From: an uncultured Gemmatimonadota bacterium
GTDB lineage: Bacteria; GCA-2686955; CAYMWF01
DNA length: 64,000 bases
Direction of reading: 5' to 3'
Assembly: GCA_964394085.1 (NCBI GenBank)
Contig: CAYMWF010000011.1
Coordinates: 27,926-91,925, forward strand
This document shows, one piece after another, positions 1-64,000 of this stretch. Positions within the stretch are counted from its first letter, which is position 1. The number at the start of each line of letters is the position of its first letter. The notes below the pieces were generated by a model. The model made no database searches. It was not told where the DNA came from and worked only from the letters and a program-made list of their open reading frames with translations. Made by a program: the position numbers and the translations under genes.

Positions 1-2
1 AT

Positions 3-350
3 ATCTACCTGATCGCCAGGCGGGATCCGCTCGGCCCCTACGACCGCGGATGGGACAACCTGCCGCCTCTCGTGAAGAAGCTCGCCTACCTCGCAATCTA
101 TTCACTGACCCCAAAAAAAACGGCCCTCTACCGGATCGACACCGACGCCCGCAAGGTGGAATGGATACTGGATCTCCCCTCTGCGGGCGACACCTCTTTC
201 CCGTCGATCCTCCGCATCGGACGCGACTCCTTCCTGGTCGCCAACTATACATCGCCTCTCCGGTTCGAACACCGTTCCTGGCTCGCCGGCCAGATCAGCC
301 CGCGCGGCACGCGGATCTACCTCATCCGGATCGATTTCGCTCCGTAACAC
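3..350 (+). CDS. 3' end of a gene truncated by the window edge (hypothetical protein, C-terminal fragment)
   Basis: Open frame from pos 3 to TAA 348-350 (..KKLAYLAIYSLTPKKTALYRIDTDARKVEWILDL..). No family recognised. Overlapping GC-rich ORFs on both strands make the call tentative. Confidence 0.3.
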
Positions 351-520
351 ACTCCGCATTTCGCGATAAAAACCGGAGACCATTGCAGGGACGGCCGTCC
401 CGCCAAAACATGAAATATCCGCGACCCAGGAGTCAGTGAAGCTACCTGCGCCGGGAGCGCAGAGAGTTTTTAGCCTTTATTAAATGTAAGTTCGTTATCC
501 ATTGACTTTTACCATGTCAG

Positions 521-556
521 AACTTTCCCCACGTGGGGAAAGTTCAACTTTTGAAC
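521..556. promoter_or_regulatory. 24-bp perfect palindrome AACTTTCCCCACGTGGGGAAAGTT (521-544) overlapping a second hairpin GTTCAActtTTGAAC (542-556); TTGACT -35-like box at 502-507
   Basis: Read directly from sequence: perfect dyad symmetry around a CACGTG core, upstream of the ygfK-like gene. Confidence 0.3.
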
Positions 557-655
557 AACGGGCCAGCTCCATCTTCCCCCGGGATTGGTCCTGAAATAAG
601 CGGAAAAGGGAAAAGATTCGCGAAGTCCTCAGGGGTGGAGAGAGGAGAGAAAGAG

Positions 656-699
656 GGTCGAGAAAGGAGCGAAAGAGGGTCGAGAAAGGAGCGAAAGAG
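656..699. repeat. Two perfect tandem copies of the 22-bp purine-rich unit GGGTCGAGAAAGGAGCGAAAGA, preceded by a partial degenerate copy
   Basis: Direct inspection of 640-700. Confidence 0.8.
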
Positions 700-935
700 G
701 ATGGCGGAGGAGTTGGATTATCAGGATTCCGGGAAGAAATCTTGATAAAAGTTTACTCAAAAAATGGAAACCGGGCCGGGCGGGGTTTGGGAAAGCCGCA
801 GGGAGCGGTTTTTGATTTTTATTGACTTTTTGCGGGGTGCTGGACAAGATACTTGGTTTTGATAATGGTCCGCCAACCGATGTATTAGGCCTGTTTCTGA
901 AGCCTGCTCAATCGTTTACAGACAGGGAGCCCGCC

Positions 936-3491
936 GTGACTGATGTAATCAAGAAGAGAATTCCTCTGCCGGGAGACGCCGGAGACACCGTTTACGACCT
1001 GAACATGTTCCTGAGCGACTCTCAGCTCCGGGCGGAGCTCGAGAAATGCGAGTACTGCGTCGAGAAACCGTGCATGGAGGCGTGCCCCTGCGACTGCTCA
1101 CCGGCAGACTTCATAAAGGCGGTGGAAGTCGGCGAACCTTCCGACATCCGGCGGTCGGCGGCGCTCATCCTCGGCAAGAACCCGCTCGGCGGCATCTGCG
1201 GCCAGGTATGCCCCGACAAGCTATGCATGGCGGCATGCGTCCACAAGAAGTTCGATTCGCCCGTCGATATCCCGGCGGTGCAGGCGACGATTATCGAGAA
1301 GGCGAAACAGTCGGGCGTTCAGCCCGCTTTCACAGAGCCGGATCCGGCAGGCGGCAGGGTCGCCGTAGTCGGGGCCGGCCCGGCCGGGCTCGCAGCGGCG
1401 GCGCTGCTGGGGCAGAGAGGCCGCTCCGTCACGATCTTCGAAAAGGAGAAGGAACCGGGCGGCATGTGCAACCTCATCCCGGCGTTCCGCCTCGACCGGG
1501 ACGTCCTGAAGAGCGACATCGAGTGGTGCCTGTCCCTGGGAGATATAAAACTCGAGACGAATACTTCGGTTGAAGGTCCGGAAGCCCTCCTGGACGACGG
1601 TTTCGACGCCGTGGTGGCCGCCACCGGCCTCTGGTCGCCCATCCTGCCCGGCATACCGGGTGAGAATCTCGCTATTCCCGGCATTGCTTACCTGCAGAAC
1701 CCGGCAGAATACGATGTCTCTGGCAACATCGCCGTCATCGGAGGCGGCGCGACGGCCCTCGACTGCGCCCTCACCGCCCAGGTGAACGGCGCCGGCAGGG
1801 TGGAACTGTTCGCCCTGGAGAACCTGGCCGAGATGCCCCTCTCGACCAAGGAGATGGATGAACTGGTCAGGAGCGGCATCGACGTCAACGGGCGCGTCAT
1901 GGTAAACGCCGTCCTCAGCAGCCCGGACGGCATCAGCGGTCTTTCGCTCACCAAGGTGCGGCTGAGACCGGGCGCGACCTTCAGCCTCGAAGCCATCCAG
2001 CCGCTCCCCGGGAGCGAGGCCGCCCGCCGCGATATCGACGAAGTGATCATCGCCATCGGGACCCGCGGCGATTTCCCGAAAATCGAAAACCCGGCCGTCT
2101 TCTACGCCGGGGACTGCGTGGAAGGCCCGACAACGGTGGTGGAAGCCGCCGCCGCCGGGAAGAACGCCGCTGAGCAGGTGGAAGCGTTCCTGAACTCCGC
2201 GGACATCCCCCGGTTCGGATCGAACTCGGTCGGAGCGGTCAAGAGCATGACGCAGATCCCGGGTTTCGACTTCGTTCCCGTTCCGCTCGAAATCGACTTC
2301 TTCGGCAAGCGGCTCTCCTCCCCTTTCCTGCTGTCGGCGGCGCCGCCCACCGACGGCCTCGAACAGATGAAGGCCGCTTATGACGCGGGCTGGGCCGGGG
2401 CGATCATGAAAACATCCTTCGACAATGTTCCGATTCATATCCCCGGCGAATACATGTTCTCATACGGAAAAGGCACTTACGCCAACTGCGACAACGTTTC
2501 GGGGCACAGCCTCGACCGCGTGTGCGGCGAGCTGGAGCAGCTCATCGAGCTGTATCCCGACCGGCTCACCATGGCCTCCACCGGCGGTCCGGTCTCCGGC
2601 GACGACGAAGAAGACCGGAAAGCGTGGCAGAGCAACACCCGAAAGCTCGAAAACGCGGGCGCCATGGGGATCGAATACAGCCTCTCCTGCCCGCAGGGGG
2701 GCGACGGCACCGAAGGAGACATCGTATCGCAGAACGCCGAGCTCTCATCCAAGATCATCGGATGGGTGCTCGAGGCTGGAAGCGGCGACGTTCCGAAAAT
2801 CTTCAAGCTCACGGGCGCGGTCACATCGATGGAAGCCATCGCCCTCAGCATCCGCGAGACCTTCGAGAAGTATCCCGATAAAAAAGCGGCCATCACCCTG
2901 GCGAACACCTTCCCCACCCTGGCCTTCCGCAAGGGAGAGAAGAAGCAATGGGAGGAAGGGGTCATCGTCGGCATGGCGGGCGAAGGGGTGCTGAATATCA
3001 GCTACCTCTCCCTGGCCAAGGCGGCGCCGCTCGGCATCGAGATTTCGGGCAACGGCGGGCCGGTGAATTACAAGCAGGCCGCCGATTTCCTGGCCCTCGG
3101 GTGCGGGACGGTGCAGTTCTGCACCCTTCCGACACGGGACGGATACGGCATCATCGACGAGCTGAAGACGGGAGTGAGCCACCTGATGGCGGAGCGCGGC
3201 CTGAAGTCGATGAAGGAGCTGATCGGAATCGCTCTTCCCGAGCCGGTCACCGACTTCATGGATCTTTCGCCGGTCAAGAAAATATCCCGTTCGGAGCACG
3301 AGTTGTGCGTGAAGTGCGGCAACTGCAGGCGGTGCCCCTACATGGCGGTGGGCGTCGACGATTACGGCTTCCCGGTCACCGACGCCGCAAAGTGCATCGG
3401 CTGCCGCATGTGCACATTCCTCTGCTTCACGGGTGCGCTGGAGCTCCGCGAAAGAACGCCCGAAGAAGCCGAAGCGCTGGTGGAAGATTGA
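936..3491 (+). CDS. ygfK: YgfK-like Fe-S / FAD-NAD(P) oxidoreductase (fused glutamate-synthase-small-subunit-like + dihydropyrimidine/dihydroorotate-dehydrogenase-like TIM barrel + C-terminal 2x[4Fe-4S]). Start uncertain: longest ORF begins with TTG at 822; GTG 936 with AGGGAG SD chosen; ATG 1005 also possible.
   Basis: N-terminal Cys cluster CEYCVEKPCMEACPCDC. Dinucleotide fold GAGPAGLAAA..TIFEKEKEPGG and second GGGATALDCAL. DHODH/DPD-like region (..MKTSFDNVP.., ..GNGGPVNY..). C-terminal ferredoxin motifs CVKCGNCRRCP and CIGCRMCTFLC. Gene order with ssnA downstream matches the E. coli ygfK-ssnA pair. Confidence 0.6.
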   Translation: MTDVIKKRIPLPGDAGDTVYDLNMFLSDSQLRAELEKCEYCVEKPCMEACPCDCSPADFIKAVEVGEPSDIRRSAALILGKNPLGGICGQVCPDKLCMAACVHKKFDSPVDIPAVQATIIEKAKQSGVQPAFTEPDPAGGRVAVVGAGPAGLAAAALLGQRGRSVTIFEKEKEPGGMCNLIPAFRLDRDVLKSDIEWCLSLGDIKLETNTSVEGPEALLDDGFDAVVAATGLWSPILPGIPGENLAIPGIAYLQNPAEYDVSGNIAVIGGGATALDCALTAQVNGAGRVELFALENLAEMPLSTKEMDELVRSGIDVNGRVMVNAVLSSPDGISGLSLTKVRLRPGATFSLEAIQPLPGSEAARRDIDEVIIAIGTRGDFPKIENPAVFYAGDCVEGPTTVVEAAAAGKNAAEQVEAFLNSADIPRFGSNSVGAVKSMTQIPGFDFVPVPLEIDFFGKRLSSPFLLSAAPPTDGLEQMKAAYDAGWAGAIMKTSFDNVPIHIPGEYMFSYGKGTYANCDNVSGHSLDRVCGELEQLIELYPDRLTMASTGGPVSGDDEEDRKAWQSNTRKLENAGAMGIEYSLSCPQGGDGTEGDIVSQNAELSSKIIGWVLEAGSGDVPKIFKLTGAVTSMEAIALSIRETFEKYPDKKAAITLANTFPTLAFRKGEKKQWEEGVIVGMAGEGVLNISYLSLAKAAPLGIEISGNGGPVNYKQAADFLALGCGTVQFCTLPTRDGYGIIDELKTGVSHLMAERGLKSMKELIGIALPEPVTDFMDLSPVKKISRSEHELCVKCGNCRRCPYMAVGVDDYGFPVTDAAKCIGCRMCTFLCFTGALELRERTPEEAEALVED

Positions 3492-3494
3492 AGA

Positions 3495-3800
3495 GGCGAA
3501 AGCGCCGGCACCGGCTAGAGGCGCTGAGGATACAGGCGGAAGATTGAAAATGCGGAGGCGCGCCGGCGGATGAATGAAAATGCGATGACGCCGGCAGCAG
3601 CTTCAGCGATGAAGGCGCCGGTGCCCGCCTGAGAGGCTGAAGCCGGCGGGAGCTTGAAAAAACGATAGCGGCGGTGGAAGTTTGAAGAGTCGGAAGCGCC
3701 GACACCGGATCGAGAGGATGAAGGCACCCGCGGAGGCCCGGGCAGCGGCGCGGAGCCGGGCACGCGCGATCCGAACTGTTTTTGTGGACCCTGTGGGATA
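3495..3800. repeat. Degenerate array of about 8 short repeats sharing a GAAG(C)GCCGGC(A)CCGG core in the ygfK-ssnA intergenic region
   Basis: Recurring units such as gaaagcgccggcaccgg, ggaggcgcgccggcgg, gaaggcgccggtgcc, ggaagcgccgacaccgg. A similar core (gaagcggtcgccggc) is in the 51-bp repeat at 11.4 kb. Confidence 0.4.
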
Positions 3801-3813
3801 AAGCGAGAATAAA

Positions 3814-5142
3814 ATGGATGAATACCTGATAGCGAACGGAACGGTCATCACCCTGGGTGAGGACAACCGGGTGATCGAAGACGGGGCGGTCCACGTGAAG
3901 GACGGCCGCATCGAAGACGTGGGCTCCGCCGCGGAGTTGAAGAGCAGGCATGCCTGCGAAGTGAAAGTCGACGCCGCCGGCAAGGTGGTGCTCCCCGGCT
4001 TCATCTGCGCCCACCACCATTTCTACAGCACCATGGCGAGAGGCTTCGCCCCTCCCGGCGAACCGGCCCGGACGTTCGGTGAAATCCTGGAGCGGCTGTG
4101 GTGGAAGATCGACAAAGCGCTCAACAGCGACGACGTCTATTACAGCACCCTCATTCCGCTCATCGAGTGCATAAAAAACGGCACCACCACCATAATCGAT
4201 CACCATGCCAGCCCCTCGTGCAGAGACGGAAGCCTCGACATCATCGCCGACGCCGTCCTCGAGGCCGGTCTACGGGCGTCGCTCTGCTACGAAGTATCCG
4301 ATCGCAACATCCCCGCCGCCGGGGTGGCCGAAAACGAGCGGTTTCTGAAACGTCTCGAGGGCGAAAAGTCGGAGCAGCTCGCCGGGATGATGGGCATCCA
4401 CGCCTCCCTCACCGTATCCGACGACACCCTGGCGAAATGCCGCGCCGCCGCCGAAAAGTACGGCGCCGGTTACCACATCCACGTGGCCGAGGGTGTCGAG
4501 GATCACACCGACTCCCTGGCGAAATACGGCAAAAGGACGGTGGAAAGGCTCGTGGACAGGGGAATCTGCGGCCCCGACTCGCTCTTCATCCACTGTATCA
4601 ACATCGACGAAAACGAAATCGACCTCCTCGCCGAAACCGGAACCGTCGTGGTTCACAATCCAGAATCGAACATGAACAACGCCGTCGGCGTCGCAAAAGT
4701 TCTGGAGCTGATGGAAAAGGGCATCCTGGTCGGCCTGGGCACCGACGGAATGGCATCCGACATGCCTGCCCAGATGAGGTGCGCCTACCTGGTGCACAGG
4801 CTCGCTAAAGGTGATCCGAGGGTGGCTTTCTGCGAAGCCCCCCAGCTGCTCCTCTGGAACAATGCCGCCATCGCCGCAAGGCAGTTCCCGGTGAAACTGG
4901 GCGCCATCGAAAAGGGAGCAGCGGCGGATTTCGCCATACTCGACTACATTCCGCCGACCTGTCTCACGGCGGATAATTTCCTGGGGCACTTCATTTTCGG
5001 AATGGTGGACGCGACGGTCGACACCACCATCGCTGGCGGCCGCATCCTTATGCGGAACAAGCAGCTTCTCGTGCTGGACGAAGTAAAAATCGCGGCCAGG
5101 TCGAGGGAGCTCGCCGCGGAGATGTGGCCCAGAATCACGTAA
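3814..5142 (+). CDS. ssnA: Amidohydrolase-superfamily protein SsnA (putative aminohydrolase)
   Basis: 442 aa, same length as E. coli SsnA. Metal-binding HHHF motif, IDHHASP, VHNPESNMNN, GTDG. Start has RBS-like context. Located directly after the YgfK-like gene. Confidence 0.8.
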   Translation: MDEYLIANGTVITLGEDNRVIEDGAVHVKDGRIEDVGSAAELKSRHACEVKVDAAGKVVLPGFICAHHHFYSTMARGFAPPGEPARTFGEILERLWWKIDKALNSDDVYYSTLIPLIECIKNGTTTIIDHHASPSCRDGSLDIIADAVLEAGLRASLCYEVSDRNIPAAGVAENERFLKRLEGEKSEQLAGMMGIHASLTVSDDTLAKCRAAAEKYGAGYHIHVAEGVEDHTDSLAKYGKRTVERLVDRGICGPDSLFIHCINIDENEIDLLAETGTVVVHNPESNMNNAVGVAKVLELMEKGILVGLGTDGMASDMPAQMRCAYLVHRLAKGDPRVAFCEAPQLLLWNNAAIAARQFPVKLGAIEKGAAADFAILDYIPPTCLTADNFLGHFIFGMVDATVDTTIAGGRILMRNKQLLVLDEVKIAARSRELAAEMWPRIT

Positions 5143-5199
5143 CCGGGTCGGATGAAGCACGACGAAAGGGGTCGTCGCAGACCCGCTGGTAACCGAGTC

Positions 5200-6201
5200 A
5201 TGAATCTGGACAATCAGACAATACTGGTTCTGATACTGCCGCTGGCGCTGTTGCTGTTCGGCGTCGCCGGATACCACATCATCGAAGGATGGCCGATACT
5301 CGACTGCGTGTACATGACCGTGATCACCGTCGCCACCGTCGGCTTTTCGGAGATACACGAGCTGTCGCAAACCGGGCGGGTATTCACTGTCGTCCTTATA
5401 CTTACCGGAGTGATGATCATCGCATACTCCATCCAGTGGTTCGTCATGTACATGCTGCAGAAAAACATCTTCGGAACACTCGGGAGACGCCGTATGGATA
5501 GAAAAATAAAAACTCTGAAGGACCACACCATCGTCTGCGGATACGGGAAGATCGGACGCCACGTGGCGGACACGTTCCTCGCGGAGGGTGAGCCGTTCGT
5601 CATAATCGACCGGGAATTCCCGGACGAGGAGCATATGGCGGAAAAGGGACTCATGTATATCGAGGGCGACGGTGCGGATGAAGTCGTGCTGGAGGAGGCG
5701 GGCATAGACAGGGCCAGAACACTGGTGGCGGTCGTCGGCTCGGACGCCGACAACCTGTTCATCACCATGACCGCGCGCGGCCTGAACAGGGAGATAAAAG
5801 TAGTGGCCCGCGCTGAAGACGCGAACAACAAGGGCAAGCTGCTGCGCGCCGGCGCGAACAAGGTCGTGCTGCCGTACGAGATGGGCGGTCGCCGTATCGC
5901 CGCCCAGGTGATGTTCCCGTCCGTGACCGATTTCCTCGAGACGGTCATGAGCTCGGAGAACCTGGAGCTGCGAATGGCCGAGTTGAAGGTCGGCGGCTCG
6001 TCCAGCCTGAACAACCAGTCGCTGCACGAGTCGCATATCCGCAGAGAAACCGGCTGCATCATACTTGCAATTAAACCCGACGGGAAAAAGCTGATCACGA
6101 ACCCCGACTCCGAAATGAAGATAAATGCGGGCGATATGCTTATATGTCTCGGGACGATGGAGCAGATACAGGAGCTCCAGAAACTGGCGGAAGTACCCTG
6201 A
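5200..6201 (+). CDS. RCK-domain (TrkA-N/TrkA-C) K+-channel-like protein with non-canonical filter TVGFSE. Alternative start ATG 5152.
   Basis: Two TM helices flank a pore helix ..VYMTVITVATVGFSEIHE... Rossmann motif IVCGYGKIGRHVA of TrkA-N. TrkA-C-like C-terminus. Confidence 0.65.
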   Translation: MNLDNQTILVLILPLALLLFGVAGYHIIEGWPILDCVYMTVITVATVGFSEIHELSQTGRVFTVVLILTGVMIIAYSIQWFVMYMLQKNIFGTLGRRRMDRKIKTLKDHTIVCGYGKIGRHVADTFLAEGEPFVIIDREFPDEEHMAEKGLMYIEGDGADEVVLEEAGIDRARTLVAVVGSDADNLFITMTARGLNREIKVVARAEDANNKGKLLRAGANKVVLPYEMGGRRIAAQVMFPSVTDFLETVMSSENLELRMAELKVGGSSSLNNQSLHESHIRRETGCIILAIKPDGKKLITNPDSEMKINAGDMLICLGTMEQIQELQKLAEVP

Positions 6202-6268
6202 TACAGCGGTGATAAACAGCCGGTATTTAAACCTGCGAATAAATAAACAAACGGCACGGGCCGCCCGT

Positions 6269-7060
6269 TCACCCCTCTAAAGCGTTCAATTTCTCTTCAA
6301 TCTTCTCAACGATCTGATCATAGGATGGCGGCGGTCCTGTGAAGATATTCTCACCTGCTATGTAGAGTCCCCCTCCCAGACCGTATTTCCTGAGATTCGC
6401 CGCGTCGCTCATGTCGATCTCTTCAAACGATACATTTTCGCCGAACCGTTCCGCGGCCCGTTTCGCCGAAAGGTACGTAGTATTCTCGCCGGGGCACTGG
6501 CCGCTGCAGAAAACCGTAACTTTCACCTTGCCCGGAACCGTCTCCTGGCTGAACTCGCCTTTTTTCCACTTCGGTACGACAGCGTCTCCGGAGAACGGCT
6601 TCCAGACGAGCTCCCGCCAGCCGTGGAGATCCGCTTTTTCGTAGCCCTGCTTCTTATACCATGCCGCCGTCATCCAGAAATCCTGCGAGATTCCCCAGGC
6701 GGCGAGACCTTTAGCACCGAGAGCTTCGACATCCTCCTCGGCCGCCTCGAGAAGCGCCTTTCCCAGGCCCGCCCCCTGCCGGTTTCCGACCCCCTTGTCT
6801 TCGTATCCGTGCACCCATATGCAATTGACCATGTAGAGGTCGTCACCGTCGGCGTATGAATACTCGATCGGCATATACTCGATCATTCCCGCCAGGCTCC
6901 CGTCGTCATCAATGGCTACCTTCACCCTGAGACCCTGCTCCCGCATTTTCGAAAACCAGTCTTCCTTGATAAACCGGGCTTCCTTCATCTCCTCGCTCCA
7001 GTCTTCGAGACAGACGAGGTACGAAGGCGCCAGCTCAGGTGAGAGATCAGCTATCTTCAT
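6269..7060 (-). CDS. GNAT-family N-acetyltransferase fused to a C-terminal CxxC thioredoxin-like/YoaP-like domain
   Basis: GNAT core (..IWVHGYEDKGVGNRQGAGLGKALLEAAEED..). C-terminal FCSGQCPG motif. Start ATG 7060-7058 preceded by GGAAGAGGGG SD; longer ORF to 7162 rejected. Confidence 0.55.
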   Translation of the reverse strand: MKIADLSPELAPSYLVCLEDWSEEMKEARFIKEDWFSKMREQGLRVKVAIDDDGSLAGMIEYMPIEYSYADGDDLYMVNCIWVHGYEDKGVGNRQGAGLGKALLEAAEEDVEALGAKGLAAWGISQDFWMTAAWYKKQGYEKADLHGWRELVWKPFSGDAVVPKWKKGEFSQETVPGKVKVTVFCSGQCPGENTTYLSAKRAAERFGENVSFEEIDMSDAANLRKYGLGGGLYIAGENIFTGPPPSYDQIVEKIEEKLNALEG

Positions 7061-7405
7061 TATTTCCCCTCTTCCATTCGTCGGGCGCTTCTGGAGCGAC
7101 CGGCCAGGTACACACCGGCGAAGTACAGATATTATCAGCCATCGCGCAAACACTGAACGCACTCAATTAGACACATCTTCACAGTATACTCATAATCTGT
7201 CAATCCGGACCTTTTTCAGAACTCGGACTATTTGCGATACACGGCTTCCTTTTTCCTGATTTCCCGTGCCGGCCATGACGGGTTGAGTTAAGTCCGGCGG
7301 AAACCTATCACTATTCCGCTACCGGAGGACTCCGATCATTTATTCTTCAATAAGGTGGATGTCTCCCCGATAGTCCGGGTGTATCAATCGAGTCCACCTG
7401 GAAGA

Positions 7406-7442
7406 CGTGTAAAATTGTCAATCGGATTGACAATTTTACACG
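7406..7442. promoter_or_regulatory. 37-bp perfect palindrome CGTGTAAAATTGTCAATC-G-GATTGACAATTTTACACG with TTGACA on both strands, between divergently transcribed genes
   Basis: Read directly from sequence; 18-bp arms around one central G. Confidence 0.5.
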
Positions 7443-8009
7443 CGTGAGCCTGCAACCCCCGCGGGACAAGACGTGCTGCCGGTATCCCGCTCTGATGCGC
7501 TGGTGATTACCTGCATCCGCCGCAGGACAGGATATGATTCTTGCGCTGCGCTGCAGAAAGAGAAGTACACGGATCGACTCCGTGGTTTGGAATCTCGAAG
7601 CCAGCCGGGGCGTACACCTGATTCTTTTCCAGGCATAGCTTAACTATACCATCGACTCAGCCGGTGAATTTTGTTTCATTGCGCCCGGGGAGCAATGAAC
7701 CCAGCAGTTTTACACCGGTTGCTTTACGAATAAAGTCCCGTATCGCAGATTCGGGGCTTCGGCCCCGGGGTGCGCGGGTCGAGATTATTCGACCCGCGCC
7801 CTTATTCCTTTACTAACACGGTTCAAGCTGTAAAAATGAAAGCTCGATGCTGCAGCGGTTCCGGCTCCGTATCCCTCTTCAGCATTTTACAGCGATCATG
7901 CCCGCCGGGAAATTCGAGCCGGGCGGTTGCTCGGGGTTGTTTTTTAACTGCGAAAATGACGCAGGCCGCGGCCGGAAAGACAGCAGAAGTTGATTTCACG
8001 GGGAAAAGA

Positions 8010-8933
8010 ATGAAGTATATATTCGGACCGGTTTCTTCACGCAGGCTGGGGCGCTCTCTCGGTGTGGACCTGGTTCCGCACAAGACATGCCCTTATGACT
8101 GCATATACTGCCAGGTGGGGAGAACTACCAACAAAACACTTCAGCGGGAGGAATTCGTCCCTCTCGACGATGTCGTATCCGAGCTCGAGGAATCCCTCAA
8201 GCAGATCGAGAATCCGCCCGATTTTATCACGTTGAGCGGGTCGGGGGAGCCTACCCTGTACTCGAGAACCGGCGAGCTGATCGAGCGGATCAAAGATTCG
8301 ACCGACATTCCGGTCGCGGTGATCACCGGCGGTTCGACCCTGCACTTTCCCGAAGTCCGAAAATCTTTAATGAACGCCGACCTCGTCGTGCCCTCTCTCG
8401 ACGCCGGAGACCAGGAGATGTTCGAGAAGGTGAACCGCCCCAGCGACGGACTTACTTTCGATACGATGCTCGAAGGACTTATCCGCTTTCGCAGGGAATT
8501 CCGCGGTCCGATCTGGCTGGAAGTGTTCATTCTCGAAGGGATTTCGACGGAGCTGACGGAAGCGGGCAAACTCGCCGCCGCCGCCGACCGGGTCAAGCCG
8601 GACCGGATCCAGCTCAACACCGTGGTCCGTCCCGCCGCCGAAGTATACGCCTCGGAAGTACCCAGGGAGAAGCTGGCGGAAATCGCCGGGATATTCATCC
8701 CCGATGCGGAGATAATCGCAGGCTACAAAAGGACGCCGGAGCTTTCCGACGAACGGGCGAACAGGGAGACGATCCTGGAGATGCTCAAGCGGCGTCCCTG
8801 CACACTGGAGGATATCGCCTCCGGCCTCGAGCTCGACCCGAACCTGGTGGCGAAGCATCTCAACGAGCTGGCTGAAAGCGGGTTCGTAACGCTGACCATC
8901 AAGGGCAAGCACCTTTTCTATTGCGCTGAGTGA
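8010..8933 (+). CDS. Radical SAM protein (COG0731-like Fe-S oxidoreductase) with C-terminal winged-helix-like tail
   Basis: CX3CX2C motif CPYDCIYC right after the FGPVSSRRLGRSLGVDL signature. Start ATG 8010 chosen; the ORF-track start 7770 would translate a structured leader. Confidence 0.7.
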   Translation: MKYIFGPVSSRRLGRSLGVDLVPHKTCPYDCIYCQVGRTTNKTLQREEFVPLDDVVSELEESLKQIENPPDFITLSGSGEPTLYSRTGELIERIKDSTDIPVAVITGGSTLHFPEVRKSLMNADLVVPSLDAGDQEMFEKVNRPSDGLTFDTMLEGLIRFRREFRGPIWLEVFILEGISTELTEAGKLAAAADRVKPDRIQLNTVVRPAAEVYASEVPREKLAEIAGIFIPDAEIIAGYKRTPELSDERANRETILEMLKRRPCTLEDIASGLELDPNLVAKHLNELAESGFVTLTIKGKHLFYCAE

Positions 8934-9076
8934 CAGATCGCCGCTGCTCAGCGGCCGATCCGCGCAAAAACCACACCTGAAAACCGAAAATGCTTTGAGA
9001 AATACGGAGCTTGATGTAAATTTATAGTTTCGAGTTTTTCTCGCTGCTTCGCAGGCGAGGCACCAAGGAGTTCAAG

Positions 9077-10414
9077 ATGCCGGATAAAGAATACAACGGC
9101 GGGGTTCCCTCCGCCCTGTTAAAAAAATTCAGGAAAAACTTCGTATCGAATCCCGCGCTGAAAATCGCGCTGAACGCGGTGACAAGGGGCAACCTCCAGG
9201 AGATTGCCATCAACCGGGAAGTGTTGAACAGGGCCGATTTCTCTTTTTCGAACGAAATCGAGACCGGGAACGTAACGGACCAGAAACAGAGCGGGACCTG
9301 CTGGCTTTTCGCCGATCTGAACTGGCTCCGCACTTTCACCCAGGAGAAATTCAAGATCAAGAGCATCGAGTTCTCCGAAAATCACCTCCTCTTCTGGGAC
9401 AAGCTCGAAAAAGCCAACTTTTTCTACGAGCAGATCATCAAGTACATAGATGAAGAGCCGGACAGCAGAAAGAACCTTTTCCTTCTGAAAAGCCCGGTCT
9501 CCGACGGCGGCGGATGGCACATGACCGTGAACCTGATCAAAAAATACGGTCTCGTTCCCAAGAACGTGATGCCCGACACCACCAACCGGGAAAACACCCG
9601 GTTCATGAACCAGGTGCTGTTCTACAAGCTGCGCGAAGGCGCCGCCACCCTCCGCAAGATGTATCGCGCCGGAAAATCGGAAGCCCAGCTCAGAAACCGC
9701 AAAATGAAGCTGCTCGAAGATATCCACCGCATCCTGGGCATTACTCTCGGCATGCCGCCCGAGCGCTTCGACTGGAGCTACAAGGATAAGGACGATAAAT
9801 TCCACCGGGAGCTGGGTATCACGCCGCAGGAGTTCGCCGAAAAGTATATCGATGTGAACTTCGACGATATCTACTGCCTGATCAACGCCCCATCCGGGAA
9901 GATGCCGTATAACAAGACATACAAGGTCGAATTTTTCGACAACATAGTCGGCAGCGACGACTACAGGTGGCTCAATGTTCCGATCTCGACGCTGAAACGG
10001 TACGCCGTGAAGATGCTCAAGGAGGGGAAAGCAGTACTCTTCGGATGCGACGTCGTTCAGAACTGCCACGCCAAGGAAGGTCTCCTGTACGACGACCTGT
10101 TCGATTATGAGCTCGTTTTCGACACCAGGATGAAAATGAGCAAAGGAACCCGCCTCGATTTCGGACAGACCGTCGTCACGCATGCCATGGTTTTCACCGG
10201 CGTCGACCTGGTGAACGGCAAACCTGTCAAGTGGAAAGTAGAGAACAGCTGGGGAGACAAATACGGAAAAAAGGGATACTTCATCATGTCGGACGAGTGG
10301 TTCGACGAGCATGTATTCGATGTCGCCGTTCCGAAGAAATATCTCTCGCCGAAACTGCTGGAACTCTTCGAGCAGGACCCGGTAATCCTGCCGCCCTGGT
10401 CGCCGATGGCGTAG
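9077..10414 (+). CDS. pepC: Aminopeptidase C / bleomycin hydrolase (peptidase C1B)
   Basis: Active-site signature QKQSGTCWLFADLNW; length 445 aa; GGAG SD upstream. Confidence 0.85.
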   Translation: MPDKEYNGGVPSALLKKFRKNFVSNPALKIALNAVTRGNLQEIAINREVLNRADFSFSNEIETGNVTDQKQSGTCWLFADLNWLRTFTQEKFKIKSIEFSENHLLFWDKLEKANFFYEQIIKYIDEEPDSRKNLFLLKSPVSDGGGWHMTVNLIKKYGLVPKNVMPDTTNRENTRFMNQVLFYKLREGAATLRKMYRAGKSEAQLRNRKMKLLEDIHRILGITLGMPPERFDWSYKDKDDKFHRELGITPQEFAEKYIDVNFDDIYCLINAPSGKMPYNKTYKVEFFDNIVGSDDYRWLNVPISTLKRYAVKMLKEGKAVLFGCDVVQNCHAKEGLLYDDLFDYELVFDTRMKMSKGTRLDFGQTVVTHAMVFTGVDLVNGKPVKWKVENSWGDKYGKKGYFIMSDEWFDEHVFDVAVPKKYLSPKLLELFEQDPVILPPWSPMA

Positions 10415-10424
10415 AACCCGGTTT

Positions 10425-11390
10425 TCAGTGAGAAGCCAGGATCTCACCTATGTGGTGATATCCCGTGTGGTTCTGCGACCAGTAGTCGCGAACCGGCTCA
10501 CCGGGCCGGAGAATGAAAGATTCGCAGTAGTTGCAGTCTTCCGACTGTATCCTGACCAGAAGATCGCCGCCGGAGAAAGCCCAGTTCCGCCCGTCCGGGT
10601 ATATGTGCTGGATGAGCATCCCCTGCCGTGTCTTTATGTGGAACCAGTCGCCAGGGTCGTCCCACGAATTATCGGTGATGAAATGCAGGACCTGCCAGAT
10701 GTTGCCTGAGGGAAGTCGCCCCTGGCTGACGGCGATGCCCGAGTCGTTGGGCAATCCGAAGACGAGGCAGTGCCCGAACCTGCGCGCGGCGTCGTGCAGC
10801 ACGCCCTCCCTGCCGTGCTCGAAGTGGGAAGTCGCGATGATATTGCGGCACATCCCGTATCCCTGGACCGGAGACACGCCCTGGCCGAGGGAGCTGCACA
10901 TGTATTCGCACAGTTGATCCACCCCCGCTGAAAATCCCACGGTCAGCAGGCCGCGTTCCAGCCGCTCGTGCAGAAGCCGCCCGAAGAGGCTCCCGTCTCC
11001 ATGGTGGATAGCGCCGAGCTCGTTATAGCGGCGGAACCCGGTGTAGGGGTTGCCTCCGCCCAGGATCACCACCTCGGCCGTCTGAAGCGTATGAATCAGC
11101 CTGTCAACATCCTCTCGACGCAGATTGCTGTTCCAGAAGAACGGGAAAGCGTTCAGCCCGTAGTGATGGAAAAAGTTGAAGTACCACTCGAAATTCCGCC
11201 AGCTGAATTCCTGCCTTCGGTATTCATCCCAGCCGTCCTCTCCCTCCGACATCGGAAGGAACAGGATCTCTCGGTTACCCGAGAGCGCCCTCTGGACGAT
11301 CCAGTCGTTATGAATGTAGTTGCATCGCGAATGGGAACTGTATACCAGCGTAGTAGGGTTCACGGCACAATACCTTCTGAAAGAGACCAA
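10425..11390 (-). CDS. Peptidase S51 (dipeptidase E / cyanophycinase-like, class-I glutamine-amidotransferase fold) with C-terminal extension
   Basis: ILFLPMSEG N-terminal strand, VVILGGGNPY, nucleophile elbow GFSAG, later His. Confidence 0.55.
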   Translation of the reverse strand: MVSFRRYCAVNPTTLVYSSHSRCNYIHNDWIVQRALSGNREILFLPMSEGEDGWDEYRRQEFSWRNFEWYFNFFHHYGLNAFPFFWNSNLRREDVDRLIHTLQTAEVVILGGGNPYTGFRRYNELGAIHHGDGSLFGRLLHERLERGLLTVGFSAGVDQLCEYMCSSLGQGVSPVQGYGMCRNIIATSHFEHGREGVLHDAARRFGHCLVFGLPNDSGIAVSQGRLPSGNIWQVLHFITDNSWDDPGDWFHIKTRQGMLIQHIYPDGRNWAFSGGDLLVRIQSEDCNYCESFILRPGEPVRDYWSQNHTGYHHIGEILASH

Positions 11391-11401
11391 GTCTGTTCGC
11401 C

Positions 11402-11600
11402 GATAAGCTGCGAACGCGAAGCAGTCGCCGGCTTGATTCGACTCTCTTCACCGATAAGCAGCGAACGCGAAGCGGTCGCCGGCTTGATTCGACTCTCTTC
11501 ACCGATAAGCTGCGAACGCGAAGCGGTCGCCGGCTTGATTCGGCTCTATTCGCGGATAAGCTGCGAACGCGAAGCGATCGCCAGCTTCATCCGCGACTAA
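11402..11600. repeat. Tandem direct repeat, 51-bp unit (CCGATAAGCTGCGAACGCGAAGCGGTCGCCGGCTTGATTCGACTCTCTTCA) x ~3.9, decaying toward 11600
   Basis: Units at 11402-11452, 11453-11503, 11504-11554 and a partial one at 11555-11600 with a few substitutions. No spacers, so not CRISPR. Confidence 0.85.
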
Positions 11601-11777
11601 TTATATTACATCGAAACATAAAAATTCAAGCCGGGCTTGTTATGGGGAGCAGCGAGTTTCAGCGCTTCCCGTAACGAGGGGCAGCCGGGTGCGGGAACCA
11701 GCACCCAAGCCGGATGATGAGCGTCCTCCGCCGGGCGGAAAGACGTCCCGCACCGCCTCCTCTCGCATACTCCGGAC

Positions 11778-11864
11778 AAAAGGAGCGCCGACCCTTGACT
11801 CGAAACAAAAGGGGCTCCCGCCCTTGACTCGAAACAAAAGGGGCTCCCGCCCTTGACTCGAAAC
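11778..11864. repeat. Three tandem 29-bp units (AAAAGGGGCTCCCGCCCTTGACTCGAAAC), each carrying a TTGACT -35-like box, about 55 bp upstream of the esterase gene
   Basis: Units at 11778-11806 (variant), 11807-11835, 11836-11864. Confidence 0.8.
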
Positions 11865-11919
11865 GGCTCCGGATTTACACTGCCCCCGCATTGCGGAATA
11901 CACCGGAGTAATTTGAAAC

Positions 11920-13203
11920 GTGAGAAAAATATTCGAAAGGCTCAGGGCGGAAGGCGCCGACTACTTCGAGAAGATCGCGGGTTCCGAAAAGACGCCGATC
12001 GTCAGAGACAGGGAGCTGCTCTTCCTGTACCACGAGCGGGAACGTCTCGTGAACCAGGTCAAGCTCAACCACAATATCTCCAGCCTTGATAACCCCGTAT
12101 ACTTCGAAAAGTTCGGAAGCGGGGGACCGTTCGCCCTCCACATGGTTCTTCCATCGAAAGCGCGGATGGAATACTCGCTGGAGGTGGATTACGAAACCGG
12201 TGAAACGGAATACCGGAACGACCCCGGTAATCCCGTGCAATCATTCTGCCCCTTCGGCTCGAAAAGCGTCGCGTGCACCGAAAGCTATAAAACGCCGGCC
12301 TGGGCGATCCGTCGAAACGGTGTTCCCCGGGGGAAGCTGGAAGAACATGTCCTGGAGAGCGAAGCCCTGGGCGGACCGAGGGAAATCCGGATACACATAC
12401 CCGCCGTTCCGGCGCCTGCGAAGGGTTATCCCGTTCTGATAATCCATGACGGAACCGATTTCATCAATTACGGCGATATGCTCACTGTGCTCGACAATCT
12501 CGTGTACCAGGGCGAGATGGAACCTTTCCTGGCGGTGTTGACGAAACCCGAAAACCGTAATCTCGAGTATACATGCATGCCTGAACACACGTTTCACCTC
12601 GCCGAGGAGCTGCTGCCGTGGGTGCGCGACCGCTATCCCGCAACATCCAAAAGAGAGAAAACAGGCCTCATGGGCTCGTCGCTGGGGGCTATATCGTCGC
12701 TCCATACCGCGTATACTTACCCCAGTCTGTTCAAGCCGCTCCTGATCCAGTCGGGATCGCTGCGGTTTCATGAAACGAAAGGAACGGCACCCGCCTTCGA
12801 GCCGGTGGATGAATTCGACCGGATCATGCTTTTTCTCGAAGGAAAGTTTTTTCCCCGCGGGTTTCCACGGAAGATGCGGATATTCCAGTCGTGCGGAACC
12901 TTCGAGCCGCTTCTGTCGTTCAACAGGCGTTTTTACGAAGAGCTGAAGAAACTCCATCAGGATGTGGTATACAGTGAAAACCATGACGGTCATAACTGGA
13001 TTTCCTGGCGTGACCAGCTCGGCGCGGGTTTTTCATTCCTGTTTCCACCGGATGGCCGGTCCGCCGCCCGGCCGGTCATCAAACGTATTCTCGGCTCCCT
13101 GGGCTCCCGGCAGTCGACCGAGGACGAGGGGATGAAACTCCAGGCCGGCCGGGACCACAGGCGGAAAACCGGGCGGACGAAAAATGTGGAGGAATCGTTA
13201 TGA
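11920..13203 (+). CDS. Esterase of the enterochelin-esterase/esterase-D family (alpha/beta hydrolase, PF00756-like) with N-terminal Fes-like domain
   Basis: PVLIIHDGTDF.., nucleophile elbow GSSLG, downstream HDGHNW; 427 aa. Confidence 0.65.
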   Translation: MRKIFERLRAEGADYFEKIAGSEKTPIVRDRELLFLYHERERLVNQVKLNHNISSLDNPVYFEKFGSGGPFALHMVLPSKARMEYSLEVDYETGETEYRNDPGNPVQSFCPFGSKSVACTESYKTPAWAIRRNGVPRGKLEEHVLESEALGGPREIRIHIPAVPAPAKGYPVLIIHDGTDFINYGDMLTVLDNLVYQGEMEPFLAVLTKPENRNLEYTCMPEHTFHLAEELLPWVRDRYPATSKREKTGLMGSSLGAISSLHTAYTYPSLFKPLLIQSGSLRFHETKGTAPAFEPVDEFDRIMLFLEGKFFPRGFPRKMRIFQSCGTFEPLLSFNRRFYEELKKLHQDVVYSENHDGHNWISWRDQLGAGFSFLFPPDGRSAARPVIKRILGSLGSRQSTEDEGMKLQAGRDHRRKTGRTKNVEESL

Positions 13204-14633
13204 GCAGTCCGATTATCAAGAACATCGCACTGATGGCTTCTCACGACTGGACCCTCCGCGCGGCTATGGCGGAATTTCTCGCTTTTATCGATCCCGTCAT
13301 CCGCTGGCAGGGGAAGGAATACAAGATCGAGCTGACGAGAGCGATCGCGAAACCGCTCCTCGCGGGCACGGATCCGACCGGCGGGGCCGACCTGATCCTC
13401 GACCGAACCACCCACTGGAACGGATATTACAAGTCATGGGCGCACCAGGCGATGAACTCCCTCGCGAGGATGGTCAATCATACGTATACATTCGCCGTCT
13501 ACGACAAACATTCGACTTACGACCTGATGGCCCGGGCCATCCATCCCGGGGACCGGTTTCCGAGAACGGTGCTGCTGCCCCAGTTCCAGCCGTGGTCGGG
13601 AGACCAGAAGAAACAGGCGCTCTGGGAATACGAACAGAGGCTGATTATCGACAACACGGAGTTAGGCTTCGATAAAACGAGGAAAAAGACCGACTGGGAG
13701 GTGGTCCGGCAGAAGCTCGGCGAGATGAAGAGGTTCGAACGTCGATCCGAGCAGGTCAGGGAAGATTTCTACTACAGCGGCGAATACCTGAAGGAAGTGG
13801 TCGAAGAAACCTTCGAAAACAGCTTCCCCCTCTACCTGAAAAAGGCTTACGGCGGCGGCGGCTCCCAGGTCTACAAGATCAACAGCCTGGACGAGCTCTA
13901 CGATAAATACGACGGCACGGGGGACCAGACGTTCCATCTCCAGGAGGGGATAGAACCTTACGAAATCTTCTATCGCGCCATGGGCATAGGGCCGGTGGTG
14001 ATCCCGATGAAGTTCCAGCCCGACCATCCGCATCATCAGCATTACGGACCCGAAAAACTCGTCCTGGACAAAGACATCTTCCACCGCCTGCAGAGCTACG
14101 TGCTCTTCATCAACTCATACCACCGCTGGACATACAATTCCTTCGAATGCCTGCTGAAAGACGGAAGCCTGCACCCGATCGATTTCGCAAATGCATGCCC
14201 CGACAGCCAGTTGATCTCGCTCCACGTGCATTTCCCGACCGTAGTCTGCGCCCTGATGAAATGGCTCTCGTTCTGCGTGGTGACTGAAAAGGACATGAAG
14301 ATTAACCTCGACATGAGCGACTACCTATCGGTCCTCAACGAACCGGATGTTTCACAGCAGGAGAAATTCGACTTCTGTCGCAGGAAGTCGCATGAATATT
14401 TCGAAACCGACAAATTCAACGATTTCTGCGGAGAAAACTTTTCGGACCTGGAAGAACGGATGATCGATTTCTACGACTATAAATTCGATGAGATCATCAG
14501 GTTCGCGGTGGAGTTCAGCGACTTTCCCGAGGAAGAGCACGGCAGATTCTACGATCACTACAAGGGTTATATGGAAGGGATCTGGCGTCCCAACGCCAGG
14601 CAATTCCTGGAGCCCGTGATACTCGCCGATTAG
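13200..14633 (+). CDS. ATP-grasp-fold protein (possibly GSP-synthetase-like / circularly permuted ATP-grasp)
   Basis: Gly-rich ATP-grasp loop LYLKKAYGGGGSQVYKI. ATGA start/stop overlap with the esterase gene (translational coupling). Confidence 0.45.
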   Translation: MSSPIIKNIALMASHDWTLRAAMAEFLAFIDPVIRWQGKEYKIELTRAIAKPLLAGTDPTGGADLILDRTTHWNGYYKSWAHQAMNSLARMVNHTYTFAVYDKHSTYDLMARAIHPGDRFPRTVLLPQFQPWSGDQKKQALWEYEQRLIIDNTELGFDKTRKKTDWEVVRQKLGEMKRFERRSEQVREDFYYSGEYLKEVVEETFENSFPLYLKKAYGGGGSQVYKINSLDELYDKYDGTGDQTFHLQEGIEPYEIFYRAMGIGPVVIPMKFQPDHPHHQHYGPEKLVLDKDIFHRLQSYVLFINSYHRWTYNSFECLLKDGSLHPIDFANACPDSQLISLHVHFPTVVCALMKWLSFCVVTEKDMKINLDMSDYLSVLNEPDVSQQEKFDFCRRKSHEYFETDKFNDFCGENFSDLEERMIDFYDYKFDEIIRFAVEFSDFPEEEHGRFYDHYKGYMEGIWRPNARQFLEPVILAD

Positions 14634-14669
14634 CGGAAATGTTCCCCGATACCGGCCCGGTTCCGGGTA

Positions 14670-16505
14670 TCAGGACAGGGAGGGGCGATCGAGTTCCGGC
14701 TGCTTCCTCCTGAAAAAGCAGAAAATACAGGCGAGAAGCGAAACAACCGAGACAGCCGCTCCGATTAGAACCGATGCAGGCAGGTAGTAGAAGATGATCC
14801 TTGATTTCCCGGGGGACACTTCGGTTGAAATAAGCCCTTCGTAACTTTCAACCTCACCCTGCCCGATTCCCTCGACTTTCCATCCCGAAAAATAATTCTG
14901 GTTGAGGCATAACCTGTCTTCCCGGGCGGTATCGATTTCAACCTCGATCCTGTTCGGCGAAAAGAACGCTATTTCAGCCGTGCCGTCGCCGGATACGAGA
15001 TAAGCTTCGCCGCGGTATCCGGGATCGGTAAAGGCTCTGGCGGCGATCCGATCTTCACATCCGACGAAAAACTGGTCGAAACTCGCGAGATTCCCGGCGT
15101 TCCTGTAAAAGGGAAGAATAGCATCGCGTTCGACGCTTTCCTGGCGGAACGGCGCTTCGATCATTTCTGATTTCGGGTCGTTCTGCAGGGCCCTCCACAA
15201 CCCCGACCTGCTGACCGTCATTATATCGATTGCCGAATAAGTCAGCGGCAGAACAAGCAGGATGTATCCGATCGCTTTCGCGGGCCCGGAACCGAGGTTT
15301 TTAATAATATCCTGACATTTTGAAACCAGGAACCCGCTGCTGAGAGCCGCCGCGAAAAGAACCAGGTGGAAATACCGGACGGGATCCTTGATGCTCTTCA
15401 GAAGAGGGAGACCGTGTAGCAGGGCGAAGAGATTCAGGGGTTTGAAGGGCCACGATTCGGGGGTCGACAGCGCCGGGGTCGAACCGAAGGCGAGGATCAG
15501 AAGAAATAATCCGATGACGAGGAATTTCCAGAGCCGGCGGAAACAGACCACGGCACCGGTAAAAGCGAGCAGAATCGGAATCCAGCCGGTATAAAGGCAG
15601 AAATACTGCCAGTCGCCTACGTGCACGAGACAATCCCTGTCGAGCAGACACTGAAACAGCTTGGATACCGAATCGTAATATCGGTTGATATCGAGAGGCA
15701 CCTCCCTCGAAAAGCCGGCTACATACATGAATTCGTACATGGGGAGAAGCTTTATGGCGGCGACCGCGCCGCTGATCCCTCCCAAAACGAGAAAAAGGAC
15801 GACCGGTTTGACCTTTTTTGTGGAGATGGCTGTGAGGAGGCTGTATGGAGCCAGGAACATGAAGCAGTGGAGTGCGGTGTACAGTCCGTCAGAAGTGATT
15901 AAAAAAGCCAGCAGGAGACCCGCGGGAACGATATGCCGCCGGCTGTCCAAGGATCGGAAGAAGAAGTAGAAGACCCAGGGAATCCAGTACATCTGAATGA
16001 AGTTGTAGGAACCGAATATGAAACAGTAAGGGATGAAGTTCGAAAGAAAATAAACGAGCGGAGGGTAGATGGAGCCGAGAGTGCTCAGACCCATCCGCCG
16101 GGCGAGCAGGTAGAAACCCCACATCCCGATGATGCACAGCGATACCGCTTCCACTGTCGGGGCCCTTGTTTCTCCGAAGATTAATGTTAATAGAAATGTC
16201 GGATGCAGAAAGGACGAGAGGGGGTGACCCAGAGCCGGAAGCCCTCCCTTCGCGTAAGGATTCCACAGTGGGAACTGGTGAAAATGCAGGATAGTCTTCC
16301 GCTGAACGGCGTCTATCAGGGCCCAGAAATCCCAGTCGAACCCGCCCCAGTTGTTGAATTGCCTGATGCATGGCCAGTAGAGCGTCAATGCCGCCGCGGA
16401 AAAGAGGGCCGGCGGCATCATCCTCGAAAACAAATTTCGGAAATATGATGGATCGGACAGGCTGTTGGGTTGGTTTCTTTTCATTGAATAATCTGAACGC
16501 ATCAC
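14670..16505 (-). CDS. Large polytopic membrane protein (about 12 TM plus periplasmic domain plus C-terminal TM), possible GT-C/YfhO-like glycosyltransferase
   Basis: Hydrophobicity pattern only; no motif identified with certainty. Confidence 0.35.
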   Translation of the reverse strand: MMRSDYSMKRNQPNSLSDPSYFRNLFSRMMPPALFSAAALTLYWPCIRQFNNWGGFDWDFWALIDAVQRKTILHFHQFPLWNPYAKGGLPALGHPLSSFLHPTFLLTLIFGETRAPTVEAVSLCIIGMWGFYLLARRMGLSTLGSIYPPLVYFLSNFIPYCFIFGSYNFIQMYWIPWVFYFFFRSLDSRRHIVPAGLLLAFLITSDGLYTALHCFMFLAPYSLLTAISTKKVKPVVLFLVLGGISGAVAAIKLLPMYEFMYVAGFSREVPLDINRYYDSVSKLFQCLLDRDCLVHVGDWQYFCLYTGWIPILLAFTGAVVCFRRLWKFLVIGLFLLILAFGSTPALSTPESWPFKPLNLFALLHGLPLLKSIKDPVRYFHLVLFAAALSSGFLVSKCQDIIKNLGSGPAKAIGYILLVLPLTYSAIDIMTVSRSGLWRALQNDPKSEMIEAPFRQESVERDAILPFYRNAGNLASFDQFFVGCEDRIAARAFTDPGYRGEAYLVSGDGTAEIAFFSPNRIEVEIDTAREDRLCLNQNYFSGWKVEGIGQGEVESYEGLISTEVSPGKSRIIFYYLPASVLIGAAVSVVSLLACIFCFFRRKQPELDRPSLS

Positions 16506-16873
16506 CGTCTGAAACTGCTGATGCAGCTTAACAAGTCGCCCCTGCCCGAGTCAATAAATGCAAGAAAAATGTTGCTCATGCCTGACTTTTGAACCCTGAT
16601 TGCATCATTTCGTGAGCCCTTCTGAAAAGACGATTACCGCACTTCAACTGTGTCACCGACTATACGGCTTCACGAAGTATCCCACCTGCCGCAGCCAGAG
16701 ATATCGGAATCATGGTTGACATATCGACACGGATCTGATATACTGGACAACAGTAACGCTCCGACTTAAACAAAGGAAAAACACTGAAAAATGACTGAGT
16801 TCGTTTCAAGTGCTCATCATATCTCTACCGTGCAGTGAATTTTCGGTCGGATATGGTATAAGGGAGGTTCGTC

Positions 16874-18361
16874 ATGAAACATCTTTGCCTCGCATGTTCA
16901 TTTCTACTTGTGCTCGGACTCGTGAGTCTGGTTTCAGCGCAGCCGGATACGTTATGGACCTCGATCTGGGAATCGGCTCTGGATGAGAAGTTCATGAGCG
17001 TCGATGAAGCCGCCGACGGCGGTTTCATATGCTGCGGCGACCAGCGTATCGGGGATTCGGACGCGTATGTCGTGAAACTGGACGCGGATGGGAATTACGA
17101 GTGGTCCAAGTATTTCTCGGGCGAATCCGACAAGCGCGCAAATGATATCAAACAGGTCTCGGACGGCAACTACATCCTCACCGGGTACGAGAAGTCGCTC
17201 AATAATGAAACGGACCTCCTGCTCATGAAGCTCCATTCCAGCGGTAATGTGCTCTGGGAAAAAACCTACGGTTTCCCCACTACCGATGAGTCAGGCAACG
17301 CCATCGAGGAAACGTCGGACGGCGGTTTCATAATCACCGGAAAAGGCTCTTCCGGGACATCGAGCAGGATGTCGATCATCAAGACGGACGACGCGGGCAA
17401 CGTGGAGTTCCAGGCACTTTTCACCAGCGGAGCCGAAGCCCAGGGCAAGGATATCATCGAGGTGGAGGATGGATATGTCGCGGTCGGATGGACCAGGTCA
17501 GGAAGCGGTGATAACGATGTATACCTGCTGAAATGCGACTACTTCCTGAACGAGGTGTGGGCAAGGTTGTTCGGCGGTGATGACGGCGACGAAGGGTCAG
17601 GTCTCGCCAGAACTATCGACGGCGGCTTCGTGGTCGTTGGAAGTCAGTATGTCACAGGCCCTTACAGCTACCAGATGTACATCGTCAAGACAAATGATGC
17701 GGGTATCGAAGAGTGGAACCTTCTCCATGGCGGGATCGGTTCAGACGGTCTGCACAGCGTAGATATGACGATGGATGGTGACATTATTACGACCGGGTTT
17801 ACGTACGAGAGCGGAAAATCCGACATCAAGCTGATGCGTATCTCGAGTTCCGGCTCCATCGACTGGGAAGTCGACTACGGCGGCGCCGAATATGAGTCCG
17901 GATACTGTATCACTACGTTACTCGATGGAGGGTATGCTCTCGCCGGCAATACGAACTCCTTCGGATATGGCGGCTACGATGCATGGCTCCTCAGGTTTGA
18001 ATCGGAAATGGGACTCCCCGTGGTGTTGTTCATGAACCCTTACCAGTCATTGGCGCCGATGGGATGCACCCTCGATTTCGGCATCACGTACTCGAACCTG
18101 TCTCAGACCACACAGCACGCAATAGTGAACCTCGAAGCTTACCTTCCCGGTGAGACGGAACCCGCCTGGCAGGTGTACAACCCGGCCTTCGAGTTCCCGC
18201 CCGGTGACATGACCAAGCAGTATACACTTGCCATTCCCTATACAATACCAATAGCACCGGGCTACCTCTTCGTTTCTCAGATTCTTGATCTTGATCTCGA
18301 GGTGGTTTCAGAGGATACCTTCGAGTTCGAAGTCCTCGAAGCGATGACAACGGTTCCTTAG
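16874..18361 (+). CDS. Secreted beta-propeller repeat protein (SBBP-like repeats)
   Basis: Signal peptide MKHLCLACSFLLVLGLVSLVSA. About 7 repeats of ..DGGF(I/V)..G.. ending in (T/S)xS. AAGGGAGG SD upstream. Confidence 0.6.
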   Translation: MKHLCLACSFLLVLGLVSLVSAQPDTLWTSIWESALDEKFMSVDEAADGGFICCGDQRIGDSDAYVVKLDADGNYEWSKYFSGESDKRANDIKQVSDGNYILTGYEKSLNNETDLLLMKLHSSGNVLWEKTYGFPTTDESGNAIEETSDGGFIITGKGSSGTSSRMSIIKTDDAGNVEFQALFTSGAEAQGKDIIEVEDGYVAVGWTRSGSGDNDVYLLKCDYFLNEVWARLFGGDDGDEGSGLARTIDGGFVVVGSQYVTGPYSYQMYIVKTNDAGIEEWNLLHGGIGSDGLHSVDMTMDGDIITTGFTYESGKSDIKLMRISSSGSIDWEVDYGGAEYESGYCITTLLDGGYALAGNTNSFGYGGYDAWLLRFESEMGLPVVLFMNPYQSLAPMGCTLDFGITYSNLSQTTQHAIVNLEAYLPGETEPAWQVYNPAFEFPPGDMTKQYTLAIPYTIPIAPGYLFVSQILDLDLEVVSEDTFEFEVLEAMTTVP

Positions 18362-18414
18362 TAATAGTTGGGAATACGTTGCATGGACCGGGGTCGGCTT
18401 GCCGGCACCGGTCT

Positions 18415-20739
18415 CTATTTTTTCTTTTGGCGAAGGGATTGGGCGGCGGCGGCGGGGGCGAATCCGGGATGCCGTGAGAGGCATTCCTCGAGGGTGCGGG
18501 TCGCTTCGTCATGCCTGCCCAGTGCATTTTGGAGGAGCGCTAGATTATAATATCCTTCGGGTGAGTCGAGGGCCACGGCCCGGTTGTAACTTTTGAGGGC
18601 CTGGTTGATCCGTCCCGCACGGGACTGGAGATTCCCCAGGTTTACCCAGGCGTCTCCCAGCCCGGGATCGAGTTCGACGGCGCGGAGCAGGGCCGTCTCC
18701 GCACCCGCCGCGTCATTTTGCTGCGCGAGCAGCATCCCGATATCGACGTAATTTTCCGCCCGGGCGGGCCGAAGGTCCCGGGCGGTCTCGAACTGCCGGA
18801 GAGCCTCGTCCACCCGGCCGGCGTCACGCAGAAGAGCGCCCAGATCCCGGCGAAGCCCCGCCTCATCCTGCTCGTATTCGATCGGGTTCGAAGCGATTTC
18901 GATACCGTCCTCAAGCACCCGGACAGCGTCTCCCCTCCTCCCCTGGCGCACGAGCGAGAGAGCCAGGTTTCTGAAGGCGCGGATGTAGTTGCCCCTTGTC
19001 TCGAGCGCCTTCCTGAAATAAACCTCGGCCCGGACGGGATTCTTCTTTTCGAGAAATATCACGCCAAGATTGTTCAGGGCCATTTCATCGCCGGGATTGT
19101 TTTCAAGCTCCGCTTGGTACTCGGCGGCCGCAGCATCAAAAAGGGAATCGCGGACCGCCGGCTCCGCAGCGGCGCTCGCCTTTTCGAAAGCGATCACGCC
19201 CAGGTTCAGGTGAGCCCGCGGGTATCGGGGATTGAGTTCGAGCGTCCTGCGGAAACCAACGATTGCGCGTTCCGTTTCACCCGACCGGAGCCATGTGACA
19301 GCGTCACCGAACTCGACCTGTCCTCCCCTGTCGTTCCCCCGTAGACCGAACGGGTCGGCGGATGAAAGCGTGAATACCAGGATTGCCGCTCCCCAGAGCG
19401 GAATCGAAGTCCGCCAATCCCTGCGGCTGGTATTTTCTGCCAGGGCCGTCACGCCTTTCCCCGCGAAAGGCATCATCATCGCGATCACCGGAACCCGGTA
19501 GCGGGCGGCGACGAAGAACATAATCACCGTCAACGAATATACACCGGCGAACAGAACCACCGGATAGCCCGGCCTGAGCCCACCCTCCCTTGCTGCGGCG
19601 ATAAATCCCGAGACGGCAAGGGCCAGCACCATCGCAAAACTCAACGGGAGGAACCTCTGCAGCATCGACCTGCCCAGCCAGTCAGGGATATTCCGGTTGC
19701 TGCTGATTTCATGGTTTCCGAAGAACAGGATGGTTTTTTTCGTGAACAGCCGGGCGGCATCCACAGGCTGCTCAATCCAGAATCTCAACCCTTCGCCGAA
19801 AAGGAAACTGGAAACCTGTCCCGGCAGCAGTTTATGGCCGGTAACGGATTCAGCGTAGGATGCGCAATCATAATACTCGAAATTTCCGCCCGTCTGCGGA
19901 AACCCGGCGGGCACTCCGAACATCCCGTCCGAGTCTGGATTATTACCGGTGTAGAAGGCGAGCCCGCCCTGGGTGGATATGAGGTTGAACTCGCCCCCGA
20001 CCGCGTAATTCCTCGCCGTGACCGGTAGGATGACGATCACCGCCGCCACGGGAAGAAGGAGCGCCTGGAGCCGATGCCGTGAAGCCGCTCCTCCCGTTCC
20101 CGCCAGGAGCAACAGGGCCAGGATGGGAACCGCCGGAAGCACGGTGGGCCTGGCCAGGGCCGACAGACCGAAAATCAAACCGGAGGCGATAGGAAGAACG
20201 GCATCCCTTCTGGTTCGAAGGGCGGGAAGCTTCTCCCACCAGGATAAAAGAAGTAGCATCCCGGCTAGATCCAGGAGAAGGATCAGGGAAGTAATCAGGA
20301 GCTCCCCGTCGAAATAGATGAACATCCCGTAGACGGCGGCCATCAATCCCGCGAGCAATCCCGCCCTTCTTCCGAAAAGAAACGCTCCGATACAGCCGAT
20401 CAGGACTGCGCTGACCGAACCCATAACCGCCTGAATTATCCTGGGGGCCAGGAACCCAGGACCGAAGAACTTGAAAAACAGCCCGAGCAGGAAAGGATAT
20501 AACGGCGCTTTGAAAAAGACTCCCCTGAACAGGACGCCGGACTCAGCATACCGGACCGCCTGGTTGTAATACATCAGGGGATCGTTCTCCAGGCAGGAAA
20601 AACCCGGCAATGCGGCGATTTCGGAGATGTATAACAGCCGCAATGTCAACGCGATCAAGAAAAGCAGGATAACTTGTCGACCGGTAAGATTTCGATTTCC
20701 GGCGGAAATCGCCATGCGGTCAGTCCGATTCTTCTTCAA
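18415..20739 (-). CDS. GT-C glycosyltransferase (family 39 / PMT_2, ArnT-like) fused to C-terminal TPR repeats
   Basis: N-terminal multi-TM domain of ArnT/PMT type. C-terminal half has repeated TPR motifs (..AIAFEKASAAAEP.., ..YRKALETRGNY.., ..YNRAVALDSPEGYYNLAL..). Confidence 0.6.
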   Translation of the reverse strand: MKKNRTDRMAISAGNRNLTGRQVILLFLIALTLRLLYISEIAALPGFSCLENDPLMYYNQAVRYAESGVLFRGVFFKAPLYPFLLGLFFKFFGPGFLAPRIIQAVMGSVSAVLIGCIGAFLFGRRAGLLAGLMAAVYGMFIYFDGELLITSLILLLDLAGMLLLLSWWEKLPALRTRRDAVLPIASGLIFGLSALARPTVLPAVPILALLLLAGTGGAASRHRLQALLLPVAAVIVILPVTARNYAVGGEFNLISTQGGLAFYTGNNPDSDGMFGVPAGFPQTGGNFEYYDCASYAESVTGHKLLPGQVSSFLFGEGLRFWIEQPVDAARLFTKKTILFFGNHEISSNRNIPDWLGRSMLQRFLPLSFAMVLALAVSGFIAAAREGGLRPGYPVVLFAGVYSLTVIMFFVAARYRVPVIAMMMPFAGKGVTALAENTSRRDWRTSIPLWGAAILVFTLSSADPFGLRGNDRGGQVEFGDAVTWLRSGETERAIVGFRRTLELNPRYPRAHLNLGVIAFEKASAAAEPAVRDSLFDAAAAEYQAELENNPGDEMALNNLGVIFLEKKNPVRAEVYFRKALETRGNYIRAFRNLALSLVRQGRRGDAVRVLEDGIEIASNPIEYEQDEAGLRRDLGALLRDAGRVDEALRQFETARDLRPARAENYVDIGMLLAQQNDAAGAETALLRAVELDPGLGDAWVNLGNLQSRAGRINQALKSYNRAVALDSPEGYYNLALLQNALGRHDEATRTLEECLSRHPGFAPAAAAQSLRQKKK

Positions 20740-21652
20740 CGTTGAAACGTCGAAGCTGTCTCTCAGTCAGAGGGTCTCCTCCGGTTATGTCCAGGTACTT
20801 CTGGTATGCGCGGAGAGCTTCTTCACGCCGGTCGAGCATAAGGTTGACGTTGGTGAGTTCATCGTAAATTTCCGGGGATTCGAGGCCTCTGGCGGCACCG
20901 GCCTCCAGAACATCGAGGGCGTCGGTGTAGCGAGCATCATCCTCCAGGCAGCGGGCGAGAAAATAATAGGCTGAAGTATTCGAGGAATCAGCAGCGAGGC
21001 AGCTCGAAAAACAGCGCATCGCCTCCGCCCGCTCACCGTATTCCATGTGAAGCTGCCCAAGGGCGAAGTCCTTGTCCGGACCCTCCGGCATATTCGTCTG
21101 GATAGCTTCAATCGTTTTTTCGAATGCAACCTTTTTCTCGTGGAGGTTGACACTTACCTTGTGGAGCCTCTCGAGGATTTCGAGTCGCTCAGGGTCCAGG
21201 CTGAGCGCGGTGGAGTATACCAGGCTGGCACCTTCCAGATCTCCCGACCGATCGAGTGCGACACCAAGCCAGTAATAGGCGTCGACGTTTTCCGGCTCCT
21301 GCATGACCGAGCGTCTCAGGTACTTGATCGAATCCCGGGAAATACCGACCTGGGCCATTGAACTGCCGAGTTCATATGCAAGAGTCGGGTAATCCGGATC
21401 GATCGCATAAGCTTTATCGAAAGCCTGAATCGACTCTTCAACTCTTCCCTGCGCTTTGAGAGTCTTGCCGAGATAAAAGTACGCTTTCGCATTCCCTTTG
21501 TGGGCTGAAAGTGCATCTTCAAGGGAAATCTCGGCGCTTTCGTATTTACCTGCAAAATAGAGTTCCGTGCCCTGCCGGTAAGGATCGATGGCGCATGAAG
21601 CACAGACCAGAACCGACACGCAGATAACCAGGCTGAATCTCAAGAATTTCAT
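20720..21652 (-). CDS. TPR-repeat lipoprotein
   Basis: Signal peptide with lipobox-like LVCASC; >6 TPR units. Overlaps the upstream GT39 gene by about 20 bp (operon). Start MKFLRF chosen. Confidence 0.55.
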   Translation of the reverse strand: MKFLRFSLVICVSVLVCASCAIDPYRQGTELYFAGKYESAEISLEDALSAHKGNAKAYFYLGKTLKAQGRVEESIQAFDKAYAIDPDYPTLAYELGSSMAQVGISRDSIKYLRRSVMQEPENVDAYYWLGVALDRSGDLEGASLVYSTALSLDPERLEILERLHKVSVNLHEKKVAFEKTIEAIQTNMPEGPDKDFALGQLHMEYGERAEAMRCFSSCLAADSSNTSAYYFLARCLEDDARYTDALDVLEAGAARGLESPEIYDELTNVNLMLDRREEALRAYQKYLDITGGDPLTERQLRRFNVEEESD

Positions 21653-21930
21653 CAGGCCGTATCCTTTCAAGAAAATACTATAATAGAAAGGATTATACAG
21701 TATGACCCTTTAAATTGTCAAACCGGGAATACCTTTTTACGAAGCGGCATTGAAAGCTCAAACAAGATTCCCTATCTTATCCGGGCAACAGATGCAATGG
21801 CGATATCATCATTTCAGTATTCCTTCTTTCCTGTTTCACTAATCGAAAAAAGTCTGAACCTCCCGCTTGCGGCGCGGAGGCTGCGAGAGTATCATTGCAC
21901 TACCGGCGGAAAAGAAAGGAGCGCGGAAAC

Positions 21931-23223
21931 GTGCGAATCAAACTGGTTATCTTCGAAGACGACAAGGCGGTGAACTTCGAACCTCTCACATACACCAGGG
22001 CCGTATTCGAATTGAGGTGCGGAGGGTCGCAGCTTTACGAAAAGTATCTCCGAACCGGAAAATTCAACAGCCTTTGCCTGTTCGTGCGTCCGGAAATTTC
22101 CGAAACGGTTCAGGGCAGGTTTCTTTCTGCCGCGCGGAGCGCCACCGTAGCCGTCAACGATACGGGAGCACTGAGAGAAGATGATCTGCTGGTCGTCAAC
22201 GGAAGGTTGCTGCCGGGAGACGATGGCATGCCCATTGAAAAAAACCGGGCGGCCAGGTTTACGGTGAACGGTGAGACAGCCGCTGTTTTTTTGCCCTCGG
22301 GAACGGATCTTACCGGAAAAAACGGCGGAGATCTCGCGGGTCTCCTGACAGTAGCCGAATCCACTCTCCCCGCAGAACCGCTTTCGGGACTTCTGCTTGA
22401 ATATCCCTGGGATCTCGTTTCGAACAATTCCGAAGAGATCCGGCGGGATTTCCCGCACATGGGCGCCATGGGCGAACCGATCAAGCGGAACATACCGGGC
22501 CTGTCCATTGTCGGTGATCCGCGGCAGGTGCTTGCCGGTGACGACGTGATGATCGATCCCCAGGTGGTCATCGACACCCGCAAAGGGCCGGTACTCATAG
22601 CTGATAAAGTAAATATCGCACCATTCTCGAGAATAGAGGGCCCATGCTGTATCGGCGCGGGTTCCCATATCGTCGGAGCCAACATCAGAGAAGGATGCAC
22701 CATCGGTCCGGTCTGCAGGATCGGCGGCGAAGTAGAGGAAAGTATAATCCAGGGATATTCGAACAAGTACCATGACGGTTTTCTAGGGCATGCATATATG
22801 GGAGAATGGGTCAATCTTGGGGCCGGCACGACGAACAGCGACCTGAAAAATACGTATGCCGCCGTCAAGGTGCGGATGGGCGGCGATTCCGCGCCTGTCG
22901 ACACAGGATTGACCAAGGTCGGATCGTTCATCGGCGATCATGTCAAAACGAGCATAGGCACGTACCTGAATACCGGCACTGTGTTCGGAATGATGACTAA
23001 TGTCGTGGGGACCGGGCAGCTCTGCCCTTCGTATATTCCGTCGTTCACATGGTTTCTGAAGGGAAAAATAAGGCGAGGTTACGGCGGATTCGACCGTTTC
23101 GCCGAAACCGCCCGTACAGCCATGTCGAGACGCGGCTGCACACTGACCGAAAAAGATATCGCTCTTTACAAACTTGTTTACGAAAGAACCGAACCCGACA
23201 GGATCGCGGTTTCAGGCTTATGA
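21931..23223 (+). CDS. Left-handed beta-helix (hexapeptide-repeat) protein of the GlmU-like putative sugar nucleotidyltransferase/acyltransferase family
   Basis: Hexapeptide repeats in the C-terminal half (IGDPRQV.., IDPQVVI.., IGAGSHIVGANI.., IGPVCRIGGEV..). GTG start 21931 with AAAGGAG SD. Confidence 0.55.
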   Translation: MRIKLVIFEDDKAVNFEPLTYTRAVFELRCGGSQLYEKYLRTGKFNSLCLFVRPEISETVQGRFLSAARSATVAVNDTGALREDDLLVVNGRLLPGDDGMPIEKNRAARFTVNGETAAVFLPSGTDLTGKNGGDLAGLLTVAESTLPAEPLSGLLLEYPWDLVSNNSEEIRRDFPHMGAMGEPIKRNIPGLSIVGDPRQVLAGDDVMIDPQVVIDTRKGPVLIADKVNIAPFSRIEGPCCIGAGSHIVGANIREGCTIGPVCRIGGEVEESIIQGYSNKYHDGFLGHAYMGEWVNLGAGTTNSDLKNTYAAVKVRMGGDSAPVDTGLTKVGSFIGDHVKTSIGTYLNTGTVFGMMTNVVGTGQLCPSYIPSFTWFLKGKIRRGYGGFDRFAETARTAMSRRGCTLTEKDIALYKLVYERTEPDRIAVSGL

Positions 23224-23235
23224 GAAACACTTGTT

Positions 23236-23967
23236 TTACTTGATAAAGACAGCCAGCGCCCCGCAAAGGATCGATATCAGCAAAAAGTCGTAAAGCATCG
23301 CGTATTTGAACTGGAGTCCGGAAACCCGGCCGGCGGACCCGAAGCGGTAAAATACGATAAAAAACAGGGCTTCCGTCGAACCGAAAGCAATAGCAGCCGC
23401 CAGAGCCTGTTGAACATCCGCTGCCAGTACCGCAAAAACAGCCACCGGAACGACAACTTCGGAGGGGCCGAGGGTTCCCAGGATTCTGTACCAGGAGGGA
23501 ACTCTCAGATGGTAGTGATTGTGCTCTCCCAGGTGATTGTGCATATGCTCGTGTCTGGTCGTTCTTTCGTCCCGTCGCTCGTTGAATCCTGAATGTTCGA
23601 CGGTGCTGTAATGAGTATGCATATGAAGATGGGGGTGGCTCCGCAGCCACAGCTTGACTCCCCAGACCGAGAAGGCGGCCAGGCTGGACAGCATCAGGTA
23701 GAAGGATGGTGTAAAAATAAGCTCGTTCCAGTAACCCCCGCTGGTCACGCTTTCGAAGAGCAGGCACCCGATCAGGGCGATCGGAACGGCGGCGCACGCT
23801 GAAACGATGCCCTGCAGCAGCAGGTAAATCGCTCTTTTGAAAGGATGATACTGCTGTATTGCGGCATTGCCGGTAAGTGCCCGGACTACCGACCGGCCAT
23901 AAATGGAATGTGCCGTTCCGGCGGCAACGGCGACAGCCAGCAGATAGATTTCAGGTACATGACTCAT
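23236..23967 (-). CDS. His-rich polytopic membrane protein, putative Ni/Co transporter (NicO/RcnA-like)
   Basis: 6 predicted TM helices and a central loop HPHLHMHTHYSTVEHSGFNERRDERTTRHEHMHNHLGEHNHYH. Confidence 0.4.
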   Translation of the reverse strand: MSHVPEIYLLAVAVAAGTAHSIYGRSVVRALTGNAAIQQYHPFKRAIYLLLQGIVSACAAVPIALIGCLLFESVTSGGYWNELIFTPSFYLMLSSLAAFSVWGVKLWLRSHPHLHMHTHYSTVEHSGFNERRDERTTRHEHMHNHLGEHNHYHLRVPSWYRILGTLGPSEVVVPVAVFAVLAADVQQALAAAIAFGSTEALFFIVFYRFGSAGRVSGLQFKYAMLYDFLLISILCGALAVFIK

Positions 23968-24110
23968 GATTTTTGAACCGGGCGAATTTTCGCACCGTGA
24001 TCCCTTGATTTATCGGTTTCTTTCAAGTACGTGTTTAATCCGGTCTCGCTGTTGCCGAAAGAGCCTGCGATTGACATTACTACGGATGAGCAGCAAAAGG
24101 AAAGTGTGTG

Positions 24111-24491
24111 ATGAGTAGAGAAGTTATCTCCACGCGGTCGGCCCCCGCCGCCATAGGTCCATATTCCCAGGCGGTCGATTCGGACGGCCTTGTATTTTTA
24201 TCGGGACAGGTGCCGGTGGATCCCGCAACGGGCATCCTTGAGGAAGGCGGAATAGAAAAGCAGACTGCCAGGGTGATGGAAAATCTGAAGGCGGTCCTTG
24301 CCGCTGCGGACCTGACTTTCGACAACGTGGTCAAGTCAACGATCTACCTGGTCGACCTTGGTGATTTTTCAGCGGTTAACGATATTTACGGAAACTTTTT
24401 CGAGAATGCACCACCCGCAAGGGCCACGGTGCAGGTCGCGGCGCTGCCGCTTGGCGCCTCTGTTGAAATCGATATGATCGCAGCTCGGTAG
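24111..24491 (+). CDS. ridA: RidA/YjgF-family reactive-intermediate deaminase
   Basis: ..IGPYSQAV..LVFLSGQ.. motifs; 126 aa; AAAAGGAAAG SD. Confidence 0.8.
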   Translation: MSREVISTRSAPAAIGPYSQAVDSDGLVFLSGQVPVDPATGILEEGGIEKQTARVMENLKAVLAAADLTFDNVVKSTIYLVDLGDFSAVNDIYGNFFENAPPARATVQVAALPLGASVEIDMIAAR

Positions 24492-24530
24492 AATAAACAG
24501 ACTGCCTGCTTAATCGAGGTAAAAAGGAGT

Positions 24531-25409
24531 ATGACGATGAAAACCGTTCTAGGTGTTACTGTTCCGGATCTCCCGCGGTTGCGGTCGGGAAAAGTCAGGG
24601 AAATGTTCGACCTGGGTAACAACCTCCTGATGGTGGCGACCGACCGGATTTCGGCATTCGACGTTGTGATGAACGAGGGAATTCCGGGCAAGGGCGCCGC
24701 CCTGACCGCAATATCCTCCTTCTGGTTCGACTATGTGGGAAATCGAATTCCCCATCATTTCGAATCCACCGACCTTTCGGGTCTCGGATTTGGACCCGAT
24801 GAGTTTTCCATGCTGTCCGGACGCTCCATGATAGTGAAAAAAGCAGATCCTCTGCCCGTTGAATGCATCGTCCGCGGATACCTCGCCGGTTCCGGGTGGG
24901 CCGAATATAAAAGGACGGGCACGGTTCACAAGATGCCGATGCCGGCCGGCATCTCGGAATCAGGTCGCTTCCCCGAGCCGATTTTCACCCCGTCGACCAA
25001 GAGCGACGAGGGCCATGATATCAACATCTCTTTCGAGGAAATGACCGACATTGTCGGTAAAGAAACGGCGGATCTCCTCAGAAACCATTCGCTGGATCTC
25101 TACTCCCTCGCGGGTGGGAGAGCTAACGAAAAAGGAATCATCATAGCCGACACCAAGTTCGAGTTCGGCGTGACGGACGACGGGATCATACTGATAGACG
25201 AGGTATTGACTCCCGACTCGTCCCGCTTCTGGCCCGCCGCGCTATACGAACAGGGGCGCTCTCAACCGAGTCTCGACAAGCAGTACCTCAGGGATTACCT
25301 TTCCGGGCTGGACTGGGATAAAACGCCTCCGCCGCCGACCCTGCCGGCAGAGATCGTCCGCGAAACCGCGGCGAAATATGAAGAAATCAAATCCCTGTTG
25401 ATCGGTTGA
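24531..25409 (+). CDS. purC: Phosphoribosylaminoimidazole-succinocarboxamide (SAICAR) synthase
   Basis: SGKVREMFD..LLMVATDRISAFDVVM signature; AAGGAG SD. Confidence 0.85.
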   Translation: MTMKTVLGVTVPDLPRLRSGKVREMFDLGNNLLMVATDRISAFDVVMNEGIPGKGAALTAISSFWFDYVGNRIPHHFESTDLSGLGFGPDEFSMLSGRSMIVKKADPLPVECIVRGYLAGSGWAEYKRTGTVHKMPMPAGISESGRFPEPIFTPSTKSDEGHDINISFEEMTDIVGKETADLLRNHSLDLYSLAGGRANEKGIIIADTKFEFGVTDDGIILIDEVLTPDSSRFWPAALYEQGRSQPSLDKQYLRDYLSGLDWDKTPPPPTLPAEIVRETAAKYEEIKSLLIG

Positions 25410-25437
25410 GTTCAAGGTTAAACCGAAAGGAAAGATT

Positions 25438-26928
25438 ATGAGTGCAGGTATGGGCCGAGACAGGTGGCATGGGAGAACAGCCTTTATCCTTGCATCCATA
25501 GGTTCTGCGGTAGGGCTGGGCAATGTCTGGCGATTCCCGTATGTCTGCTACAAATACGGGGGCGGAGCTTTTCTGCTGGCTTATATCCTGGCCCTTTTCA
25601 CCGCTGGAATCCCTCTCCTGATCCTCGAATTCGGGCTGGGGCACAAGTTCCAGTCAGCAGCTCCCAGGGCCATGAAAAAAGTCCGGAAAGGTTATGAATG
25701 GATCGGCTGGTGGGCGGTAGGAATCGGTTTCACCATCGTGAGTTACTACGCGGTGATCATGGGGTGGTGCTTCAATTATCTCAAATACTCGGTCAACCTC
25801 TCATGGGGTGAAAACACCAACGACTTTTTCTTTAATTCCTTCCTGGGCCTGACAGGAAGCCACTTCGAGCTCGGCGGTATCAAGGGCGCTTTGATTATCG
25901 GCCTGCTGTTCACCTGGATCGCCATCGTCGCAGCCATCTGGAAGGGTGCGAAAACCGTCAGCAAAGTTGTGTATATCACCGTGGTCCTGCCCTGGCTCAT
26001 CCTTGTCGGCTTCGTCATCAGGGGAGTGACCCTTCCCGGCGCCGTCGCCGGCCTGACCTACTACCTGAAACCCGATTTCACCATGCTTCTGAATCCGGAG
26101 GTCTGGATCGCCGCCTATACGCAGGTTTTCTTCAGCATCAGCGTCGGGTTCGGCATCATGATCGCCTATGCATCGTTCCTTCCGAAAGATTCGGATATCG
26201 TGAACAACGCCTTCATCATAGGCCTCGCAGACGCCCTGACTGCTTTTCTGGGCGGCCTCGCGGTTTTCGGTACCCTCGGTTACTACGCGGGTCAGACCGG
26301 CAAGGACGTGGCGGAAGTCGTCGCAGCGGGTCCCGGGCTGGCCTTCGTCACCTATCCGACCATGATCAACATGCTCCCGGGTGCGAATTCGCTCTTCGGG
26401 GTTCTTTTCTTCCTGATGCTGCTCACGCTGGGTATAGATTCGGCCTTCTCACTGGTGGAGGCGGTAAGCGCATCCGTGCGCGACAAATGGGGAATATCCC
26501 ACACCACCGCCAACCTTTCCCTGGCCGGGGTGGCCATACTGTTCGGCCTTATGTTCTCTACCGGGGCGGGACTGCTCTGGCTCGACGTGGTCGACCACTT
26601 CATGAACAATTTCGGCCTCTGCGTTATAGCCCTGATAGAATGCGTGCTGATAGGATGGGTGTATAAATCGGGCAAACTCAGAGAATATGTCAATTCCCTG
26701 TCCGACTTCAGGATAGGAACCTGGTGGGACTTCTGCGTGCGGTTCTTCACGCCGATTCTTCTGTTTGCCCTCATCATCACCAACCTGGTAGCTCGGCTCA
26801 GGGAGCCTTACGAGGGATACAGCAGGCTGGCTGAATTCATCGGTGGATGGCTGGTGGTGTTGATGCTGCCGATAATCGCCGTAGTTTTCATGCTGATCCG
26901 GGGCAAGGAAGAAACGAGTGAAGAGTGA
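25438..26928 (+). CDS. Sodium-dependent transporter of the neurotransmitter:sodium symporter (NSS/SNF) family
   Basis: Hallmark GNVWRFPYVCYKYGGGAFL in TM1; 12-TM profile. Confidence 0.85.
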   Translation: MSAGMGRDRWHGRTAFILASIGSAVGLGNVWRFPYVCYKYGGGAFLLAYILALFTAGIPLLILEFGLGHKFQSAAPRAMKKVRKGYEWIGWWAVGIGFTIVSYYAVIMGWCFNYLKYSVNLSWGENTNDFFFNSFLGLTGSHFELGGIKGALIIGLLFTWIAIVAAIWKGAKTVSKVVYITVVLPWLILVGFVIRGVTLPGAVAGLTYYLKPDFTMLLNPEVWIAAYTQVFFSISVGFGIMIAYASFLPKDSDIVNNAFIIGLADALTAFLGGLAVFGTLGYYAGQTGKDVAEVVAAGPGLAFVTYPTMINMLPGANSLFGVLFFLMLLTLGIDSAFSLVEAVSASVRDKWGISHTTANLSLAGVAILFGLMFSTGAGLLWLDVVDHFMNNFGLCVIALIECVLIGWVYKSGKLREYVNSLSDFRIGTWWDFCVRFFTPILLFALIITNLVARLREPYEGYSRLAEFIGGWLVVLMLPIIAVVFMLIRGKEETSEE

Positions 26929-27054
26929 AACCGGTAAGAAAACCGGCCTTCAAGGTTTGAACTCAACCGGCCGGACGCACCCGGAACCCGGATCCACCGG
27001 AAACCGGACCGATTCAATCGTCGCGGGCCGAAAAAACGCTCCCGAGGTTATATA

Positions 27055-27153
27055 ATGCCTGTTTCAGCTGTAATCATGTTCGCGCTCGTCTCGCTCATCC
27101 TGCTGGGCGGCCTTGCGATTTGCATCCGCATAGCGCTTACCAGGAACGAATAG
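27055..27153 (+). CDS. 32-aa single-TM peptide MPVSAVIMFALVSLILLGGLAICIRIALTRNE; candidate small subunit of the NSS transporter (MaAIMP_sms-like). Not in the ORF track (<60 aa).
   Basis: ATG with GAGG SD 8 nt upstream, 127 bp after the NSS gene. Small hydrophobic partner genes next to NSS amino-acid importers are a known arrangement. Confidence 0.45.
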   Translation: MPVSAVIMFALVSLILLGGLAICIRIALTRNE

Positions 27154-27278
27154 CACCGCCGCGCCGCCGGACGCGCCGAATCGGCGAAACGCCGTCCGGG
27201 TTGGAGTTTATCTTAGGCGGGATGAATATCCGGACGCGGCCGAATCGGCGAGGTATCGTCCGGGCTGGAGTTTATCTT

Positions 27279-27806
27279 ATGCGGGATGAACGTCTGAAAA
27301 TACTGGAAGGGGACGCCCCGGTTTCCCCCGACGCGAAAAGGCACCCGCTGGCGGTTGTGCTCGATTCGGTCCGTTCAGCGTACAATGTCGGAGCCATGAT
27401 CCGCACCGCCGAGTGCGCCGGAGTCGAGCGTATGTATATCTGCGGAATCAGCGCGACTCCGCCTAACCGGCGACTTACGAAAACCGCCCTCGGAGCTGCT
27501 TCCTCCCTTCCCTGGGAGTACCGCGAAAGCGCCTTCGATACCGTGCTGGAACTGAAGAGAAACGGGTACAGGATTATCAGCCTGGAAACCACCAACCGCA
27601 ACGTCAGCCTGTGGGAAACCTCTTTCACGCCCCCTTGCGCCCTCGTGTTCGGTCACGAGGTTACCGGCGTCGGCATGGACATCCTTGAAATCTCGGATGA
27701 AATCGTGAAGATACCGGTTTTCGGGCGGAAGAATTCCCTGAACGTCGCCACCGCCTTCGGAATCACCTTGTACGAAGCTCTCCGGAAAGTCACTAACGTG
27801 ACTTGA
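27279..27806 (+). CDS. SpoU/TrmH-family RNA 2'-O-methyltransferase
   Basis: ..AVVLDSVRSAYNVGAMIRTAE..(motif 1), ..LVFGHEVTGV.., ..IPVFGRKNSLNVATAFGITLYEA (SPOUT knot). Start ATG 27279 chosen; longer ORF from 27120 spans a duplicated leader. Confidence 0.7.
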   Translation: MRDERLKILEGDAPVSPDAKRHPLAVVLDSVRSAYNVGAMIRTAECAGVERMYICGISATPPNRRLTKTALGAASSLPWEYRESAFDTVLELKRNGYRIISLETTNRNVSLWETSFTPPCALVFGHEVTGVGMDILEISDEIVKIPVFGRKNSLNVATAFGITLYEALRKVTNVT

Positions 27807-28449
27807 GCACGCCCTTCTTCTCACAGAACCCCTCCACCGGGCACTCCGAGCACCGCGGCGAGATCGGACTGCAGACATTCTGCCCCAGGGTCACAAGGAG
27901 ATCATTATATGGAATCCAGTATTCCCGGGGAAGTTTATCCCTGAGGGCGAATTCGGTTTCGTGGGGATTCTTCGTGGTGACATATCCGAACCTGTTCGAT
28001 ATGCGGTGCACGTGGGTATCGACGCAAATGCCAGGTTTGCCGTAACCGACCGTCAATACGAGGTTGGCCGTTTTTCTGCCTACCCCGGGGAGCGACAGGA
28101 GCAAGTCCATATCGTCAGGCACCCGGCTTTCGAAGTCGTCCACGATAATCCTGCAGACTTTTTTCAGGCTGGCGGCCTTGGTTCTGTAGAAACCCACCGG
28201 GTAGATGAGTTCAGCGATCCGTTCCTCGGGCAGCACCTCGATCGACTCGGGTGTATCCGCGACTTCATAGAGCCTGCGGCTCGCTTCGGCGGTGGTCGCG
28301 TCTTTGGTCCTGAGGCTGAGGATCGTCGAAATAAGCACCTTGAACGGGTCTTTCGTGCGCGCAGCCATTTCCGAAACGACCGGATCGCGCCAGGATCGGG
28401 CCGCTTCGGTCAGGATATCGAGCACTTCGGTTATGGTTTTCGTATTCAT
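27793..28449 (-). CDS. nth: Endonuclease III-family DNA glycosylase (HhH-GPD with [4Fe-4S] loop)
   Basis: HhH LPGVGRKTANLVL; catalytic D in GICVDTHV; C-terminal CX6CX2CX5C cluster CSPISPRCSECPVEGFC. Confidence 0.8.
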   Translation of the reverse strand: MNTKTITEVLDILTEAARSWRDPVVSEMAARTKDPFKVLISTILSLRTKDATTAEASRRLYEVADTPESIEVLPEERIAELIYPVGFYRTKAASLKKVCRIIVDDFESRVPDDMDLLLSLPGVGRKTANLVLTVGYGKPGICVDTHVHRISNRFGYVTTKNPHETEFALRDKLPREYWIPYNDLLVTLGQNVCSPISPRCSECPVEGFCEKKGVLKSR

Positions 28450-28627
28450 GAGGATGATTATAACTGCGTGGGGTGACGGGCCGCAACCGTTTACGCCTTA
28501 CGCTTGAAGCCCGAAACCGGCGGTGAAAACGACGGCGGGAAACGCAGCCAAAAAAAGGGCTGCAAAAAACAGAAAAGTCCGCCTGGTCAGGGTGGGGGTG
28601 AAAAAACAGAACGACCGCTCCGCGCTG

Positions 28628-28661
28628 TAATAAAACGGAACCGGGAGCGGAATGCTCCCGG
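28628..28661 (-). terminator. Intrinsic-terminator-like hairpin (CCGGGAGC-ggaat-GCTCCCGG) followed on the minus strand by TTCCGTTTTATT, just downstream of the secreted-protein gene
   Basis: 8-bp GC stem plus U-rich tract in the correct orientation for the minus-strand gene ending at 28686. Adjacent CTCACTAGTGAG palindrome. Confidence 0.5.
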
Positions 28662-28685
28662 CTCACTAGTGAGGGAGGAACTTGT

Positions 28686-29234
28686 TTACTTCGCGAACCT
28701 GGCTAAACGACCCTGGTAGAAGAAGATGCAATCGCATTCGGTCTCCGGTCCGGCGTCAGGGCCAGGCTCGAGCTCTCCGAGCCCTCCGATATCCCATAAT
28801 TCACCATCGACATGAATGTTGGTGTGCCAGTCGAGCTCGCATACGGGCTTTCTGAAACGGGAGGGCACGCCGGTCGTGACGACAAGCTTGTAATCCCCCG
28901 GTTCAAGGTTCCCGAAATCGATACCTTCGACATTGCACCGTTCAATCTCGGTATCGCAGTAGAAGAGAGTGATATCCTGGGTGAGGATGCCACCGGGCCA
29001 ATCGTTGATGACGGTCACCGCCGCCACGAGATCGTTCTTGTTGAATTCACACGCGACCTCGTCGGTATCATCGACCTCGGCAGTGTACATCCTCACTATC
29101 TCCGCCTCTCCCTGCTCACCGGCCGCCTCCGCGTAATTATCGATGTAGTAACAGGTCCTCGCACCCGATACTCCCGCGATAACCAGCAGAAGGCAAAGAA
29201 CACTTATCGCTGCTGCACCCAAATTTCTAGACAT
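28686..29234 (-). CDS. Secreted Cys-containing hypothetical protein (183 aa)
   Basis: Start ATG 29234-29232 with AGGAGG SD. Signal peptide MSRNLGAAAISVLCLLLVIAGVSGA. No recognised domain. Confidence 0.5.
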   Translation of the reverse strand: MSRNLGAAAISVLCLLLVIAGVSGARTCYYIDNYAEAAGEQGEAEIVRMYTAEVDDTDEVACEFNKNDLVAAVTVINDWPGGILTQDITLFYCDTEIERCNVEGIDFGNLEPGDYKLVVTTGVPSRFRKPVCELDWHTNIHVDGELWDIGGLGELEPGPDAGPETECDCIFFYQGRLARFAK

Positions 29235-30144
29235 GGCTGGTACCTCCTTCGCAACTACGGTTAACACCTGGGTGACTGCTTCGAGCTTCCGCTCTTCCTT
29301 TCCGCCTCGCATTCTTATCCTCCTCTCTTTATCCTCGAGCGTCTCCGGGGTAATCCGCTCTTCGTTTCGCCCCGCTTCCGCTCCACAACCTTCACCCCGA
29401 ATAGTAGGCAGACCCGGCGGCGAAGAAGCTTTCCGGATCAAATGCCGACCTTGCTAAAGGTTCGAAACGGAGCAATCCGCGCTGTTTGGAACCTGTTTGA
29501 TGGAGTCATCAGCGGCTTGCGCCGGGAGGGGTGGATTAAAGGGGGTCGGCTTCTCGGATCGGGCGGATCCGCAGATCGTCGAAGCGCCTGAGGATCCCCG
29601 GGGAAGGGGCGGCGCCGTGAACGGAGGGTATGTCTGTGTCGCCGGTTTCCGACAGGTTACTTGAACCACCAGGAGTTACCCGGTCCGCCGTAGGCTCCGA
29701 TATCGGAGCGGGCACCGTCGGGGTACCAGTCCGGCCAGCGTGGATGTTTATCGTACAGCCTGTCCTCGAGTGCCGGATCGCCCGTGTCGATACAGGGTGA
29801 TTGCGGGAGCAGCAGGTAATCGAAACCCATGCCGGATGTGAAAAGAGGCGATTCGTCAATGTTCCCCTGCCCGGGCCAACCTCCCTGGACATCGGAGTAG
29901 GAGACGATCGGCGAACCTCCGAATACGTAGATTTCATCGGGAAGATTCCCCCAGAGAATACAGTTGGTGACAATCGGGGAACTGTTCAGGCAGTACAGGG
30001 CACCTCCCACATCCGGGGCGATGTTGTCCGATATAGTGCAATTGGTGATGACGACCGCGGATTCGTTGCAGAAGATACTGTGCTGCTTCAGTCGGAATTG
30101 GAATTTCCCTCGAGATGAGTTAGTAATAACTCAAGGAGGGGACC

Positions 30145-30456
30145 ATGACGAAAAAGAAGCGACGTAAGTTCAGCCCGGAGGAGAAGGTTTCGATTTTACG
30201 GAAGCATCTTCTGGAGGGTGTACCAGTATCGGATCTGTGTGATGAATATGGCCTTCATCCGAATTTGTTTTATCGATGGCAGAAGGCGTTTTTCGAACAC
30301 GGAGCCATGGTTTTTGACCGCCCCCATCCGAACAAATCATCGAAGACAGAGCGGCGTATCGGCGAGCTGGAGGCGAAGTTACAAAAGAAGGATGGCGTGA
30401 TCGCCGAGATCATTGCGGAGTTGATCGCGGAAAAAAAAAGACGTGGGGAGCTATGA
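30145..30456 (+). CDS. IS3-family transposase OrfA (HTH DNA-binding subunit)
   Basis: 103 aa with HTH_Tnp-like N-terminus (KFSPEEKVSILRKHLLEGVPVSDLCDEYGLHPNLFYRWQK) and leucine-zipper-like tail. GGAGGGG SD. Confidence 0.85.
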   Translation: MTKKKRRKFSPEEKVSILRKHLLEGVPVSDLCDEYGLHPNLFYRWQKAFFEHGAMVFDRPHPNKSSKTERRIGELEAKLQKKDGVIAEIIAELIAEKKRRGEL

Positions 30457-31421
30457 GCGGGTCCTGGGTTCAGCCGGATCTTCGTGACCAGGTCGTTGAT
30501 TTCGTTCGGGAATGGTCAACGAAAACCGAGATGGCGAAGGGTCGGCTTGTTCGCTGGATCGGCATCGGGATGAGCAAGTACTCAGACTGGCAATGTCGAT
30601 ACGGCAAGGTCAATGAGCATAATGCCTGGATTCCTCGAGATCACTGGCTTGAGAATTGGGAAAGACGAGCAATCATAGAGTATTACCTGTCACATACGGA
30701 AGACGGCTACCGTCGCGTGGCGTATATGATGATGGATGAAGACATTGTAGCTGTCAGTCCGAGTTCAGTCTACCGCGTGCTCTCGAATGCTTGTGTGATT
30801 CGCCGCTGGGAACGTAATCGAAGCCGTAAGGGGCGCGGTTTTGTGCAACCGTCCGGCCCGCATCAGCAATGGCATATCGATATTTCTTATGTGAATATCC
30901 GGGGCACATTCTACTATTTATGCAGTATTTTGGACGGATACAGTCGGTATATCGTGCATCACGAGATCCGGGAGCAAATGAAGGAAGAAGATGTCGAAAT
31001 CATCCTGCAGCGGGCGACAGAAGCGTTTCCGGACAGGCGGCCACGGGTGATCAGCGACAATGGTCCTCAATTCCTGGCGAAAGACTTCAAGCAGTTTCTT
31101 AAGCTGAAAGGAATGGATCATGTTCGAACGTCGCCTTATTATCCTGAGAGCAATGGGAAGCTGGAACGTTGGCACCAGAGTCTGAAAAGGGAATGCATAC
31201 GCCCCAAAACGCCGCTGAGCCTGGAAGATGCCCGGCGCGTTGTGGCGAATTTTGTTAACCATTACAATACGAAGCGGCTTCATAGCGCGATCGGATATAT
31301 TACACCGGAGGATAAGCTCAATGGGAAGCAAGAAATAATCTTCGCAGAACGAGAAAGAAGACTGTCAGCAGCGAGAGAACGACGGGCTAAGAACCGAGCG
31401 GCTGCTCGCTGTGCAGCATGA
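30453..31421 (+). CDS. IS3-family transposase OrfB (DDE integrase-fold catalytic subunit; expressed as OrfAB by -1 frameshift)
   Basis: DDE triad context: WHIDISYV (D), VISDNGPQF (D), YYPESNGKLERW (E). In the -1 frame relative to orfA. Confidence 0.85.
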   Translation: MSGSWVQPDLRDQVVDFVREWSTKTEMAKGRLVRWIGIGMSKYSDWQCRYGKVNEHNAWIPRDHWLENWERRAIIEYYLSHTEDGYRRVAYMMMDEDIVAVSPSSVYRVLSNACVIRRWERNRSRKGRGFVQPSGPHQQWHIDISYVNIRGTFYYLCSILDGYSRYIVHHEIREQMKEEDVEIILQRATEAFPDRRPRVISDNGPQFLAKDFKQFLKLKGMDHVRTSPYYPESNGKLERWHQSLKRECIRPKTPLSLEDARRVVANFVNHYNTKRLHSAIGYITPEDKLNGKQEIIFAERERRLSAARERRAKNRAAARCAA

Positions 31422-32831
31422 ATAACCAACTAATTCATGAAGGTGAAATTTCCATTTTACGCTGAACCAGTACAATACCGCCTCCGTAATCGGTAATCGT
31501 ATTGTTCGAGATCACGCAGTTAACGAGCAACGCGGGAGAGTCGTAGCAATAGACCCCACCCCCGAAGGCGTATGAACCGATCGCCGCATTGCTCGACACC
31601 GTTGTGCCTACGAGCACCGGCGACGAGTAGTCGCATCGCATCCCGCCACCGTAGTACTCTGCAACATTCTCGGTAATCGCGCACCTCAGCAGCGCGGGAT
31701 CCGCCTCGTAGCAGCAGACTCCGCCTCCATTGTATAGTGCCGTATTGTTCTTGAAAATACAGTGCGAGACTGTCGGATACGAATCCTCGCAATAGAGCCC
31801 CCCGCCATAGGAAGCTCTCCCGTTTACCACCGTCATTCCGATCAGCCGCGCGAAATGGCCCTCGCCAAGCCATAAGCGGAACCCTCTGCCGTTGTTTTCA
31901 CAATCGATCACCGTCGACTCCGGTCCATGCTCGGACATGACGGTGATCCCCTTTCCGTGATACTCGATATCCCTGTTCCCGGGGCCGCAGAACGTGCCGT
32001 CCGCGACAAGCACCGTATCACCGGAGCGAGCAGCGTCGATCCCTTCCTGAATCGTTGCGAATTCAGCGGGGACCTCGAGCATTGCGCCGGATACCGGTGC
32101 GAACGGCGCTGTAATCAGCAAAAAAAACATGAATCGATACATTGCTTTCTCTCCTGTAATCCGGCATTTGAATGAGAGAGGCAGCCGGATTCCCGCAGAT
32201 GTTGAGCCCTGAGTCGAAGTAGTGATAGATTTGTTGTAACCATGATTAACTAGTTATCCATATTTTAGCAGATCGACGACAATCATATCAAGTGAAATCA
32301 TCGAATCTCGGGGTGATGTTCAGGGATTGCTTAAAGGTAAGTGCTTTTGCTTTACTATCTTATCCCGAACATACGGATGCCGGAAGCGGTCGAAACAAAG
32401 CGCTTCGGAAATGATTGAAGTTCAAGGAAAACGGCTTGCCGGATGATGGAGGTGGTGCTTGAGACCGGTACGGTAACGAATTATCTTCTTGCGACTGTTC
32501 CGTTCGAATACGGAACGGCCGGGATTGATGGAATCAGCCCCTGTAGAGCCCGTTTAACTGGATGGTCCAGCCGACAGCTGCCGTCGACAGAGAAGAAGCG
32601 AGCCGGAACCGCAGCCGAAAACCGACGTATACAACCCAACAACCAGCAAAGACAAACTTCCCTGACCGGGAAGCTAAGGGGTGCTTTTCCTCCTGACTTC
32701 TCCCTATTGTTAACTGGGGAATCTATTTTACCGGATGGAAACCGGGCTTTTGGGGAGAAGGTTGCACCCTCCCCGGTGGATTCGATCGACTGATTTTAAT
32801 CACGTCACTTATTTTCATGGGTCATAATTAA

Positions 32832-32855
32832 CCCTAATTTCGGGAAAGGGGAAAG
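32832..32855 (+). other. Canonical G-quadruplex-forming motif GGGAAAGGGGAAAGGGGAAAGGGG
   Basis: Four G-runs of 3 or more separated by AAA loops; read directly from sequence. Confidence 0.5.
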
Positions 32856-32899
32856 GGGAAAGGGGACAGATTGATTTTTTCTAATTCTCCTGCCGAATT

Positions 32900-32915
32900 T
32901 TTGTCACGTGACAAA
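32900..32915. promoter_or_regulatory. 16-bp perfect palindrome TTTGTCACGTGACAAA (CACGTG core); related half-site AATCACGTCACTT at 32798-32810
   Basis: Direct inspection. Lies in the 1.1-kb AT-rich region upstream of the beta-helix gene. Confidence 0.3.
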
Positions 32916-33292
32916 TAATGCCGATTCCTGCGCCGAGGTTGAACTCATGCAACGTTTTTGTTGAGAGTGAGTTACGAATGTTGACCTTTCCGCAGCAGGG
33001 AAGCTATGATCCTGGTCCTGTATGAAGAATCAGACAGGGTTTATCTTTGGTAAACGGATCAGAGCTTCCAAGCGGAGTGGTTGGCATCTTTTTGGGTTCA
33101 AAGATTATTTTGCGCAATAGCCAGTATTTGTTATACTGAATTTGCGGTTTTACTGAAGAACTCCCAGCAGGCTTACAATTCGATGAAATGTATGCACTTA
33201 TTCAACCCCTCTTCACTGGATAATCGAAGGCTGTCAATTTAGCCAGATGAAATGCTTGACTCCACTTATTCTGTAGAGATGGGTCATAAACC

Positions 33293-36178
33293 ATGAAGCA
33301 ATTCGCGGTAAGATGGATAGTTCTCTTTTTTGTCCTGCTGCCTGCGTTTTCCGCATTCGGCGACAGGTATCAAAATGATAAGGTTTTCGATTCATTAATC
33401 CATGTTCCGGGAGATTTTCCAACTATTCAGAGTGGAATAAACGCCGCTTCGGACGGAGATACCGTTCTAGTCGCAGCGGGTGTGTATACCGGAAATGAAA
33501 ACAGGAACATCGACTTCTGCGGCAAGGCGATAACGGTCATTTCTGAAAAAGGAGCCGCAGAGACAATCATCGACTGTCAGGAAGAAGCAAGAGGAGTTAT
33601 ATTCCAAAGCGGTGAAGGTTCTGAATCTAAACTCATCGGTTTCACCATCCAAAATGGCTATGTCGATAATGACGGCGGTGGTATCTACTGCGTCGACTCT
33701 TCACCCGAATTCAGCGATTGTATAGTTAAATGGAATACCATCATCAATAATGACGATGGCTGTGGCGGCGGGTTCTATTTTTACAACTCCTCATCTACTA
33801 TATCGAATTGTACGATTTCAAACAACTACGTGGATTGCCTGAACGTATCCTGGGGCTCAGGATTCTACTGTGAAAACTCCGTTCTGAGTCTATCCGGATG
33901 CACTATTTCCGGCAATACCATGTTCGGCGGTATCTCCGGATACGGCGGCGGAGCTCGTTGCAGCGATTCCAACCTCATAATATCAAATTGCGTATTTTCG
34001 ATTAATACGGCTCTTGGCGATCACAGCGGCGCCGGCGGCGGACTCTCCTTAGGCAACTGCACAATAATATTGGATGATTCACATATTTTCAGGAACTCCT
34101 TCCGGACCTATTCCGGCGGCCCTGTGGGCGGGGGTATTTCCCAGGGTGGCGGTTCTCTGAGTATAGTGAATTGTTCGATTACCGGCAACGGCTGCAGCGG
34201 TCCCGGAAATTCCCACGGAGGCGGTATTCGATCGCGGGGAATTCTGATGATTGAAAACTCCATATTTTCGAACAATTCCGTCACGAGTGAGGTATTTTCA
34301 TCGTATGGAGGAGGTATATCATGCGCAAACGCCACGATATCGAATTCAATGATCTTCGGAAATAAATCGGAAGGCGGTACATACAGCAGCGCTTACGGTG
34401 GCGGTGTGGACGGGTCGCCGTTGATGCGAAACTGTCTGATATTTGACAACACTGCAACATCATCGCATTACGCCGGTTGTCCGGGAGGGGGAGTATATGG
34501 GCCGGCAACCCTCATAAACTGCACGATTACCCGGAACTCCTCCTACGCCGGGGGAGCGGATATTGCAAATATCGAGGAGATCACGAACTGTATCGTCTGG
34601 AATGACGATATAAGCGGTTCGCCGAATGTTACATATTCAGATATCGAAGGCGGCTGGCCCGGTGAAGGCAATATCGATTCAGATCCCATGTTTTTCAATC
34701 CGGGATCAGACGACTTTCATCTTACGGTCTCATCTCCCTGCATAGACGTGGGATCAGACGCCGGGATTTACGACGATATCGACGGCGATACGCGGCCCCA
34801 GGGCGAATGGTTCGACATCGGATCCGACGAATTCTCCCTCGAAAGGCCTGTGATCAGAATTCGTCCGGATTCCTTTTTTGTAACCTGTCTGATCGGAGGA
34901 CACGCAGAAGACGCGGAACTGGTTATATCTAATGCGGGAGTTGAGGATCTTACATATTCGATCGATCCGGAAACTGAATTCTGGTTAGCGCTCGTCGGTG
35001 AATTGGAAGGAGTCCTGGCGCATAACGACAGCGTCCTCATCCTTCTGCAATTCGATTCCGGGGAATTATTACCCGGCAGGTATGATGACGTGATCAGAAT
35101 CGACAGTAATGACACGCAGGTGCCGCAGTTGGATATCCAGGTGGATCTCTGGGTTTGCCAGGGTATCATACGTGTTCCGGAAGATTACGAAACCATTCAG
35201 GCGGGAATCGATGCGGCGGATTCGGGAGACACCGTGCTCGTAGCCGCAGGCACCTATACCGGATCGGGGAATATCAATCTGACCTTCAACGGCAAGCCGA
35301 TTACCCTCATGTCAGAGGACGGTTTAGAAAAAACAGCCATCGACTGCGCCGAAGCAGGTAGAGGTGTATCTTTCAACAACGATGAGGGACCGGGTTCCCG
35401 GTTTGTTGGTTTCACCATTATCAACGGTTATCAGCCAGGTGCCGGCGGGGGCGGAATCCGTTGTATTCATACCGATCCGACCATCACTTCATGTCTCCTG
35501 TCGGGCAATGACGCTGAATACGGAGGGGGGATATATTGCTGGGGTTCCTCACCGTCGATAACCGGTTGTTCAATCTCAGGAAACTCAGCCGAATACGGCG
35601 CTGGAATTAAGTGCATAGGGGCCGATCCCCTTATTACTCACTGTCTGATCTCAGAGAACTCTGCAAATTCAGGTGCGGCGATCTATTGCGAACATTCCAG
35701 TCCGATCATTACAAACTGTCTAATAAAGGGGAATATAGCCGAGTGGCACGGAGCCTGTTATATGAGGGACTCAGACGAACCTGTTTTCATCAACTGCACT
35801 TTTACTGAAAATTCGGGCGGTGGATTCTATTGCTATGAATGGAGTCATCCGAAACTGAAAAACTGCATCCTGTGGAACGACACCCCTTTTGAAATTTCGC
35901 TCGGATACGAAGGTTCGATTACTGTTGACTACTCTGACGTCCAGGGCGGTTGGACGGGTGTCGGAAACATCGATACCGACCCGCTCTTTTCAATATATGC
36001 GAATTTCGATTACATCCTACGAACAGCATCTCCTTGCATAGATTCGGGAGATCCATATATAGAAGACTGTCTGTATGATTGGCATCCTCTCTGCCCGGCC
36101 TGGTACTTGAACGGTTCCCGTTCGGACATGGGCGCTTACGGCGGCCCTGGCAACATCTTCTGGCTGAAATGGTGGTAA
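33293..36178 (+). CDS. Secreted tandem-duplicated right-handed parallel beta-helix repeat protein (pectate-lyase-like fold), 961 aa
   Basis: Signal peptide MKQFAVRWIVLFFVLLPAFSAFG. Two modules each opening with (F/Y)xTIQ(S/A)GI(N/D)AA(S/D)(D/S)GDTVLVAAG(V/T)YTG, followed by many G-x-I-x-C/NC beta-helix coils. C-terminus ..GAYGGPGNIFWLKWW. Confidence 0.7.
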   Translation: MKQFAVRWIVLFFVLLPAFSAFGDRYQNDKVFDSLIHVPGDFPTIQSGINAASDGDTVLVAAGVYTGNENRNIDFCGKAITVISEKGAAETIIDCQEEARGVIFQSGEGSESKLIGFTIQNGYVDNDGGGIYCVDSSPEFSDCIVKWNTIINNDDGCGGGFYFYNSSSTISNCTISNNYVDCLNVSWGSGFYCENSVLSLSGCTISGNTMFGGISGYGGGARCSDSNLIISNCVFSINTALGDHSGAGGGLSLGNCTIILDDSHIFRNSFRTYSGGPVGGGISQGGGSLSIVNCSITGNGCSGPGNSHGGGIRSRGILMIENSIFSNNSVTSEVFSSYGGGISCANATISNSMIFGNKSEGGTYSSAYGGGVDGSPLMRNCLIFDNTATSSHYAGCPGGGVYGPATLINCTITRNSSYAGGADIANIEEITNCIVWNDDISGSPNVTYSDIEGGWPGEGNIDSDPMFFNPGSDDFHLTVSSPCIDVGSDAGIYDDIDGDTRPQGEWFDIGSDEFSLERPVIRIRPDSFFVTCLIGGHAEDAELVISNAGVEDLTYSIDPETEFWLALVGELEGVLAHNDSVLILLQFDSGELLPGRYDDVIRIDSNDTQVPQLDIQVDLWVCQGIIRVPEDYETIQAGIDAADSGDTVLVAAGTYTGSGNINLTFNGKPITLMSEDGLEKTAIDCAEAGRGVSFNNDEGPGSRFVGFTIINGYQPGAGGGGIRCIHTDPTITSCLLSGNDAEYGGGIYCWGSSPSITGCSISGNSAEYGAGIKCIGADPLITHCLISENSANSGAAIYCEHSSPIITNCLIKGNIAEWHGACYMRDSDEPVFINCTFTENSGGGFYCYEWSHPKLKNCILWNDTPFEISLGYEGSITVDYSDVQGGWTGVGNIDTDPLFSIYANFDYILRTASPCIDSGDPYIEDCLYDWHPLCPAWYLNGSRSDMGAYGGPGNIFWLKWW

Positions 36179-36460
36179 GGTCAGAGAAGGCTTTGGCGGA
36201 TCATTTCGCTGTGACTGAAGAGGAAGCAGAGGAAGAGGGTTACCTTCAAAATGTTGGTGATGCCGTGCGAATGCCATACCTGATTAGAATGTCAGTAAGA
36301 TATGCTTCTTACTCTGCGATGCAGGAAGGTTGCCGTCTGTCAGGGAGTAGAGGGTTATAAAACAATTACATTTGGGGCTTTTTACGCTTACCCATAAAAC
36401 GTTTTTCATATATAATGTAAACATTGGTTTTTCGGTTCGGATTTCGGATTCCTACTGACT

Positions 36461-37267
36461 ATGAACGATATGCAAAAGCAGGTTTCATTTGAAGAGCTCA
36501 AGGCGCGTGCCCTGGAGGAGCTGGAGTCGGGCGGACGGGACCGGCCCTGCTGCGACAGGATAAGTATCGAGGCGATCGGGGAGATGCAGCGCAAGGCCAG
36601 GGATCGCCCCTACAGCAGGCTGTTTTACGAGCTTGCGTTTTACTACAGGGAAGATCACTGCCTGGCGGCGGCATACCATCTCTGGCAGCCGGTCGTCCGC
36701 CGCTGGATTGTAAAATTCGAGTTCAAACTCAAAGAACACCAGTTCGACGACTTGATCGATGATATCTTTTTCGAGACTTTCGATGCTCTCTTCAAGGCGG
36801 CCCTCCAGAACAGGCTCGGCAGTTTCGAGGCCGGCAAGATCCATAATTACCTGAGGTCGACGGTGCAGAGAAGGATGTTCGCCCGGTGCATCGATGAAAA
36901 GCGGGCGCTGGTCAACAGCCTCAAGAAGAGACTGGATCATCTGGAACCTGAAGATCTCGAATTCCTCCGCACCGAAGTGCTGCCTCGATACAGCAGCCGG
37001 AGGAGCGAGCTGGAGATAAAAATATTCGAGCTGTACGTGCTCGAAAAAAAACCGGTAATAGAGCTGGTGGAAGACGAGAGCGTGCGGTCGCTCACGAGCG
37101 ATTATAAGAATCCGGTCAAGGCGCTGCACAACCGTATTCCAACGGTACTCTGGAATATATACAAGCTGCTGCGCCGGATAGAAGGGGCGAGTGAGTCGTC
37201 TTTCTGCAAGGAGCTGTTGACTTCATGGACCGGAGGCGCCCGCGCTCCATCCATGATAAACCGGTAG
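36461..37267 (+). CDS. Divergent ECF-type sigma-70 family sigma factor with N- and C-terminal extensions
   Basis: Region-2-like FDDLIDDIFFETFDALFKA .. GKIHNYLRSTVQRRMFARCIDEKRA. Region-4-like ..LPRYSSRRSELEIKIFELYVLEKKPVIELVE.. Strong -10 TATATAAT at 36409-36416. Confidence 0.55.
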   Translation: MNDMQKQVSFEELKARALEELESGGRDRPCCDRISIEAIGEMQRKARDRPYSRLFYELAFYYREDHCLAAAYHLWQPVVRRWIVKFEFKLKEHQFDDLIDDIFFETFDALFKAALQNRLGSFEAGKIHNYLRSTVQRRMFARCIDEKRALVNSLKKRLDHLEPEDLEFLRTEVLPRYSSRRSELEIKIFELYVLEKKPVIELVEDESVRSLTSDYKNPVKALHNRIPTVLWNIYKLLRRIEGASESSFCKELLTSWTGGARAPSMINR

Positions 37268-37409
37268 AATCGGTTCAATCCCTTTCTGCCTACTATGACG
37301 ACTGAGGATGAAAAGGAACGAATCGGAGGGTTTGAGCCGGGAGACGGTGTCCTGCCGGTCCGAGCTGAAAAACTTCAGCCGGACGAACAGAGGCGGAAAG
37401 GGGAGACCG

Positions 37410-38246
37410 ATGAAAAAGGAAACCGATTTCAGCAAAGGTGAAACTCTGGAATGCCCCGACTGGCAGATCCTCTTCACATCCATAAATCAGCCTGACCGGC
37501 TCACCGCCGACGAGCTCAATTATTGCCGGGAGCATATAAAATATTGTGCAGTATGCGCCGAAGATATTTCCGTTTTCAAGGAAAAGCTCGAAAAACCAGA
37601 CCCCATCGAGCCGTCCTCCGACGAGCTCGATCTTCTCGTACAGCAGATAACCCGAAAGGATGACGCCCTTTCGGTTCCCCACTGGCTGAAAGATCTGGCC
37701 GGCTCATACCCGTCGCCGGGTATCCGGCCGTTCGATCTCGGCAAGTTCAGAGACTGGGTGCAGAGCCGCCTCAGAGACAAACTGGCGAGTGCGGTCGAGT
37801 TTTTCGATATATCCTCGCTCAGTATGCCGGTTCTGAGTCCGAGCGTCATCCGGAGCGCGGGTGGCGGGTACGACCATTCCGCCGTCGAAGAACTTACGGT
37901 TCTCGCCGCCAGGGCCCGTTCAGCGGTGGATGCGGGTGAGTTCAGGGATGCCGGCGAGCTCTACCACCGGATGAGCGGCCTTCTGGACGACGAGTCTCTG
38001 GATCTCGATCTCAAGTTCCTGGCGGGTATAGCGTACCTGAGGGCGGGCGACGCCCGGAGCGCCTGCGAGCTCCTCGCCGGCACCATCGACGAAGAAGCAT
38101 CGGAAGAAAACTACTGGGCTCTCGCCTGCGCCCACCTGGTGGCCGATGACCTCGAATCCGCATACAAGAACCTTCAGATCGTAGAAAAAATCGGCGGCGA
38201 ACTGAGTGAACGCGCACGTATACTCCTGGACGATATTCAGCATTGA
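37410..38246 (+). CDS. Soluble zinc-binding anti-sigma factor (ZAS motif H-x3-C-x2-C) with C-terminal TPR-like helical domain
   Basis: ..ECPDW..(28 aa)..CREHIKYCAVC.. = C..H-x3-C-x2-C. No TM segment. Directly follows the sigma gene (41-bp gap). ATG 37410 with AAAGGGGAG SD. Confidence 0.55.
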   Translation: MKKETDFSKGETLECPDWQILFTSINQPDRLTADELNYCREHIKYCAVCAEDISVFKEKLEKPDPIEPSSDELDLLVQQITRKDDALSVPHWLKDLAGSYPSPGIRPFDLGKFRDWVQSRLRDKLASAVEFFDISSLSMPVLSPSVIRSAGGGYDHSAVEELTVLAARARSAVDAGEFRDAGELYHRMSGLLDDESLDLDLKFLAGIAYLRAGDARSACELLAGTIDEEASEENYWALACAHLVADDLESAYKNLQIVEKIGGELSERARILLDDIQH

Positions 38247-38283
38247 TCGCTATTTCCACCGCCTGTCTCCCACGACGGTTAAT

Positions 38284-41200
38284 ATGATCTCCAGAGAAAT
38301 ACTTCAGAAATTCCTGGATGCCCCCCTCAGGATCAGCGAGTGGACTCTCCTGGCGGAGAATACCGCCCTGTACGCTCCCGAGGGTATCCGCTTGTGTAAA
38401 AATGCCAGGGAAACCGCCCTCGAGCAGGGGAACGGAGCGGCGGCGGGTTCGATTTCCGAGAAGTTGATCACGCTGGAAAAATATTCATCCCAAGATCCGG
38501 AACATGTCTTTTTCGGGAAAACACTTGACGACTCGTGCCGCAGCCTGATCCACCAGCCTGTACCACGGGATATTCCGGATCTGGTAATCAAAACAAGGCA
38601 GCGATCCGAAACCGGGGAATGGGAAAAGGCTATCGCCGACATCGAAAACCGGCTGGAATCCCGAACGGAAGCGTCGGATGGTTTTCTTCGCAGCGAACTC
38701 CTCCGGATTCTCGGACGGTTGTACAGAGCATGCCCGACCGGTGATACTCCCGCCCGCAAGGAACGGGCGCTCCAGCTTTATTCCGAAGCCGAAAAAGTTT
38801 TCAGCCGCAGTAACTTCCCGCGGGAATGGGCCATCCTGAGATCCAACGCGGCCAACGTATTCCTTGTTCGTCAGAAAGGAACCAGGGCCGAGAATTTCGA
38901 ACGCGCGACGGCGCTCAATGAAGAAGCAATCGATATCCTCACGGCGACCGCTTTCCCTGTCGACCATGCAAGAGTCTGCCATAACCAGGCCCTGGTCTTC
39001 ACATACCGCATAAGAGGCGATTATGCCGAAAACCTCGAAAAAGCGATCGCCCTTTTCGAGAAAGCGCTCAAGATATACAAAGCGGAAACTTTCCCCCGGC
39101 AGTGGGCTTCGATTCTGGGTATGCTCGCGGGAGCCTACCATTCCCGCCTCGAAGGCAGCCGGGAGGAGAACGAAGAACGTGCAATCGAACTCTACCGGTC
39201 GGCTCTCGACTGCGCGTTTTCCGGATTGCCGCCCGCGGTTCGCGCCCGCATAAAAAACAACATGGCTCTTTCATATAAAGAACGGATCAGGGGCAGCAAA
39301 GCCCGGAATCTTGAAAACGCGATCAAGCTTCACAAAGAAGCGCTTCGCACCTTTTCGCGGGAAAAACATCCTGCTCAATGGGCTGAGACGTGCAAAAACC
39401 TGGCTAACGCCTACTGTGCAAGAAAACATGGGACATCAATTGAAAACCTGTCCTTCGCAATACCGTTGTACGAGGATGCGCTGACCGTTCTGACCCGCGA
39501 ACGCTCGGCGGACGGCTGGGCCAAAACCAGTTACGCCCTGGGCAACGTTCTGCGGCGCAAATGGGAAGAGGACGGGGAAACCGGGGCGTTGTCGGCGGCG
39601 GTTACATCGTACCACGATTCATTGTCGGTCTGGCAGCCGGATACTTTCCCGGGGAGCTGTCTCCAGTCCGCCATCGCCCTGGCGGAGACCGAAGCGCACC
39701 GGCGGAACTGGAACGGCGTCCAGGAAGCCGCGCTTATCGCCAGGGAAGCGGATCGCACCCTGCAGATATCCTCCGTAACCCTGTCGGGCCGGTCTGAAAA
39801 CATAGAACTGAGCGCCAGGCTCTACTATTCCGCCTCTCTCGCGAAGGCGCAGCAGGGAGATTACCCGGGCGCCGTGGAATGGCTCGAACAGGGAAAGACC
39901 CGCGAACTCGAAGAATCTCTGGCCAGGGACAGGGCCATTTTCGAACATCGGCTTTCGACGGAGGATGCCGCGGAGTACAGGGAACTCCTGTCCCGACTCA
40001 GGCGGATAGAAACCGGAGAGCGGCTGGGATCTTTAAGCGGAAGCGCTTTCACCGCCGCGGTGGAGGAAACCCGGCGGGTTCGACGGAGGTTCGAAAACGT
40101 TATCGAAAGAATCCGCGGGTATGAACCCTCCTTTCTCGCGGATCTCGAACTGGACGACCGCTGTTTCGCCCCCCTCCTCACCGAACCTGGAAAGGCGTAT
40201 GTCCTTTTCAATGTCACCTCGGCCGGAACCGCCGTGATACTGCTTCACGGGGTTTCCGGGGAATCCCGGTTTGCCGGATTCTTCGAAGAAGCTTTCAAAC
40301 TATCGGATCTGCGGCGCCTTTCGAAAAAATGGATGGAGCAGGTCGAACGGGCCGAGAAGGGTGAAAACCGGACCCGCACCGGCCGGAAATCATGGTCGAA
40401 ACGATTGAACGATCTCTGCCGGGAGCTGCACGACGCCATATTCGGCGAAGTCCGCGAATGGCTTCGGGAAAACGGATCGGCTATTAACAAGCTGGTATTG
40501 GTTCCGCATCTTGACCTTCATTCGCTTCCCCTTCACCTCATGCGCTACGACACCGAAGAGGGCGCGCGGTTCCTGATGGACGATTACGAGATCGGTTTCG
40601 CGCCGAGCCTGTCTCTTCTCCTCATGCTGACCCGCAGGGAGGGCGAAACTTCGCCACATGCACCCTCCCGCCTCCGGGAAAGCGCCGATATCCGACACTT
40701 TCCGGCAGAAGAACCGCTCGAACTGCTCGCCGTGGCGAATCCCACAGGCGATTTGAACTGGTCGGCGGATGAGGCGGCTGAAATAGCCGGGCTGTTCGGC
40801 GGCCCATGCCTGGTGCTTTCAGGCGCGGAAGCCACCAGGGACGCCTTTTTCGCGGCGGCTCCAAGGGCCGGGGTGCTCCACCTGTGCTGCCATGGCACAT
40901 ACGATCACGAAAATCCCTGGAAATCTTCACTCATCCTCGCGGATGCAAGGGCGGACGGAAGCGGACCAACCGGCCCGTCCGGAAAAAAAATCTCGCTTGA
41001 CGAGATTTTTTCGAGTATCTCTTTAAATAGAACCAGATTGGTCGTGCTCAGCGCTTGTGAAACCGGCATCATCGATACCGGCGGCAGGTCGGACGAGTTT
41101 GTCGGCTTGCCCGGCGGTTTTCTCAGGGGCGGCGCCATGTGTGTCGTGGCAAGCCTGTGGTCGGTGGACGATCGTGCCACGGCAGCCCTCATGACGCGTT

Positions 41201-41334
41201 TCTACCAGGGTGTAGCGGCGGAAAACCGACCGCCCTCGGAAGCTTTGAAACTGGCGCAGCATCACCTCCGGGCGAACAGGCAATGGCGGAGCCCCTATTA
41301 CTGGGGCGCGTTCCGGGTCCTCGGCATCAGCTGA
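38284..41334 (+). CDS. TPR-CHAT protein: N-terminal array of about 12 TPR-like repeats plus C-terminal CHAT (caspase-like) protease domain with His/Cys dyad
   Basis: Repeats ..ENLERAIALNEEAI.., ENLEKAIALFEKAL, ENEERAIELYRSAL, RNLENAIKLHKEAL, ENLSFAIPLYEDAL. CHAT His in VLHLCCHGTYD and Cys in LVVLSACETGI; ..VASLWSVDD... Start ATG 38284 chosen; ORF extends to 38206 overlapping the anti-sigma stop. Confidence 0.75.
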   Translation: MISREILQKFLDAPLRISEWTLLAENTALYAPEGIRLCKNARETALEQGNGAAAGSISEKLITLEKYSSQDPEHVFFGKTLDDSCRSLIHQPVPRDIPDLVIKTRQRSETGEWEKAIADIENRLESRTEASDGFLRSELLRILGRLYRACPTGDTPARKERALQLYSEAEKVFSRSNFPREWAILRSNAANVFLVRQKGTRAENFERATALNEEAIDILTATAFPVDHARVCHNQALVFTYRIRGDYAENLEKAIALFEKALKIYKAETFPRQWASILGMLAGAYHSRLEGSREENEERAIELYRSALDCAFSGLPPAVRARIKNNMALSYKERIRGSKARNLENAIKLHKEALRTFSREKHPAQWAETCKNLANAYCARKHGTSIENLSFAIPLYEDALTVLTRERSADGWAKTSYALGNVLRRKWEEDGETGALSAAVTSYHDSLSVWQPDTFPGSCLQSAIALAETEAHRRNWNGVQEAALIAREADRTLQISSVTLSGRSENIELSARLYYSASLAKAQQGDYPGAVEWLEQGKTRELEESLARDRAIFEHRLSTEDAAEYRELLSRLRRIETGERLGSLSGSAFTAAVEETRRVRRRFENVIERIRGYEPSFLADLELDDRCFAPLLTEPGKAYVLFNVTSAGTAVILLHGVSGESRFAGFFEEAFKLSDLRRLSKKWMEQVERAEKGENRTRTGRKSWSKRLNDLCRELHDAIFGEVREWLRENGSAINKLVLVPHLDLHSLPLHLMRYDTEEGARFLMDDYEIGFAPSLSLLLMLTRREGETSPHAPSRLRESADIRHFPAEEPLELLAVANPTGDLNWSADEAAEIAGLFGGPCLVLSGAEATRDAFFAAAPRAGVLHLCCHGTYDHENPWKSSLILADARADGSGPTGPSGKKISLDEIFSSISLNRTRLVVLSACETGIIDTGGRSDEFVGLPGGFLRGGAMCVVASLWSVDDRATAALMTRFYQGVAAENRPPSEALKLAQHHLRANRQWRSPYYWGAFRVLGIS

Positions 41335-41396
41335 GCGTCTGCCGCTCGATAGAGCAAGCGGTTTCTGACAGAATCCTCACGGGAGGACACAAAAAA

Positions 41397-42482
41397 ATGA
41401 AACACCTCACCAGACATCTCTCCCCGTTCATACTGTTATTATCTCTGGCCTTTTTTATGTGCCCCCCCGCAGGTGCAGTCGAGATCACCGAATGCAGCTT
41501 GAGTCTTCTCGTCGAGAACGTGACGCCGTATAAGGAGTTCGGTTTCGGATGGGCGCTGTCTTCGAATGATTCACTGGCAGCGAATCTCCTCGAAGTCCAT
41601 ACGGATCCGGGCTGGCTGTTCACCATGCTGGACGGGATGAAATGTACGAAATATACGGCCATCTGGGGCACATACCCTCCCGGAGTAGCGCCGGGCGAAA
41701 TCGTTCAGTTCGGTTTGAGATTCAAGGGCATGGTCGATCGAACCAAGACCCGGAGAGCGGCCTGGCTCCGACCTCCCGAAAAAGCCATAAATCCTGAGGA
41801 AACCCTCATGCCGATCATCCTCCAGGACTTCGGTAAAGACGGGTTCTACATCATCGACGGATGGCCCGGTCTCGTAGAAACCGTCGATCCGGTTATCGTG
41901 TATCCTAAATGGACGATATCCCCGGTCATCGTCCCTCTCGACTCCCTGACCCCCGGCAACAGCCTGCTGGAAGGTCTCGACTGGACCGTCGAACCGCCGC
42001 TCGTCCTATCTCCGACATCCCGTGACAGCATATTCATCCCTGCCCTCAGCACCGGAGCGGCAGCCATCGTCGTCGCCCCCATGGCGTGGGCCGCCGCACC
42101 CGCCGACACTGTTACCTTCGCCGTAAACCAGTGCGTGTATCTGACGACCCACCTCTTCCTCGACTGCCTGACGCCCTCCGTCGACCAGGGCGATACTCTC
42201 GTCTTCGACCTGACGGCGGATAACCGGGGCTTCTCCCCGGTCGAATGCGACGTAAGAGGCGATCTCAAACTGCCCGGGGGAGGCTGGTATGCCGGTAATC
42301 CGCTTTTCCTCCGCGAAGGTATCCGCCTGGAAGGAGCGCATGTTACAACGGTTCGCGATTCGATCCCGGTTCCTGCGTCGCTGTTCCCCGGCACCTACGA
42401 GGTGCTCGCCAGGATAGGGTACAACGAAATCGACGAATTCTTCAGCGCCGACAGCATGCTGGTAGAGATAACGGTCCCGTAA
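41397..42482 (+). CDS. Secreted hypothetical protein (361 aa) encoded directly downstream of the TPR-CHAT gene
   Basis: ATG 41397 with GGGAGGA SD. Signal peptide MKHLTRHLSPFILLLSLAFFMCPPAGA. No recognised domain. Confidence 0.5.
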   Translation: MKHLTRHLSPFILLLSLAFFMCPPAGAVEITECSLSLLVENVTPYKEFGFGWALSSNDSLAANLLEVHTDPGWLFTMLDGMKCTKYTAIWGTYPPGVAPGEIVQFGLRFKGMVDRTKTRRAAWLRPPEKAINPEETLMPIILQDFGKDGFYIIDGWPGLVETVDPVIVYPKWTISPVIVPLDSLTPGNSLLEGLDWTVEPPLVLSPTSRDSIFIPALSTGAAAIVVAPMAWAAAPADTVTFAVNQCVYLTTHLFLDCLTPSVDQGDTLVFDLTADNRGFSPVECDVRGDLKLPGGGWYAGNPLFLREGIRLEGAHVTTVRDSIPVPASLFPGTYEVLARIGYNEIDEFFSADSMLVEITVP

Positions 42483-42513
42483 CTCGATACCTGCTGTCTG
42501 CAGTGGGGAAAGT

Positions 42514-43290
42514 ATGACTACAGAACGAGAGAAGGAATGGTTCGACGATGAAGCCTTCTGGCGGGAGCTGTATCCTTTCATGTTCCCCGAGCGGCGTTTT
42601 GCCGCGACACTGGAGCAGATCGAGAAGAGCCTGGCTCTGGCAAACCCCGGCGGCAAGGATGTGCTTGATCATTGCTGCGGCCCGGGCAGGTGCTCGATCG
42701 CTCTCGCCAGGACCGGGTTTAATGTGACCGGCGTCGATAAGACGAAGTTCCTCCTTGATAAAGCTCGAGAAAAGGCGAAAGAAACCAACGTCGAGGTTGA
42801 ATGGGTAAGGGCGGATATGCGCGATTTCGTTCGTCCGGAAGCTTTCGACATGGTTCTTAGCATGTTCACATCCTTTGGGTATTTCGAGAACAAGAACGAG
42901 GACATGCTGGTCCTGGGCAATATCCTGGCGAGTCTGAAGCCCGGCGGTGTCTTCCTCATCGACGTAATGGCTAAAGAATGCCTGGCGAGAATCTTTATGC
43001 CAACTACTTCGCAGGAATTACCTGACGGTTCGCAACTGATTGAACGGCACGAGGTATTCGACGACTGGACCAGAATCCGGAATGAATGGATCGTGATTCG
43101 GAACGGCAGGGCCAGGAGCTTCAAGTTCCACCATACCATCTATTCCGGCCAGGAGTTGAAAGACAGGATGCGGCAGGCTGGTTTTACCGGAATAAAACTA
43201 TACGGAAATCTGGACGGAGACGAATACGGGCCGGAAGCCCGTCGCCTCATTGCAGTGGGCCGCAAAAAGACGAATTACGAACAGGAATAA
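42514..43290 (+). CDS. Class I SAM-dependent methyltransferase
   Basis: Motif I VLDHCCGPGRCS; post-I acidic D (GVDKT); motif II ..FDMVLSM..; 32 bp after the preceding gene. Confidence 0.7.
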   Translation: MTTEREKEWFDDEAFWRELYPFMFPERRFAATLEQIEKSLALANPGGKDVLDHCCGPGRCSIALARTGFNVTGVDKTKFLLDKAREKAKETNVEVEWVRADMRDFVRPEAFDMVLSMFTSFGYFENKNEDMLVLGNILASLKPGGVFLIDVMAKECLARIFMPTTSQELPDGSQLIERHEVFDDWTRIRNEWIVIRNGRARSFKFHHTIYSGQELKDRMRQAGFTGIKLYGNLDGDEYGPEARRLIAVGRKKTNYEQE

Positions 43291-43304
43291 CACCCCCCCA
43301 TCCG

Positions 43305-44186
43305 TCACGGCCGTTGATTCTCCGCTTCTCCGGTCATCGGGACGAAGCGGACAGGGAGCACGTTCTTTTTCTTAATGCGGCCGTTTTTTGTCTTTTCGAC
43401 GAGCACAAGCTCCTGGAAGAATTTTCCGACGGGGACGATCATCCGACCGCCCGAAGCGAGTTGTTCTATAAGCGGTTCGGGGATATGGTCGGGCGAGGCC
43501 GTAACGATGATACAGTCGAAGGGAGCCTCTTCGGGCCATCCCTGGTATCCGTCTCCGCACCGTGTTTCGACTTCGTCGTACCCCTGGGCGGAGAGATTGC
43601 TCCGGGCGAATTCCGCCAGTTCAGGAATTATCTCGATGGAAAACACCTTTACGCCGATCTCGGCCAGAATGGCGGCCTGATATCCGCTCCCGGTCCCGAT
43701 TTCCAGCACCTTTTCCCCGCCTTCCAGCCGAAGCTGTTCGGTCATGAAAGCGACAATGTACGGCTGGCTTATCGTCTGGCTCCACCCGATGCCTACCGGG
43801 CTGTCGTCATAAGCGCGATACCGCGCATGACCCGAGATGAACCGGTGACGGTGAACCGTTCGCATCGCGTCAAGCACTTTTTCATCCTTCACGCCCCGCG
43901 CCTCGATCTGCCGCGTTACCATGCTCTCCCGTTTCATTTTCCAAGTATCCTCTTCACTGCCTGCATCTGCTTTCAGCCCGATCTCGAGTCCTCCCGGAGG
44001 CGGCGCCTTTCGGGATTCGCCATCCTCCCGGCAACCAACCAGAGCAACAAGCAGAAGCGGCACTGTAAACGCCGTCCCGAATCGCCCCGGTCTCAGAGGC
44101 CGGGCGACAGTCGGACGCCGCCTCCGAGCCCGATGATGACTGCGGGTTTGACACCACGGTCTTTTAATAAATTCAGCCACGACCAT
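43305..44186 (-). CDS. pcm: Protein-L-isoaspartate O-methyltransferase with N-terminal lipoprotein-type signal region (start uncertain)
   Basis: PCMT signature ..ISQPYIVAFMTEQL..VLEIGTGSGYQAAILAE... Upstream in frame: ..TVPLLLVALVGC (lipobox-like LVGC). Confidence 0.7.
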   Translation of the reverse strand: MVVAEFIKRPWCQTRSHHRARRRRPTVARPLRPGRFGTAFTVPLLLVALVGCREDGESRKAPPPGGLEIGLKADAGSEEDTWKMKRESMVTRQIEARGVKDEKVLDAMRTVHRHRFISGHARYRAYDDSPVGIGWSQTISQPYIVAFMTEQLRLEGGEKVLEIGTGSGYQAAILAEIGVKVFSIEIIPELAEFARSNLSAQGYDEVETRCGDGYQGWPEEAPFDCIIVTASPDHIPEPLIEQLASGGRMIVPVGKFFQELVLVEKTKNGRIKKKNVLPVRFVPMTGEAENQRP

Positions 44187-44221
44187 CGAAAACCACCAGT
44201 CCTTGATACCGGCCGGTTCTC

Positions 44222-44629
44222 TCAGACAGACTCGACGACCTGCATCCGGGCTTTTCTGAAGGCTTCCTCAGCCCGGGCGGGATCATCGGTTTTAAAAACC
44301 AGCGGAATCCCGGGAGGACTCTGCATCAGTGGATAGATATACCTGATGTTCACCCCGGCTTCCGCCAGGACGCTGGCCGCCTGATGAAGAGCCCCGGAAA
44401 TATGCTCGAGCCGGACCACGGTGACCTCTTCTTCGCAGAAATCGAGACCGGCCTCTTTCATAACCCGGGCGCTTTTTACCGTGTCGTTGGTAATGAGGGC
44501 GATGTGTCCTTCTCCATCGAGAGTGCCGCAGAATATACCCACGAGGTTGACCCCCTGGTAGTTCAGCTCCCGGGTCGCTTCGGCAAGGCTTCCAACGGCA
44601 TCTACGACCGTAATTTCGAAGTGCTTCAT
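44222..44629 (-). CDS. Tandem ACT-domain protein
   Basis: Two beta-alpha-beta-beta-alpha-beta ACT-like halves (MKHFEITVVDAVGSLAEATREL.. and ..VTVVRLEHISGALHQAASVLAEAGVNI..). Confidence 0.5.
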   Translation of the reverse strand: MKHFEITVVDAVGSLAEATRELNYQGVNLVGIFCGTLDGEGHIALITNDTVKSARVMKEAGLDFCEEEVTVVRLEHISGALHQAASVLAEAGVNIRYIYPLMQSPPGIPLVFKTDDPARAEEAFRKARMQVVESV

Positions 44630-44671
44630 CCTGCGTCCCCGCTTTCTTTCATGACCGGGTTCCGACCCGGC

Positions 44672-46198
<1,527 letters not shown>

Positions 46199-46395
46199 TC
46201 AGGCAATACGAGGGATTTTTCAAGTGTTTTTCATCCGGATTCATGTTTCGCCGATAAACTCGAACGGCATAGAAGGAAAGAAGGAAAAATCCAGTGGAAA
46301 CTTCCTGTATTTCGCTGTAAACCGGAATGCTCTCAAGTGGGGCGGTTCGATGACGATTTACAGAATTATGAAGCTATCTCCGCGTGGAGTGTTTA

Positions 46396-47583
46396 ATGAG
46401 TGGCTTATCGAAAGTAGTCTATATTCTGGATGACGACGCGGGTGAAGCCGGGAGGATAGCCAAATACCTCCGTGAGCTTTCATGTAGAACGGTGATCGTC
46501 AGGGACGGCAGAGAGGGGCTGTCCCGCATCAAAAAGACCCCGCCCGATCTCGTCCTGATGGATCTGCTGCTGCCCAGGCTTTCCGGTTTCGATATACTGA
46601 AAAAAATCAGACGCAGCAGAAAAATCTCCGAAACCCCGGTTATCATATCATCCGCTTTTCTGCACGAAGAAACCGAGGAAGGGAATATCATCCTCGTCGG
46701 AAACGACCGCATTCCCTGCGACACCGAATTCATAATCACGAAACCGGTCGAAAAGGCGAAGATCATAGCCGCCGTTGAAGAAATCCTGTTCGGCAAACCG
46801 CCGGAAACCGCGGCTACCGACGAGTCCAGGTTGAAAATACTGATCGCTGAAGACAACGAGGACAACCTGGAGCTTCTGCGCCTGCGGCTGGATAAGAGCG
46901 CGCACGACGTTTTCACCGCGGTAAACGGCAAGGAGGCGGTGGATCAGTTCAACTGCCTGAATCCCGATGTCATTTTCCTCGATATCCAGATGCCTGAAAA
47001 AAATGGGCTGCAGGTCCTTGAAGAAATCAGGAGAATGGATGACACCTGCACAGTGATAATGATGACGGCCTTCGGCTCGGAGAATATAGCCGTCCAGTCT
47101 CTCAAGCTCGGTGCGAACGACTACCTGACCAAGCCTATCGACTACAGGGAAATTCTCAAAGTTCTCGAAGAAAACGTCAATCAGACCCGGCTCCGCAACA
47201 GGAATAAGCAGCTTCTCGAACAGCTGACGGTCGTAAACCGTGAACTGTACAGGAAATATGCCCTTCTACAGGAAGCAATCGCCCATATCGAGGCGGGCCA
47301 GGAAGAAGTGATCAAAGCGCAGCGGATTTCGGCGATCACGGAAACCGCCGTCAGCCTGAATCATGAAATCAACAATCCGCTCTGCTCGATAATGGGAAAC
47401 GCCGAACTTCTCACCATGATGCTGATCGACGCTGATGAAAAGGTGAAGAGAAAACTCGATATAATCACGCGGGAGTCGTCCCGGATTCATGAAACCACGA
47501 AAAAATTATCCCACCTGATGCAGCCTGTCCTTACCGAATATATCCACGGCGTGCAGATGATCGACCTCTCAAAATCCCGCTAG
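46396..47583 (+). CDS. Dual receiver (REC-REC) protein with C-terminal HisKA-like phosphoacceptor/dimerisation domain and no HATPase domain
   Basis: REC1: ILDDD..DLVLMDLLLP..; REC2: ILIAEDNE..DVIFLDIQMP..LTKP; H-box ..AVSLNHEINNPL... ORF ends before any ATPase motifs; next gene is convergent. Confidence 0.6.
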   Translation: MSGLSKVVYILDDDAGEAGRIAKYLRELSCRTVIVRDGREGLSRIKKTPPDLVLMDLLLPRLSGFDILKKIRRSRKISETPVIISSAFLHEETEEGNIILVGNDRIPCDTEFIITKPVEKAKIIAAVEEILFGKPPETAATDESRLKILIAEDNEDNLELLRLRLDKSAHDVFTAVNGKEAVDQFNCLNPDVIFLDIQMPEKNGLQVLEEIRRMDDTCTVIMMTAFGSENIAVQSLKLGANDYLTKPIDYREILKVLEENVNQTRLRNRNKQLLEQLTVVNRELYRKYALLQEAIAHIEAGQEEVIKAQRISAITETAVSLNHEINNPLCSIMGNAELLTMMLIDADEKVKRKLDIITRESSRIHETTKKLSHLMQPVLTEYIHGVQMIDLSKSR

Positions 47584-47649
47584 TGTCATTTGATGCTTGA
47601 CAGAGCGCCAGTCATATCACCGGCCCCGCCGACATTTCCAAACCGAATT

Positions 47650-48909
47650 TTATTCTACCTTCTGCAGCATCCCGGCGAAGCGCGCTGCCCCTTCCGCCAG
47701 CGTGGCGTGATCAGCCGTTCCGAAACTGGCGCGTACGCAGTTGCGGCTGCCTCCTCCGGGTGAAAATGCAGGTCCCGGAACCAGGACCACCCGATCATTG
47801 AGAATCTCTTTTTTCACCAGGTCGCCCGCGTTTATCCTTTCCGGAAGCCTGAACCAGACGAACATTCCCGCCTCCGGCACGTCGTATTCGACCCAGCCCG
47901 GGAGAAACTCGCGGCATGCATCGATAAGAGCATCCCTGTTCCGCCTGTAGAAATCGGCGATTTCCCTGGTTCGCGCGAGAAACGGACTCACCCCTTTGCG
48001 CGAGAAATATTCTGCAAGAACAACCTGGTTGAGCGAAGTCGTGTGAAGGTTGGACGCCTGCTTGAAAAGCACGACCTTCGAAGCGATGTCAACGGGAGCG
48101 GTGAGGTATCCTATCCTGAAACCGGGGAGGAAAATCTTGGAGAAACTGTCGAGGCGGATAACCCGGCCGTCGGTATCCATCGATTGCAGGGTGGGAAGCG
48201 GCTCGCCGCCATCGTATGTGATCATCCTGTAAGGATCATCCTCCACGACCAGGAGATCGAACCGCCGGGCGACTTCCAGCAGTTCTCGTCTTCTTTCGAG
48301 GGACAGGTTCACCCCGGCCGGATTATGTCCGGTTGGAATGGTGTATACAAACTTGGGAAGGCGACTGCCCCTCGCTGCCAGGTTTTCGAGCGTACTGCTG
48401 ATCATATCGGTCCGGATTCCGTTTCCGTCCACCGGAGACGTGACGAAATTACCGGTAAACGCCCTGAAGGACGACAGTGCCCCGGGATAGGTGGGCTCTG
48501 AGCAGAGTACGCTGTCTTCCTCGTCCAGGAAAAGGTATCCGACGGCGAACAGACCTTCCTGCCCGCCGTTCAGAACCACGAAACGGTCCTGTTCCAGGTC
48601 GATGCCGTCCCGCTCCCGCTGCCATTCTCTCAGAAACTCGATGAGCACGGGTTCACCGGCCGACGGCCCGTACTGCAGACCCCGCGCCAGGGCCCCTCCC
48701 TCGAGGGACAAAGAAACACCGTCGATGGTTTCGCAGGTCAGGCGGTTGATGGCGAATGTAGCCGGATTCGGGTAACCTCCCCCGAGGGAAACCATATCCT
48801 CCATCCTGGAATACGGCAGCAATTCCCTTATTGCCGAAGGTGCGAGCCCTTTCGCTCTCCGGGAGATTCTTGAATCGATGGTCTTCATCCGTTTCCTTTC
48901 GCCCGCCAT
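47650..48909 (-). CDS. PLP-dependent aminotransferase, class I/II fold (COG1167-type, 2-aminoadipate/aromatic aminotransferase-like)
   Basis: N-terminus ..LAPSAIRELL..; ..VYTIPTGHNPAGV..; Lys region ..LDSFSKIFLPGFRIGYL.. Confidence 0.7.
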   Translation of the reverse strand: MAGERKRMKTIDSRISRRAKGLAPSAIRELLPYSRMEDMVSLGGGYPNPATFAINRLTCETIDGVSLSLEGGALARGLQYGPSAGEPVLIEFLREWQRERDGIDLEQDRFVVLNGGQEGLFAVGYLFLDEEDSVLCSEPTYPGALSSFRAFTGNFVTSPVDGNGIRTDMISSTLENLAARGSRLPKFVYTIPTGHNPAGVNLSLERRRELLEVARRFDLLVVEDDPYRMITYDGGEPLPTLQSMDTDGRVIRLDSFSKIFLPGFRIGYLTAPVDIASKVVLFKQASNLHTTSLNQVVLAEYFSRKGVSPFLARTREIADFYRRNRDALIDACREFLPGWVEYDVPEAGMFVWFRLPERINAGDLVKKEILNDRVVLVPGPAFSPGGGSRNCVRASFGTADHATLAEGAARFAGMLQKVE

Positions 48910-50813
48910 CCGTGTTCTTTTTCCAGGCCGGACAGGTGAGTCGTCACTTCATCCATGAATTCGTCCTTCTTTTCAGGCTGCCCCACGAATCCTCCCCGGG
49001 AGAGCTTCACGAGCATAAGCATGTGTGGAGGACTTTCCACGAGAGTATATATTTTTATTCTGTATTTCTTGCGCAGGCCGCTGAAGAAACCGGGAAGCTC
49101 TTTCGTCTTCGGGCATCCTATAGCAAGCCATGGATAAGGCGGCACTCCGCCGAATCCGATCTCTTCGAGACGGCATACCCAGCCGTCCTTCGAATCCCTC
49201 ACCAGTTCCAGCATGCTTGCGCCGAGAGTTATCACCGCCGCCAGTTCCTCCGGCGGCACGATGAAGTTCAAAACATATTTATCCCCGAGATGAGCGAAAA
49301 TATCGCGAACGAGGTTCCTGTCGTACCGAGCGTCGATATGGCTCATGACCGTATCGAGCCGCTTTCTGCGAAGAGCTCTCGACGTGATGTCGAACAGGCG
49401 CAGGTTGGGCCCGATATCCTTCACCTCCTTGAGAAGAACGTCTATCCGCCGAAGGATATCGTCGACATTCAAGTCCCGGCGTCCACCGAAGAATTCCCTG
49501 TGGTCCACCCAGAGGTCCAGGATTATGACTTCCTGGTTCAGCGGGCTGTCGCCGTCTTCATAGAGTACCTGGGACGGGGTCTCGGACGCCACGCAGGTGA
49601 ACCCCGGCTGCTGGTTCAGGTGCGCCGCCACCGGTATGGCGAACCCGGTGAATTCCCCGGATGAAACCAGGATGATTTTCAGGTAGGAATCGCTGTGCGG
49701 GTGAACGTAAACCTGGGGGATGCCCAGGCGGTGCTCCTCGTTCCGCATCTCGGGCACGACCGTCCGCTGAATGAGTTCGACGCCGGGAGAGAGCTTGGGC
49801 AGGGTCTGCTCGCCGCTTCTGTCGTGAAACCGCTTGCGGAGGCTGACGAGTTTATCCTCATCAAAGGGTTGTCCGTCCCTGGTGCAGATTTCGATTCGGA
49901 AAACACCGATATTGTCGCTCCTGAAAAACCCCTTGTCATGCTTTCGAACAAAGCCCGGTTCCACCTTGTCCAGGATATTGAGACAGTCGGTGAGAGCAAG
50001 CCTGTCGAGATCGGCTGCAACCGTTATTCCGGTGAGGGTCTCTTTTACCTGCGAGCCGACCTCGAGGTTGCTGATATCGACCATCACCCTGTCCCGATGC
50101 CGGCTCACGCTCCTGGCGAAATTATAATTGTTGATGATCATGCGGGCTATATCCCTGGTGTCGCGTTCCCGGATGTACAATTCCGACCTCGCCTCGAAAA
50201 ACTTCACGGCTTCACCGGAAGGTCCGAGGATCGCGTCGATATCCTCCCGGGGGAAATTTTCCCTGATATATTCCGCAATCCCCAGAAACAGCGCCACCTT
50301 GATTGCGCTGCCCTCCTGCAGCCTCGTCAAAACCTTGTCTTTTACGGCGATTTTCGACAGCTTGAAAACCAGCTCCTCCCGACGGGTGGTCAGGTAGTCG
50401 AGTTCCTCGACGGTGCGCGGAGTAATCTCGAAAAAACTGAGGCCGAACTGGTAGCTGCCGTAGGTGACTACGAAACCCCTGGTATACCTGATTGAAAGAT
50501 TGCCGGATTTAAGGATGCTGGCGCAGCCCTCGATAAGCCCTTCCCAGTCGGGGCCGAACACGGTGAACGATATGACGATATCATCCAGCTCGTTGAGCAT
50601 TTGCGATGTAATTACATCGGGAGAGGACAACACCTGGACTTTGCCCGGATTCTTCAGCTGCAGATCAAGGAGATACACGAGTGAAGCCATTTCTTCACCG
50701 CCCAGCCGGTGAAGATGCCTGTTCTGGGTCAACAGGTTCTGCCTGATTTCACGGGCGACGTTGTGATCGAGGGTGGTTGATGGTATGAATTCCAGGAAAT
50801 TATCGTTGTCCAT
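48885..50813 (-). CDS. Hypothetical protein (642 aa), co-oriented with the aminotransferase gene and overlapping it by 25 bp
   Basis: Long ORF with coherent codon usage; no motif confidently recognised (no clear NTase or HD signatures). Confidence 0.4.
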   Translation of the reverse strand: MDNDNFLEFIPSTTLDHNVAREIRQNLLTQNRHLHRLGGEEMASLVYLLDLQLKNPGKVQVLSSPDVITSQMLNELDDIVISFTVFGPDWEGLIEGCASILKSGNLSIRYTRGFVVTYGSYQFGLSFFEITPRTVEELDYLTTRREELVFKLSKIAVKDKVLTRLQEGSAIKVALFLGIAEYIRENFPREDIDAILGPSGEAVKFFEARSELYIRERDTRDIARMIINNYNFARSVSRHRDRVMVDISNLEVGSQVKETLTGITVAADLDRLALTDCLNILDKVEPGFVRKHDKGFFRSDNIGVFRIEICTRDGQPFDEDKLVSLRKRFHDRSGEQTLPKLSPGVELIQRTVVPEMRNEEHRLGIPQVYVHPHSDSYLKIILVSSGEFTGFAIPVAAHLNQQPGFTCVASETPSQVLYEDGDSPLNQEVIILDLWVDHREFFGGRRDLNVDDILRRIDVLLKEVKDIGPNLRLFDITSRALRRKRLDTVMSHIDARYDRNLVRDIFAHLGDKYVLNFIVPPEELAAVITLGASMLELVRDSKDGWVCRLEEIGFGGVPPYPWLAIGCPKTKELPGFFSGLRKKYRIKIYTLVESPPHMLMLVKLSRGGFVGQPEKKDEFMDEVTTHLSGLEKEHGWRAKGNG

Positions 50814-50920
50814 TACTGGTTCTCCGGGGTGGATTTCCTTGCTCGCAATCCTGATCCCAATAGGATAATCTAGGCCAACAAGATACCGATATCAAGTAAT
50901 TCGGCATCCGGAAGAGAAGA

Positions 50921-51955
50921 ATGGCGAACAATATTATCGGAAAAACGCGGTCGGAGTGCGTAGCACTGTGCGAATCCCTGGGTGAAAGCCCTTTCCGGGC
51001 GGATCAGCTGCTCCGCTGGATCTATCACGATAGAGTCCGCACCTTCGATGCCATGACGAACCTCCCCATGGAATTCCGGAGCCTGCTTTCAACCAGGGCC
51101 GAGATCCGGTATCCCGAGCTGATAAAGTCTGAATCCTCCGCAATCGACGGCTCCCTCAAGATGCTCCTCCGGCTGGAAGGCGGACATTCCGTAGAAACCG
51201 TTCTGCTGCCGGCTCACGATCGCCTTACTGTTTGTCTGTCGACCCAGGTCGGCTGCGCCCTCGGGTGCGGGTTCTGCAGGACCGGAGAAATGGGGTTCGT
51301 CCGGAACATGGAAACGGCCGAGATCGTGGGGCAGGTGCTCGTCGCGGCGGGAGAGACGCAGCGAAGGATATCGAATATTGTACTGATGGGGATGGGCGAA
51401 CCTCTTCTCAACCTGGATAACGTAATCCGGGCGGTGCGGATCTTCCGCGACGAAAAGATCTTCGCCGTCGGTTCCCGCAAACTCACGGTTTCAACAGCCG
51501 GGATCACGGACGGTCTCAGGAAGATCGGTTCGCTGCGGCCGGAGCTGATGTTCGGAATCTCCGTGTCTCTGAACGCCCCCGACCAGGAGCTGCGAAAGAA
51601 GCTCATGCCGGCCGCGGCGGCCAATCCGCTGCATGAGCTTATGGATGCGGCGGCTTCCCTGGGACGCAGGGGGCGGCGCGGCCTCACTTTCGAGTACGTT
51701 CTGCTCGGCGGCGTGAACGACCGGGAAGATCACGCCCGGCGTCTAGCCCGGCTCCTCCGGAATATAAGCTGCAAGGTCAACCTTATTCCCTTCAACCCTT
51801 ATCCGGGTGCTGAATTCACCCGCCCGGACGAGAGATCGACTGCACGCTTCCTGAAAATCCTCGTTGACAACCGGGTGCCCGCCACCGTCCGCGCCAGTCT
51901 CGGTGAGGATATCCTCGGAGCCTGCGGGCAGCTCGCCACGGACAAGCGTCTCTGA
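50921..51955 (+). CDS. rlmN: Radical SAM 23S rRNA (A2503-C2)/tRNA methyltransferase
   Basis: ..CLSTQVGCALGCGFCRTGEMG.. (CX3CX2C), ..MGMGEPLLN.., ..LTVSTAGI.., C-terminal Cys. Confidence 0.85.
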   Translation: MANNIIGKTRSECVALCESLGESPFRADQLLRWIYHDRVRTFDAMTNLPMEFRSLLSTRAEIRYPELIKSESSAIDGSLKMLLRLEGGHSVETVLLPAHDRLTVCLSTQVGCALGCGFCRTGEMGFVRNMETAEIVGQVLVAAGETQRRISNIVLMGMGEPLLNLDNVIRAVRIFRDEKIFAVGSRKLTVSTAGITDGLRKIGSLRPELMFGISVSLNAPDQELRKKLMPAAAANPLHELMDAAASLGRRGRRGLTFEYVLLGGVNDREDHARRLARLLRNISCKVNLIPFNPYPGAEFTRPDERSTARFLKILVDNRVPATVRASLGEDILGACGQLATDKRL

Positions 51956-52024
51956 ACCATTTGCAATTCCCGGAACTGTTTACACCGGACGGCTGCCGGT
52001 TGCGCGGGAAACGTTGTTGCGTGA

Positions 52025-52804
52025 TTATTTCGCGGGTTCGGCGGGTTTTTCGGCGGTGTCGATCCCGAAATGATTGATGATCTCTTTTTTCAGCACTTTC
52101 CTGTCGAGATCCTTCAGGAGCTGGCCCCGGCGGGCGAAGGAAACGGACTGGGATTCTTCTGATATTACAATGATACCGGCATCGCTTTCTTCGGACAAAC
52201 CGAGCGCCGCGCGGTGGCGGGTTCCGAGGGCCCTGTCGTGGACGGGATTCTGAGTGAGCGGGAGGATGCATCCCGCTGCTACTATCTGGTTGCCCCGGAC
52301 GATGACGGCGCCGTCGTGGAGGGGGGTGCTGGGCACGAATATGGTCGTCAGCAGGTCCACCGACACGGCGGCGGACACTTTCACGCCTGTCTGAATGATG
52401 TTTTTCAGCCCCACGTCCTTTTCCAGAACCAGCAGTCCGCCCAGCCTCATATCAGACAGCTTGTAGGTCGCCTTGATAACCTCGTCCAGCGCTTCCACCG
52501 GTTCTACCTGGAGCAGCGATGCGACCATCCGGTTCTCGCCGAGGGTGGCCAGCGCCCTCCTGAGCTCCGGCTGAAAGAGCACAAAGATGGCAATCACCCA
52601 GACCGTGCGAAGAGATCCCAGGATGAACTGGAGGGCGTGCAGGTTGAAAACATTGACGAAGAGTGAAAAAACAAGGATCAGGGCGAGGCCGATGAACATC
52701 TGCACGGCTCTCGTCCCCTTCACGAGAATGTAGAGCTTGTAGAAGATGATGCTGACCAGGATGATGTCGATGATGTCGGTTATACCCGGTTTCAGGAAAT
52801 TCAT
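52025..52804 (-). CDS. cdaA: Diadenylate cyclase CdaA (c-di-AMP synthase) with N-terminal 3-TM anchor
   Basis: DAC motifs ..PLHDGAVIVRGNQIVAAGCILPL.. and ..GTRHRAALGLSEESDAGIIVISEE... Start at internal Met (MNFLKPGITDII..), 4-bp overlap with folP. Confidence 0.8.
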   Translation of the reverse strand: MNFLKPGITDIIDIILVSIIFYKLYILVKGTRAVQMFIGLALILVFSLFVNVFNLHALQFILGSLRTVWVIAIFVLFQPELRRALATLGENRMVASLLQVEPVEALDEVIKATYKLSDMRLGGLLVLEKDVGLKNIIQTGVKVSAAVSVDLLTTIFVPSTPLHDGAVIVRGNQIVAAGCILPLTQNPVHDRALGTRHRAALGLSEESDAGIIVISEESQSVSFARRGQLLKDLDRKVLKKEIINHFGIDTAEKPAEPAK

Positions 52805-54045
52805 TCTTCGTACTCCGCGATGGCAGCGGCGATTCTGCCGGCCCGAACCGCGTCCGAAACATCGTGTGCACGCAGCATGTGCACTCCCGAACTCGAACAC
52901 ACGGCCGAAGCCGCGATTGTGCCGGTCAGCCTGTCCGACGGCTGGTTTTCATCGAGAAGAGCGCCTATGAACGATTTTCGGGACAGACCGACAAGCACGG
53001 GGTATCCGAGAGACATGATCTCCCGGAGTCTGCCCAGCAGCGCCAGGTTATGCTCCACCTTCTTGCCGAACCCTATGCCCGGATCGATCATTATAGACTC
53101 TGCCGGAACTCCCGCCTCCGCGGCGGCCCGGCTCCGTTCCGACAGGAATCCGCAGACTTCGTCCAGCAGATTGTCATAACGGGGGTCGCGCTGCATATCC
53201 GCGGGGGTGCCTTTCCTGTGCATCAGGATGACACCCGCCGACCGGGATGCGATGAGATCCAGCATTTCCGGGTCATCCAGCCCCGCGCTGACATCGTTGA
53301 CAATGGAAACACCGGCATCGAGGGCGGCCTCCGCAACCGCCGTCTTGGTCGTGTCGATCGACAGGGGGACATCCACCCGGGCGGCAAGCCCTTCGATCGC
53401 CGGAATCACCCGATCCAGTTCATCGGCGGCGGAGACGGGCGCCGCGCCGGGCCGGGTCGATTCACCGCCGATATCGATGACGGCCGCCCCCGCCGCAGCC
53501 ATATCCTCTCCCCTGGCAACGGCCTCATCGACGGATAAAATCGCGCCCCCGTCGTAAAACGAATCGGGGGTCAGATTGAGGATGCCCATCACGGCCGGAG
53601 GTCTGCCGCCGCCGAGAGGGATGACCGCCCCCCCTGCGGTATAGTTGAACCCGCCATGCTGATGCTCTGAGCTGATGTTGTCCGTGATGCCACGGAGCAT
53701 CTCTCCCACCCTGTCGAGCCCGAAATAAGGTCTCGTCAACTTCCGGCTTACCAGCCGGAGCTGGGCCGCGTTCGCCATGAGGATACAGGAGGACGTGGTA
53801 ACGCTCCCGTCGACGACGCCGCGATGGACGGCAAGCTCCCCACCGGCGGCGAGGAACTCCTGTTTAAGGATATTCAGAGCCGGGAAAGAAAGCCCCGAAA
53901 TCTTCCAGAGCCCGGTTCCGGCCTTGGGAATCATTATCTCGATTCCTCGCGGATCAACACCTATGCCGGCCATCTCGGCCGCGAGCTCCCGGCTGTCTCG
54001 CGGGTGCAATTCCCTTATCAATATGTTTTTGCGGGTATTTTTCAC
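52801..54045 (-). CDS. folP: Dihydropteroate synthase with about 150-aa N-terminal uncharacterised extension
   Basis: Pterin-binding signatures MGILNLTPDSFYDGG and VIDIGGESTRPGA; C-terminal ..GTIAASAV... N-terminal 150 aa has no recognised motif. Confidence 0.8.
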   Translation of the reverse strand: MKNTRKNILIRELHPRDSRELAAEMAGIGVDPRGIEIMIPKAGTGLWKISGLSFPALNILKQEFLAAGGELAVHRGVVDGSVTTSSCILMANAAQLRLVSRKLTRPYFGLDRVGEMLRGITDNISSEHQHGGFNYTAGGAVIPLGGGRPPAVMGILNLTPDSFYDGGAILSVDEAVARGEDMAAAGAAVIDIGGESTRPGAAPVSAADELDRVIPAIEGLAARVDVPLSIDTTKTAVAEAALDAGVSIVNDVSAGLDDPEMLDLIASRSAGVILMHRKGTPADMQRDPRYDNLLDEVCGFLSERSRAAAEAGVPAESIMIDPGIGFGKKVEHNLALLGRLREIMSLGYPVLVGLSRKSFIGALLDENQPSDRLTGTIAASAVCSSSGVHMLRAHDVSDAVRAGRIAAAIAEYEE

Positions 54046-54066
54046 GACTCCGGCACGGTTCGCCCG

Positions 54067-56289
54067 TCAGGGGCGGGATTCACCCTCCCGGCTGTCCGCA
54101 GAACCGGAATTCCGCTCAGCAGGATCGCCGGGATTGTCGTCTTCTGCGATCGGAACGGCCGTATCGGCTGTTTCATCCTCTACCCCTGCTGAAACTCCGG
54201 CAGCGGGAACGTCCCCGTCAGGCTCCGCTTCCTCCGCATCGAGATCGGCGATCTCCGCGGTCGAGGGATCGGTCTTACCGGAATCTCCTTCCATATCCTC
54301 CGGGTGATCGCCGTTCGGAGAACTCTTCTCTCCGCTGGAAGGAGGATCCGGCAGTTCCTTATGCTGAAGTATCAACCTGATGTCGGCTCCCGTAATACAT
54401 TCCCTCTCCAGAAGTTTGTCCGCGATGGCGTGCAATATGTCGATTTCCGCTTCCAGAATAGCGTTTGCGCGATCGTTCCCGCTGGTTACAAGTCTTCTGA
54501 CTTCCTTGTCGATATTGACGGCGGTCTGCTCGCTGTAGTCGCGGTGGGTCGCGATCTCCCGTCCCAGGAAGATTTCTTCCTGTTTCTTACCGAAGGTCAG
54601 CGGCCCCATCGTATCGCTCATCCCCCATTCGCAGACCATCTTGCGCGCGAGCCCGGATGCCTGCTCTATATCGTTCGCGGAACCATTGGTGGTTTTCTCG
54701 AAAATCAGCGTTTCGGCGGCTCTTCCGCCGAGCATGGTTGCGAGAAGACCCATGTAGTATTCTTTGGTTCGCAGATATTTTTCGTCTATGGGCAGGTGCT
54801 GGGTTACGCCGAGAGCCCGGCCGCGCGGAATTATGCTGACCTTGTGGACAGGGTCCATACCCGGAATTTTGCTGGTTACAAGTGCGTGCCCGGCCTCATG
54901 ATACGCGATTACCTTCTTTTCTTCTTCGCTGATGAGAAGACTTTTACGCTCCGTTCCCATGAGCACCTTGTCCCGGGCATCCTCGAAATCGATCATCTCT
55001 ACGGATTTCTTGCCGCGACGGGCGGCGAGAAGCGCCGCTTCATTCACCATGCTGGCGATATCCGCCCCGGAGAAGCCGGGGGTTCCGCGGGCCAGCACCG
55101 AGAAATCCACGTTCTCGTCGACCGGAATTTCCCTTACATGCACTTTCACGATACCGAGCCGTCCGGTCAGGTCGGGCCTGTCGACGACGATCTGGCGATC
55201 GAACCTGCCGGGCCGCAGCAACGCGGGGTCGAGCACATCGGGCCGGTTGGTGGCGGCGACGAGAATGACGCCTTCGTTCGAGTCGAAACCGTCCATTTCA
55301 ACCAGAAGCTGGTTGAGGGTCTGCTCCCTCTCATCATGCCCCCCGCCGAGCCCTGCGCCGCGGTGGCGCCCCACCGCGTCGATTTCGTCTATGAATATTA
55401 TGCACGGGGCATTCTTCTTGCCCTGCTCGAAAAGATCGCGGACCCGCGAGGCGCCGACACCTACGAACATCTCGACGAAATCGGAGCCGCTCATGCTGAA
55501 AAACGGAACGCCGGCCTCACCTGCGATAGCCCGTGCAAGGAGCGTTTTCCCCGTCCCCGGGGGGCCGAGAAGCAGCGCTCCCTTGGGAATCTTGCCGCCG
55601 AGCTTCTGGAATTTGGCGGGATCTTTGAGAAACTCGATGATTTCCTGGACTTCTTCCTTGGCTTCATCGATGCCGGCGACATCCTTGAAGGTTACATCCG
55701 GTTTATCCTCGGTGAGAAGTTTCGCCTTGCTCTTGCCGAAGGAGAACGCCCTGTTGCCGCCTCCCTGCATCTGGCGCATAAGGAAAAGCCAGAGCAGCAG
55801 GAAGAAGACGATAGGGAGATATGCCCAGAGGCCGCCCCACCATTTCGAAACGGGAGGCTTGACTTCGATTTCAACCCCGGCGTCGGTAGATCGTAATTTT
55901 TCCACCAGCTGCCAGAAATCCATCTCCGGGGCCGATGTCTTGAATTTTCTGGATGCCAGGACGCTGGTGTCATCCTCCTGCACCACCGCTCCCTTGAACG
56001 AGCCTGTAATTTCGCGACCGTCAAGGTGAACCTTCTCTACGCGACCCGCTTCTACTTCCGCGAGGAACTCGGTAAACTTCAGGATTTTTATGTTTGTCTG
56101 CTCCCCCTGAAAAAGATTATATGCGAGAAGCGACATCAGAATTATGGCGAACCAGAATGCAAGAGTCCTGGAGCCGCCGCCGAACGCCGGAAGATTCGGC
56201 TTCAACCCTTTGCCGCCGTCGCCTTCTTTTTTACCGAGGGGGCGCTTACCGCCGGAAGCCCCGCCCGATTTCTTACTTTGCGAGCCCAT
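54067..56289 (-). CDS. ftsH: ATP-dependent zinc metalloprotease FtsH
   Basis: Two N-terminal TM helices; Walker A GPPGTGKT; SRH; zinc motif HEAGHA; acidic C-terminal tail. Confidence 0.9.
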
Positions 56290-56304
56290 CTATAATCCTT
56301 TTGT

Positions 56305-56832
56305 CTATTCAAATTCGATAAAGCAGATATCAGGAAGATTCCTGAGACGCTCTTCATAGTCGAGCCCATAGCCGACTACGAACCTGTCGGGGATTTCGAA
56401 CCCCAGGTACTTGACGTCCGTAACCTTTCTTCGTTCCTTTTCTTTATTTAATAAAGCACAAACGCATATCGAAGCGGGTTTACGGAGCTTGAGATGCTCG
56501 AGAACATAGTGGAGGGTCATGCCGGTATCGTAGATATCTTCAACGACAATGATGTCCCGGTTGAAGATGTTGGTCGAGATATCGCTCAGTATCCTGACGT
56601 TTCCCGTGCTTCTCGTCGTACCCTGGTACGACGACACCATCATGAAGTCAATGGAGTGAGGGCATTCTATCGAACGTACCAGATCCGCCAGAAATATCGT
56701 GCCGCCTTTGAGCACCGTAACCAGGATCGGGTCTTTGTCGATATAATCCTTCGTTATTGCGGCACCGAGCTCTCTCACCCTGTCGGCTATCTCTTCACGG
56801 GATATAAAAACTTTAAGGTTGTACGGTTTCAT
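56305..56832 (-). CDS. hpt: Hypoxanthine-guanine phosphoribosyltransferase
   Basis: PRPP-binding loop IVVEDIYDTGMTL; 175 aa. Confidence 0.85.
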   Translation of the reverse strand: MKPYNLKVFISREEIADRVRELGAAITKDYIDKDPILVTVLKGGTIFLADLVRSIECPHSIDFMMVSSYQGTTRSTGNVRILSDISTNIFNRDIIVVEDIYDTGMTLHYVLEHLKLRKPASICVCALLNKEKERRKVTDVKYLGFEIPDRFVVGYGLDYEERLRNLPDICFIEFE

Positions 56833-57028
56833 CTGTTATCCGGTTTGAAAAATTTCAGATTATTGAATTTTCTGCGTCCCGTCCCGTTCAGTATACCACG
56901 GACTTCGTCAGATTGAAAGTACCCCGGCGGCCGGAATAAATCAAATACCTTTTTCCGCGCGGGGTAAAAAGCTGAAATACAGCCGTCATACGAATCATAC
57001 ACCTCATTTAAGCGGCAGCATCAGCATT

Positions 57029-58561
57029 TTACACCGTTTTCGGCTCGAGGACGAACAGAAGGTAAGATTCTCCGGGCGAAGGGGGTTCCACCCGGTTATC
57101 GCGTTCATGACCTGCCACCCAGAAGATCCCCCCGCCGTCTTCTATCACCGGAACATCAGCCCTGAGCCGGAGGGGAACTTTCCTGTCCATCAGAAAACGC
57201 CTTACTTTCTTCCTGCCGCCGAGGCCGAACGGTTCGAAGACATCGCCGCTTTTTATCCTTCTGAACGAAAAGGGAAACTCGACGGAGGCGGACCGGACGA
57301 AAAGGCGGCTGCGGTCAGACCCGGCCGGCATCCGAAAACCGGCCGGCGCCTCGTGACGCATAACGGTAAGGTCACCCGCAAAGGTTTCGAAGCGTCCCGG
57401 GCCCGTGATAACGATCGGCTCCTCCTCCTTCCCGGGATCCTGCCCCGGATCCGCCTCATCCGTGTGATGCCGCGCCGGGAAACTCCGAGACGAAACACCG
57501 GGGCGGGGCGACTTTCCTCTTCCGGCGGCGGCAGCGGCTTTTTCGATGAGGATCCGGTCGTATTCCCGGGCGACGCGAACGCCGCCGGTAAGTGTAAGCT
57601 CCGCGGAACCTCCTTCACGTAAAGCGAGGTCTGCGGCCTGTTCGAGATGGGCCGCTTCGATATCCGCGCCGGTTCCCAGGATTTCCGCCAAAGCCGCGTG
57701 AAGAATCAGCTTAATCCGCGCTCTGCCCAGGGGACGAATAACCTTCAGATCAAGCTCCATCGACGAACCGGGCAGCCTCGTCGATGCGGATTCGAGATCC
57801 GAAGCGGTCAGTTCGCGAAGGATCGAGGCGTTTTCAGAGGCCAGGAGAGCCGACCGGGCGAGGATTTTTTCCACGCCGGCACCGAAATTTTCCGACAGGA
57901 AGGGGAGCAGCAGACGCCGTATCCTGTTGCGTTTGAAACGGATATCGGCATTCGTCGCATCCACCCTGTGATCCAGCTTCATTACCCGGACGATTTCCGC
58001 GACATCTTCTCCCGACAGGCAGAGCATCGGCCGGATCAGGGGCAGTCCGGATTCGGGGGCCGGGGCCAGGGGGCGGATCCCGCCCAGCCCCGCGAACGAC
58101 GTTCCCCTCAACAGGTTGAGCAGCAGGGTTTCGGCGAGATCGCCTCCATGGTGGCCCGTGGCGAGGACGTCCGCCTTCCATTCCGACGCGAACCGCCCCA
58201 GCTCCCGGTACCTTCTTATACGGGCGGCTTCTTCGAGAGAGCCTTCAGCCGCCAGGGAAAGCTCCCCGCTTTCCAGGGTCGAACAGAAGAAGGGAATCCC
58301 GGCGGAGGCGGCCAGCCCGGCGCAGAATTTTTCATCTTCCAGGGAGGCGTCTCCCCTGAGAGAGTGGTTGACGTGACCCGCAGCGAGGGCCAGGTTGTGG
58401 GAAGAACCGAAACGGCGGAACAGGCGCAGGAGAAGCGTCGAATCCGCCCCCCCGGAAATTGCGACCAGCACCCGCTCTCCACCCGCAAGGAGGCCGTGCC
58501 GCCTGCTGAAGGCGGAAACCAGTCTGAATGCGCGCTCAAAATCCATAGCAGCAATTGACAA
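57029..58561 (-). CDS. tilS: tRNA(Ile)-lysidine synthetase
   Basis: PP-loop VAISGGADSTLLL plus C-terminal substrate-binding domain; 510 aa. Confidence 0.85.
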   Translation of the reverse strand: MSIAAMDFERAFRLVSAFSRRHGLLAGGERVLVAISGGADSTLLLRLFRRFGSSHNLALAAGHVNHSLRGDASLEDEKFCAGLAASAGIPFFCSTLESGELSLAAEGSLEEAARIRRYRELGRFASEWKADVLATGHHGGDLAETLLLNLLRGTSFAGLGGIRPLAPAPESGLPLIRPMLCLSGEDVAEIVRVMKLDHRVDATNADIRFKRNRIRRLLLPFLSENFGAGVEKILARSALLASENASILRELTASDLESASTRLPGSSMELDLKVIRPLGRARIKLILHAALAEILGTGADIEAAHLEQAADLALREGGSAELTLTGGVRVAREYDRILIEKAAAAAGRGKSPRPGVSSRSFPARHHTDEADPGQDPGKEEEPIVITGPGRFETFAGDLTVMRHEAPAGFRMPAGSDRSRLFVRSASVEFPFSFRRIKSGDVFEPFGLGGRKKVRRFLMDRKVPLRLRADVPVIEDGGGIFWVAGHERDNRVEPPSPGESYLLFVLEPKTV

Positions 58562-58595
58562 AAAAAAGGGCCTTCCGTCAAGAAGACCGTAGAAT

Positions 58596-58672
58596 TGGTA
58601 CCGGTGCAGGGACTCGAACCCCGGACACGTGGATTATGATTCCACTGCTCTAACCAGCTGAGCTACACCGGC
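58596..58672 (-). tRNA. tRNA with CAU anticodon (elongator tRNA-Met or lysidine-dependent tRNA-Ile2), 77 nt, CCA encoded
   Basis: Minus-strand sequence GCCGGUGUAGCUCAGCUGGUUAGAGCAGUGGAAUCAUAAUCCACGUGUCCGGGGUUCGAGUCCCUGCACCGGUACCA folds as a cloverleaf: D stem GCUC/GAGC, anticodon stem GUGGA/UCCAC with loop AUCAUAA, T stem CGGGG/CCCUG, GUUCGAGUC T loop. 35 bp upstream of tilS. Confidence 0.8.
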
Positions 58673-58905
58673 AAATTATCATCCGGATCGGCGGATGAAA
58701 AATATGCGAACCGGGTGCTTTTGTCAATTCAAATGTATTCAGTATCGCTGAAAATCGCACCCCTGGTAAAAACCGAGTGGAAAACGGACAGGTTCAAATG
58801 TAAGCTGTTCTTTTCAGGCCGAAGGTTAATCCCTGCGGGGGTGACCCCCGAAGCGGATACATGCTCCGGTATCCTTGTACGTCTCGGTTTCAGCGGGTTT
58901 GGCAA

Positions 58906-60057
58906 ATGCACGAAGTAACGGTCCACAGGATTGCGGAATACGACCGGAAGCGGATCCGGGAGATGCTCGAAAAACCGGTGGCGGCGGCTTGCCGCAACTA
59001 TGGAATCGGGCGGGGCGACAAGGTGCTGCTGAAACCGAACCTGCTGGGCGGGTGGGCTCCCGGAAAAGGGGTGACCACGCACCCGGAAATCGTGGCCGCC
59101 GCGGCCGGGCTCCTGGCGGATGCGGGCGCTTCTCTTCAGATCGGCGATTCCCCGGGGGAGACCTCGAAACTGGAAGAAATCCTGGAAAAAACAGGGATAG
59201 CCGGGGTCGTGGCGGAATTCGGTATACGGGTCGTTGAATTCGAAAAAGCCGGAGTCAGAGCTTTTACTTCGCGGGAAGGCAGGATTTACCGTCCGACCGC
59301 CGCTGTTTTCGAGGTCGACGCGATTATCAACCTGGCGAAAATGAAAACCCACGTCCTGACCATGTATACGGGCGCCGTCAAGAACCTCTACGGCTGCATT
59401 CCGGGCATGGCCAAATCGGATCTGCATCGCGATTCCCCCGGCCCGGCGGCGTTCTCCGCCCACATCCGCGACATATACAGGTTCATCGAGCCGCGAATCG
59501 CCCTTCACGTGGTCGACGGCATCCTCGGCATGGACAGGCTCGGACCGGCCGCCGGACGGCCGAATCGTTTCGGCCTTCTGTTCGCCGCCGAAAACGGAGT
59601 CGCCCTCGATTTCACGGTTGCCGCCGCCTTCGGTTTCGACCCGGCTTCGGTGCTGCACCTCCTGGACCTGGGAGTGTCTCCGGAAGATGTGGATCCCGGT
59701 CCCGGCGGAAAATTCGAAGATTTCCGGGCGCCTGAAGCCGATATCAGGGAAATTCTTCTTTACAACCGGGTGGCTTCCAATATCCCGCCCTTCTTTTTGA
59801 AGTTCTACAAGCGGTTGATCTGGTCAAGGCCCGTGGTGGAGCCGGCAGGCTGCGATTCATGCGGCGTCTGTATCGAAAGATGCCCCGTCTCGGTTATCGA
59901 CCTGGTACAGGGCAGGGCTTCCATAGATCACACCGGCTGCATCAAGTGCTTATGCTGTTATGAACTCTGCCCGCAGGGAAACGTGACCTTCGAGCATAGT
60001 CCGGCAAAACGTTACGGCAGAAAAGCAAAGAAGATTCTTGCGGCATTGCGCCGCTGA
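58906..60057 (+). CDS. DUF362-domain protein fused to a 2x[4Fe-4S] ferredoxin domain
   Basis: DUF362-like core (..VLLKPNLLGGW.., ..INLAKMKTHVLTMYTGAVKNLYGCIPG..) plus C-terminal CDSCGVCIERCP and CIKCLCCYELCP. Confidence 0.6.
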   Translation: MHEVTVHRIAEYDRKRIREMLEKPVAAACRNYGIGRGDKVLLKPNLLGGWAPGKGVTTHPEIVAAAAGLLADAGASLQIGDSPGETSKLEEILEKTGIAGVVAEFGIRVVEFEKAGVRAFTSREGRIYRPTAAVFEVDAIINLAKMKTHVLTMYTGAVKNLYGCIPGMAKSDLHRDSPGPAAFSAHIRDIYRFIEPRIALHVVDGILGMDRLGPAAGRPNRFGLLFAAENGVALDFTVAAAFGFDPASVLHLLDLGVSPEDVDPGPGGKFEDFRAPEADIREILLYNRVASNIPPFFLKFYKRLIWSRPVVEPAGCDSCGVCIERCPVSVIDLVQGRASIDHTGCIKCLCCYELCPQGNVTFEHSPAKRYGRKAKKILAALRR

Positions 60058-60220
60058 AGCGGGAAAGCCTGCAGAAAAGCCCGGCGGAGGAACCGGCGCT
60101 GAAAACGGGCGGGTCCGGAAATACCGGAATAACCGGGGAACCGGAAGCAGCGGAAATCATTTGAGGCTGCTTCTTCCGGTTACGCGGGTGCGGATAAGGA
60201 ATTTTACCGAGGATTCCCGG

Positions 60221-61411
60221 TCAGGGGAGCTTAGTAAACTCGAATTCATCCCGGTTCCATACGTCCTCAGGGAAGGTCCCCGCCAGACCGCGGAAAATAT
60301 AAACCCCCGGCGGCGCCGCCGGCGGCACGTCGAGCACGAGGTGCGGCGAGAAGATCTCGAACGGGTCCAGAACGATCTCCCGCGGCCCGATATAGGCTGA
60401 AAGCACCTCCTCGCCGGGAAGCACGATGTCGACCCAGCCATCCAGGCTCAGCATTCCCGCCGTATTATTCTCCACGAAGGCCGTGACGCCGAAAGCGCCG
60501 CCCTCCGGAGGGATGACGACGGGTTCTTCATCAGGAACGAGGGTGACGGAAACAGGGGGAACAGCCCCCGAGATTCCGAAATCGAGCTCATATTCCCATA
60601 AGTCCCAGAATTGGGTCCGTAAAACCATAAAACAGGTTGCGGGTCCGGTTCCCTCGTTTACAAAAATCCCGTCATCCTCCACCGTGCCGTACGCCGCCAC
60701 ATTCAGAAGAAGCTTCAGCTCCTCGTAATTATCGTCATACAGCCTGAGAGTAACGGCCGAACCGATCTGGTCGCTCGCGGTAAAAATGCCGTGAACCGAC
60801 AGGGTGTCGCCCGCGGCGAGCTCCGTGCGGAAGTAATGATCGGTGACGCAGTCGTGGCCGGGTTCGTTCATGCTGCCGCAGAATACGTCGCCGTTCCCGA
60901 CATGAGTTGCCGTCTCCCACGAATATCCGACTTCGTTCCAGCCGATCCGGTCAATCTTGGCGACGGTTATGGAATAGGAGAAGCCCCATATCAGGGAAGC
61001 GATCCTGAACTGGGAAGGGTTGGCGCAGGGAGTCAGGTCCCCGCGGTCGTACATCCAGTCGTGCACCGGATCGTAGACCGCCGCGCAATCCCAGTTGAGC
61101 TGAAGATCCGTCTCGCTCAGAATCTCCCACTCCACGGCCGCGCCGAGGTGCGTATTGTCGGCTTCAAGGTGGAGTTCGATTTCGAGCCGCTCCGACGGGG
61201 AGGTGGAGATGTCCAGGTAGGTTTCGCTTCCGCTGTCCAGGTGGCCGCCGTAGTACAGCGTTTCGGTCGGCTCCTCCTGATCGCAGGGGCCTGCGGGAGA
61301 GGCGGCGGGATACAGGAAGAGAACAATCGCAGGGAAAACCGCGACGGGGACGAATGAAAGTAAACCGCGAAATGTGAGTCTCCTGATGATAAACCGCCTG
61401 ATGAATTTCAT
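60221..61411 (-). CDS. Secreted hypothetical protein (about 396 aa)
   Basis: Start MKFIRRF.. followed by hydrophobic signal segment LLSFVPVAVFPAIVLFLYPAASPAG. Possible bulged hairpin 60139-60181 between convergent genes. Confidence 0.45.
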   Translation of the reverse strand: MKFIRRFIIRRLTFRGLLSFVPVAVFPAIVLFLYPAASPAGPCDQEEPTETLYYGGHLDSGSETYLDISTSPSERLEIELHLEADNTHLGAAVEWEILSETDLQLNWDCAAVYDPVHDWMYDRGDLTPCANPSQFRIASLIWGFSYSITVAKIDRIGWNEVGYSWETATHVGNGDVFCGSMNEPGHDCVTDHYFRTELAAGDTLSVHGIFTASDQIGSAVTLRLYDDNYEELKLLLNVAAYGTVEDDGIFVNEGTGPATCFMVLRTQFWDLWEYELDFGISGAVPPVSVTLVPDEEPVVIPPEGGAFGVTAFVENNTAGMLSLDGWVDIVLPGEEVLSAYIGPREIVLDPFEIFSPHLVLDVPPAAPPGVYIFRGLAGTFPEDVWNRDEFEFTKLP

Positions 61412-61497
61412 GGTGGCTCCTTTCAAAATTCCGGATCCCGCCCGGATCATGTTTCAGTTGCGTTCATCTTCCCGCCGGTGCAGGCTTCCCGCGTGAA

Positions 61498-61842
61498 CTA
61501 TCCGCCGGCGCGTATGTTCGCGAGCGTTTTCGCGGCTTCAGGGACGAAGCCGTGCAGTTCCTCGAGCATTTTGCAGGCGTAATCATCGCACATGGCGCAG
61601 TTCGCCAGGTTCTTTTCTATGGCGCATTCCCTGATCTTACATTCGAAACAATGGCTGAACAGTTTCGTGGAGCCGCTGGAACATCCGTCGCAGTTGATGT
61701 CTCCGGGTTCGATGTTCGCCTTGTACTCCCGGGACCAGGTTTCGGCTACCGCCTTTCTCTTATCGTGATCATCCGCCTGCGTGGCGAGGTAAGCGCCGCA
61801 TTCGGAGCAAGTTATACCGCAATAAGCAATAAGGTTGTTCAT
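61498..61842 (-). CDS. DUF3795-family Cys-rich protein
   Basis: N-terminal IAYCGITCSECGAY plus further CxxC pairs (CDGC, CFEC, CAMC). Confidence 0.55.
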   Translation of the reverse strand: MNNLIAYCGITCSECGAYLATQADDHDKRKAVAETWSREYKANIEPGDINCDGCSSGSTKLFSHCFECKIRECAIEKNLANCAMCDDYACKMLEELHGFVPEAAKTLANIRAGG

Positions 61843-62258
61843 CCTGTCTCTCCTCCCGCCGGGTGAAAATACCTCGAAGAACGGCGTATTGTCGTTTCAA
61901 CCGAGAGAAAAATCCGCCGTTTTCAGGCTCTTTCCGGAAAGCTGATAATCCAGCTTGTTTTTAAGTATACAGGATCCGGCATATTCGAAACCAATCTAAA
62001 TTCAGAAAACCACGGGATCCGTTATTTCGTTCTCACCCTCCCGGCCGGGAGATCCGCCCTTTTTTCTGTACGGCAGGAGGAAGAGGAAGAGGATCATTGA
62101 TTAAATATTCAGGATTGCCGCTTAAGTGCTGCGCCGGGGGTGAAGAGATTGTGGGGATTTATTTTGCGCTGACGCGCAAAAAAAGATTGACATTTATGTT
62201 TTAGTGTATTAGTCTATTAGTACACTAGTAAACAAGGACACAGTCGGAGGATCTTGGG

Positions 62259-62636
62259 ATGACCCTCAAATTCGAACTCGATATCAAAAGCGGGGTTCCG
62301 TTTTATCGCCAGATCATCGACCAGGTGAAATCGGCCATGGCTACCGGGCGGCTGGCGCCCGGAAACCGTCTCCCGACGGTCCGCCAGCTCGCCGTGGACC
62401 TCTCGATAAACCCCAATACCGTGAGCCGGGCCTATACCGAGCTCGAGCTTACCGGGCTCGTGGCAACCCAGATGGGTTCCGGAACTTTCATCAGCAATAA
62501 AAAAGTCGAACAGGACGAGGTGGAACGGCAGCGCCTGCTCGACCAGGTTTGTATAGAGCTGCTTTCCAGAGCTTCCTCTCACGGATTTACACTGGACGAT
62601 GTCCTTTCGAACCTCTCCGCGAGGAAGAAACCCTGA
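62259..62636 (+). CDS. Small GntR-family (YtrA-like) HTH transcriptional regulator
   Basis: GntR wHTH ..LPTVRQLAVDLSINPNTVSRAYTELE..; 125 aa. Upstream TTGACA plus inverted repeat TAGTGTATTAGTCTATTAGTACACTA (62200-62245). Confidence 0.75.
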   Translation: MTLKFELDIKSGVPFYRQIIDQVKSAMATGRLAPGNRLPTVRQLAVDLSINPNTVSRAYTELELTGLVATQMGSGTFISNKKVEQDEVERQRLLDQVCIELLSRASSHGFTLDDVLSNLSARKKP

Positions 62637-62652
62637 AAAAGGAGATAGAAAA

Positions 62653-63771
62653 ATGGCCAGACACTTGAATCAGCTGAAACTGGGCGGACTCGAACAATTC
62701 GCAACCAGCTTCCGCGCCGATTTCCGATTCGGCCCCATCAATATCCTGATTCTGGTCGCCTTCGTCCTTGCCGGCCTGATCGCTCATATCACCGTATTCG
62801 CTTTTGAGCTGGATTCGGTCATCCTGATGATGGCGCTGGCGCTCGGCCTCGCAGTGAGTTTCCGCCTCGTGCAGATATGGGAAGGGGTTCTCGTATTGAC
62901 GACCAGCGCCGGTCTCGGAACCTATCTGTTCCACCGCCCCGAGAGCTGGATACTGGTGACCGCGATAGTCGCCGCAGGCCTTGTCGCGCCGTGCATACAG
63001 GTGGCGTACCAGTGGGAAAAGGCGATCATCCTCAGGTTCGGCAAGTTCCGCACCATTCGGAGCAGCGGCCTTTTCACGGTTCTGCCTGTAATCGACAAGG
63101 TCGCCAACTACGTGGATCAGCGGATCAGGGTGACCGATTTCAGGGCCGAAACCACGCTCACGCAGGACACCGTTCCGGTGAATGTCGATGCTATCGCATT
63201 CTGGATGGTCTGGGATGCTGAAAAGTGCGTGCTCGAGGTGGAAAACTATATCGAAGCCGTGACGTTATCGGCTCAGACCGCTCTCCGGGACGCCATCGGG
63301 AAACATGAGCTGGGCGAGATGCTGTCGCACCGGGACAAGCTCGGCTCCGAAATTCAGCAGGTCCTCGAAGGAAAAACAGCCGCGTGGGGTATTACCGTGC
63401 AGTCCGTTGAAATCCGCGACATCATCATCCCGAAAGCTCTCGAGGACGCAATGAGCCGAAAAGCCCAGGCCGAAAGGGAGCGCCAGTCCCGCATCATCCT
63501 GGGAACCGCTGAAACCGAGATCGCCGAAAAATTCGCTGCGGCATCGGTCCACTACAAGAACAATCCCGCGGCGCTTCACCTGCGGGCGATGAACATGGTC
63601 TTCGAAGGCCTGAAACAAAAAGGCTCGATGATAATAGTGCCGAGCACGGCCGTAGAAACCATGGGGCTCGGCGCCATGGGCGGCCTGACCGCATTCGACC
63701 GGATACTGGGAGATCAAACCGGCGACGACACTCCCCCGGCGACCGACAGCAAAACCAGCGCCACAAGCTGA
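62653..63771 (+). CDS. SPFH/band-7 (stomatin/prohibitin-like) membrane protein
   Basis: N-terminal TM helices then SPFH core (..IILRFGKFRTIRSSGLFTVLPVIDKV..RDIIIPKALEDAMSRKAQAERERQ..). ATG 62653 with AAGGAG SD, 17 bp after the GntR stop. Confidence 0.75.
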   Translation: MARHLNQLKLGGLEQFATSFRADFRFGPINILILVAFVLAGLIAHITVFAFELDSVILMMALALGLAVSFRLVQIWEGVLVLTTSAGLGTYLFHRPESWILVTAIVAAGLVAPCIQVAYQWEKAIILRFGKFRTIRSSGLFTVLPVIDKVANYVDQRIRVTDFRAETTLTQDTVPVNVDAIAFWMVWDAEKCVLEVENYIEAVTLSAQTALRDAIGKHELGEMLSHRDKLGSEIQQVLEGKTAAWGITVQSVEIRDIIIPKALEDAMSRKAQAERERQSRIILGTAETEIAEKFAAASVHYKNNPAALHLRAMNMVFEGLKQKGSMIIVPSTAVETMGLGAMGGLTAFDRILGDQTGDDTPPATDSKTSATS

Positions 63772-64000
63772 ACCAGAAAGTGACGGGAATGTTTTGCTCT
63801 TTTACCACGTGGGAAAAAAAGAAGGGGACGGACCCTAAAAGGGAATTGCTTTATACTTCACTTTTCCCCCGTCAGACTGAGTCAAAAGTCATCATGTCGT
63901 CAGGAACCGTTTGGAAGCCCATGGATACAAACCCCTGGGGCAGGCGGGGAAGGGAGCGCCTTCCCGCCCTGAGGAGCACGCTGCGTCATCCGGCTCCACT

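What the first reader, a model, noticed from the sequence alone, without database searches (positions are those of the whole stretch)
11391..11919. Two different tandem-repeat arrays in a divergent promoter region
The spacer separates the S51 peptidase gene from the esterase/ATP-grasp operon. It holds a 51-bp unit repeated ~3.9x (11402-11600) with a mutational gradient. It also holds three 29-bp units (11778-11864), each carrying a TTGACT -35-like hexamer, ending 55 bp before the esterase start. This looks like a triplicated promoter or a triplicated transcription-factor site, which could give copy-number-dependent, phase-variable expression. The 51-bp array is not a CRISPR because it has no spacers. 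It translates in one frame to a 17-aa repeat (PISCEREAVAGLIRLSS), but that frame is antisense to the peptidase gene and is probably not coding.
Basis: seen in the sequence. Interest (0 to 1): 0.55.

Follow-up and report, generated by a model that had tools for sequence, protein, structure and literature searches.

The report
Two tandem repeats between divergent genes
Both repeat blocks are real, recent local duplications in the DNA between two oppositely oriented genes of an uncultured bacterium; one block differs by one unit between near-identical assemblies, and this kind of variable repeat in a promoter or leader region is already known in other bacteria.

Summary
Both arrays exist as described: 51 bp x4 (11392-11595) and 29 bp x3 (11776-11864), each far beyond chance.

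They lie in the 556-bp spacer between a conserved S51-like gene (minus strand, start GTG 11363) and an esterase / ATP-grasp-fold operon (plus strand, start 11920). More distant relatives keep the same divergent gene pair, with a 223-240-bp spacer and no repeats. The arrays are therefore lineage-specific expansions.

29-bp array:
- Only the last copy pairs its TTGACT with a -10 (TTGACT-17-TACACT).
- DNA homology with the 80%-identical sister species begins exactly at that -35.
- Copy number is 3 in all 7 contigs that span the array.

51-bp array:
- It lies between the best S51 promoter candidate (TTGAAT-18-TATAAT, 11629-11600) and the start codon. It would therefore be transcribed as leader.
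- The promoter-proximal copy forms a strong 45-nt hairpin; the other copies fold weakly.
- It has 4 copies in two assemblies and 3 copies in four others, which otherwise differ by at most 2 SNPs in 5-21 kb.

Best reading: slippage-generated minisatellites (variable-number tandem repeats, VNTRs), like the Mycobacterium tuberculosis promoter tandem repeats. At most they tune expression. I found no on/off phase-variation mechanism.

Interest is low to moderate.

The parts
10425..11363 (-). S51-like (PepE/cyanophycinase-like) gene, 312 aa, start GTG at 11363
   Evidence: Pfam PF03575 match is weak (25.4 bits). PDB sequence hits to aspartyl dipeptidase / peptidase E, E about 2e-4. The 312-aa homologues in L038 and L041 share the same N-terminus at 68% and 63% identity. 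The gene was also called as 312 aa in L001.
11373..11378 (-). Shine-Dalgarno-like AGAAGG, 9 nt before the S51-like GTG
   Evidence: Read from the sequence.
11392..11595 (.). 51-bp tandem array, four units: 11392-11442, 11443-11493, 11494-11544 and 11545-11595
11443..11493 (.). Copy 2, the unit absent from the 3-copy allele; it carries a private SNP (AAGCAGCG)
   Evidence: Alignment A1 and the unit listing. The end of contig L031 also carries this SNP.
11551..11595 (-). Strong 45-nt hairpin formed by copy 4, predicted to sit at the very 5' end of the S51-like mRNA
   Evidence: On the mRNA strand: -29.9 kcal/mol, z -4.15. On the + strand: -29.3 kcal/mol, z -5.47. Copies 1-3: -14 to -20 kcal/mol, z +0.02 to -2.03.
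11600..11629 (-). Best candidate promoter of the S51-like gene, TTGAAT-18-TATAAT (10 of 12), in the only AT-rich patch of the spacer
   Evidence: consensus match only, not verified.
11776..11864 (+). 29-bp tandem array, three units: 11776-11804, 11805-11833 and 11834-11862. Each carries an A-tract, AAGGG-N7-CCCTT (AAGGA in unit 1) and TTGACT.
11853..11881 (+). Core promoter of the esterase operon, TTGACT-17-TACACT; its -35 lies in the last repeat unit
   Evidence: Conserved in the sister species L023/L025 as TTGACT-17-TATACT. BLAST homology starts at 11852. Equivalent promoters occur in L004, L005, L040 and L041.
11920..13203 (+). Esterase gene (PF00756, enterochelin-esterase-like), 427 aa
13200..14633 (+). 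477-aa gene overlapping the esterase stop codon; ATP-grasp fold
   Evidence: No sequence-family hit. AlphaFold2 model pLDDT 89.5. Foldseek matches to LysX/ArgX, Ddl and RimK, E about 2e-8, TM-score normalised to the target up to 0.72.

Best explanation
Both arrays are young, locus-specific minisatellites (variable-number tandem repeats, VNTRs). They arose by replication slippage or unequal recombination inside the spacer of a conserved divergent gene pair, and roughly doubled that spacer.

29-bp array. The duplicated segment contains the -35 hexamer of the esterase/ATP-grasp operon promoter. Only the copy nearest the gene works as a promoter, because only it has a -10. The two upstream copies are orphan -35/A-tract elements near -64 and -93. 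At most they modulate RNA polymerase or regulator recruitment.

51-bp array. The duplicated segment is a hairpin-containing piece of the S51-like gene's leader. The promoter-proximal copy keeps a strong stem-loop at the predicted 5' end of the mRNA. That stem-loop is either a 5'-terminal stabiliser or a palindromic operator over the start site. The other copies are weakly folding by-products that lengthen the leader by 51 nt each. One unit is gained or lost much faster than point mutations accumulate (3 versus 4 copies in a nearly clonal population). The expected effect is graded or neutral, not an on/off switch.

Shown: the repeats, their positions, conservation of the esterase promoter, the difference in copy number between assemblies, and the absence of repeats in relatives.
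Inferred: the S51 promoter and transcription start, transcription of the array, any role of the hairpin, and any effect on expression.
For: - The repeats are real and far beyond chance.
- Relatives with the same S51-like/esterase divergent pair have 240-bp (L038/L039) and 223-bp (L041/L042) spacers without tandem repeats. This species has 505 or 556 bp.
- 29-bp units 2 and 3 are 100% identical, so the duplication is recent.
- The esterase promoter equals the last copy and is conserved.
- The 51-bp array has 4 copies in the window and L034, and 3 copies in L001, L028, L032 and L033. Copy 2 is cleanly absent from the 3-copy contigs.
- Outside the array, three of the 3-copy contigs (L001, L032, L033) differ from the window by only 1-2 SNPs in 5-21 kb; L028 shows none over 3.9 kb.
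- Copy 2 has a private SNP that is also seen in L031, so the fourth copy cannot be an assembly artefact.
- The three 3-copy contigs that cover SNP positions each carry SNPs. The 4-copy contig L034 is identical to the window over 13.9 kb.
- The same kind of one-unit difference occurs in the sister species: a 61-bp unit, 2.5 copies in L023 versus 1.5 in L025.
- Two further intergenic tandem duplications lie in this window. This points to a general mutational process.
- The copy 4 hairpin is strong and the other copies are weak.
- Predicted accessibility of the ribosome-binding site is 0.59-0.64 for 1 to 4 copies.
- Published analogues exist: 54-58-bp promoter tandem repeats with copy-number variation in M. 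tuberculosis (PMC12817950).
Against: - The 3-versus-4 difference rests on short-read metagenome assemblies. A de Bruijn assembler working at k below about 39 could skip copy 2, because the 3-copy junction differs from the 4-copy sequence only over a 37-nt span. No reads could be inspected.
- The S51 promoter is only a consensus match and has no comparative support.
- The organism's closest named relatives are Calditrichota at about 60% PurC identity. Use of sigma-70-type promoters is therefore assumed, although it fits the conserved TTGACT-17-TAnAnT upstream of esterase homologues.
- Whole-leader folding is not more stable than shuffles (z -1.0).
- Neutrality cannot be told apart from weak modulation with these data.
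Confidence: 0.6

Rival explanations
1. The 29-bp units are a functional array of regulator-binding sites. A dimeric transcription factor binds the palindrome AAGGG-N7-CCCTT, which overlaps each -35, at about -42, -71 and -100. Triplication then gives cooperative or copy-number-dependent control of the esterase/ATP-grasp operon.
For: Units 2 and 3 carry an exact 5-N7-5 inverted repeat abutting TTGACT; unit 1 matches 4 of 5. The proximal site is centred about 42 bp upstream of the predicted start, a classical class II activator position (established knowledge). Copy number is 3 in all seven contigs that span the array. The sister species L023 and the relative L005 have extra TTGACTCG or TTGACCC motifs upstream of their esterase promoters.
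Against: The palindrome is absent from the conserved promoter of the sister species. Similarity of the unit to the upstream region of L023 is not significant (75 of 500 and 36 of 500 shuffles score as well). AAGGG-N7-CCCTT and TTGACTCG are not enriched in the window. The 29-bp spacing is 2.8 helical turns, so the sites are out of phase. The invariance comes from an almost clonal population. Relatives L004, L040 and L041 have a single copy.
Confidence: 0.12
2. The 51-nt units act at RNA level as a copy-number-tunable structured leader. Tandem hairpins serve as RNase or RNA-binding-protein targets and set S51-like mRNA stability or translation, analogous to the repeat-containing hmw1A 5'-UTR of Haemophilus influenzae.
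For: The array lies between the best promoter candidate and the ribosome-binding site. Every unit can form a hairpin with a 3-nt loop. Copy number varies. There is precedent for a transcribed repeat tract acting through a 5'-UTR hairpin and RNase III (PMC12721329).
Against: Copies 1-3 do not fold better than shuffles (z +0.02 to -2.03), and neither does the whole leader (z -1.0). Predicted accessibility of the ribosome-binding site is independent of copy number. There is no Rfam match; the best is E 0.62. No homologous element appears in the scans of JGI metagenome or viral contigs. Relatives' leaders show no significant structure.
Confidence: 0.12
3. The apparent length polymorphism is an assembly artefact. 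All populations carry 4 copies, and the arrays are fixed, selectively neutral duplications with no variability at all.
For: All the evidence is from short-read assemblies. Logan contigs break exactly at both arrays. Contig L046 ends just after another repeat. Tandem repeats longer than a read are typically collapsed (noted also in PMC12817950).
Against: The 3-copy junction is a sequence that does not exist in the 4-copy allele. It was produced identically by four assemblies from two projects. Two consecutively numbered JGI samples gave 4 copies (3300013118) and 3 copies (3300013119). The 3-copy contigs carry SNPs and the 4-copy contig does not.
Confidence: 0.15
4. The 51-bp array encodes a repeat protein, either the 210-aa + strand ORF 10968-11600 or an N-terminal extension of the S51-like protein.
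For: The unit length is 17 codons. One + strand frame is open through the array.
Against: That ORF is antisense to a well-conserved gene for 400 bp and has no credible family hit. In the S51 frame, stop codons fall inside the array (two of the four units). The S51-like N-terminus is fixed at 312 aa in homologues. The two other minus-strand frames are interrupted or overlap the S51 start.
Confidence: 0.01

Closest known systems
Promoter tandem repeats (VNTR loci) of Mycobacterium tuberculosis: dop 57 bp, lpdA 58 bp, cysG 54-56 bp (Modlin et al. 2025, PMC12817950)
   Same: Units of tens of base pairs, 2-4 or more head-to-tail copies, immediately upstream of a gene and including promoter sequence. 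Gain or loss of whole units occurs between otherwise near-identical genomes. Such repeats are easily mis-assembled from short reads.
   Different: Here there is no expression, transcription-start or read-level evidence. The promoter-containing array (29 bp) is invariant in the sample available. The variable array (51 bp) lies downstream of the predicted promoter, in the leader. The organism is an uncultured, non-pathogenic lineage.
hmw1A/hmw2A heptanucleotide repeat in the 5'-UTR of Haemophilus influenzae (PMC12721329)
   Same: A repeat tract between promoter and start codon that is transcribed as leader, with RNA hairpin potential. Copy number varies between cells or strains and gives graded rather than on/off output.
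   Different: 7-nt units in 10 or more copies, against 51-nt units in 3-4 copies. The RNase III role and inverse dose-response are demonstrated there. Nothing is demonstrated here, and predicted accessibility of the ribosome-binding site does not change with copy number.
Classical simple-sequence-repeat contingency loci (phase variation by changing -35/-10 spacing or the reading frame)
   Same: Repeats in a promoter region that can change length by slippage.
   Different: Units are 29 and 51 bp, not 1-9 bp. The copies lie outside the -35/-10 spacer and outside coding sequence. A change in copy number therefore cannot switch the promoter or the reading frame off.
Dispersed intergenic repeat families (MIRU, REP/BIME, BOX)
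   Same: 40-100-bp units, often with hairpin potential, found in intergenic regions and sometimes in tandem.
   Different: No second locus of either unit in 64 kb. Only chance single matches in the collection scans. Whole-genome dispersal could not be tested.
5'-terminal stem-loop mRNA stabilisers such as the ompA leader hairpin (established knowledge, not looked up here)
   Same: A strong hairpin predicted within a few nucleotides of the transcript's 5' end (copy 4).
   Different: The transcription start and any stabilising effect are unverified. A tandemly amplified version of such a hairpin was not something I looked for in the literature.

Membership tests
Bacterial VNTR / promoter tandem repeat | Head-to-tail copies of a unit of 10 bp or more, without spacers | tested here: met
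   Tandem Repeats Finder: 51 bp x3.8 and 29 bp x3.1; units listed in register.
Bacterial VNTR / promoter tandem repeat | Located in an intergenic promoter or leader region, with the unit containing promoter sequence | tested here: met
   The 29-bp unit contains the conserved -35. The 51-bp array lies between the predicted S51 promoter and the start codon. The promoters are predictions.
Bacterial VNTR / promoter tandem repeat | Copy number differs between closely related genomes | tested here: inconclusive
   51-bp array: 4 copies in 2 assemblies and 3 copies in 4 assemblies. No reads were available, so collapse at small k is not excluded. 29-bp array: 3 copies in all 7 contigs.
Bacterial VNTR / promoter tandem repeat | Copy number alters expression of the adjacent gene | not testable with these tools
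   Needs reporter fusions or transcriptomics. In silico accessibility of the ribosome-binding site is unchanged.
Simple-sequence-repeat phase-variation (contingency) locus | Short unit (1-9 bp) in many copies | tested here: not met
   Units are 29 and 51 bp, in 3-4 copies.
Simple-sequence-repeat phase-variation (contingency) locus | A length change alters the -35/-10 spacing or the reading frame, giving on/off switching | tested here: not met
   The 29-bp copies lie upstream of the -35 of the working promoter, and the 17-nt spacer lies outside the repeat. The 51-bp array is non-coding in the S51 frame.
CRISPR array | Repeats separated by unique spacers of similar length | tested here: not met
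   Units abut each other at 51- and 29-bp spacing.
Dispersed intergenic repeat family (MIRU / REP-like) | The same unit at several loci of the genome | tested here: inconclusive
   Only one locus in the 64-kb window. JGI metagenome and viral scans gave chance singletons. The rest of the genome was not available.
Known structured RNA family (riboswitch, leader, sRNA) | Match to an Rfam covariance model | tested here: not met
   No match at gathering score. The best permissive hit is 14.9 bits against a cut-off of 70, E 0.62.
Plasmid or phage iterons | Roughly 17-22-bp direct repeats beside a replication initiator gene or origin | tested here: not met
   The flanking genes are S51-like, esterase and ATP-grasp-fold. 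Unit sizes are 29 and 51 bp.

The most novel reading that the evidence does not exclude
The promoter-proximal 45-nt hairpin of the S51-like leader is a functional RNA or operator element. Its tandem amplification in 51-nt modules creates a heritable, rapidly mutable 'rheostat' for S51-like expression. In parallel, the triplicated -35/palindrome module sets the dose of the divergent esterase/ATP-grasp operon. Together they would make a two-sided, repeat-number-tuned control region for one functional gene module in a free-living uncultured bacterium, outside the pathogen context where such tuning is known.
Probability: 0.1. Interest if true: 0.5.

Novelty: new member of a known kind. Interest (0 to 1): 0.25.

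Why it matters
If the 3-versus-4 copy difference is real, minisatellite gain and loss in promoter and leader DNA outpaces point mutation. The phenomenon was recently highlighted in M. tuberculosis, where short reads hide it. Here it would operate in an environmental, uncultured lineage. It would also be a practical marker for telling apart otherwise clonal populations in metagenomes. Nothing here opens a long-standing question, and no regulatory effect is shown.

Tried and rejected
- Dispersed repeat family. Scans for the 51-bp core gave 11 single hits in JGI metagenome contigs and 1 in viral contigs. The metagenome hits match only the fixed bases and have unrelated neighbours. The 29-bp unit gave none in viral contigs. 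That metagenome collection evidently lacks the JGI samples that do carry the locus, so this negative result is weak.
- Known RNA family. Rfam found nothing.
- Duplication older than the split from the sister species. L023 has three TTGAC motifs and a CTCCCACCCCTTGAC stretch that resembles the unit. The local alignment score is matched by 7-15% of shuffles, so I dropped this.
- Extended -35 or regulator motif. TTGACTCG and AAGGG-N7-CCCTT are not enriched in the window. The one other TTGACTCG is simply the -35 of a neighbouring promoter-like site.
- Conserved hairpin in the S51-like leader of relatives. Hairpins exist in L038 and L041, but the leaders do not fold better than shuffles.
- Copy-number-dependent occlusion of the ribosome-binding site. 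Not predicted.
- Coding repeat. Rejected.
- GTDB genomes. The nearest esterase is only 49% identical, and the upstream gene in L004 is not S51-like, so these were of little use for the spacer.
- Polymorphism of another array in the window. The 64-bp x2 array has the same length in two other assemblies.

Full report
**1.

Tandem Repeats Finder reports two arrays:
- a 51-bp array at 11392-11587 (3.8 copies, 92% matches, score 322);
- a 29-bp array at 11776-11864 (3.1 copies, 93% matches, score 150).

In register the 51-bp array is four units, 11392-11595. They match the consensus at 48, 50, 50 and 42 of 51 positions. The flanking 51-mers match at 14 and 18, so they are unrelated. The 29-bp units match at 25, 29 and 29 of 29. 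Core patterns of both units occur only here in the 64-kb window, against 0 expected in shuffles. Each 29-bp unit carries TTGACT. The + strand frame does read PISCEREAVAGLIRLSS. Both arrays recur in independent public assemblies.

**2. Setting**

- The minus-strand gene 10425-11363 is a 312-aa S51-like protein. Its Pfam PF03575 match is weak, and it has PDB sequence hits to PepE. Its GTG start at 11363 is fixed by 312-aa homologues with the same N-terminus, at 68% and 63% identity.
- The plus-strand operon starts at GTG 11920 with a PF00756 esterase.
- The operon continues with a 477-aa protein that overlaps the esterase stop codon. This protein has no sequence-family hit. It is 53-70% identical to proteins in many phyla. 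Its AlphaFold2 model (pLDDT 89.5) matches the ATP-grasp ligases LysX/ArgX, Ddl and RimK.
- The organism is uncultured. The best named PurC relatives are Calditrichota, at about 60% identity.

**3. Comparative anatomy of the spacer**

- The S51-like/esterase divergent pair is conserved in more distant relatives, where the esterase is 48-52% identical. Their spacers are 240 bp (L038/L039) and 223 bp (L041/L042), with no tandem repeats. The spacer here is 556 bp, or 505 bp in the 3-copy allele. The arrays are therefore lineage-specific insertions of sequence by duplication.
- The nearest other species has an esterase 80% identical (L023-L026) and a different upstream context. Its DNA homology to the window begins exactly at 11852, the -35 of the last 29-bp copy.
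- The alignment there shows CTTGACT, a partly conserved 17-nt spacer, and TATACT against TACACT.
- Similar TTGACT/A-17-TAnAnT promoters precede the esterase gene in L004, L005, L040 and L041.

So the last 29-bp copy supplies the real -35 (11853-11858) for the -10 at 11876-11881. The two upstream copies have no -10 partner, as the sequence shows directly.

**4. The 51-bp array lies in the predicted leader of the S51-like gene**

- The only good minus-strand promoter match is TTGAAT-18-TATAAT at 11629-11600, 10 of 12, in the single AT-rich patch of the spacer.
- Only about 28 bp separate the array from the start codon. Any S51 promoter must therefore be upstream of the array or inside it. The scan flags none inside it on that strand.
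- A start near 11593 would put the copy 4 hairpin (11551-11595) at the very 5' end of the transcript.
- That hairpin is strong: -29.9 kcal/mol, z -4.15 on the mRNA strand, and -29.3 kcal/mol, z -5.47 on the other strand. Copies 1-3 give -14 to -20 kcal/mol, with z between +0.02 and -2.03.
- Six of the nine positions at which copy 4 differs from the consensus sit in its extended stem and are paired there. This was read.
- This fits one selected hairpin plus relaxed duplicates. It fits equally well with neutral decay of the duplicates.
- The whole leader is not more stable than shuffles.
- The predicted unpaired probability of the AGAAGG Shine-Dalgarno is 0.59-0.64 for 1 to 4 copies.
- In the S51 frame, stop codons fall inside the array, in two of the four units.
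- Rfam gives nothing.

**5. Copy number across assemblies**

All contigs found through the flanking proteins belong to one nearly clonal population. Outside the array, the window differs by 1 SNP from L001 (5.4 kb), 1 SNP from L032 (21 kb), 2 adjacent SNPs from L033 (15 kb), and 0 from L028 (3.9 kb) and L034 (13.9 kb).

| Array | Copies | Where |
|---|---|---|
| 51 bp | 4 | the window; L034 (JGI 3300013118) |
| 51 bp | 3 | L001 (ENA SAMN10231913); L028 (JGI 3300007510); L032 (JGI 3300013119); L033 (JGI 3300009008) |
| 29 bp | 3 | all seven contigs that span it |

- L034 comes from a different assembly than the window. Its contig ends at window position 15795, and the rest of the locus is on another contig.
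- In the 3-copy contigs exactly copy 2 is missing.
- Copy 2 carries a private SNP (AAGCAGCG). It is also present at the end of contig L031 from SAMN10231914. The fourth copy is therefore real.
- The 3-copy junction joins copy 1's A32 to copy 3's T18, 37 nt apart. That sequence is absent from the 4-copy allele, so only an assembler effectively working at k below about 39 could invent it.
- Four assemblies from two projects agree on 3 copies. Each of the three that cover SNP positions carries SNPs, and the 4-copy contig does not.
- I judge the polymorphism probable, roughly 75-85%, but unproven without reads.
- Logan contigs break at both arrays, as expected for k=31.

**6. A general propensity in this lineage**

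- The window holds two further intergenic tandem duplications: 22 bp x3.1 at 633-700 and 64 bp x2 at 27167-27290. The second has the same length in two other assemblies.
- In the sister species a perfect 61-bp unit is present 2.5 times in L023 and 1.5 times in L025. Those two contigs are otherwise almost identical.
- This favours a mutational (slippage or unequal exchange) origin over a locus-specific design.

**7. Mechanism and rivals**

The best-supported account is two young minisatellites. One copies the -35 region of a conserved promoter. The other copies a hairpin-bearing leader segment. Their effect is graded or nil.

| Rival | Main points | My probability |
|---|---|---|
| Regulator-site array | The palindrome AAGGG-N7-CCCTT abuts each -35. 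It is absent from the conserved promoter of the sister species, not enriched in the window, and spaced out of helical phase. | 0.12 |
| RNA-level rheostat | Has a good precedent in hmw1A (PMC12721329) but no structural or comparative support here. | 0.12 |
| Polymorphism is an assembly artefact | Cannot be excluded without reads. | 0.15 |
| Coding repeat | Antisense to a conserved gene; the S51 frame is closed. | 0.01 |

**8. Comparison with known systems**

- The closest match is the promoter tandem repeats of M. tuberculosis: 54-58-bp units upstream of dop, lpdA and cysG, variable between and within strains, and obscured by short reads (PMC12817950).
- The finding differs from simple-sequence contingency loci in unit size. 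It also lacks any way to switch the promoter or the reading frame off.
- It is not a CRISPR, an iteron set or a known RNA family.
- It is a new member of a known kind. The case is a tidy example in an environmental lineage, with a modest twist: two unrelated arrays serve the two sides of one divergent module. I rate its interest at 0.25.

Noticed in passing
window 13200-14633 (+): The 477-aa protein has no Pfam, NCBIfam or PDB sequence match. It is nevertheless 53-70% identical to 'hypothetical proteins' across several phyla, including Sericytochromatia, Blackallbacteria, Schekmanbacteria, Ca. Uabimicrobium and Deltaproteobacteria. Its AlphaFold2 model (pLDDT 89.5) has an ATP-grasp fold (LysX/ArgX, Ddl, RimK) plus a helical C-terminal region of about 140 residues. 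This is a highly conserved family that matches no Pfam or NCBIfam model.
   Followed up: partly
window 10425-14633; L038, L039, L041, L042; proteins P0018, P0038: The S51-like gene, the esterase and the ATP-grasp-fold gene form a conserved module: a divergent pair plus an operon. P0018 (737 aa) carries precomputed Pfam hits to both esterase and Peptidase_S51, so that architecture exists as one polypeptide; P0038 (738 aa) lists only esterase. Similarity of the window's S51-like protein to the S51 part of P0018 is weak (E 0.001). The function may be synthesis and breakdown of a peptide or amino-acid conjugate; this was not tested.
   Followed up: partly
L023:1316-1465 versus L025: In the sister species a perfect 61-bp unit is present 2.5 times in one assembly and 1.5 times in another. 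Those contigs are otherwise near-identical, with 2 mismatches. The difference changes the length of the called upstream ORF from 322 to 377 aa.
   Followed up: yes
window 633-700 and 27167-27290: Two more intergenic tandem duplications: 22 bp x3.1 upstream of the 889-aa Fer4_20/Pyr_redox_2 gene, and 64 bp x2 just upstream of the SpoU methylase gene. The 64-bp pair has the same length in L044 and L045. Contig L046 ends right after it.
   Followed up: partly
window 14670-18440: A segment of about 3.7 kb is absent from the sister species, where synteny resumes directly with the PMT_2/TPR gene. The segment holds two ORFs without Pfam hits: a 583-611-aa minus-strand gene and a 483-495-aa plus-strand gene.
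   Followed up: no
window 11545-11592 (-): A substitution specific to copy 4 creates an AUG. It opens a 14-codon mini-ORF (MKLAIASRSQLIRE*) a few nucleotides from the predicted 5' end of the S51-like leader, inside the strong hairpin. There is no Shine-Dalgarno sequence, and the other copies read AUC at that position.
   Followed up: no
window 11627-11639 (-): A small GC hairpin (CAAGCCCGGCTTG) followed by AATTTTT on the minus strand overlaps the -35 of the predicted S51 promoter. It looks like a terminator, but no upstream minus-strand gene is there to be terminated.
   Followed up: no
window 7770-8933 (+): A radical SAM domain is fused to a C-terminal ArsR-type helix-turn-helix domain, two genes upstream of the S51-like gene. 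This is an unusual enzyme-regulator fusion. It is conserved in the other assemblies.
   Followed up: no
L005 about 190 bp and L023 about 170 bp upstream of their esterase genes: An exact extra TTGACTCG lies well upstream of the working esterase promoter in two relatives. It could be a second promoter, a regulator site or chance. The statistical test against the 29-bp unit was not significant.
   Followed up: partly

What the first reader, a model, noticed from the sequence alone, without database searches (positions are those of the whole stretch)
29657..32142. Recent, precise IS3-family insertion splitting a secreted beta-helix gene
Removing positions 30079-31478 (the IS plus one ATAC copy) restores a continuous minus-strand reading frame, ..TDYGGGIFCNESAVVITNCTISDNIAPDVGGALYCLNSS... 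The upstream part carries a signal peptide and the downstream part ends in the GAYGGPG..W C-terminus. The gene is thus a paralog of the intact 961-aa gene 1.8 kb away. The IS has an intact 4-bp target duplication, imperfect ~30-bp IRs with TG/CA tips, and an orfA/orfB pair. A canonical A9G slippery run (30431-30440) precedes the orfA stop and the ATGA overlap. Intact duplications and an otherwise undegraded host ORF imply a very recent event. The element is probably still active, so it is a useful marker for strain-level variation.
Basis: seen in the sequence. Interest (0 to 1): 0.55.

Follow-up and report, generated by a model that had tools for sequence, protein, structure and literature searches.

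The report
IS3-family insertion splitting a beta-helix gene
A 1.4-kb jumping gene of the common IS3 family has landed inside a gene for a secreted beta-helix protein in an uncultured bacterium and cut it in two; this is a real but ordinary event.

Summary
Window 30079-31474 is a 1396-bp insertion sequence with imperfect terminal inverted repeats (TG...CA) and a 4-bp target duplication (ATAC). It has an orfA/orfB pair in frames 0/-1 and an A9 run just before the orfA stop. Cutting out the element plus one ATAC restores a 361-aa minus-strand ORF with a signal peptide, a confidently modelled right-handed beta-helix, and the family's C-terminal motif.

The ends are proven by comparison, not just by the weak repeats. 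Near-identical (about 99%) copies sit in at least six other sequence contexts in metagenome contigs, and flanks from different contigs rejoin across 4-bp duplications (ACAG, ATGA). The fused OrfAB passes the NCBIfam IS3 cut-off (200 vs 160 bits) and keeps the DD(35)E+K residues.

Three inferences need qualifying:
- The same insertion appears in five other assemblies, with flanks identical over 6.6 kb in one, and no empty site was found. It looks fixed or dominant, not a demonstrated strain marker.
- The slippery site in frame 0 is A_AAA_AAA, not A_AAA_AAG. The conserved length of nine As also fits transcriptional slippage.
- The 361-aa gene matches only one module of the 961-aa neighbour (45% identity).

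Verdict: a new member of a known kind, of low interest. One loose thread is that four of seven junction contexts lie in or beside beta-helix family genes.

The parts
30079..31474 (+). Complete IS3-family insertion sequence, 1396 bp, 50% G+C against 56% for the window.
   Evidence: The boundaries are fixed by copies with different flanks. There is a single copy in the window.
30075..30078 (.). Left copy of the 4-bp target-site duplication, ATAC.
   Evidence: The 4-bp length is corroborated by the ACAG and ATGA duplications rebuilt from other contigs.
31475..31478 (.). Right copy of the 4-bp target-site duplication, ATAC.
30079..30111 (+). Left terminal inverted repeat, TGTGCTGCTTCAGTCGGAATTGGAATTTCC...
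   Evidence: In a gapped alignment with the right end, 26 of 35 columns match, and 0 of 3000 random pairs reach that score.
31442..31474 (-). Right terminal inverted repeat. Its reverse complement reads TGTACTGGTTCAGCGTAAAATGGAAATTTCACC, and the plus strand ends ...GTACA.
   Evidence: The end is shared by L001, L002, L003, L013 and L014, each with a different flank.
30145..30456 (+). orfA, 103 aa: a helix-turn-helix DNA-binding protein with heptad spacing I72-L79-I86-L93.
   Evidence: Pfam HTH_Tnp_1, E 4.7e-13. Heptads.
30431..30440 (+). A9 run plus G, the recoding site. The frame-0 reading is G AAA AAA AAA with A_AAA_AAA as the slippery heptamer.
   Evidence: Exactly nine As are kept in relatives with 71% nucleotide identity, and the -1 frame peptide KTWGA... 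that follows is conserved.
30453..31421 (+). orfB, 322 aa: DDE (rve) catalytic domain in the -1 frame, with D143, D202, E238 and K245.
   Evidence: Pfam rve, E 5.6e-21. NCBIfam IS3, 166.6 bits alone and 200.4 bits when fused. Conservation across 120 homologues.
31479..32142 (-). 5' part of the split host gene: signal peptide plus beta-helix coils (native residues 1-223, whose last codons extend into the right-hand ATAC copy at 31475-31478). As it stands, the ORF runs 12 codons into the IS and stops at 31435.
   Evidence: The same truncated product, P0121, is found in JGI contigs.
29657..30078 (-). 3' part of the split host gene (residues 224-361), with the last beta-helix coils and the conserved C-terminal motif ...DIGAYGGPGNSWWFK.
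33293..36178 (+). Intact 961-aa paralogue, transcribed divergently and built of two beta-helix modules. Context, not part of the IS.
   Evidence: By tblastn, the restored protein is 45% identical to 35153-36169 and 41% identical to 33323-34009. Pfam Beta_helix.

Best explanation
A 1396-bp insertion sequence of the IS3 family transposed into codon 223/224 of a 361-codon gene for a secreted right-handed beta-helix protein, in an uncultured bacterium of the FCB group. The insertion is antisense to the gene.

**Shown:**
- the element's exact ends
- the 4-bp target duplication
- the two-ORF, -1 frame layout
- an intact DD(35)E transposase
- the precise in-frame restoration of the host gene on excision
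- near-identical copies of the element elsewhere

**Inferred from what is established for IS3-family elements:**
- The OrfAB transposase is made by a -1 shift at the A9 run. This happens either by ribosomal slippage on A_AAA_AAA or by RNA polymerase adding one A.
- OrfAB binds the terminal repeats, copies the element out as a circle, and pastes it into a target cut with a 4-bp stagger. Repair of the stagger creates the ATAC duplication.
- OrfA alone acts as a regulator.

**Consequence for the host:** the gene is inactivated. What remains is a signal-peptide-bearing fragment of 223 native residues plus 12 IS-encoded residues. The 138-residue C-terminal part has no start of its own.

**Age:** the insertion is young enough that neither half has picked up a stop or a frameshift. 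It is nevertheless already shared by every sampled assembly that covers the site.
For: - **Excision:** restores a 361-aa ORF.
- **Family scores:** Pfam HTH_Tnp_1, rve and Beta_helix hits. NCBIfam transpos_IS3 gives 166.6 bits for OrfB alone and 200.4 bits for the fused OrfAB, against a cut-off of 160, in one stretch over model positions 1-366 of 369.
- **Catalytic residues:** D143, D202, E238 and K245 are invariant across 120 homologues.
- **Ends:** identical element ends abut seven unrelated flanks.
- **4-bp rule:** L002-left plus L001-right rejoin across ACAG into another beta-helix ORF, and L005-left and L002-right share ATGA.
- **Independent assemblies:** the same junctions occur in L004, L007, L008 and L014. 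The L007 flanks are 100% identical to the window over 6.6 kb.
- **Recoding site:** the A9 run and the -1 frame peptide after it are conserved in relatives with 71% nucleotide identity.
- **Host protein model:** AlphaFold gives pLDDT 85, with a beta-helix from residue 21 to about 290, and the break falls inside strand 223-226.
- **Literature on A9 runs in IS elements:** PMC6211511 and PMC1088944.
Against: - Nothing contradicts the core statement.
- The window's copy carries 8 differences from every metagenome copy, including those at the same site. One is G114C, at a position that is G in 99 of 120 homologues. This particular copy could therefore be impaired, or its sequence could be an assembly mosaic of several copies.
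- No RNA structure downstream of the A-run stands out from shuffled controls (z from -0.07 to -1.15).
- No transposition intermediate or empty site was observed, so activity and recency are inferred, not shown.
- The subgroup within IS3 could not be assigned.
Confidence: 0.93

Rival explanations
1. The insertion is not recent. It is old and fixed, and the two gene halves stay open because at least the signal-peptide-bearing N-terminal fragment is still useful and under selection.
For: - Every assembly that covers the site carries the IS (L004, L007, L008, L014, P0121).
- No intact allele exists among about 15 billion proteins.
- A decaying copy of the same IS elsewhere (L009-L012: 94-98% identity, orfA start ATG changed to CTG, OrfB cut to 139 aa in L011) shows the IS has been in this community for a long time.
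Against: - The flanks are 100% identical over 6.6 kb between assemblies, so the sampled populations are nearly clonal and say little about age.
- The duplication is perfect.
- The C-terminal half has no start codon or signal peptide of its own, yet it is also undegraded.
- A beta-helix cut inside a strand and missing its last coils and its conserved C-terminal domain is unlikely to fold.
Confidence: 0.12
2. The element belongs to the IS481 family, or is another rve-type element, and not to IS3.
For: OrfB also matches NCBIfam transpos_IS481 at 152-168 bits. The two families are close relatives.
Against: - The IS481 score is below its cut-off of 224, while the IS3 score is above its cut-off of 160.
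- The transposase is split into two frames with a conserved A-run, and the fused product matches the IS3 model end to end.
- From general knowledge of the family, IS481 elements encode a single unshifted ORF.
Confidence: 0.04
3. The junctions are an assembly artefact: a chimeric join of a repeated IS with unrelated flanks in a metagenome-assembled genome.
For: Some metagenome contigs that carry this IS are chimeric or rearranged. L002 and L013 have non-matching 4-bp flanks. The window's IS differs internally from all other assemblies at 8 positions.
Against: Both junctions of this site recur in two independent assemblies that span the whole element (L004, L014). The flanks rejoin in frame across a perfect 4-bp duplication.
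Confidence: 0.02

Closest known systems
IS3 family insertion sequences (prototypes IS3, IS150, IS911, IS2)
   Same: - Length of 1.4 kb and TG...CA terminal repeats of about 30 bp.
- A short target duplication of 4 bp.
- orfA (HTH plus heptad zipper) and orfB (DD(35)E, K at +7) in frames 0 and -1, with an A-rich recoding site just before the orfA stop.
- The NCBIfam IS3 model is passed.
- The tips read TGTACTG, as in E. coli IS150.
   Different: - OrfB is only 21-30% identical to E. coli IS3, IS150 and IS2, and about 34% identical to the best plasmid-borne IS3 transposases.
- The A-run is nine long, and the frame-0 heptamer is A_AAA_AAA, not A_AAA_AAG.
- No convincing downstream stimulatory structure was found.
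- The subgroup is unassigned. IS51 and IS407 references were not available.
IS1447 subgroup of IS3 (Clostridium thermocellum), PMC6211511
   Same: An IS3-family element with a run of nine As at the 3' end of orfA. In IS1447 this run was shown to give transcripts with 8 or 10 As, at about 16% each.
   Different: IS1447 needs a +1 frame change to make OrfAB and is enriched in Firmicutes. Here orfB is in the -1 frame, so one added A or a -1 ribosomal slip is required. No transcript data exist for this element.
Right-handed parallel beta-helix / polymorphic-membrane-protein-repeat proteins with a choice-of-anchor-Q-like C-terminus (the host gene)
   Same: - Pfam Beta_helix, Chlam_PMP and NosD hits.
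- A weak choice_anch_Q hit, E 0.0033 and below cut-off.
- The model is a regular beta-helix whose best PDB matches are pectate lyase Pel9A (1ru4), Rhombotarget A and PL6 lyases.
   Different: The structural matches are generic (TM 0.4-0.5, 9-15% identity). No catalytic residues were tested, so the function of the family is unknown. The conserved C-terminal 60 residues are modelled with low confidence.

Membership tests
IS3 family | Transposase encoded by two consecutive, overlapping ORFs, with orfB in the -1 frame relative to orfA. | tested here: met
   orfA is 30145-30456 and orfB is 30453-31421. The frame offset is -1 and the overlap is ATGA.
IS3 family | A-rich slippery or recoding motif near the end of orfA that gives an OrfAB fusion. 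| tested here: met
   The A9 run is at 30431-30439, with A_AAA_AAA in frame 0. The fusion matches the IS3 model in one stretch. The run and the -1 frame peptide are conserved in relatives. The shift itself was not observed.
IS3 family | OrfB carries an rve-type DD(35)E catalytic triad with K/R seven residues after the E. | tested here: met
   D143, D202 and E238, with 35 residues between the last two, and K245. The triad residues are invariant in 120 homologues; K245 was read from this sequence only.
IS3 family | OrfA has a helix-turn-helix followed by a leucine-zipper-like heptad. | tested here: met
   Pfam HTH_Tnp_1, E 4.7e-13. Heptad residues I72, L79, I86 and L93. The zipper was judged by spacing only.
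IS3 family | Imperfect terminal inverted repeats of 20-40 bp ending 5'-TG...CA-3'. | tested here: met
   A gapped match at 26 of 35 columns, with TGT and ACA tips. The ends were verified against seven flank contexts.
IS3 family | Target-site duplication of 3-5 bp. | tested here: met
   ATAC here. ACAG and ATGA were rebuilt from other copies.
IS3 family | Curated family HMM score above threshold. | tested here: met
   NF033516 transpos_IS3 scores 200.4 bits against a cut-off of 160. IS481 scores 167.7 against a cut-off of 224.
IS3 family | Copy-out-paste-in transposition through a circular intermediate with a junction promoter. | not testable with these tools
   This needs read-level or experimental detection of abutted IRR-IRL junctions.
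IS3 subgroup (IS2 / IS3 / IS51 / IS150 / IS407) | OrfB clusters with the subgroup's reference transposases. | tested here: inconclusive
   Identity to E. coli IS3 InsF, IS150 InsK and IS2 InsD is 21-30%, with none clearly closest. The IS2 TnpB model scores only 42 bits. No IS51 or IS407 references were to hand.
Secreted right-handed beta-helix repeat protein (host gene) | N-terminal signal peptide and stacked beta-helix coils. | tested here: met
   Pfam Beta_helix, E 3.1e-15. The AlphaFold model has a beta-helix from residue 21 to about 290 with pLDDT above 93. The N-terminus has R3 followed by a hydrophobic stretch at residues 4-16. The signal peptide was judged by inspection; no predictor was run.

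The most novel reading that the evidence does not exclude
This IS may preferentially insert into, or be preferentially retained in, genes of one family of secreted beta-helix (PMP-repeat) proteins. Four of the seven distinct junction contexts found for it lie in or within about 110 bp of such genes.

Two of these insertions (the window site and L002-inverted) fall 3 nt apart within the same GGx-GGT-ATC (Gly-Gly-Ile) repeat motif, in the same orientation relative to the gene. If this is real targeting, the element would work as a switch that knocks out individual surface-protein paralogues. That would be comparable to the REP-specific IS3 members.
Probability: 0.15. Interest if true: 0.45.

Novelty: new member of a known kind. 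Interest (0 to 1): 0.15.

Why it matters
It matters little beyond annotation. The two ORFs at 29657-30010 and 31435-32142 should be annotated as one gene interrupted by a mobile element, and the 1396-bp element is a new, unnamed IS3-family member from an uncultured FCB-group bacterium.

Two things are mildly useful:
- A length of exactly nine As is kept at the recoding site across elements with 71% nucleotide identity, even though the codon phase differs. This adds a case to the question of transcriptional versus ribosomal slippage in IS3 elements.
- The repeated hits in beta-helix surface-protein genes hint that this gene family is either a favoured target or a dispensable one in this community.

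Tried and rejected
- **OrfB look-up:** an exact-protein look-up of OrfB found nothing, although the same sequence is in the protein collection as P0001. OrfA and P0002 were used instead.
- **Empty-site DNA search:** a search with a wobble-tolerant 41-nt pattern found nothing in metagenome contigs or genome contigs. The IS left end was not found there either. Those collections therefore lack this population and the negatives carry no weight. The informative negative is the protein search.
- **Sample provenance:** a paper search for the sample accessions gave nothing, so the environment is unknown.
- **Frameshift stimulator:** folding the RNA downstream of the A-run showed no structure better than shuffled controls, so no stimulator is claimed.
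- **Subgroup:** comparison with E. coli IS3, IS150 and IS2 was inconclusive. Plasmid hits are only about 34% identical and are named generically.
- **Mosaic hypothesis:** I tested whether the window's 8 private differences came from the diverged L011-type copy. Only 2 of 6 in the cluster match, so this was rejected.
- **Other interrupted genes:** the flanks of the other insertion sites have no near-identical protein among the retrieved hits. Intact alleles of those genes could not be looked up.
- **Relatives:** elements at about 75% protein identity (L018-L029) are not in beta-helix genes. Any target preference is therefore not a property of the wider clade.
Full report
**What is in the sequence.**
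- Window 30079-31474 is a 1396-bp block that starts TGTGCTGCTTCAG... and ends ...CTGAACCAGTACA. It is flanked on both sides by ATAC (30075-30078 and 31475-31478).
- Deleting 30079-31478 joins the two minus-strand ORF pieces, 31435-32142 and 29657-30078, into one 1086-nt frame of 361 codons. It reads through ...TDYGGGI|FCNESAVV... to ...GAYGGPGNSWWFK*.
- The element's two arms align with three small gaps at 26 of 35 columns. None of 3000 random sequence pairs from the window reached that score. An ungapped repeat finder does not report them as a single pair, so the repeats alone would be thin evidence.
- The block has 50% G+C against 56% for the window, and it occurs only once in the window.

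**The element's genes.**
- orfA (30145-30456, 103 aa) matches Pfam HTH_Tnp_1 (E 4.7e-13). It has I/L residues at 72, 79, 86 and 93, a heptad spacing.
- orfB (30453-31421, 322 aa) matches rve (E 5.6e-21). It lies in the -1 frame and overlaps the orfA stop in ATGA.
- In an alignment of 120 homologues, D143, D202 and E238 are invariant. There are 35 residues between the last two, and K245 lies seven residues after the E. Together these form the DD(35)E+K signature.
- OrfB alone scores 166.6 bits against NCBIfam transpos_IS3 (cut-off 160).
- A fusion made by a -1 shift in the A-run scores 200.4 bits, in one stretch over model positions 1-366 of 369. IS481 reaches 167.7 bits against a cut-off of 224.
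- The element is therefore a member of the IS3 family.
- It is distant from cultured references. The best plasmid-borne IS3 transposases are about 34% identical, and E. coli IS3, IS150 and IS2 are 21-30% identical. The subgroup stays unassigned.
- Thousands of homologues at 66-80% identity exist in metagenomes.

**The recoding site.**
- The A9 run (30431-30439) is read in frame 0 as G AAA AAA AAA G A. The frame-0 slippery heptamer is therefore A_AAA_AAA.
- Two related elements with 71% nucleotide identity (L018, L024) also have exactly nine As at this place. In L024, however, the run starts in a different codon phase and is followed by C.
- The -1 frame peptide that follows (KTWGA-M/L-S/T-G...) is conserved. 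The frame-0 tail and the orfB ATG are not.
- This argues that the fusion is the selected product and that run length matters.
- Runs of nine As drive transcriptional slippage in IS elements generally (PMC1088944) and in the IS3-family element IS1447 (PMC6211511). Adding one A to the mRNA is thus as good a mechanism here as ribosomal -1 frameshifting.
- No downstream RNA structure stands out from shuffled controls.

**Independent copies fix the ends and the 4-bp rule.** Contigs encoding the identical OrfA or a 99%-identical OrfB carry the same element at 98.7-99.3% identity.

| Site | Junction with the IS | Source |
|---|---|---|
| W | ...ATAC\|IS (this site) | window, L004, L014 |
| X | ...ACAG\|IS | L002 |
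| C | ...ATGA\|IS | L005 |
| Y | ...CCAC\|IS (inverted copy) | start of L002 |
| N | ...AATC\|IS | L009-L012 |
| Z | ...AAAT\|IS | L013 |
| X | IS\|ACAG... | L001, L013 |
| C | IS\|ATGA... | L002 |
| U | IS\|ATACAACC... | L003 |

- The left flank of L002 and the right flank of L001 share ACAG. Joined with one copy removed, they read as one continuous beta-helix ORF.
- L005-left and L002-right share ATGA. So the duplication is 4 bp in at least three sites. Contigs L002 and L013, whose own two flanks do not match, are either assembly chimeras across a repeated element or products of recombination between copies.
- Copies differ from one another at 2-6 positions.
- A more diverged copy (L009-L012, 94-98% identity) has lost the orfA start (ATG changed to CTG). 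In L011 its OrfB is cut to 139 aa.
- The element therefore has both a recent burst and an older history in this community.

**How recent, and is it polymorphic?**
- The same insertion is present in JGI contigs L004, L007 and L008, and in ENA contig L014. L004 and L014 span the whole element with both junctions.
- L007 is identical to the window over all 6.66 kb of flank. Its only two differences lie inside the IS.
- L014 has one flank difference, 31500 T>A, which changes Thr to Ser in the host gene.
- A search with the restored protein against about 15 billion predicted proteins found only the truncated fragment (P0121, which ends in the IS-encoded tail VLVQRKMEISPS). The next hits are at 48-51% identity or less. 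No uninterrupted allele is on record.
- DNA scans for the empty site were negative. Those collections do not contain the IS either, so they say nothing.
- Both gene halves are free of stops and frameshifts, and the duplication is perfect. This fits an event that is young in evolutionary terms.
- Even so, the insertion looks fixed or dominant in the near-clonal population sampled. Its value as a strain marker is not shown.
- The window's IS copy has 8 differences from every other assembly, six of them within 80 bp (30773-30852). One is G114C, at a site that is G in 99 of 120 homologues.
- Whether this is a real haplotype, gene conversion, or repeat collapse in one of the assemblies cannot be decided here.

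**The host gene.**
- The restored protein has an N-terminus with R3 followed by a hydrophobic stretch, and Pfam Beta_helix, Chlam_PMP and NosD matches.
- With an alignment of 32 homologues, AlphaFold gives a model of mean pLDDT 85. Residues 21 to about 290 form a regular beta-helix with pLDDT above 93. The insertion point, 223/224, falls inside strand 223-226.
- Matches in the PDB are generic right-handed beta-helices: pectate lyase Pel9A, Rhombotarget A and PL6 lyases, with TM 0.4-0.5. The biochemical function is unknown.
- The last 60 residues carry a motif that is nearly invariant across homologues (…SPCID.GDP…D.GAYGGPGN..W) but are modelled with low confidence.
- The restored protein is 45% identical to the C-terminal module of the neighbouring 961-aa protein (35153-36169) and 41% identical to the start of its N-terminal module. 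It is thus a paralogue of one module of a two-module protein.

**Organism.** FtsH from the window (54067-56289) is at most 62-65% identical to named sequences, which come from Zixibacteria, Gemmatimonadota and candidate division LCP-89. The source is an NCBI contig of 91,925 bp from an uncultured FCB-group bacterium.

**A loose thread.** Four of the seven junction contexts involve beta-helix family genes: the window site, sites X and Y in one gene, and site Z, about 110 bp upstream of another such gene. The window site and site Y fall 3 nt apart in the same GGx-GGT-ATC motif, in the same orientation. In the window such genes make up roughly 6% of the DNA. The sample is small, two sites share a gene, the flanks may come from more than one organism (35-44% G+C against 56%), and relatives at 75% identity are not in such genes. 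I therefore treat targeting as a possibility only.

**Verdict.** This is a correctly read, ordinary IS3-family insertion: a new member of a known kind and of low interest. The 'recent / strain marker' and 'canonical A6G' parts of the reading need the qualifications above.

Noticed in passing
L002:1-478, L001:1397-2005, L013:1-423 (metagenome loci): The same IS interrupts a second beta-helix gene twice: two copies lie head to head 423 bp apart, with duplications CCAC and ACAG. It also sits about 110 bp upstream of a third such gene. Four of the seven junction contexts involve this gene family.
   Followed up: partly
window 30773-30852, 31169, 31397: The window's IS copy has 8 differences from all metagenome copies, including those at the same insertion site. 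Six are clustered within 80 bp. One changes a conserved Gly (G114C in OrfB). The cause could be a real haplotype, gene conversion or an assembly mosaic.
   Followed up: partly
L009-L012 (for example L011:1206-2152): A decaying copy of the same IS (94-98% identity) lies downstream of a 327-aa gene next to NADH-dehydrogenase-like genes. Its orfA start has changed from ATG to CTG, and OrfB is cut to 139 aa in L011.
   Followed up: partly
L018-L023 and L024-L029: Related but distinct IS elements (71% nucleotide and about 75% OrfB identity) occur in the same JGI sample series, in other gene contexts. They keep exactly nine As at the recoding site but lack an ATG for orfB.
   Followed up: partly
window 29657-29840 and 36000-36178; alignment A1: The beta-helix family ends in a nearly invariant C-terminal motif (SPCID.GDP ... 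D.GAYGGPGN..W) that AlphaFold models with low confidence. It may be a sorting or anchoring signal. There is only a weak choice-of-anchor-Q hit.
   Followed up: no
window 33293-36178: The 961-aa neighbour is built from two beta-helix modules, each resembling the 361-aa protein, joined by an Ig-like segment (a weak HYDIN/VesB-like hit). Its 5' third has unusually low G+C (43-46%).
   Followed up: no
window 32143-33292: A 1.15-kb spacer with low G+C (43-49%) lies between the two divergently transcribed beta-helix genes and has no convincing ORF.
   Followed up: no
window 31449-31476: A promoter-like pair of hexamers (TTTCCA, 16 nt, TACAAT) sits at the right end of the IS and reads outward, antisense to the 5' half of the host gene. 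Its -10 element is formed partly by the flank. This is a consensus match only.
   Followed up: no
window 38206-41334: A 1042-aa ORF has a weak TPR-CHAT (Csx29-like) match of 65 bits, against a cut-off of 300. No CRISPR context was examined.
   Followed up: no
TSDs across loci (window, L001-L013): The seven 4-bp target duplications (ATAC, ATAC, ACAG, ATGA, CCAC, AATC, AAAT) begin with A in six cases and loosely resemble ATAC. This may be a weak target preference, but the sample is too small to test.
   Followed up: no

What the first reader, a model, noticed from the sequence alone, without database searches (positions are those of the whole stretch)
36461..43290. Sigma factor / ZAS anti-sigma / TPR-CHAT protease operon, a Craspase-like signalling module without a CRISPR effector
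Five co-directional, tightly spaced genes encode five proteins. (1) A divergent ECF-like sigma factor with recognisable regions 2 and 4 plus extra N- and C-terminal segments. (2) A soluble anti-sigma factor with the HxxxCxxC zinc motif and a TPR-like tail. (3) A 1042-aa TPR-CHAT protein with an intact caspase-like His/Cys dyad (HLCCHG / SACETG). (4) A 361-aa secreted protein. (5) A class I SAM-methyltransferase. The best-characterised setting where a TPR-CHAT protease is genetically and physically wired to an ECF sigma factor is the type III-E CRISPR-Cas7-11 (Craspase) system. There, Csx29 (TPR-CHAT) cleaves Csx30 to release a fragment that interacts with RpoE and Csx31. Here the same logic is present but with a ZAS-type anti-sigma factor and no Cas7-11 or CRISPR array in 64 kb. 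Two hypotheses follow: the CHAT protease performs regulated proteolysis of the anti-sigma factor (or of the sigma N-terminal extension), or the module is a stand-alone relative of the Craspase accessory module with a different trigger. Either would be an undescribed signalling system.
Basis: partly seen in the sequence, partly recalled or inferred. Interest (0 to 1): 0.85.

Follow-up and report, generated by a model that had tools for sequence, protein, structure and literature searches.

The report
Orphan sigma-like/anti-sigma pair with CHAT protease
A very rare two-gene regulatory pair (a protein predicted to fold like a bacterial sigma factor, plus a zinc-finger anti-sigma protein) sits next to a caspase-like CHAT protease in some relatives but not in others, so a protease-triggered gene switch without CRISPR is plausible here but not shown.

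Summary
All five genes exist as described. The CHAT protease, its intact His/Cys dyad, the secreted protein and the methyltransferase are confirmed.

Gene 1 has no detectable sequence similarity to any sigma factor. This held for Pfam, NCBIfam, PHROGs, PDB and a profile search of 1.84 billion proteins, which found only about 6 relatives. [quoted passage not shown] Gene 2 is a soluble CHCC zinc anti-sigma domain with a TPR tail, and its four ligands align in register with RsiW.

The conserved unit is narrower than claimed:
- The gene 1/gene 2 pair occurs in all six lineages found.
- The spacer between the two genes always carries an invariant 13-nt element, TTCTGYCYWCTAT. I propose it as a candidate cognate promoter or operator.
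- The TPR-CHAT gene follows the pair in three lineages, as a full-length orthologue with the dyad conserved.
- CHAT is absent in one lineage (L007/L008) and not seen on the short L006 contig.
- The secreted protein is shared by only two lineages. The methyltransferase is missing from the closest relative.

I found no Cas7-11, CRISPR array or Csx30/31. The CHAT scores 65 bits against a Csx29 cut-off of 300.

Verdict: a new, very rare sigma-like/anti-sigma module. The link to CHAT is plausible but facultative and untested. It is Craspase-like in logic only.

The parts
36461..37267 (+). P1: a 268-aa soluble all-helical protein with a predicted sigma-2-like and sigma-4-like fold and about 50 extra N-terminal residues. 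It belongs to a sequence-orphan family.
37284..37296 (+). Conserved 13-nt cis element TTCTGCCTACTAT (family consensus TTCTGYCYWCTAT, followed after 5-6 nt by TGA[GA]G in most copies). It lies in the P1-P2 spacer and is a candidate cognate promoter or operator.
   Evidence: The element is present in the same place and orientation in all six lineages, although the rest of the spacer cannot be aligned. About 0.01 exact matches are expected per 64 kb on both strands. Extra copies lie upstream of secreted-protein genes in L005 (positions 590 and 7651).
37410..38246 (+). P2: a 278-aa soluble anti-sigma-like protein. It has an N-terminal CHCC zinc anti-sigma domain (C15, H42, C46, C49), a roughly 100-aa low-confidence linker with short conserved motifs, and a C-terminal TPR domain.
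   Evidence: The start and ligands come from the orthologue alignment. zf-HC2 PF13490 matches 3 of 6 orthologues, best E=4.7e-4. The top PDB hit of the N-terminal profile is RsiW (5wuq_C, E=0.033), with all four Zn ligands aligned. The TPR tail scores E=4e-11. No TM segment was found. The single-sequence AF2 model is poor, pLDDT 58.
38284..41334 (+). P3: a 1016-aa cytoplasmic TPR-CHAT caspase-like protease with catalytic His (HLCCHG) and Cys (SACETG).
   Evidence: PF12770 E=3.5e-56. The dyad is invariant in orthologues that are 69% and 40% identical over the full length. The nearest solved chains are Csx29/gRAMP-associated CHAT, E about 1e-5, over the catalytic core only. The NCBIfam Csx29 model scores 65.5 bits against a cut-off of 300. 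No TM segment was found.
41397..42482 (+). P4: a 361-aa secreted protein with no known domain. It is probably co-transcribed with P3 but is specific to this lineage and is not a core part.
   Evidence: No Pfam hit. It has a 70% identical orthologue in L002, but the gene after CHAT in L005 is not convincingly related. It has a signal-like N-terminus and a good Shine-Dalgarno sequence.
42514..43290 (+). P5: a class I SAM-dependent methyltransferase. It is a neighbour and not part of the conserved module.
   Evidence: Methyltransf_25 E=3.7e-18. It is absent in the closest relative L002, where P4 is followed directly by PCMT-ACT-IMPDH.
29401..29413 (-). Second, one-mismatch copy of the cis element (GTCTGCCTACTAT), upstream of a small secreted or membrane-anchored protein gene on the minus strand.
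   Evidence: With up to 1 mismatch, 2 matches were seen in the window against 0.35 expected.

Best explanation
**The core.** The core is a two-gene regulatory module.
- P1 is a highly diverged sigma-70-superfamily (ECF-like) protein with sigma-2-like and sigma-4-like domains.
- P2 is a soluble class-I anti-sigma factor. Its CHCC zinc domain holds P1 inactive.
- The invariant 13-nt element just downstream of P1 is the module's cognate promoter or operator. This would put P2, and CHAT where present, under P1 control as a negative feedback loop. Copies of the element upstream of secreted-protein genes would mark the rest of the regulon.

**The CHAT step.** In the branch that includes this window, a cytoplasmic TPR-CHAT caspase-like protease is encoded immediately after P2. 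It most likely supplies the input. On an unknown signal sensed through its TPR array, it would cleave P2, probably in the roughly 100-residue flexible linker, and so free P1. Relatives that lack CHAT would rely on another input, for example oxidation of the zinc-thiolate site as in RsrA.

**Shown.** Domain content, the conserved dyad, pair conservation, the conserved cis element, solubility, and the absence of CRISPR.

**Inferred.** Sigma activity of P1, P1-P2 binding, the role of the element, and the whole CHAT-cleaves-P2 step.
For: - **P2.** All four Zn ligands align with RsiW. zf-HC2 matches 3 of 6 orthologues. P2 always lies directly downstream of P1.
- **Cis element.** It is exact in six lineages whose P1 proteins are only 27-45% identical. 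Two more copies in the 9-kb L005 locus and a one-mismatch copy in the window lie upstream of exported-protein genes.
- **CHAT.** The dyad is intact and conserved. The three CHAT genes are full-length orthologues, 69% and 40% identical, diverging in step with P1 (76%, 45%) and P2 (72%, 34%).
- **Trio as the shared block.** P1-P2-CHAT is the only block common to the three CHAT-bearing lineages. L002 has a different upstream gene and L005 a different downstream gene.
- **Compartment and operon.** P1, P2 and P3 all lack TM segments, so they share the cytoplasm. The P2-P3 gap is 37 nt with no terminator.
- **Precedent.** Protease-released sigma factors are documented in Craspase (PMC10028731), CalpL/T/S (PMC11417357) and the model proposed for DdvA (PMC11506125).
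Against: - P1 has no sequence similarity to any sigma factor.
- Foldseek gave nothing significant, best E=1.1.
- The window's own P2 misses the Pfam zf-HC2 model. The most divergent orthologue, L009, lacks the His and one Cys.
- CHAT is absent next to the pair in L007/L008 and not seen in L006. The pair therefore functions without it.
- The conserved P2 linker motifs are also kept in the CHAT-less lineages.
- The window and L005 also share the upstream beta-helix gene, so part of the gene-order conservation may be plain vertical synteny.
- No interaction or cleavage test could be run.
Confidence: 0.42

Rival explanations
1. P1-P2 is a self-contained sigma-like/ZAS anti-sigma switch, for example a thiol or redox sensor like SigR-RsrA, or one with another input. 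The TPR-CHAT gene is a functionally independent neighbour: one of the many stand-alone TPR-CHAT proteins of unknown or conflict-related function that is merely syntenic in one clade.
For: - The pair occurs without CHAT in L007/L008 and apparently in L006, and the genes downstream of P2 vary from lineage to lineage.
- The CHCC zinc site is the redox-sensitive type (PMC11506125 discussion).
- The TPR units of P3 are weak generic Pfam TPR matches. Its nearest genome relatives are cyanobacterial CHAT proteins that match in the CHAT domain only.
- The window and L005 also share the upstream beta-helix gene, which suggests general synteny.
Against: - P1-P2-CHAT is the only block common to all three CHAT-bearing lineages while both flanks differ.
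- The CHAT orthologues co-diverge with P1 and P2.
- The 37-nt P2-P3 spacing without a terminator suggests co-transcription.
Confidence: 0.35
2. P1 is not a sigma factor. It would be some other helical DNA-binding or scaffold protein. In that case the P2 zinc/TPR protein and the CHAT protease would form a module of unknown logic in which transcription initiation plays no part.
For: - Every sequence method fails to link P1 to sigma factors.
- Foldseek is not significant.
- The model comes from a shallow alignment, and the N-terminal half has low confidence.
Against: - The obligatory partner has an anti-sigma zinc domain in register with RsiW.
- A strongly conserved, oriented DNA element is tied to the pair.
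Confidence: 0.15
3. The locus is a degenerate or relocated type III-E (Craspase) accessory module. It would be homologous to Csx29/Csx30/RpoE, with its Cas7-11 partner encoded elsewhere in the genome.
For: - Csx29 and gRAMP-associated CHAT chains are the nearest solved sequences to the P3 catalytic core, at E about 1e-5.
- The NCBIfam Csx29 model gives a sub-threshold hit.
- The gene logic resembles CASP (PMC10028731).
Against: - The Csx29 hit scores 65 bits against a cut-off of 300 and covers only the generic CHAT core.
- No Csx30 or Csx31 match was found in NCBIfam, and PADLOC gave only weak hits to unrelated defence models.
- The window has no ORF longer than 1042 aa and no CRISPR array. 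No cas genes lie about 6 kb to its left or 7.5 kb to its right.
- The neighbours are housekeeping genes.
- P1 is not a recognisable RpoE.
- Related contigs L001-L007 also carry no cas genes.
Confidence: 0.03

Closest known systems
Type III-E CRISPR Craspase/CASP accessory module: Csx29 (TPR-CHAT), Csx30, CASP-sigma/RpoE (PMC10028731)
   Same: A cytoplasmic TPR-CHAT cysteine protease is encoded beside a sigma factor and a soluble sigma inhibitor. In CASP, cleavage of the inhibitor is proposed to relieve sigma inhibition. Csx29 is also the closest solved sequence to the P3 catalytic core.
   Different: Here there is no Cas7-11, crRNA, CRISPR array or Csx31. The inhibitor is a ZAS zinc domain with a TPR tail, not Csx30. 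P1 is not a recognisable ECF sigma or RpoE. P3 is larger, about 700 residues before the CHAT domain, and falls far below the Csx29 family cut-off. The activating signal cannot be target RNA bound by Cas7-11.
[quoted passage not shown]
   Same: A CHCC zinc anti-sigma domain and a TPR-CHAT module belong to the same sigma-control unit outside type III-E. CHAT-mediated proteolysis of the anti-sigma is the proposed trigger.
   Different: In DdvA the anti-sigma domain, TM helix and TPR-CHAT are one membrane protein, and the CHAT is periplasmic with an incomplete active site. Here they are two separate soluble proteins with no TM helix. DdvS is a canonical ECF sigma. DdvS/DdvA controls a CBASS/CRISPR defence island, whereas this locus sits among housekeeping genes. 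The P3 profile did not detect DdvA in the PDB.
CalpL/CalpT/CalpS: a SAVED-Lon protease, an anti-sigma and an ECF-like sigma of type III CRISPR (PMC11417357; bioRxiv 10.1101/2024.05.08.593097)
   Same: It is a three-part cytoplasmic system in which a signal-activated protease cuts a soluble anti-sigma factor to release an ECF-like sigma factor.
   Different: The protease there is a Lon-SAVED enzyme activated by cA4, not a TPR-CHAT. The system is CRISPR-associated. No sequence relationship was detected.
Classical ZAS pairs: SigW/RsiW (PDB 5WUQ), SigR/RsrA, SigE/ChrR
   Same: The anti-sigma gene lies directly downstream of the sigma gene. The C-x26-H-x3-C-x2-C ligand pattern is identical in register to RsiW. 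A redox-sensitive zinc site is possible.
   Different: P1 cannot be detected as sigma-70 by sequence and has about 50 extra N-terminal residues. P2 is soluble and carries a C-terminal TPR domain. The conserved cis element lies between the two genes rather than upstream of the sigma gene. A 75-140-nt spacer separates the two genes.

Membership tests
Sigma-70 family, group 4 (ECF) | [quoted passage not shown] | tested here: not met
   No hit at E<=10 for any of six family members in Pfam, NCBIfam or PHROGs. The profile found no sigma factor among 1.84e9 proteins or in the PDB. hhalign against RpoE gave probability 0.2.
Sigma-70 family, group 4 (ECF) | Two-domain sigma-2 plus sigma-4 helical fold | tested here: inconclusive
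Sigma-70 family, group 4 (ECF) | Binds RNA polymerase core and directs promoter-specific initiation | not testable with these tools
   Only indirect evidence exists: a conserved, oriented 13-nt element tied to the pair.
Class I anti-sigma domain, zinc-binding (ZAS; Pfam zf-HC2 PF13490) | HxxxCxxC motif plus an upstream Cys/His ligand about 25 residues before it | tested here: met
   C15, H42, C46 and C49 are present. They are conserved in 5 of 6 orthologues (C15 and C49 in all six). They align in register with RsiW C3/H30/C34/C37.
Class I anti-sigma domain, zinc-binding (ZAS; Pfam zf-HC2 PF13490) | Profile match to zf-HC2 or to a solved anti-sigma domain | tested here: inconclusive
   The window protein itself gets no zf-HC2 hit at E<=10. 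Three of six orthologues do, best E=4.7e-4. RsiW is the top PDB hit of the N-terminal profile, but only at E=0.033.
Class I anti-sigma domain, zinc-binding (ZAS; Pfam zf-HC2 PF13490) | Encoded next to, and binds, its cognate sigma factor | tested here: inconclusive
   Adjacency to P1 holds in 6 of 6 lineages.
CHAT caspase-like peptidases (PF12770, clan CD) | CHAT domain above the Pfam gathering score, with the catalytic His and Cys | tested here: met
   191 bits against a cut-off of 24. His896 and Cys951 are invariant in the orthologues.
Type III-E Craspase (Csx29 with Cas7-11, Csx30, Csx31, RpoE) | Csx29 family membership (NCBIfam NF041237 cut-off) | tested here: not met
   65.5 bits against a cut-off of 300. 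Only model positions 368-632, the CHAT core, are aligned.
Type III-E Craspase (Csx29 with Cas7-11, Csx30, Csx31, RpoE) | Adjacent Cas7-11/gRAMP gene and CRISPR array | tested here: not met
   The largest ORF in 64 kb is the CHAT gene itself. No arrays were found. Flanks about 6 kb to the left and 7.5 kb to the right, and the related contigs, hold no cas genes. The rest of the genome was not seen.
DdvA-type anti-sigma (ZAS + TM helix + periplasmic TPR-CHAT in one chain) | Anti-sigma domain, TM helix and TPR-CHAT fused in one membrane protein | tested here: not met
   The anti-sigma domain (P2) and TPR-CHAT (P3) are separate genes. Neither has a hydrophobic segment of TM strength.

The most novel reading that the evidence does not exclude
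P1 founds a previously unrecognised branch of sigma factors that sequence models cannot see. It would read a compact promoter, TTCTGYCYWCTAT, and be held by a soluble ZAS-TPR anti-sigma. A free-standing cytoplasmic TPR-CHAT caspase-like protease would release it by cutting the anti-sigma. That would make this a CRISPR-independent counterpart of the Craspase and DdvA logic, driving expression of exported proteins.
Probability: 0.25. Interest if true: 0.7.

Novelty: new variant of a known kind. Interest (0 to 1): 0.5.

Why it matters
If P1 really is a sigma factor, sigma-70 relatives exist that every current annotation profile misses. The conserved 13-nt element gives a ready-made promoter to test this. 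If the CHAT protease cuts the anti-sigma, it would be the first stand-alone, CRISPR-free caspase-like protease shown to control a sigma factor. That would link three previously separate cases (Craspase, DdvA, CalpL/T/S) into a general principle. It would also give one function to the large, uncharacterised class of bacterial TPR-CHAT proteins.

The family is extremely rare: about six sequence clusters among 15 billion proteins, all from metagenomes. The direct biological reach is therefore small.

Tried and rejected
- **P2 structure.** The single-sequence AF2 model was too poor (pLDDT 58) to use for the zinc domain.
- **Foldseek.** The afdb50 library was unavailable. Foldseek against the PDB gave nothing significant for P1.
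- **Collection scans.**
  - P1-family patterns found no relatives in genome contigs or metagenome contigs.
  - The CHAT alignment found only three cyanobacterial CHAT-domain hits in genome contigs.
  - So I could not test whether this CHAT subfamily is generally wired to sigma/anti-sigma pairs, and I could not establish the organism's taxonomy.
- **RNA element in the P1-P2 spacer.**
  - The window's spacer folds strongly (z=-4.9) and pairs the conserved element with the P2 ribosome-binding site.
  - The fold is not conserved in the orthologues (z from -2.9 to +0.7, with different pairings).
  - Rfam finds nothing there.
  - I therefore rejected a conserved RNA structure in favour of a DNA-level element.
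- **Other checks.**
  - I looked for a copy of the element in the P3-P4 gap and found none conserved.
  - PADLOC gave only weak, uninformative hits: BovA for the CHAT core and mad2 for the methyltransferase.
  - I rejected P4 and P5 as module members because they are not conserved.

Full report
**1. What is in the sequence**

The five co-directional ORFs exist.
- P1 is 36461-37267 (268 aa).
- P2 opens at 37308, but five orthologues begin at a conserved MKK. The real start is most likely 37410, giving 278 aa.
- P3 opens at GTG 38206. Its orthologues begin at the MIS... that corresponds to 38284, giving 1016 aa.
- P4 is 41397-42482 (361 aa). It has a signal-like N-terminus and a good Shine-Dalgarno sequence.
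- P5 is 42514-43290.
- The gaps are 142, 37, 62 and 31 nt. No convincing + strand terminator lies between the genes.

Domain searches gave the following.
- Pfam confirms a strong CHAT domain in P3 (E=3.5e-56) with weak TPR matches, and a class I SAM methyltransferase in P5. It finds nothing for P4.
- The window holds no CRISPR array, and only a tRNA in Rfam. No ORF is longer than the CHAT gene.
- The neighbours are housekeeping genes: IMPDH, PCMT, FtsH, FolP and RlmN. There is also an IS3-type transposase and beta-helix surface proteins.
- About 6 kb beyond the left end and 7.5 kb beyond the right end also carry no cas genes. A 1191-aa gene there is an FG-GAP repeat protein.

**2. Is gene 1 a sigma factor?**

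Not by sequence.
- P1 and five relatives have no hit to any sigma model at E<=10 in Pfam, NCBIfam or PHROGs.
- There is no PDB hit, either as a single sequence or as a profile.
- A profile search of 1.84 billion representative proteins returned six real relatives and no sigma factor.

At the fold level the picture differs.
- An AlphaFold2 model from a 3-sequence alignment has pLDDT 74. Residues 150-260 score above 90 and the N-terminal half about 60.
- Isolated sigma-2 domains are covered nearly end to end: SigC 86 of 88 residues, sigma-E region 2 100 of 106.
- An isolated sigma-4 domain is also covered: SigR 65 of 65, rmsd 2.2.
- Foldseek gives nothing significant (best E=1.1), although many of its weak hits are sigma factors.

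I read P1 as a sigma-like two-domain protein with about 50 extra N-terminal residues, at moderate confidence of about 0.7-0.75.

**3. Gene 2**

P2 has no TM segment.
- Its N-terminus carries C15, H42, C46 and C49. These are conserved in five of six orthologues.
- Pfam zf-HC2, the anti-sigma zinc finger, matches three of the six orthologues with best E=4.7e-4, though not the window protein itself.
- A profile of the N-terminal 75 residues has the anti-sigma-W factor RsiW (5WUQ) as its top PDB hit, at E=0.033. All four zinc ligands are in register: C3, H30, C34 and C37 of RsiW.
- The C-terminal 100 residues are TPR (E=4e-11 to consensus TPR).
- Between the two lies a roughly 100-residue low-confidence linker with short conserved motifs.

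So the 'soluble ZAS anti-sigma with TPR tail' is supported. This in turn supports the sigma reading of P1.

**4. What is conserved**

The P1 family is extremely rare and known only from metagenomes. Contexts could be read for six lineages.
- P1 is followed by a P2 orthologue in all six.
- TPR-CHAT follows P2 in three: the window, L001-L004 (P1 76% identical) and L005 (45%).
- In L007/L008 (43%), P2 is followed by NfeD and a glycogen phosphorylase.
- In L006 (45%), P2 is followed by a nucleotidyltransferase gene before the contig ends.
- In L009-L011 (30%), the contigs end inside P2.

P1 identities give the tree ((window, L002), (L005, (L006, L007))).
- The three CHAT proteins are full-length orthologues, 69% and 40% identical, with the dyad invariant.
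- One ancestral linkage followed by one loss is therefore more parsimonious than two gains.
- P1-P2-CHAT is the only block shared by all three CHAT-bearing lineages. L002 has a different upstream gene and L005 a different downstream gene.

Against over-reading this:
- The window and L005 also share the upstream beta-helix gene.
- The pair plainly persists without an adjacent CHAT.
- P4 is shared only with L002, at 70% identity.
- P5 is absent there, where P4 is followed directly by PCMT-ACT-IMPDH.
- The 'five-gene module' therefore reduces to a universal pair plus a facultative CHAT.

**5. A new observation: a conserved cis element**

The P1-P2 spacer is 73-143 nt and cannot otherwise be aligned.
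- It contains TTCTGYCYWCTAT 4-66 nt after the P1 stop codon, in the same orientation, in all six lineages. TGA[GA]G usually follows 5-6 nt later.
- About 0.01 exact matches are expected per 64 kb on both strands.
- L005 has two more exact copies. One lies upstream of its beta-helix gene and one between CHAT and the next gene, which encodes a secreted protein.
- The window has a one-mismatch copy at 29413-29401 (-), upstream of a small exported-protein gene.
- Nothing is conserved upstream of P1 itself.
- In the window the spacer RNA folds strongly (z=-4.9) and pairs the element with the P2 ribosome-binding site. This fold is not conserved in the orthologues, and Rfam finds nothing.

I therefore favour a DNA-level role. 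The most economical reading is that the element is the cognate promoter, or an operator, of the P1 system. P2, and CHAT where present, would then be under P1 control as a negative feedback loop, with exported proteins as further targets. This is inference.

**6. Mechanism**

Best-supported model, overall confidence about 0.4:
- P2 sequesters P1 through its zinc domain.
- In CHAT-bearing lineages the cytoplasmic TPR-CHAT protease, activated by an unknown signal, cleaves P2, probably in its linker, and frees P1.
- CHAT-less relatives use another input, possibly thiol oxidation of the CHCC site.

Shown: the domains, the dyad, solubility of all three proteins, operon-like spacing, conservation of the pair, and the element.

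Inferred: sigma activity, P1-P2 binding, the element's role, and all of the proteolysis.

The main rival, about 0.35, is that CHAT is an independent neighbour. Lesser rivals are that P1 is not a sigma factor (about 0.15) and that this is a displaced Craspase accessory module (about 0.03).

**7. Comparison with known systems**

- **Craspase/CASP (PMC10028731).** It shares the logic, and Csx29 is the nearest solved sequence to the P3 catalytic core (E about 1e-5, 27 bits). P3 nevertheless scores 65 bits against the Csx29 family cut-off of 300. No Cas7-11, CRISPR, Csx30 or Csx31 is present. It works like Craspase at most. It is not a member.
- **DdvS/DdvA of Myxococcus (PMC11506125).** It is an ECF sigma with a CHCC ZAS anti-sigma that carries its own periplasmic TPR-CHAT domain, proposed to self-cleave. 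The present locus looks like a split, fully cytoplasmic analogue, but no homology beyond the shared domains was detected.
- **CalpL/CalpT/CalpS (PMC11417357).** It is a cytoplasmic protease, anti-sigma and sigma triad with a different protease.
- **Literature search.** Full-text searches found no paper on a stand-alone TPR-CHAT paired with a soluble sigma/anti-sigma pair.

**8. Verdict**

The genuinely new items are:
- a sequence-orphan sigma-like family;
- its ZAS-TPR partner;
- their invariant 13-nt element;
- a facultative, orthologously linked TPR-CHAT.

This is a new variant of a known kind (regulated sigma/anti-sigma switches, possibly protease-triggered), not a new category. It is confined to a very narrow set of uncultured organisms. 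Interest is about 0.5.

Noticed in passing
window 37284-37296 (+) and 29401-29413 (-); L005 590, 3347, 7651; L002 1657; L006 3398; L007 2747; L009 1594: An invariant, oriented 13-nt element, TTCTGYCYWCTAT, lies in the P1-P2 spacer of every lineage. Extra copies lie upstream of exported-protein genes. It is a candidate promoter or operator of the sigma-like protein.
   Followed up: partly
window 37268-37412 (+): The P1-P2 spacer RNA folds unusually stably (-62 kcal/mol, z=-4.9). It pairs CCCUUUCUGCC with the GGCGGAAAGGG ribosome-binding region of P2. The fold is not conserved in the orthologous spacers.
   Followed up: yes
window 11341-11644 and 11769-11864: Two adjacent intergenic tandem arrays lie between divergent ORFs: a 51-nt unit in about 4-5 copies (92% matches) and a 29-nt unit in 3 copies that contains TTGACT. 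Their function is unknown.
   Followed up: no
window 3479-3699, 633-700 and 27167-27290: Further short direct-repeat clusters: a 27-nt unit in 5 irregularly spaced copies, a 22-nt unit in 3 copies, and a 64-nt unit in 2 copies at the start of the SpoU methylase ORF.
   Followed up: no
window 30453-31421 (+), 31435-32142 (-), 33293-36178 (+): An IS3-family (rve) transposase gene sits between two paralogous beta-helix surface-protein genes. The 961-aa protein contains two copies of the region found in the 235-aa one. Its L005 homologue carries the 13-nt element upstream.
   Followed up: partly
L006 1102-2289 (-) and L007 470-1723 (-): In the CHAT-less lineages a PAS histidine kinase is divergently transcribed from the P1-P2 pair. 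It could be an alternative input to the same switch.
   Followed up: no
L018/L019 3803-4505 (-), about 6 kb left of the window: A HEPN/nucleotidyltransferase (MNT) toxin-antitoxin-like pair lies just outside the window. A similar NTP_transf_2 gene follows P2 in L006.
   Followed up: no
window 38020-38073 (-): A weak sub-threshold Rfam hit to COG3860 RNA (19 bits against a gathering score of 42.5, E=0.23) lies inside the P2 coding region on the opposite strand. It is most likely chance.
   Followed up: no
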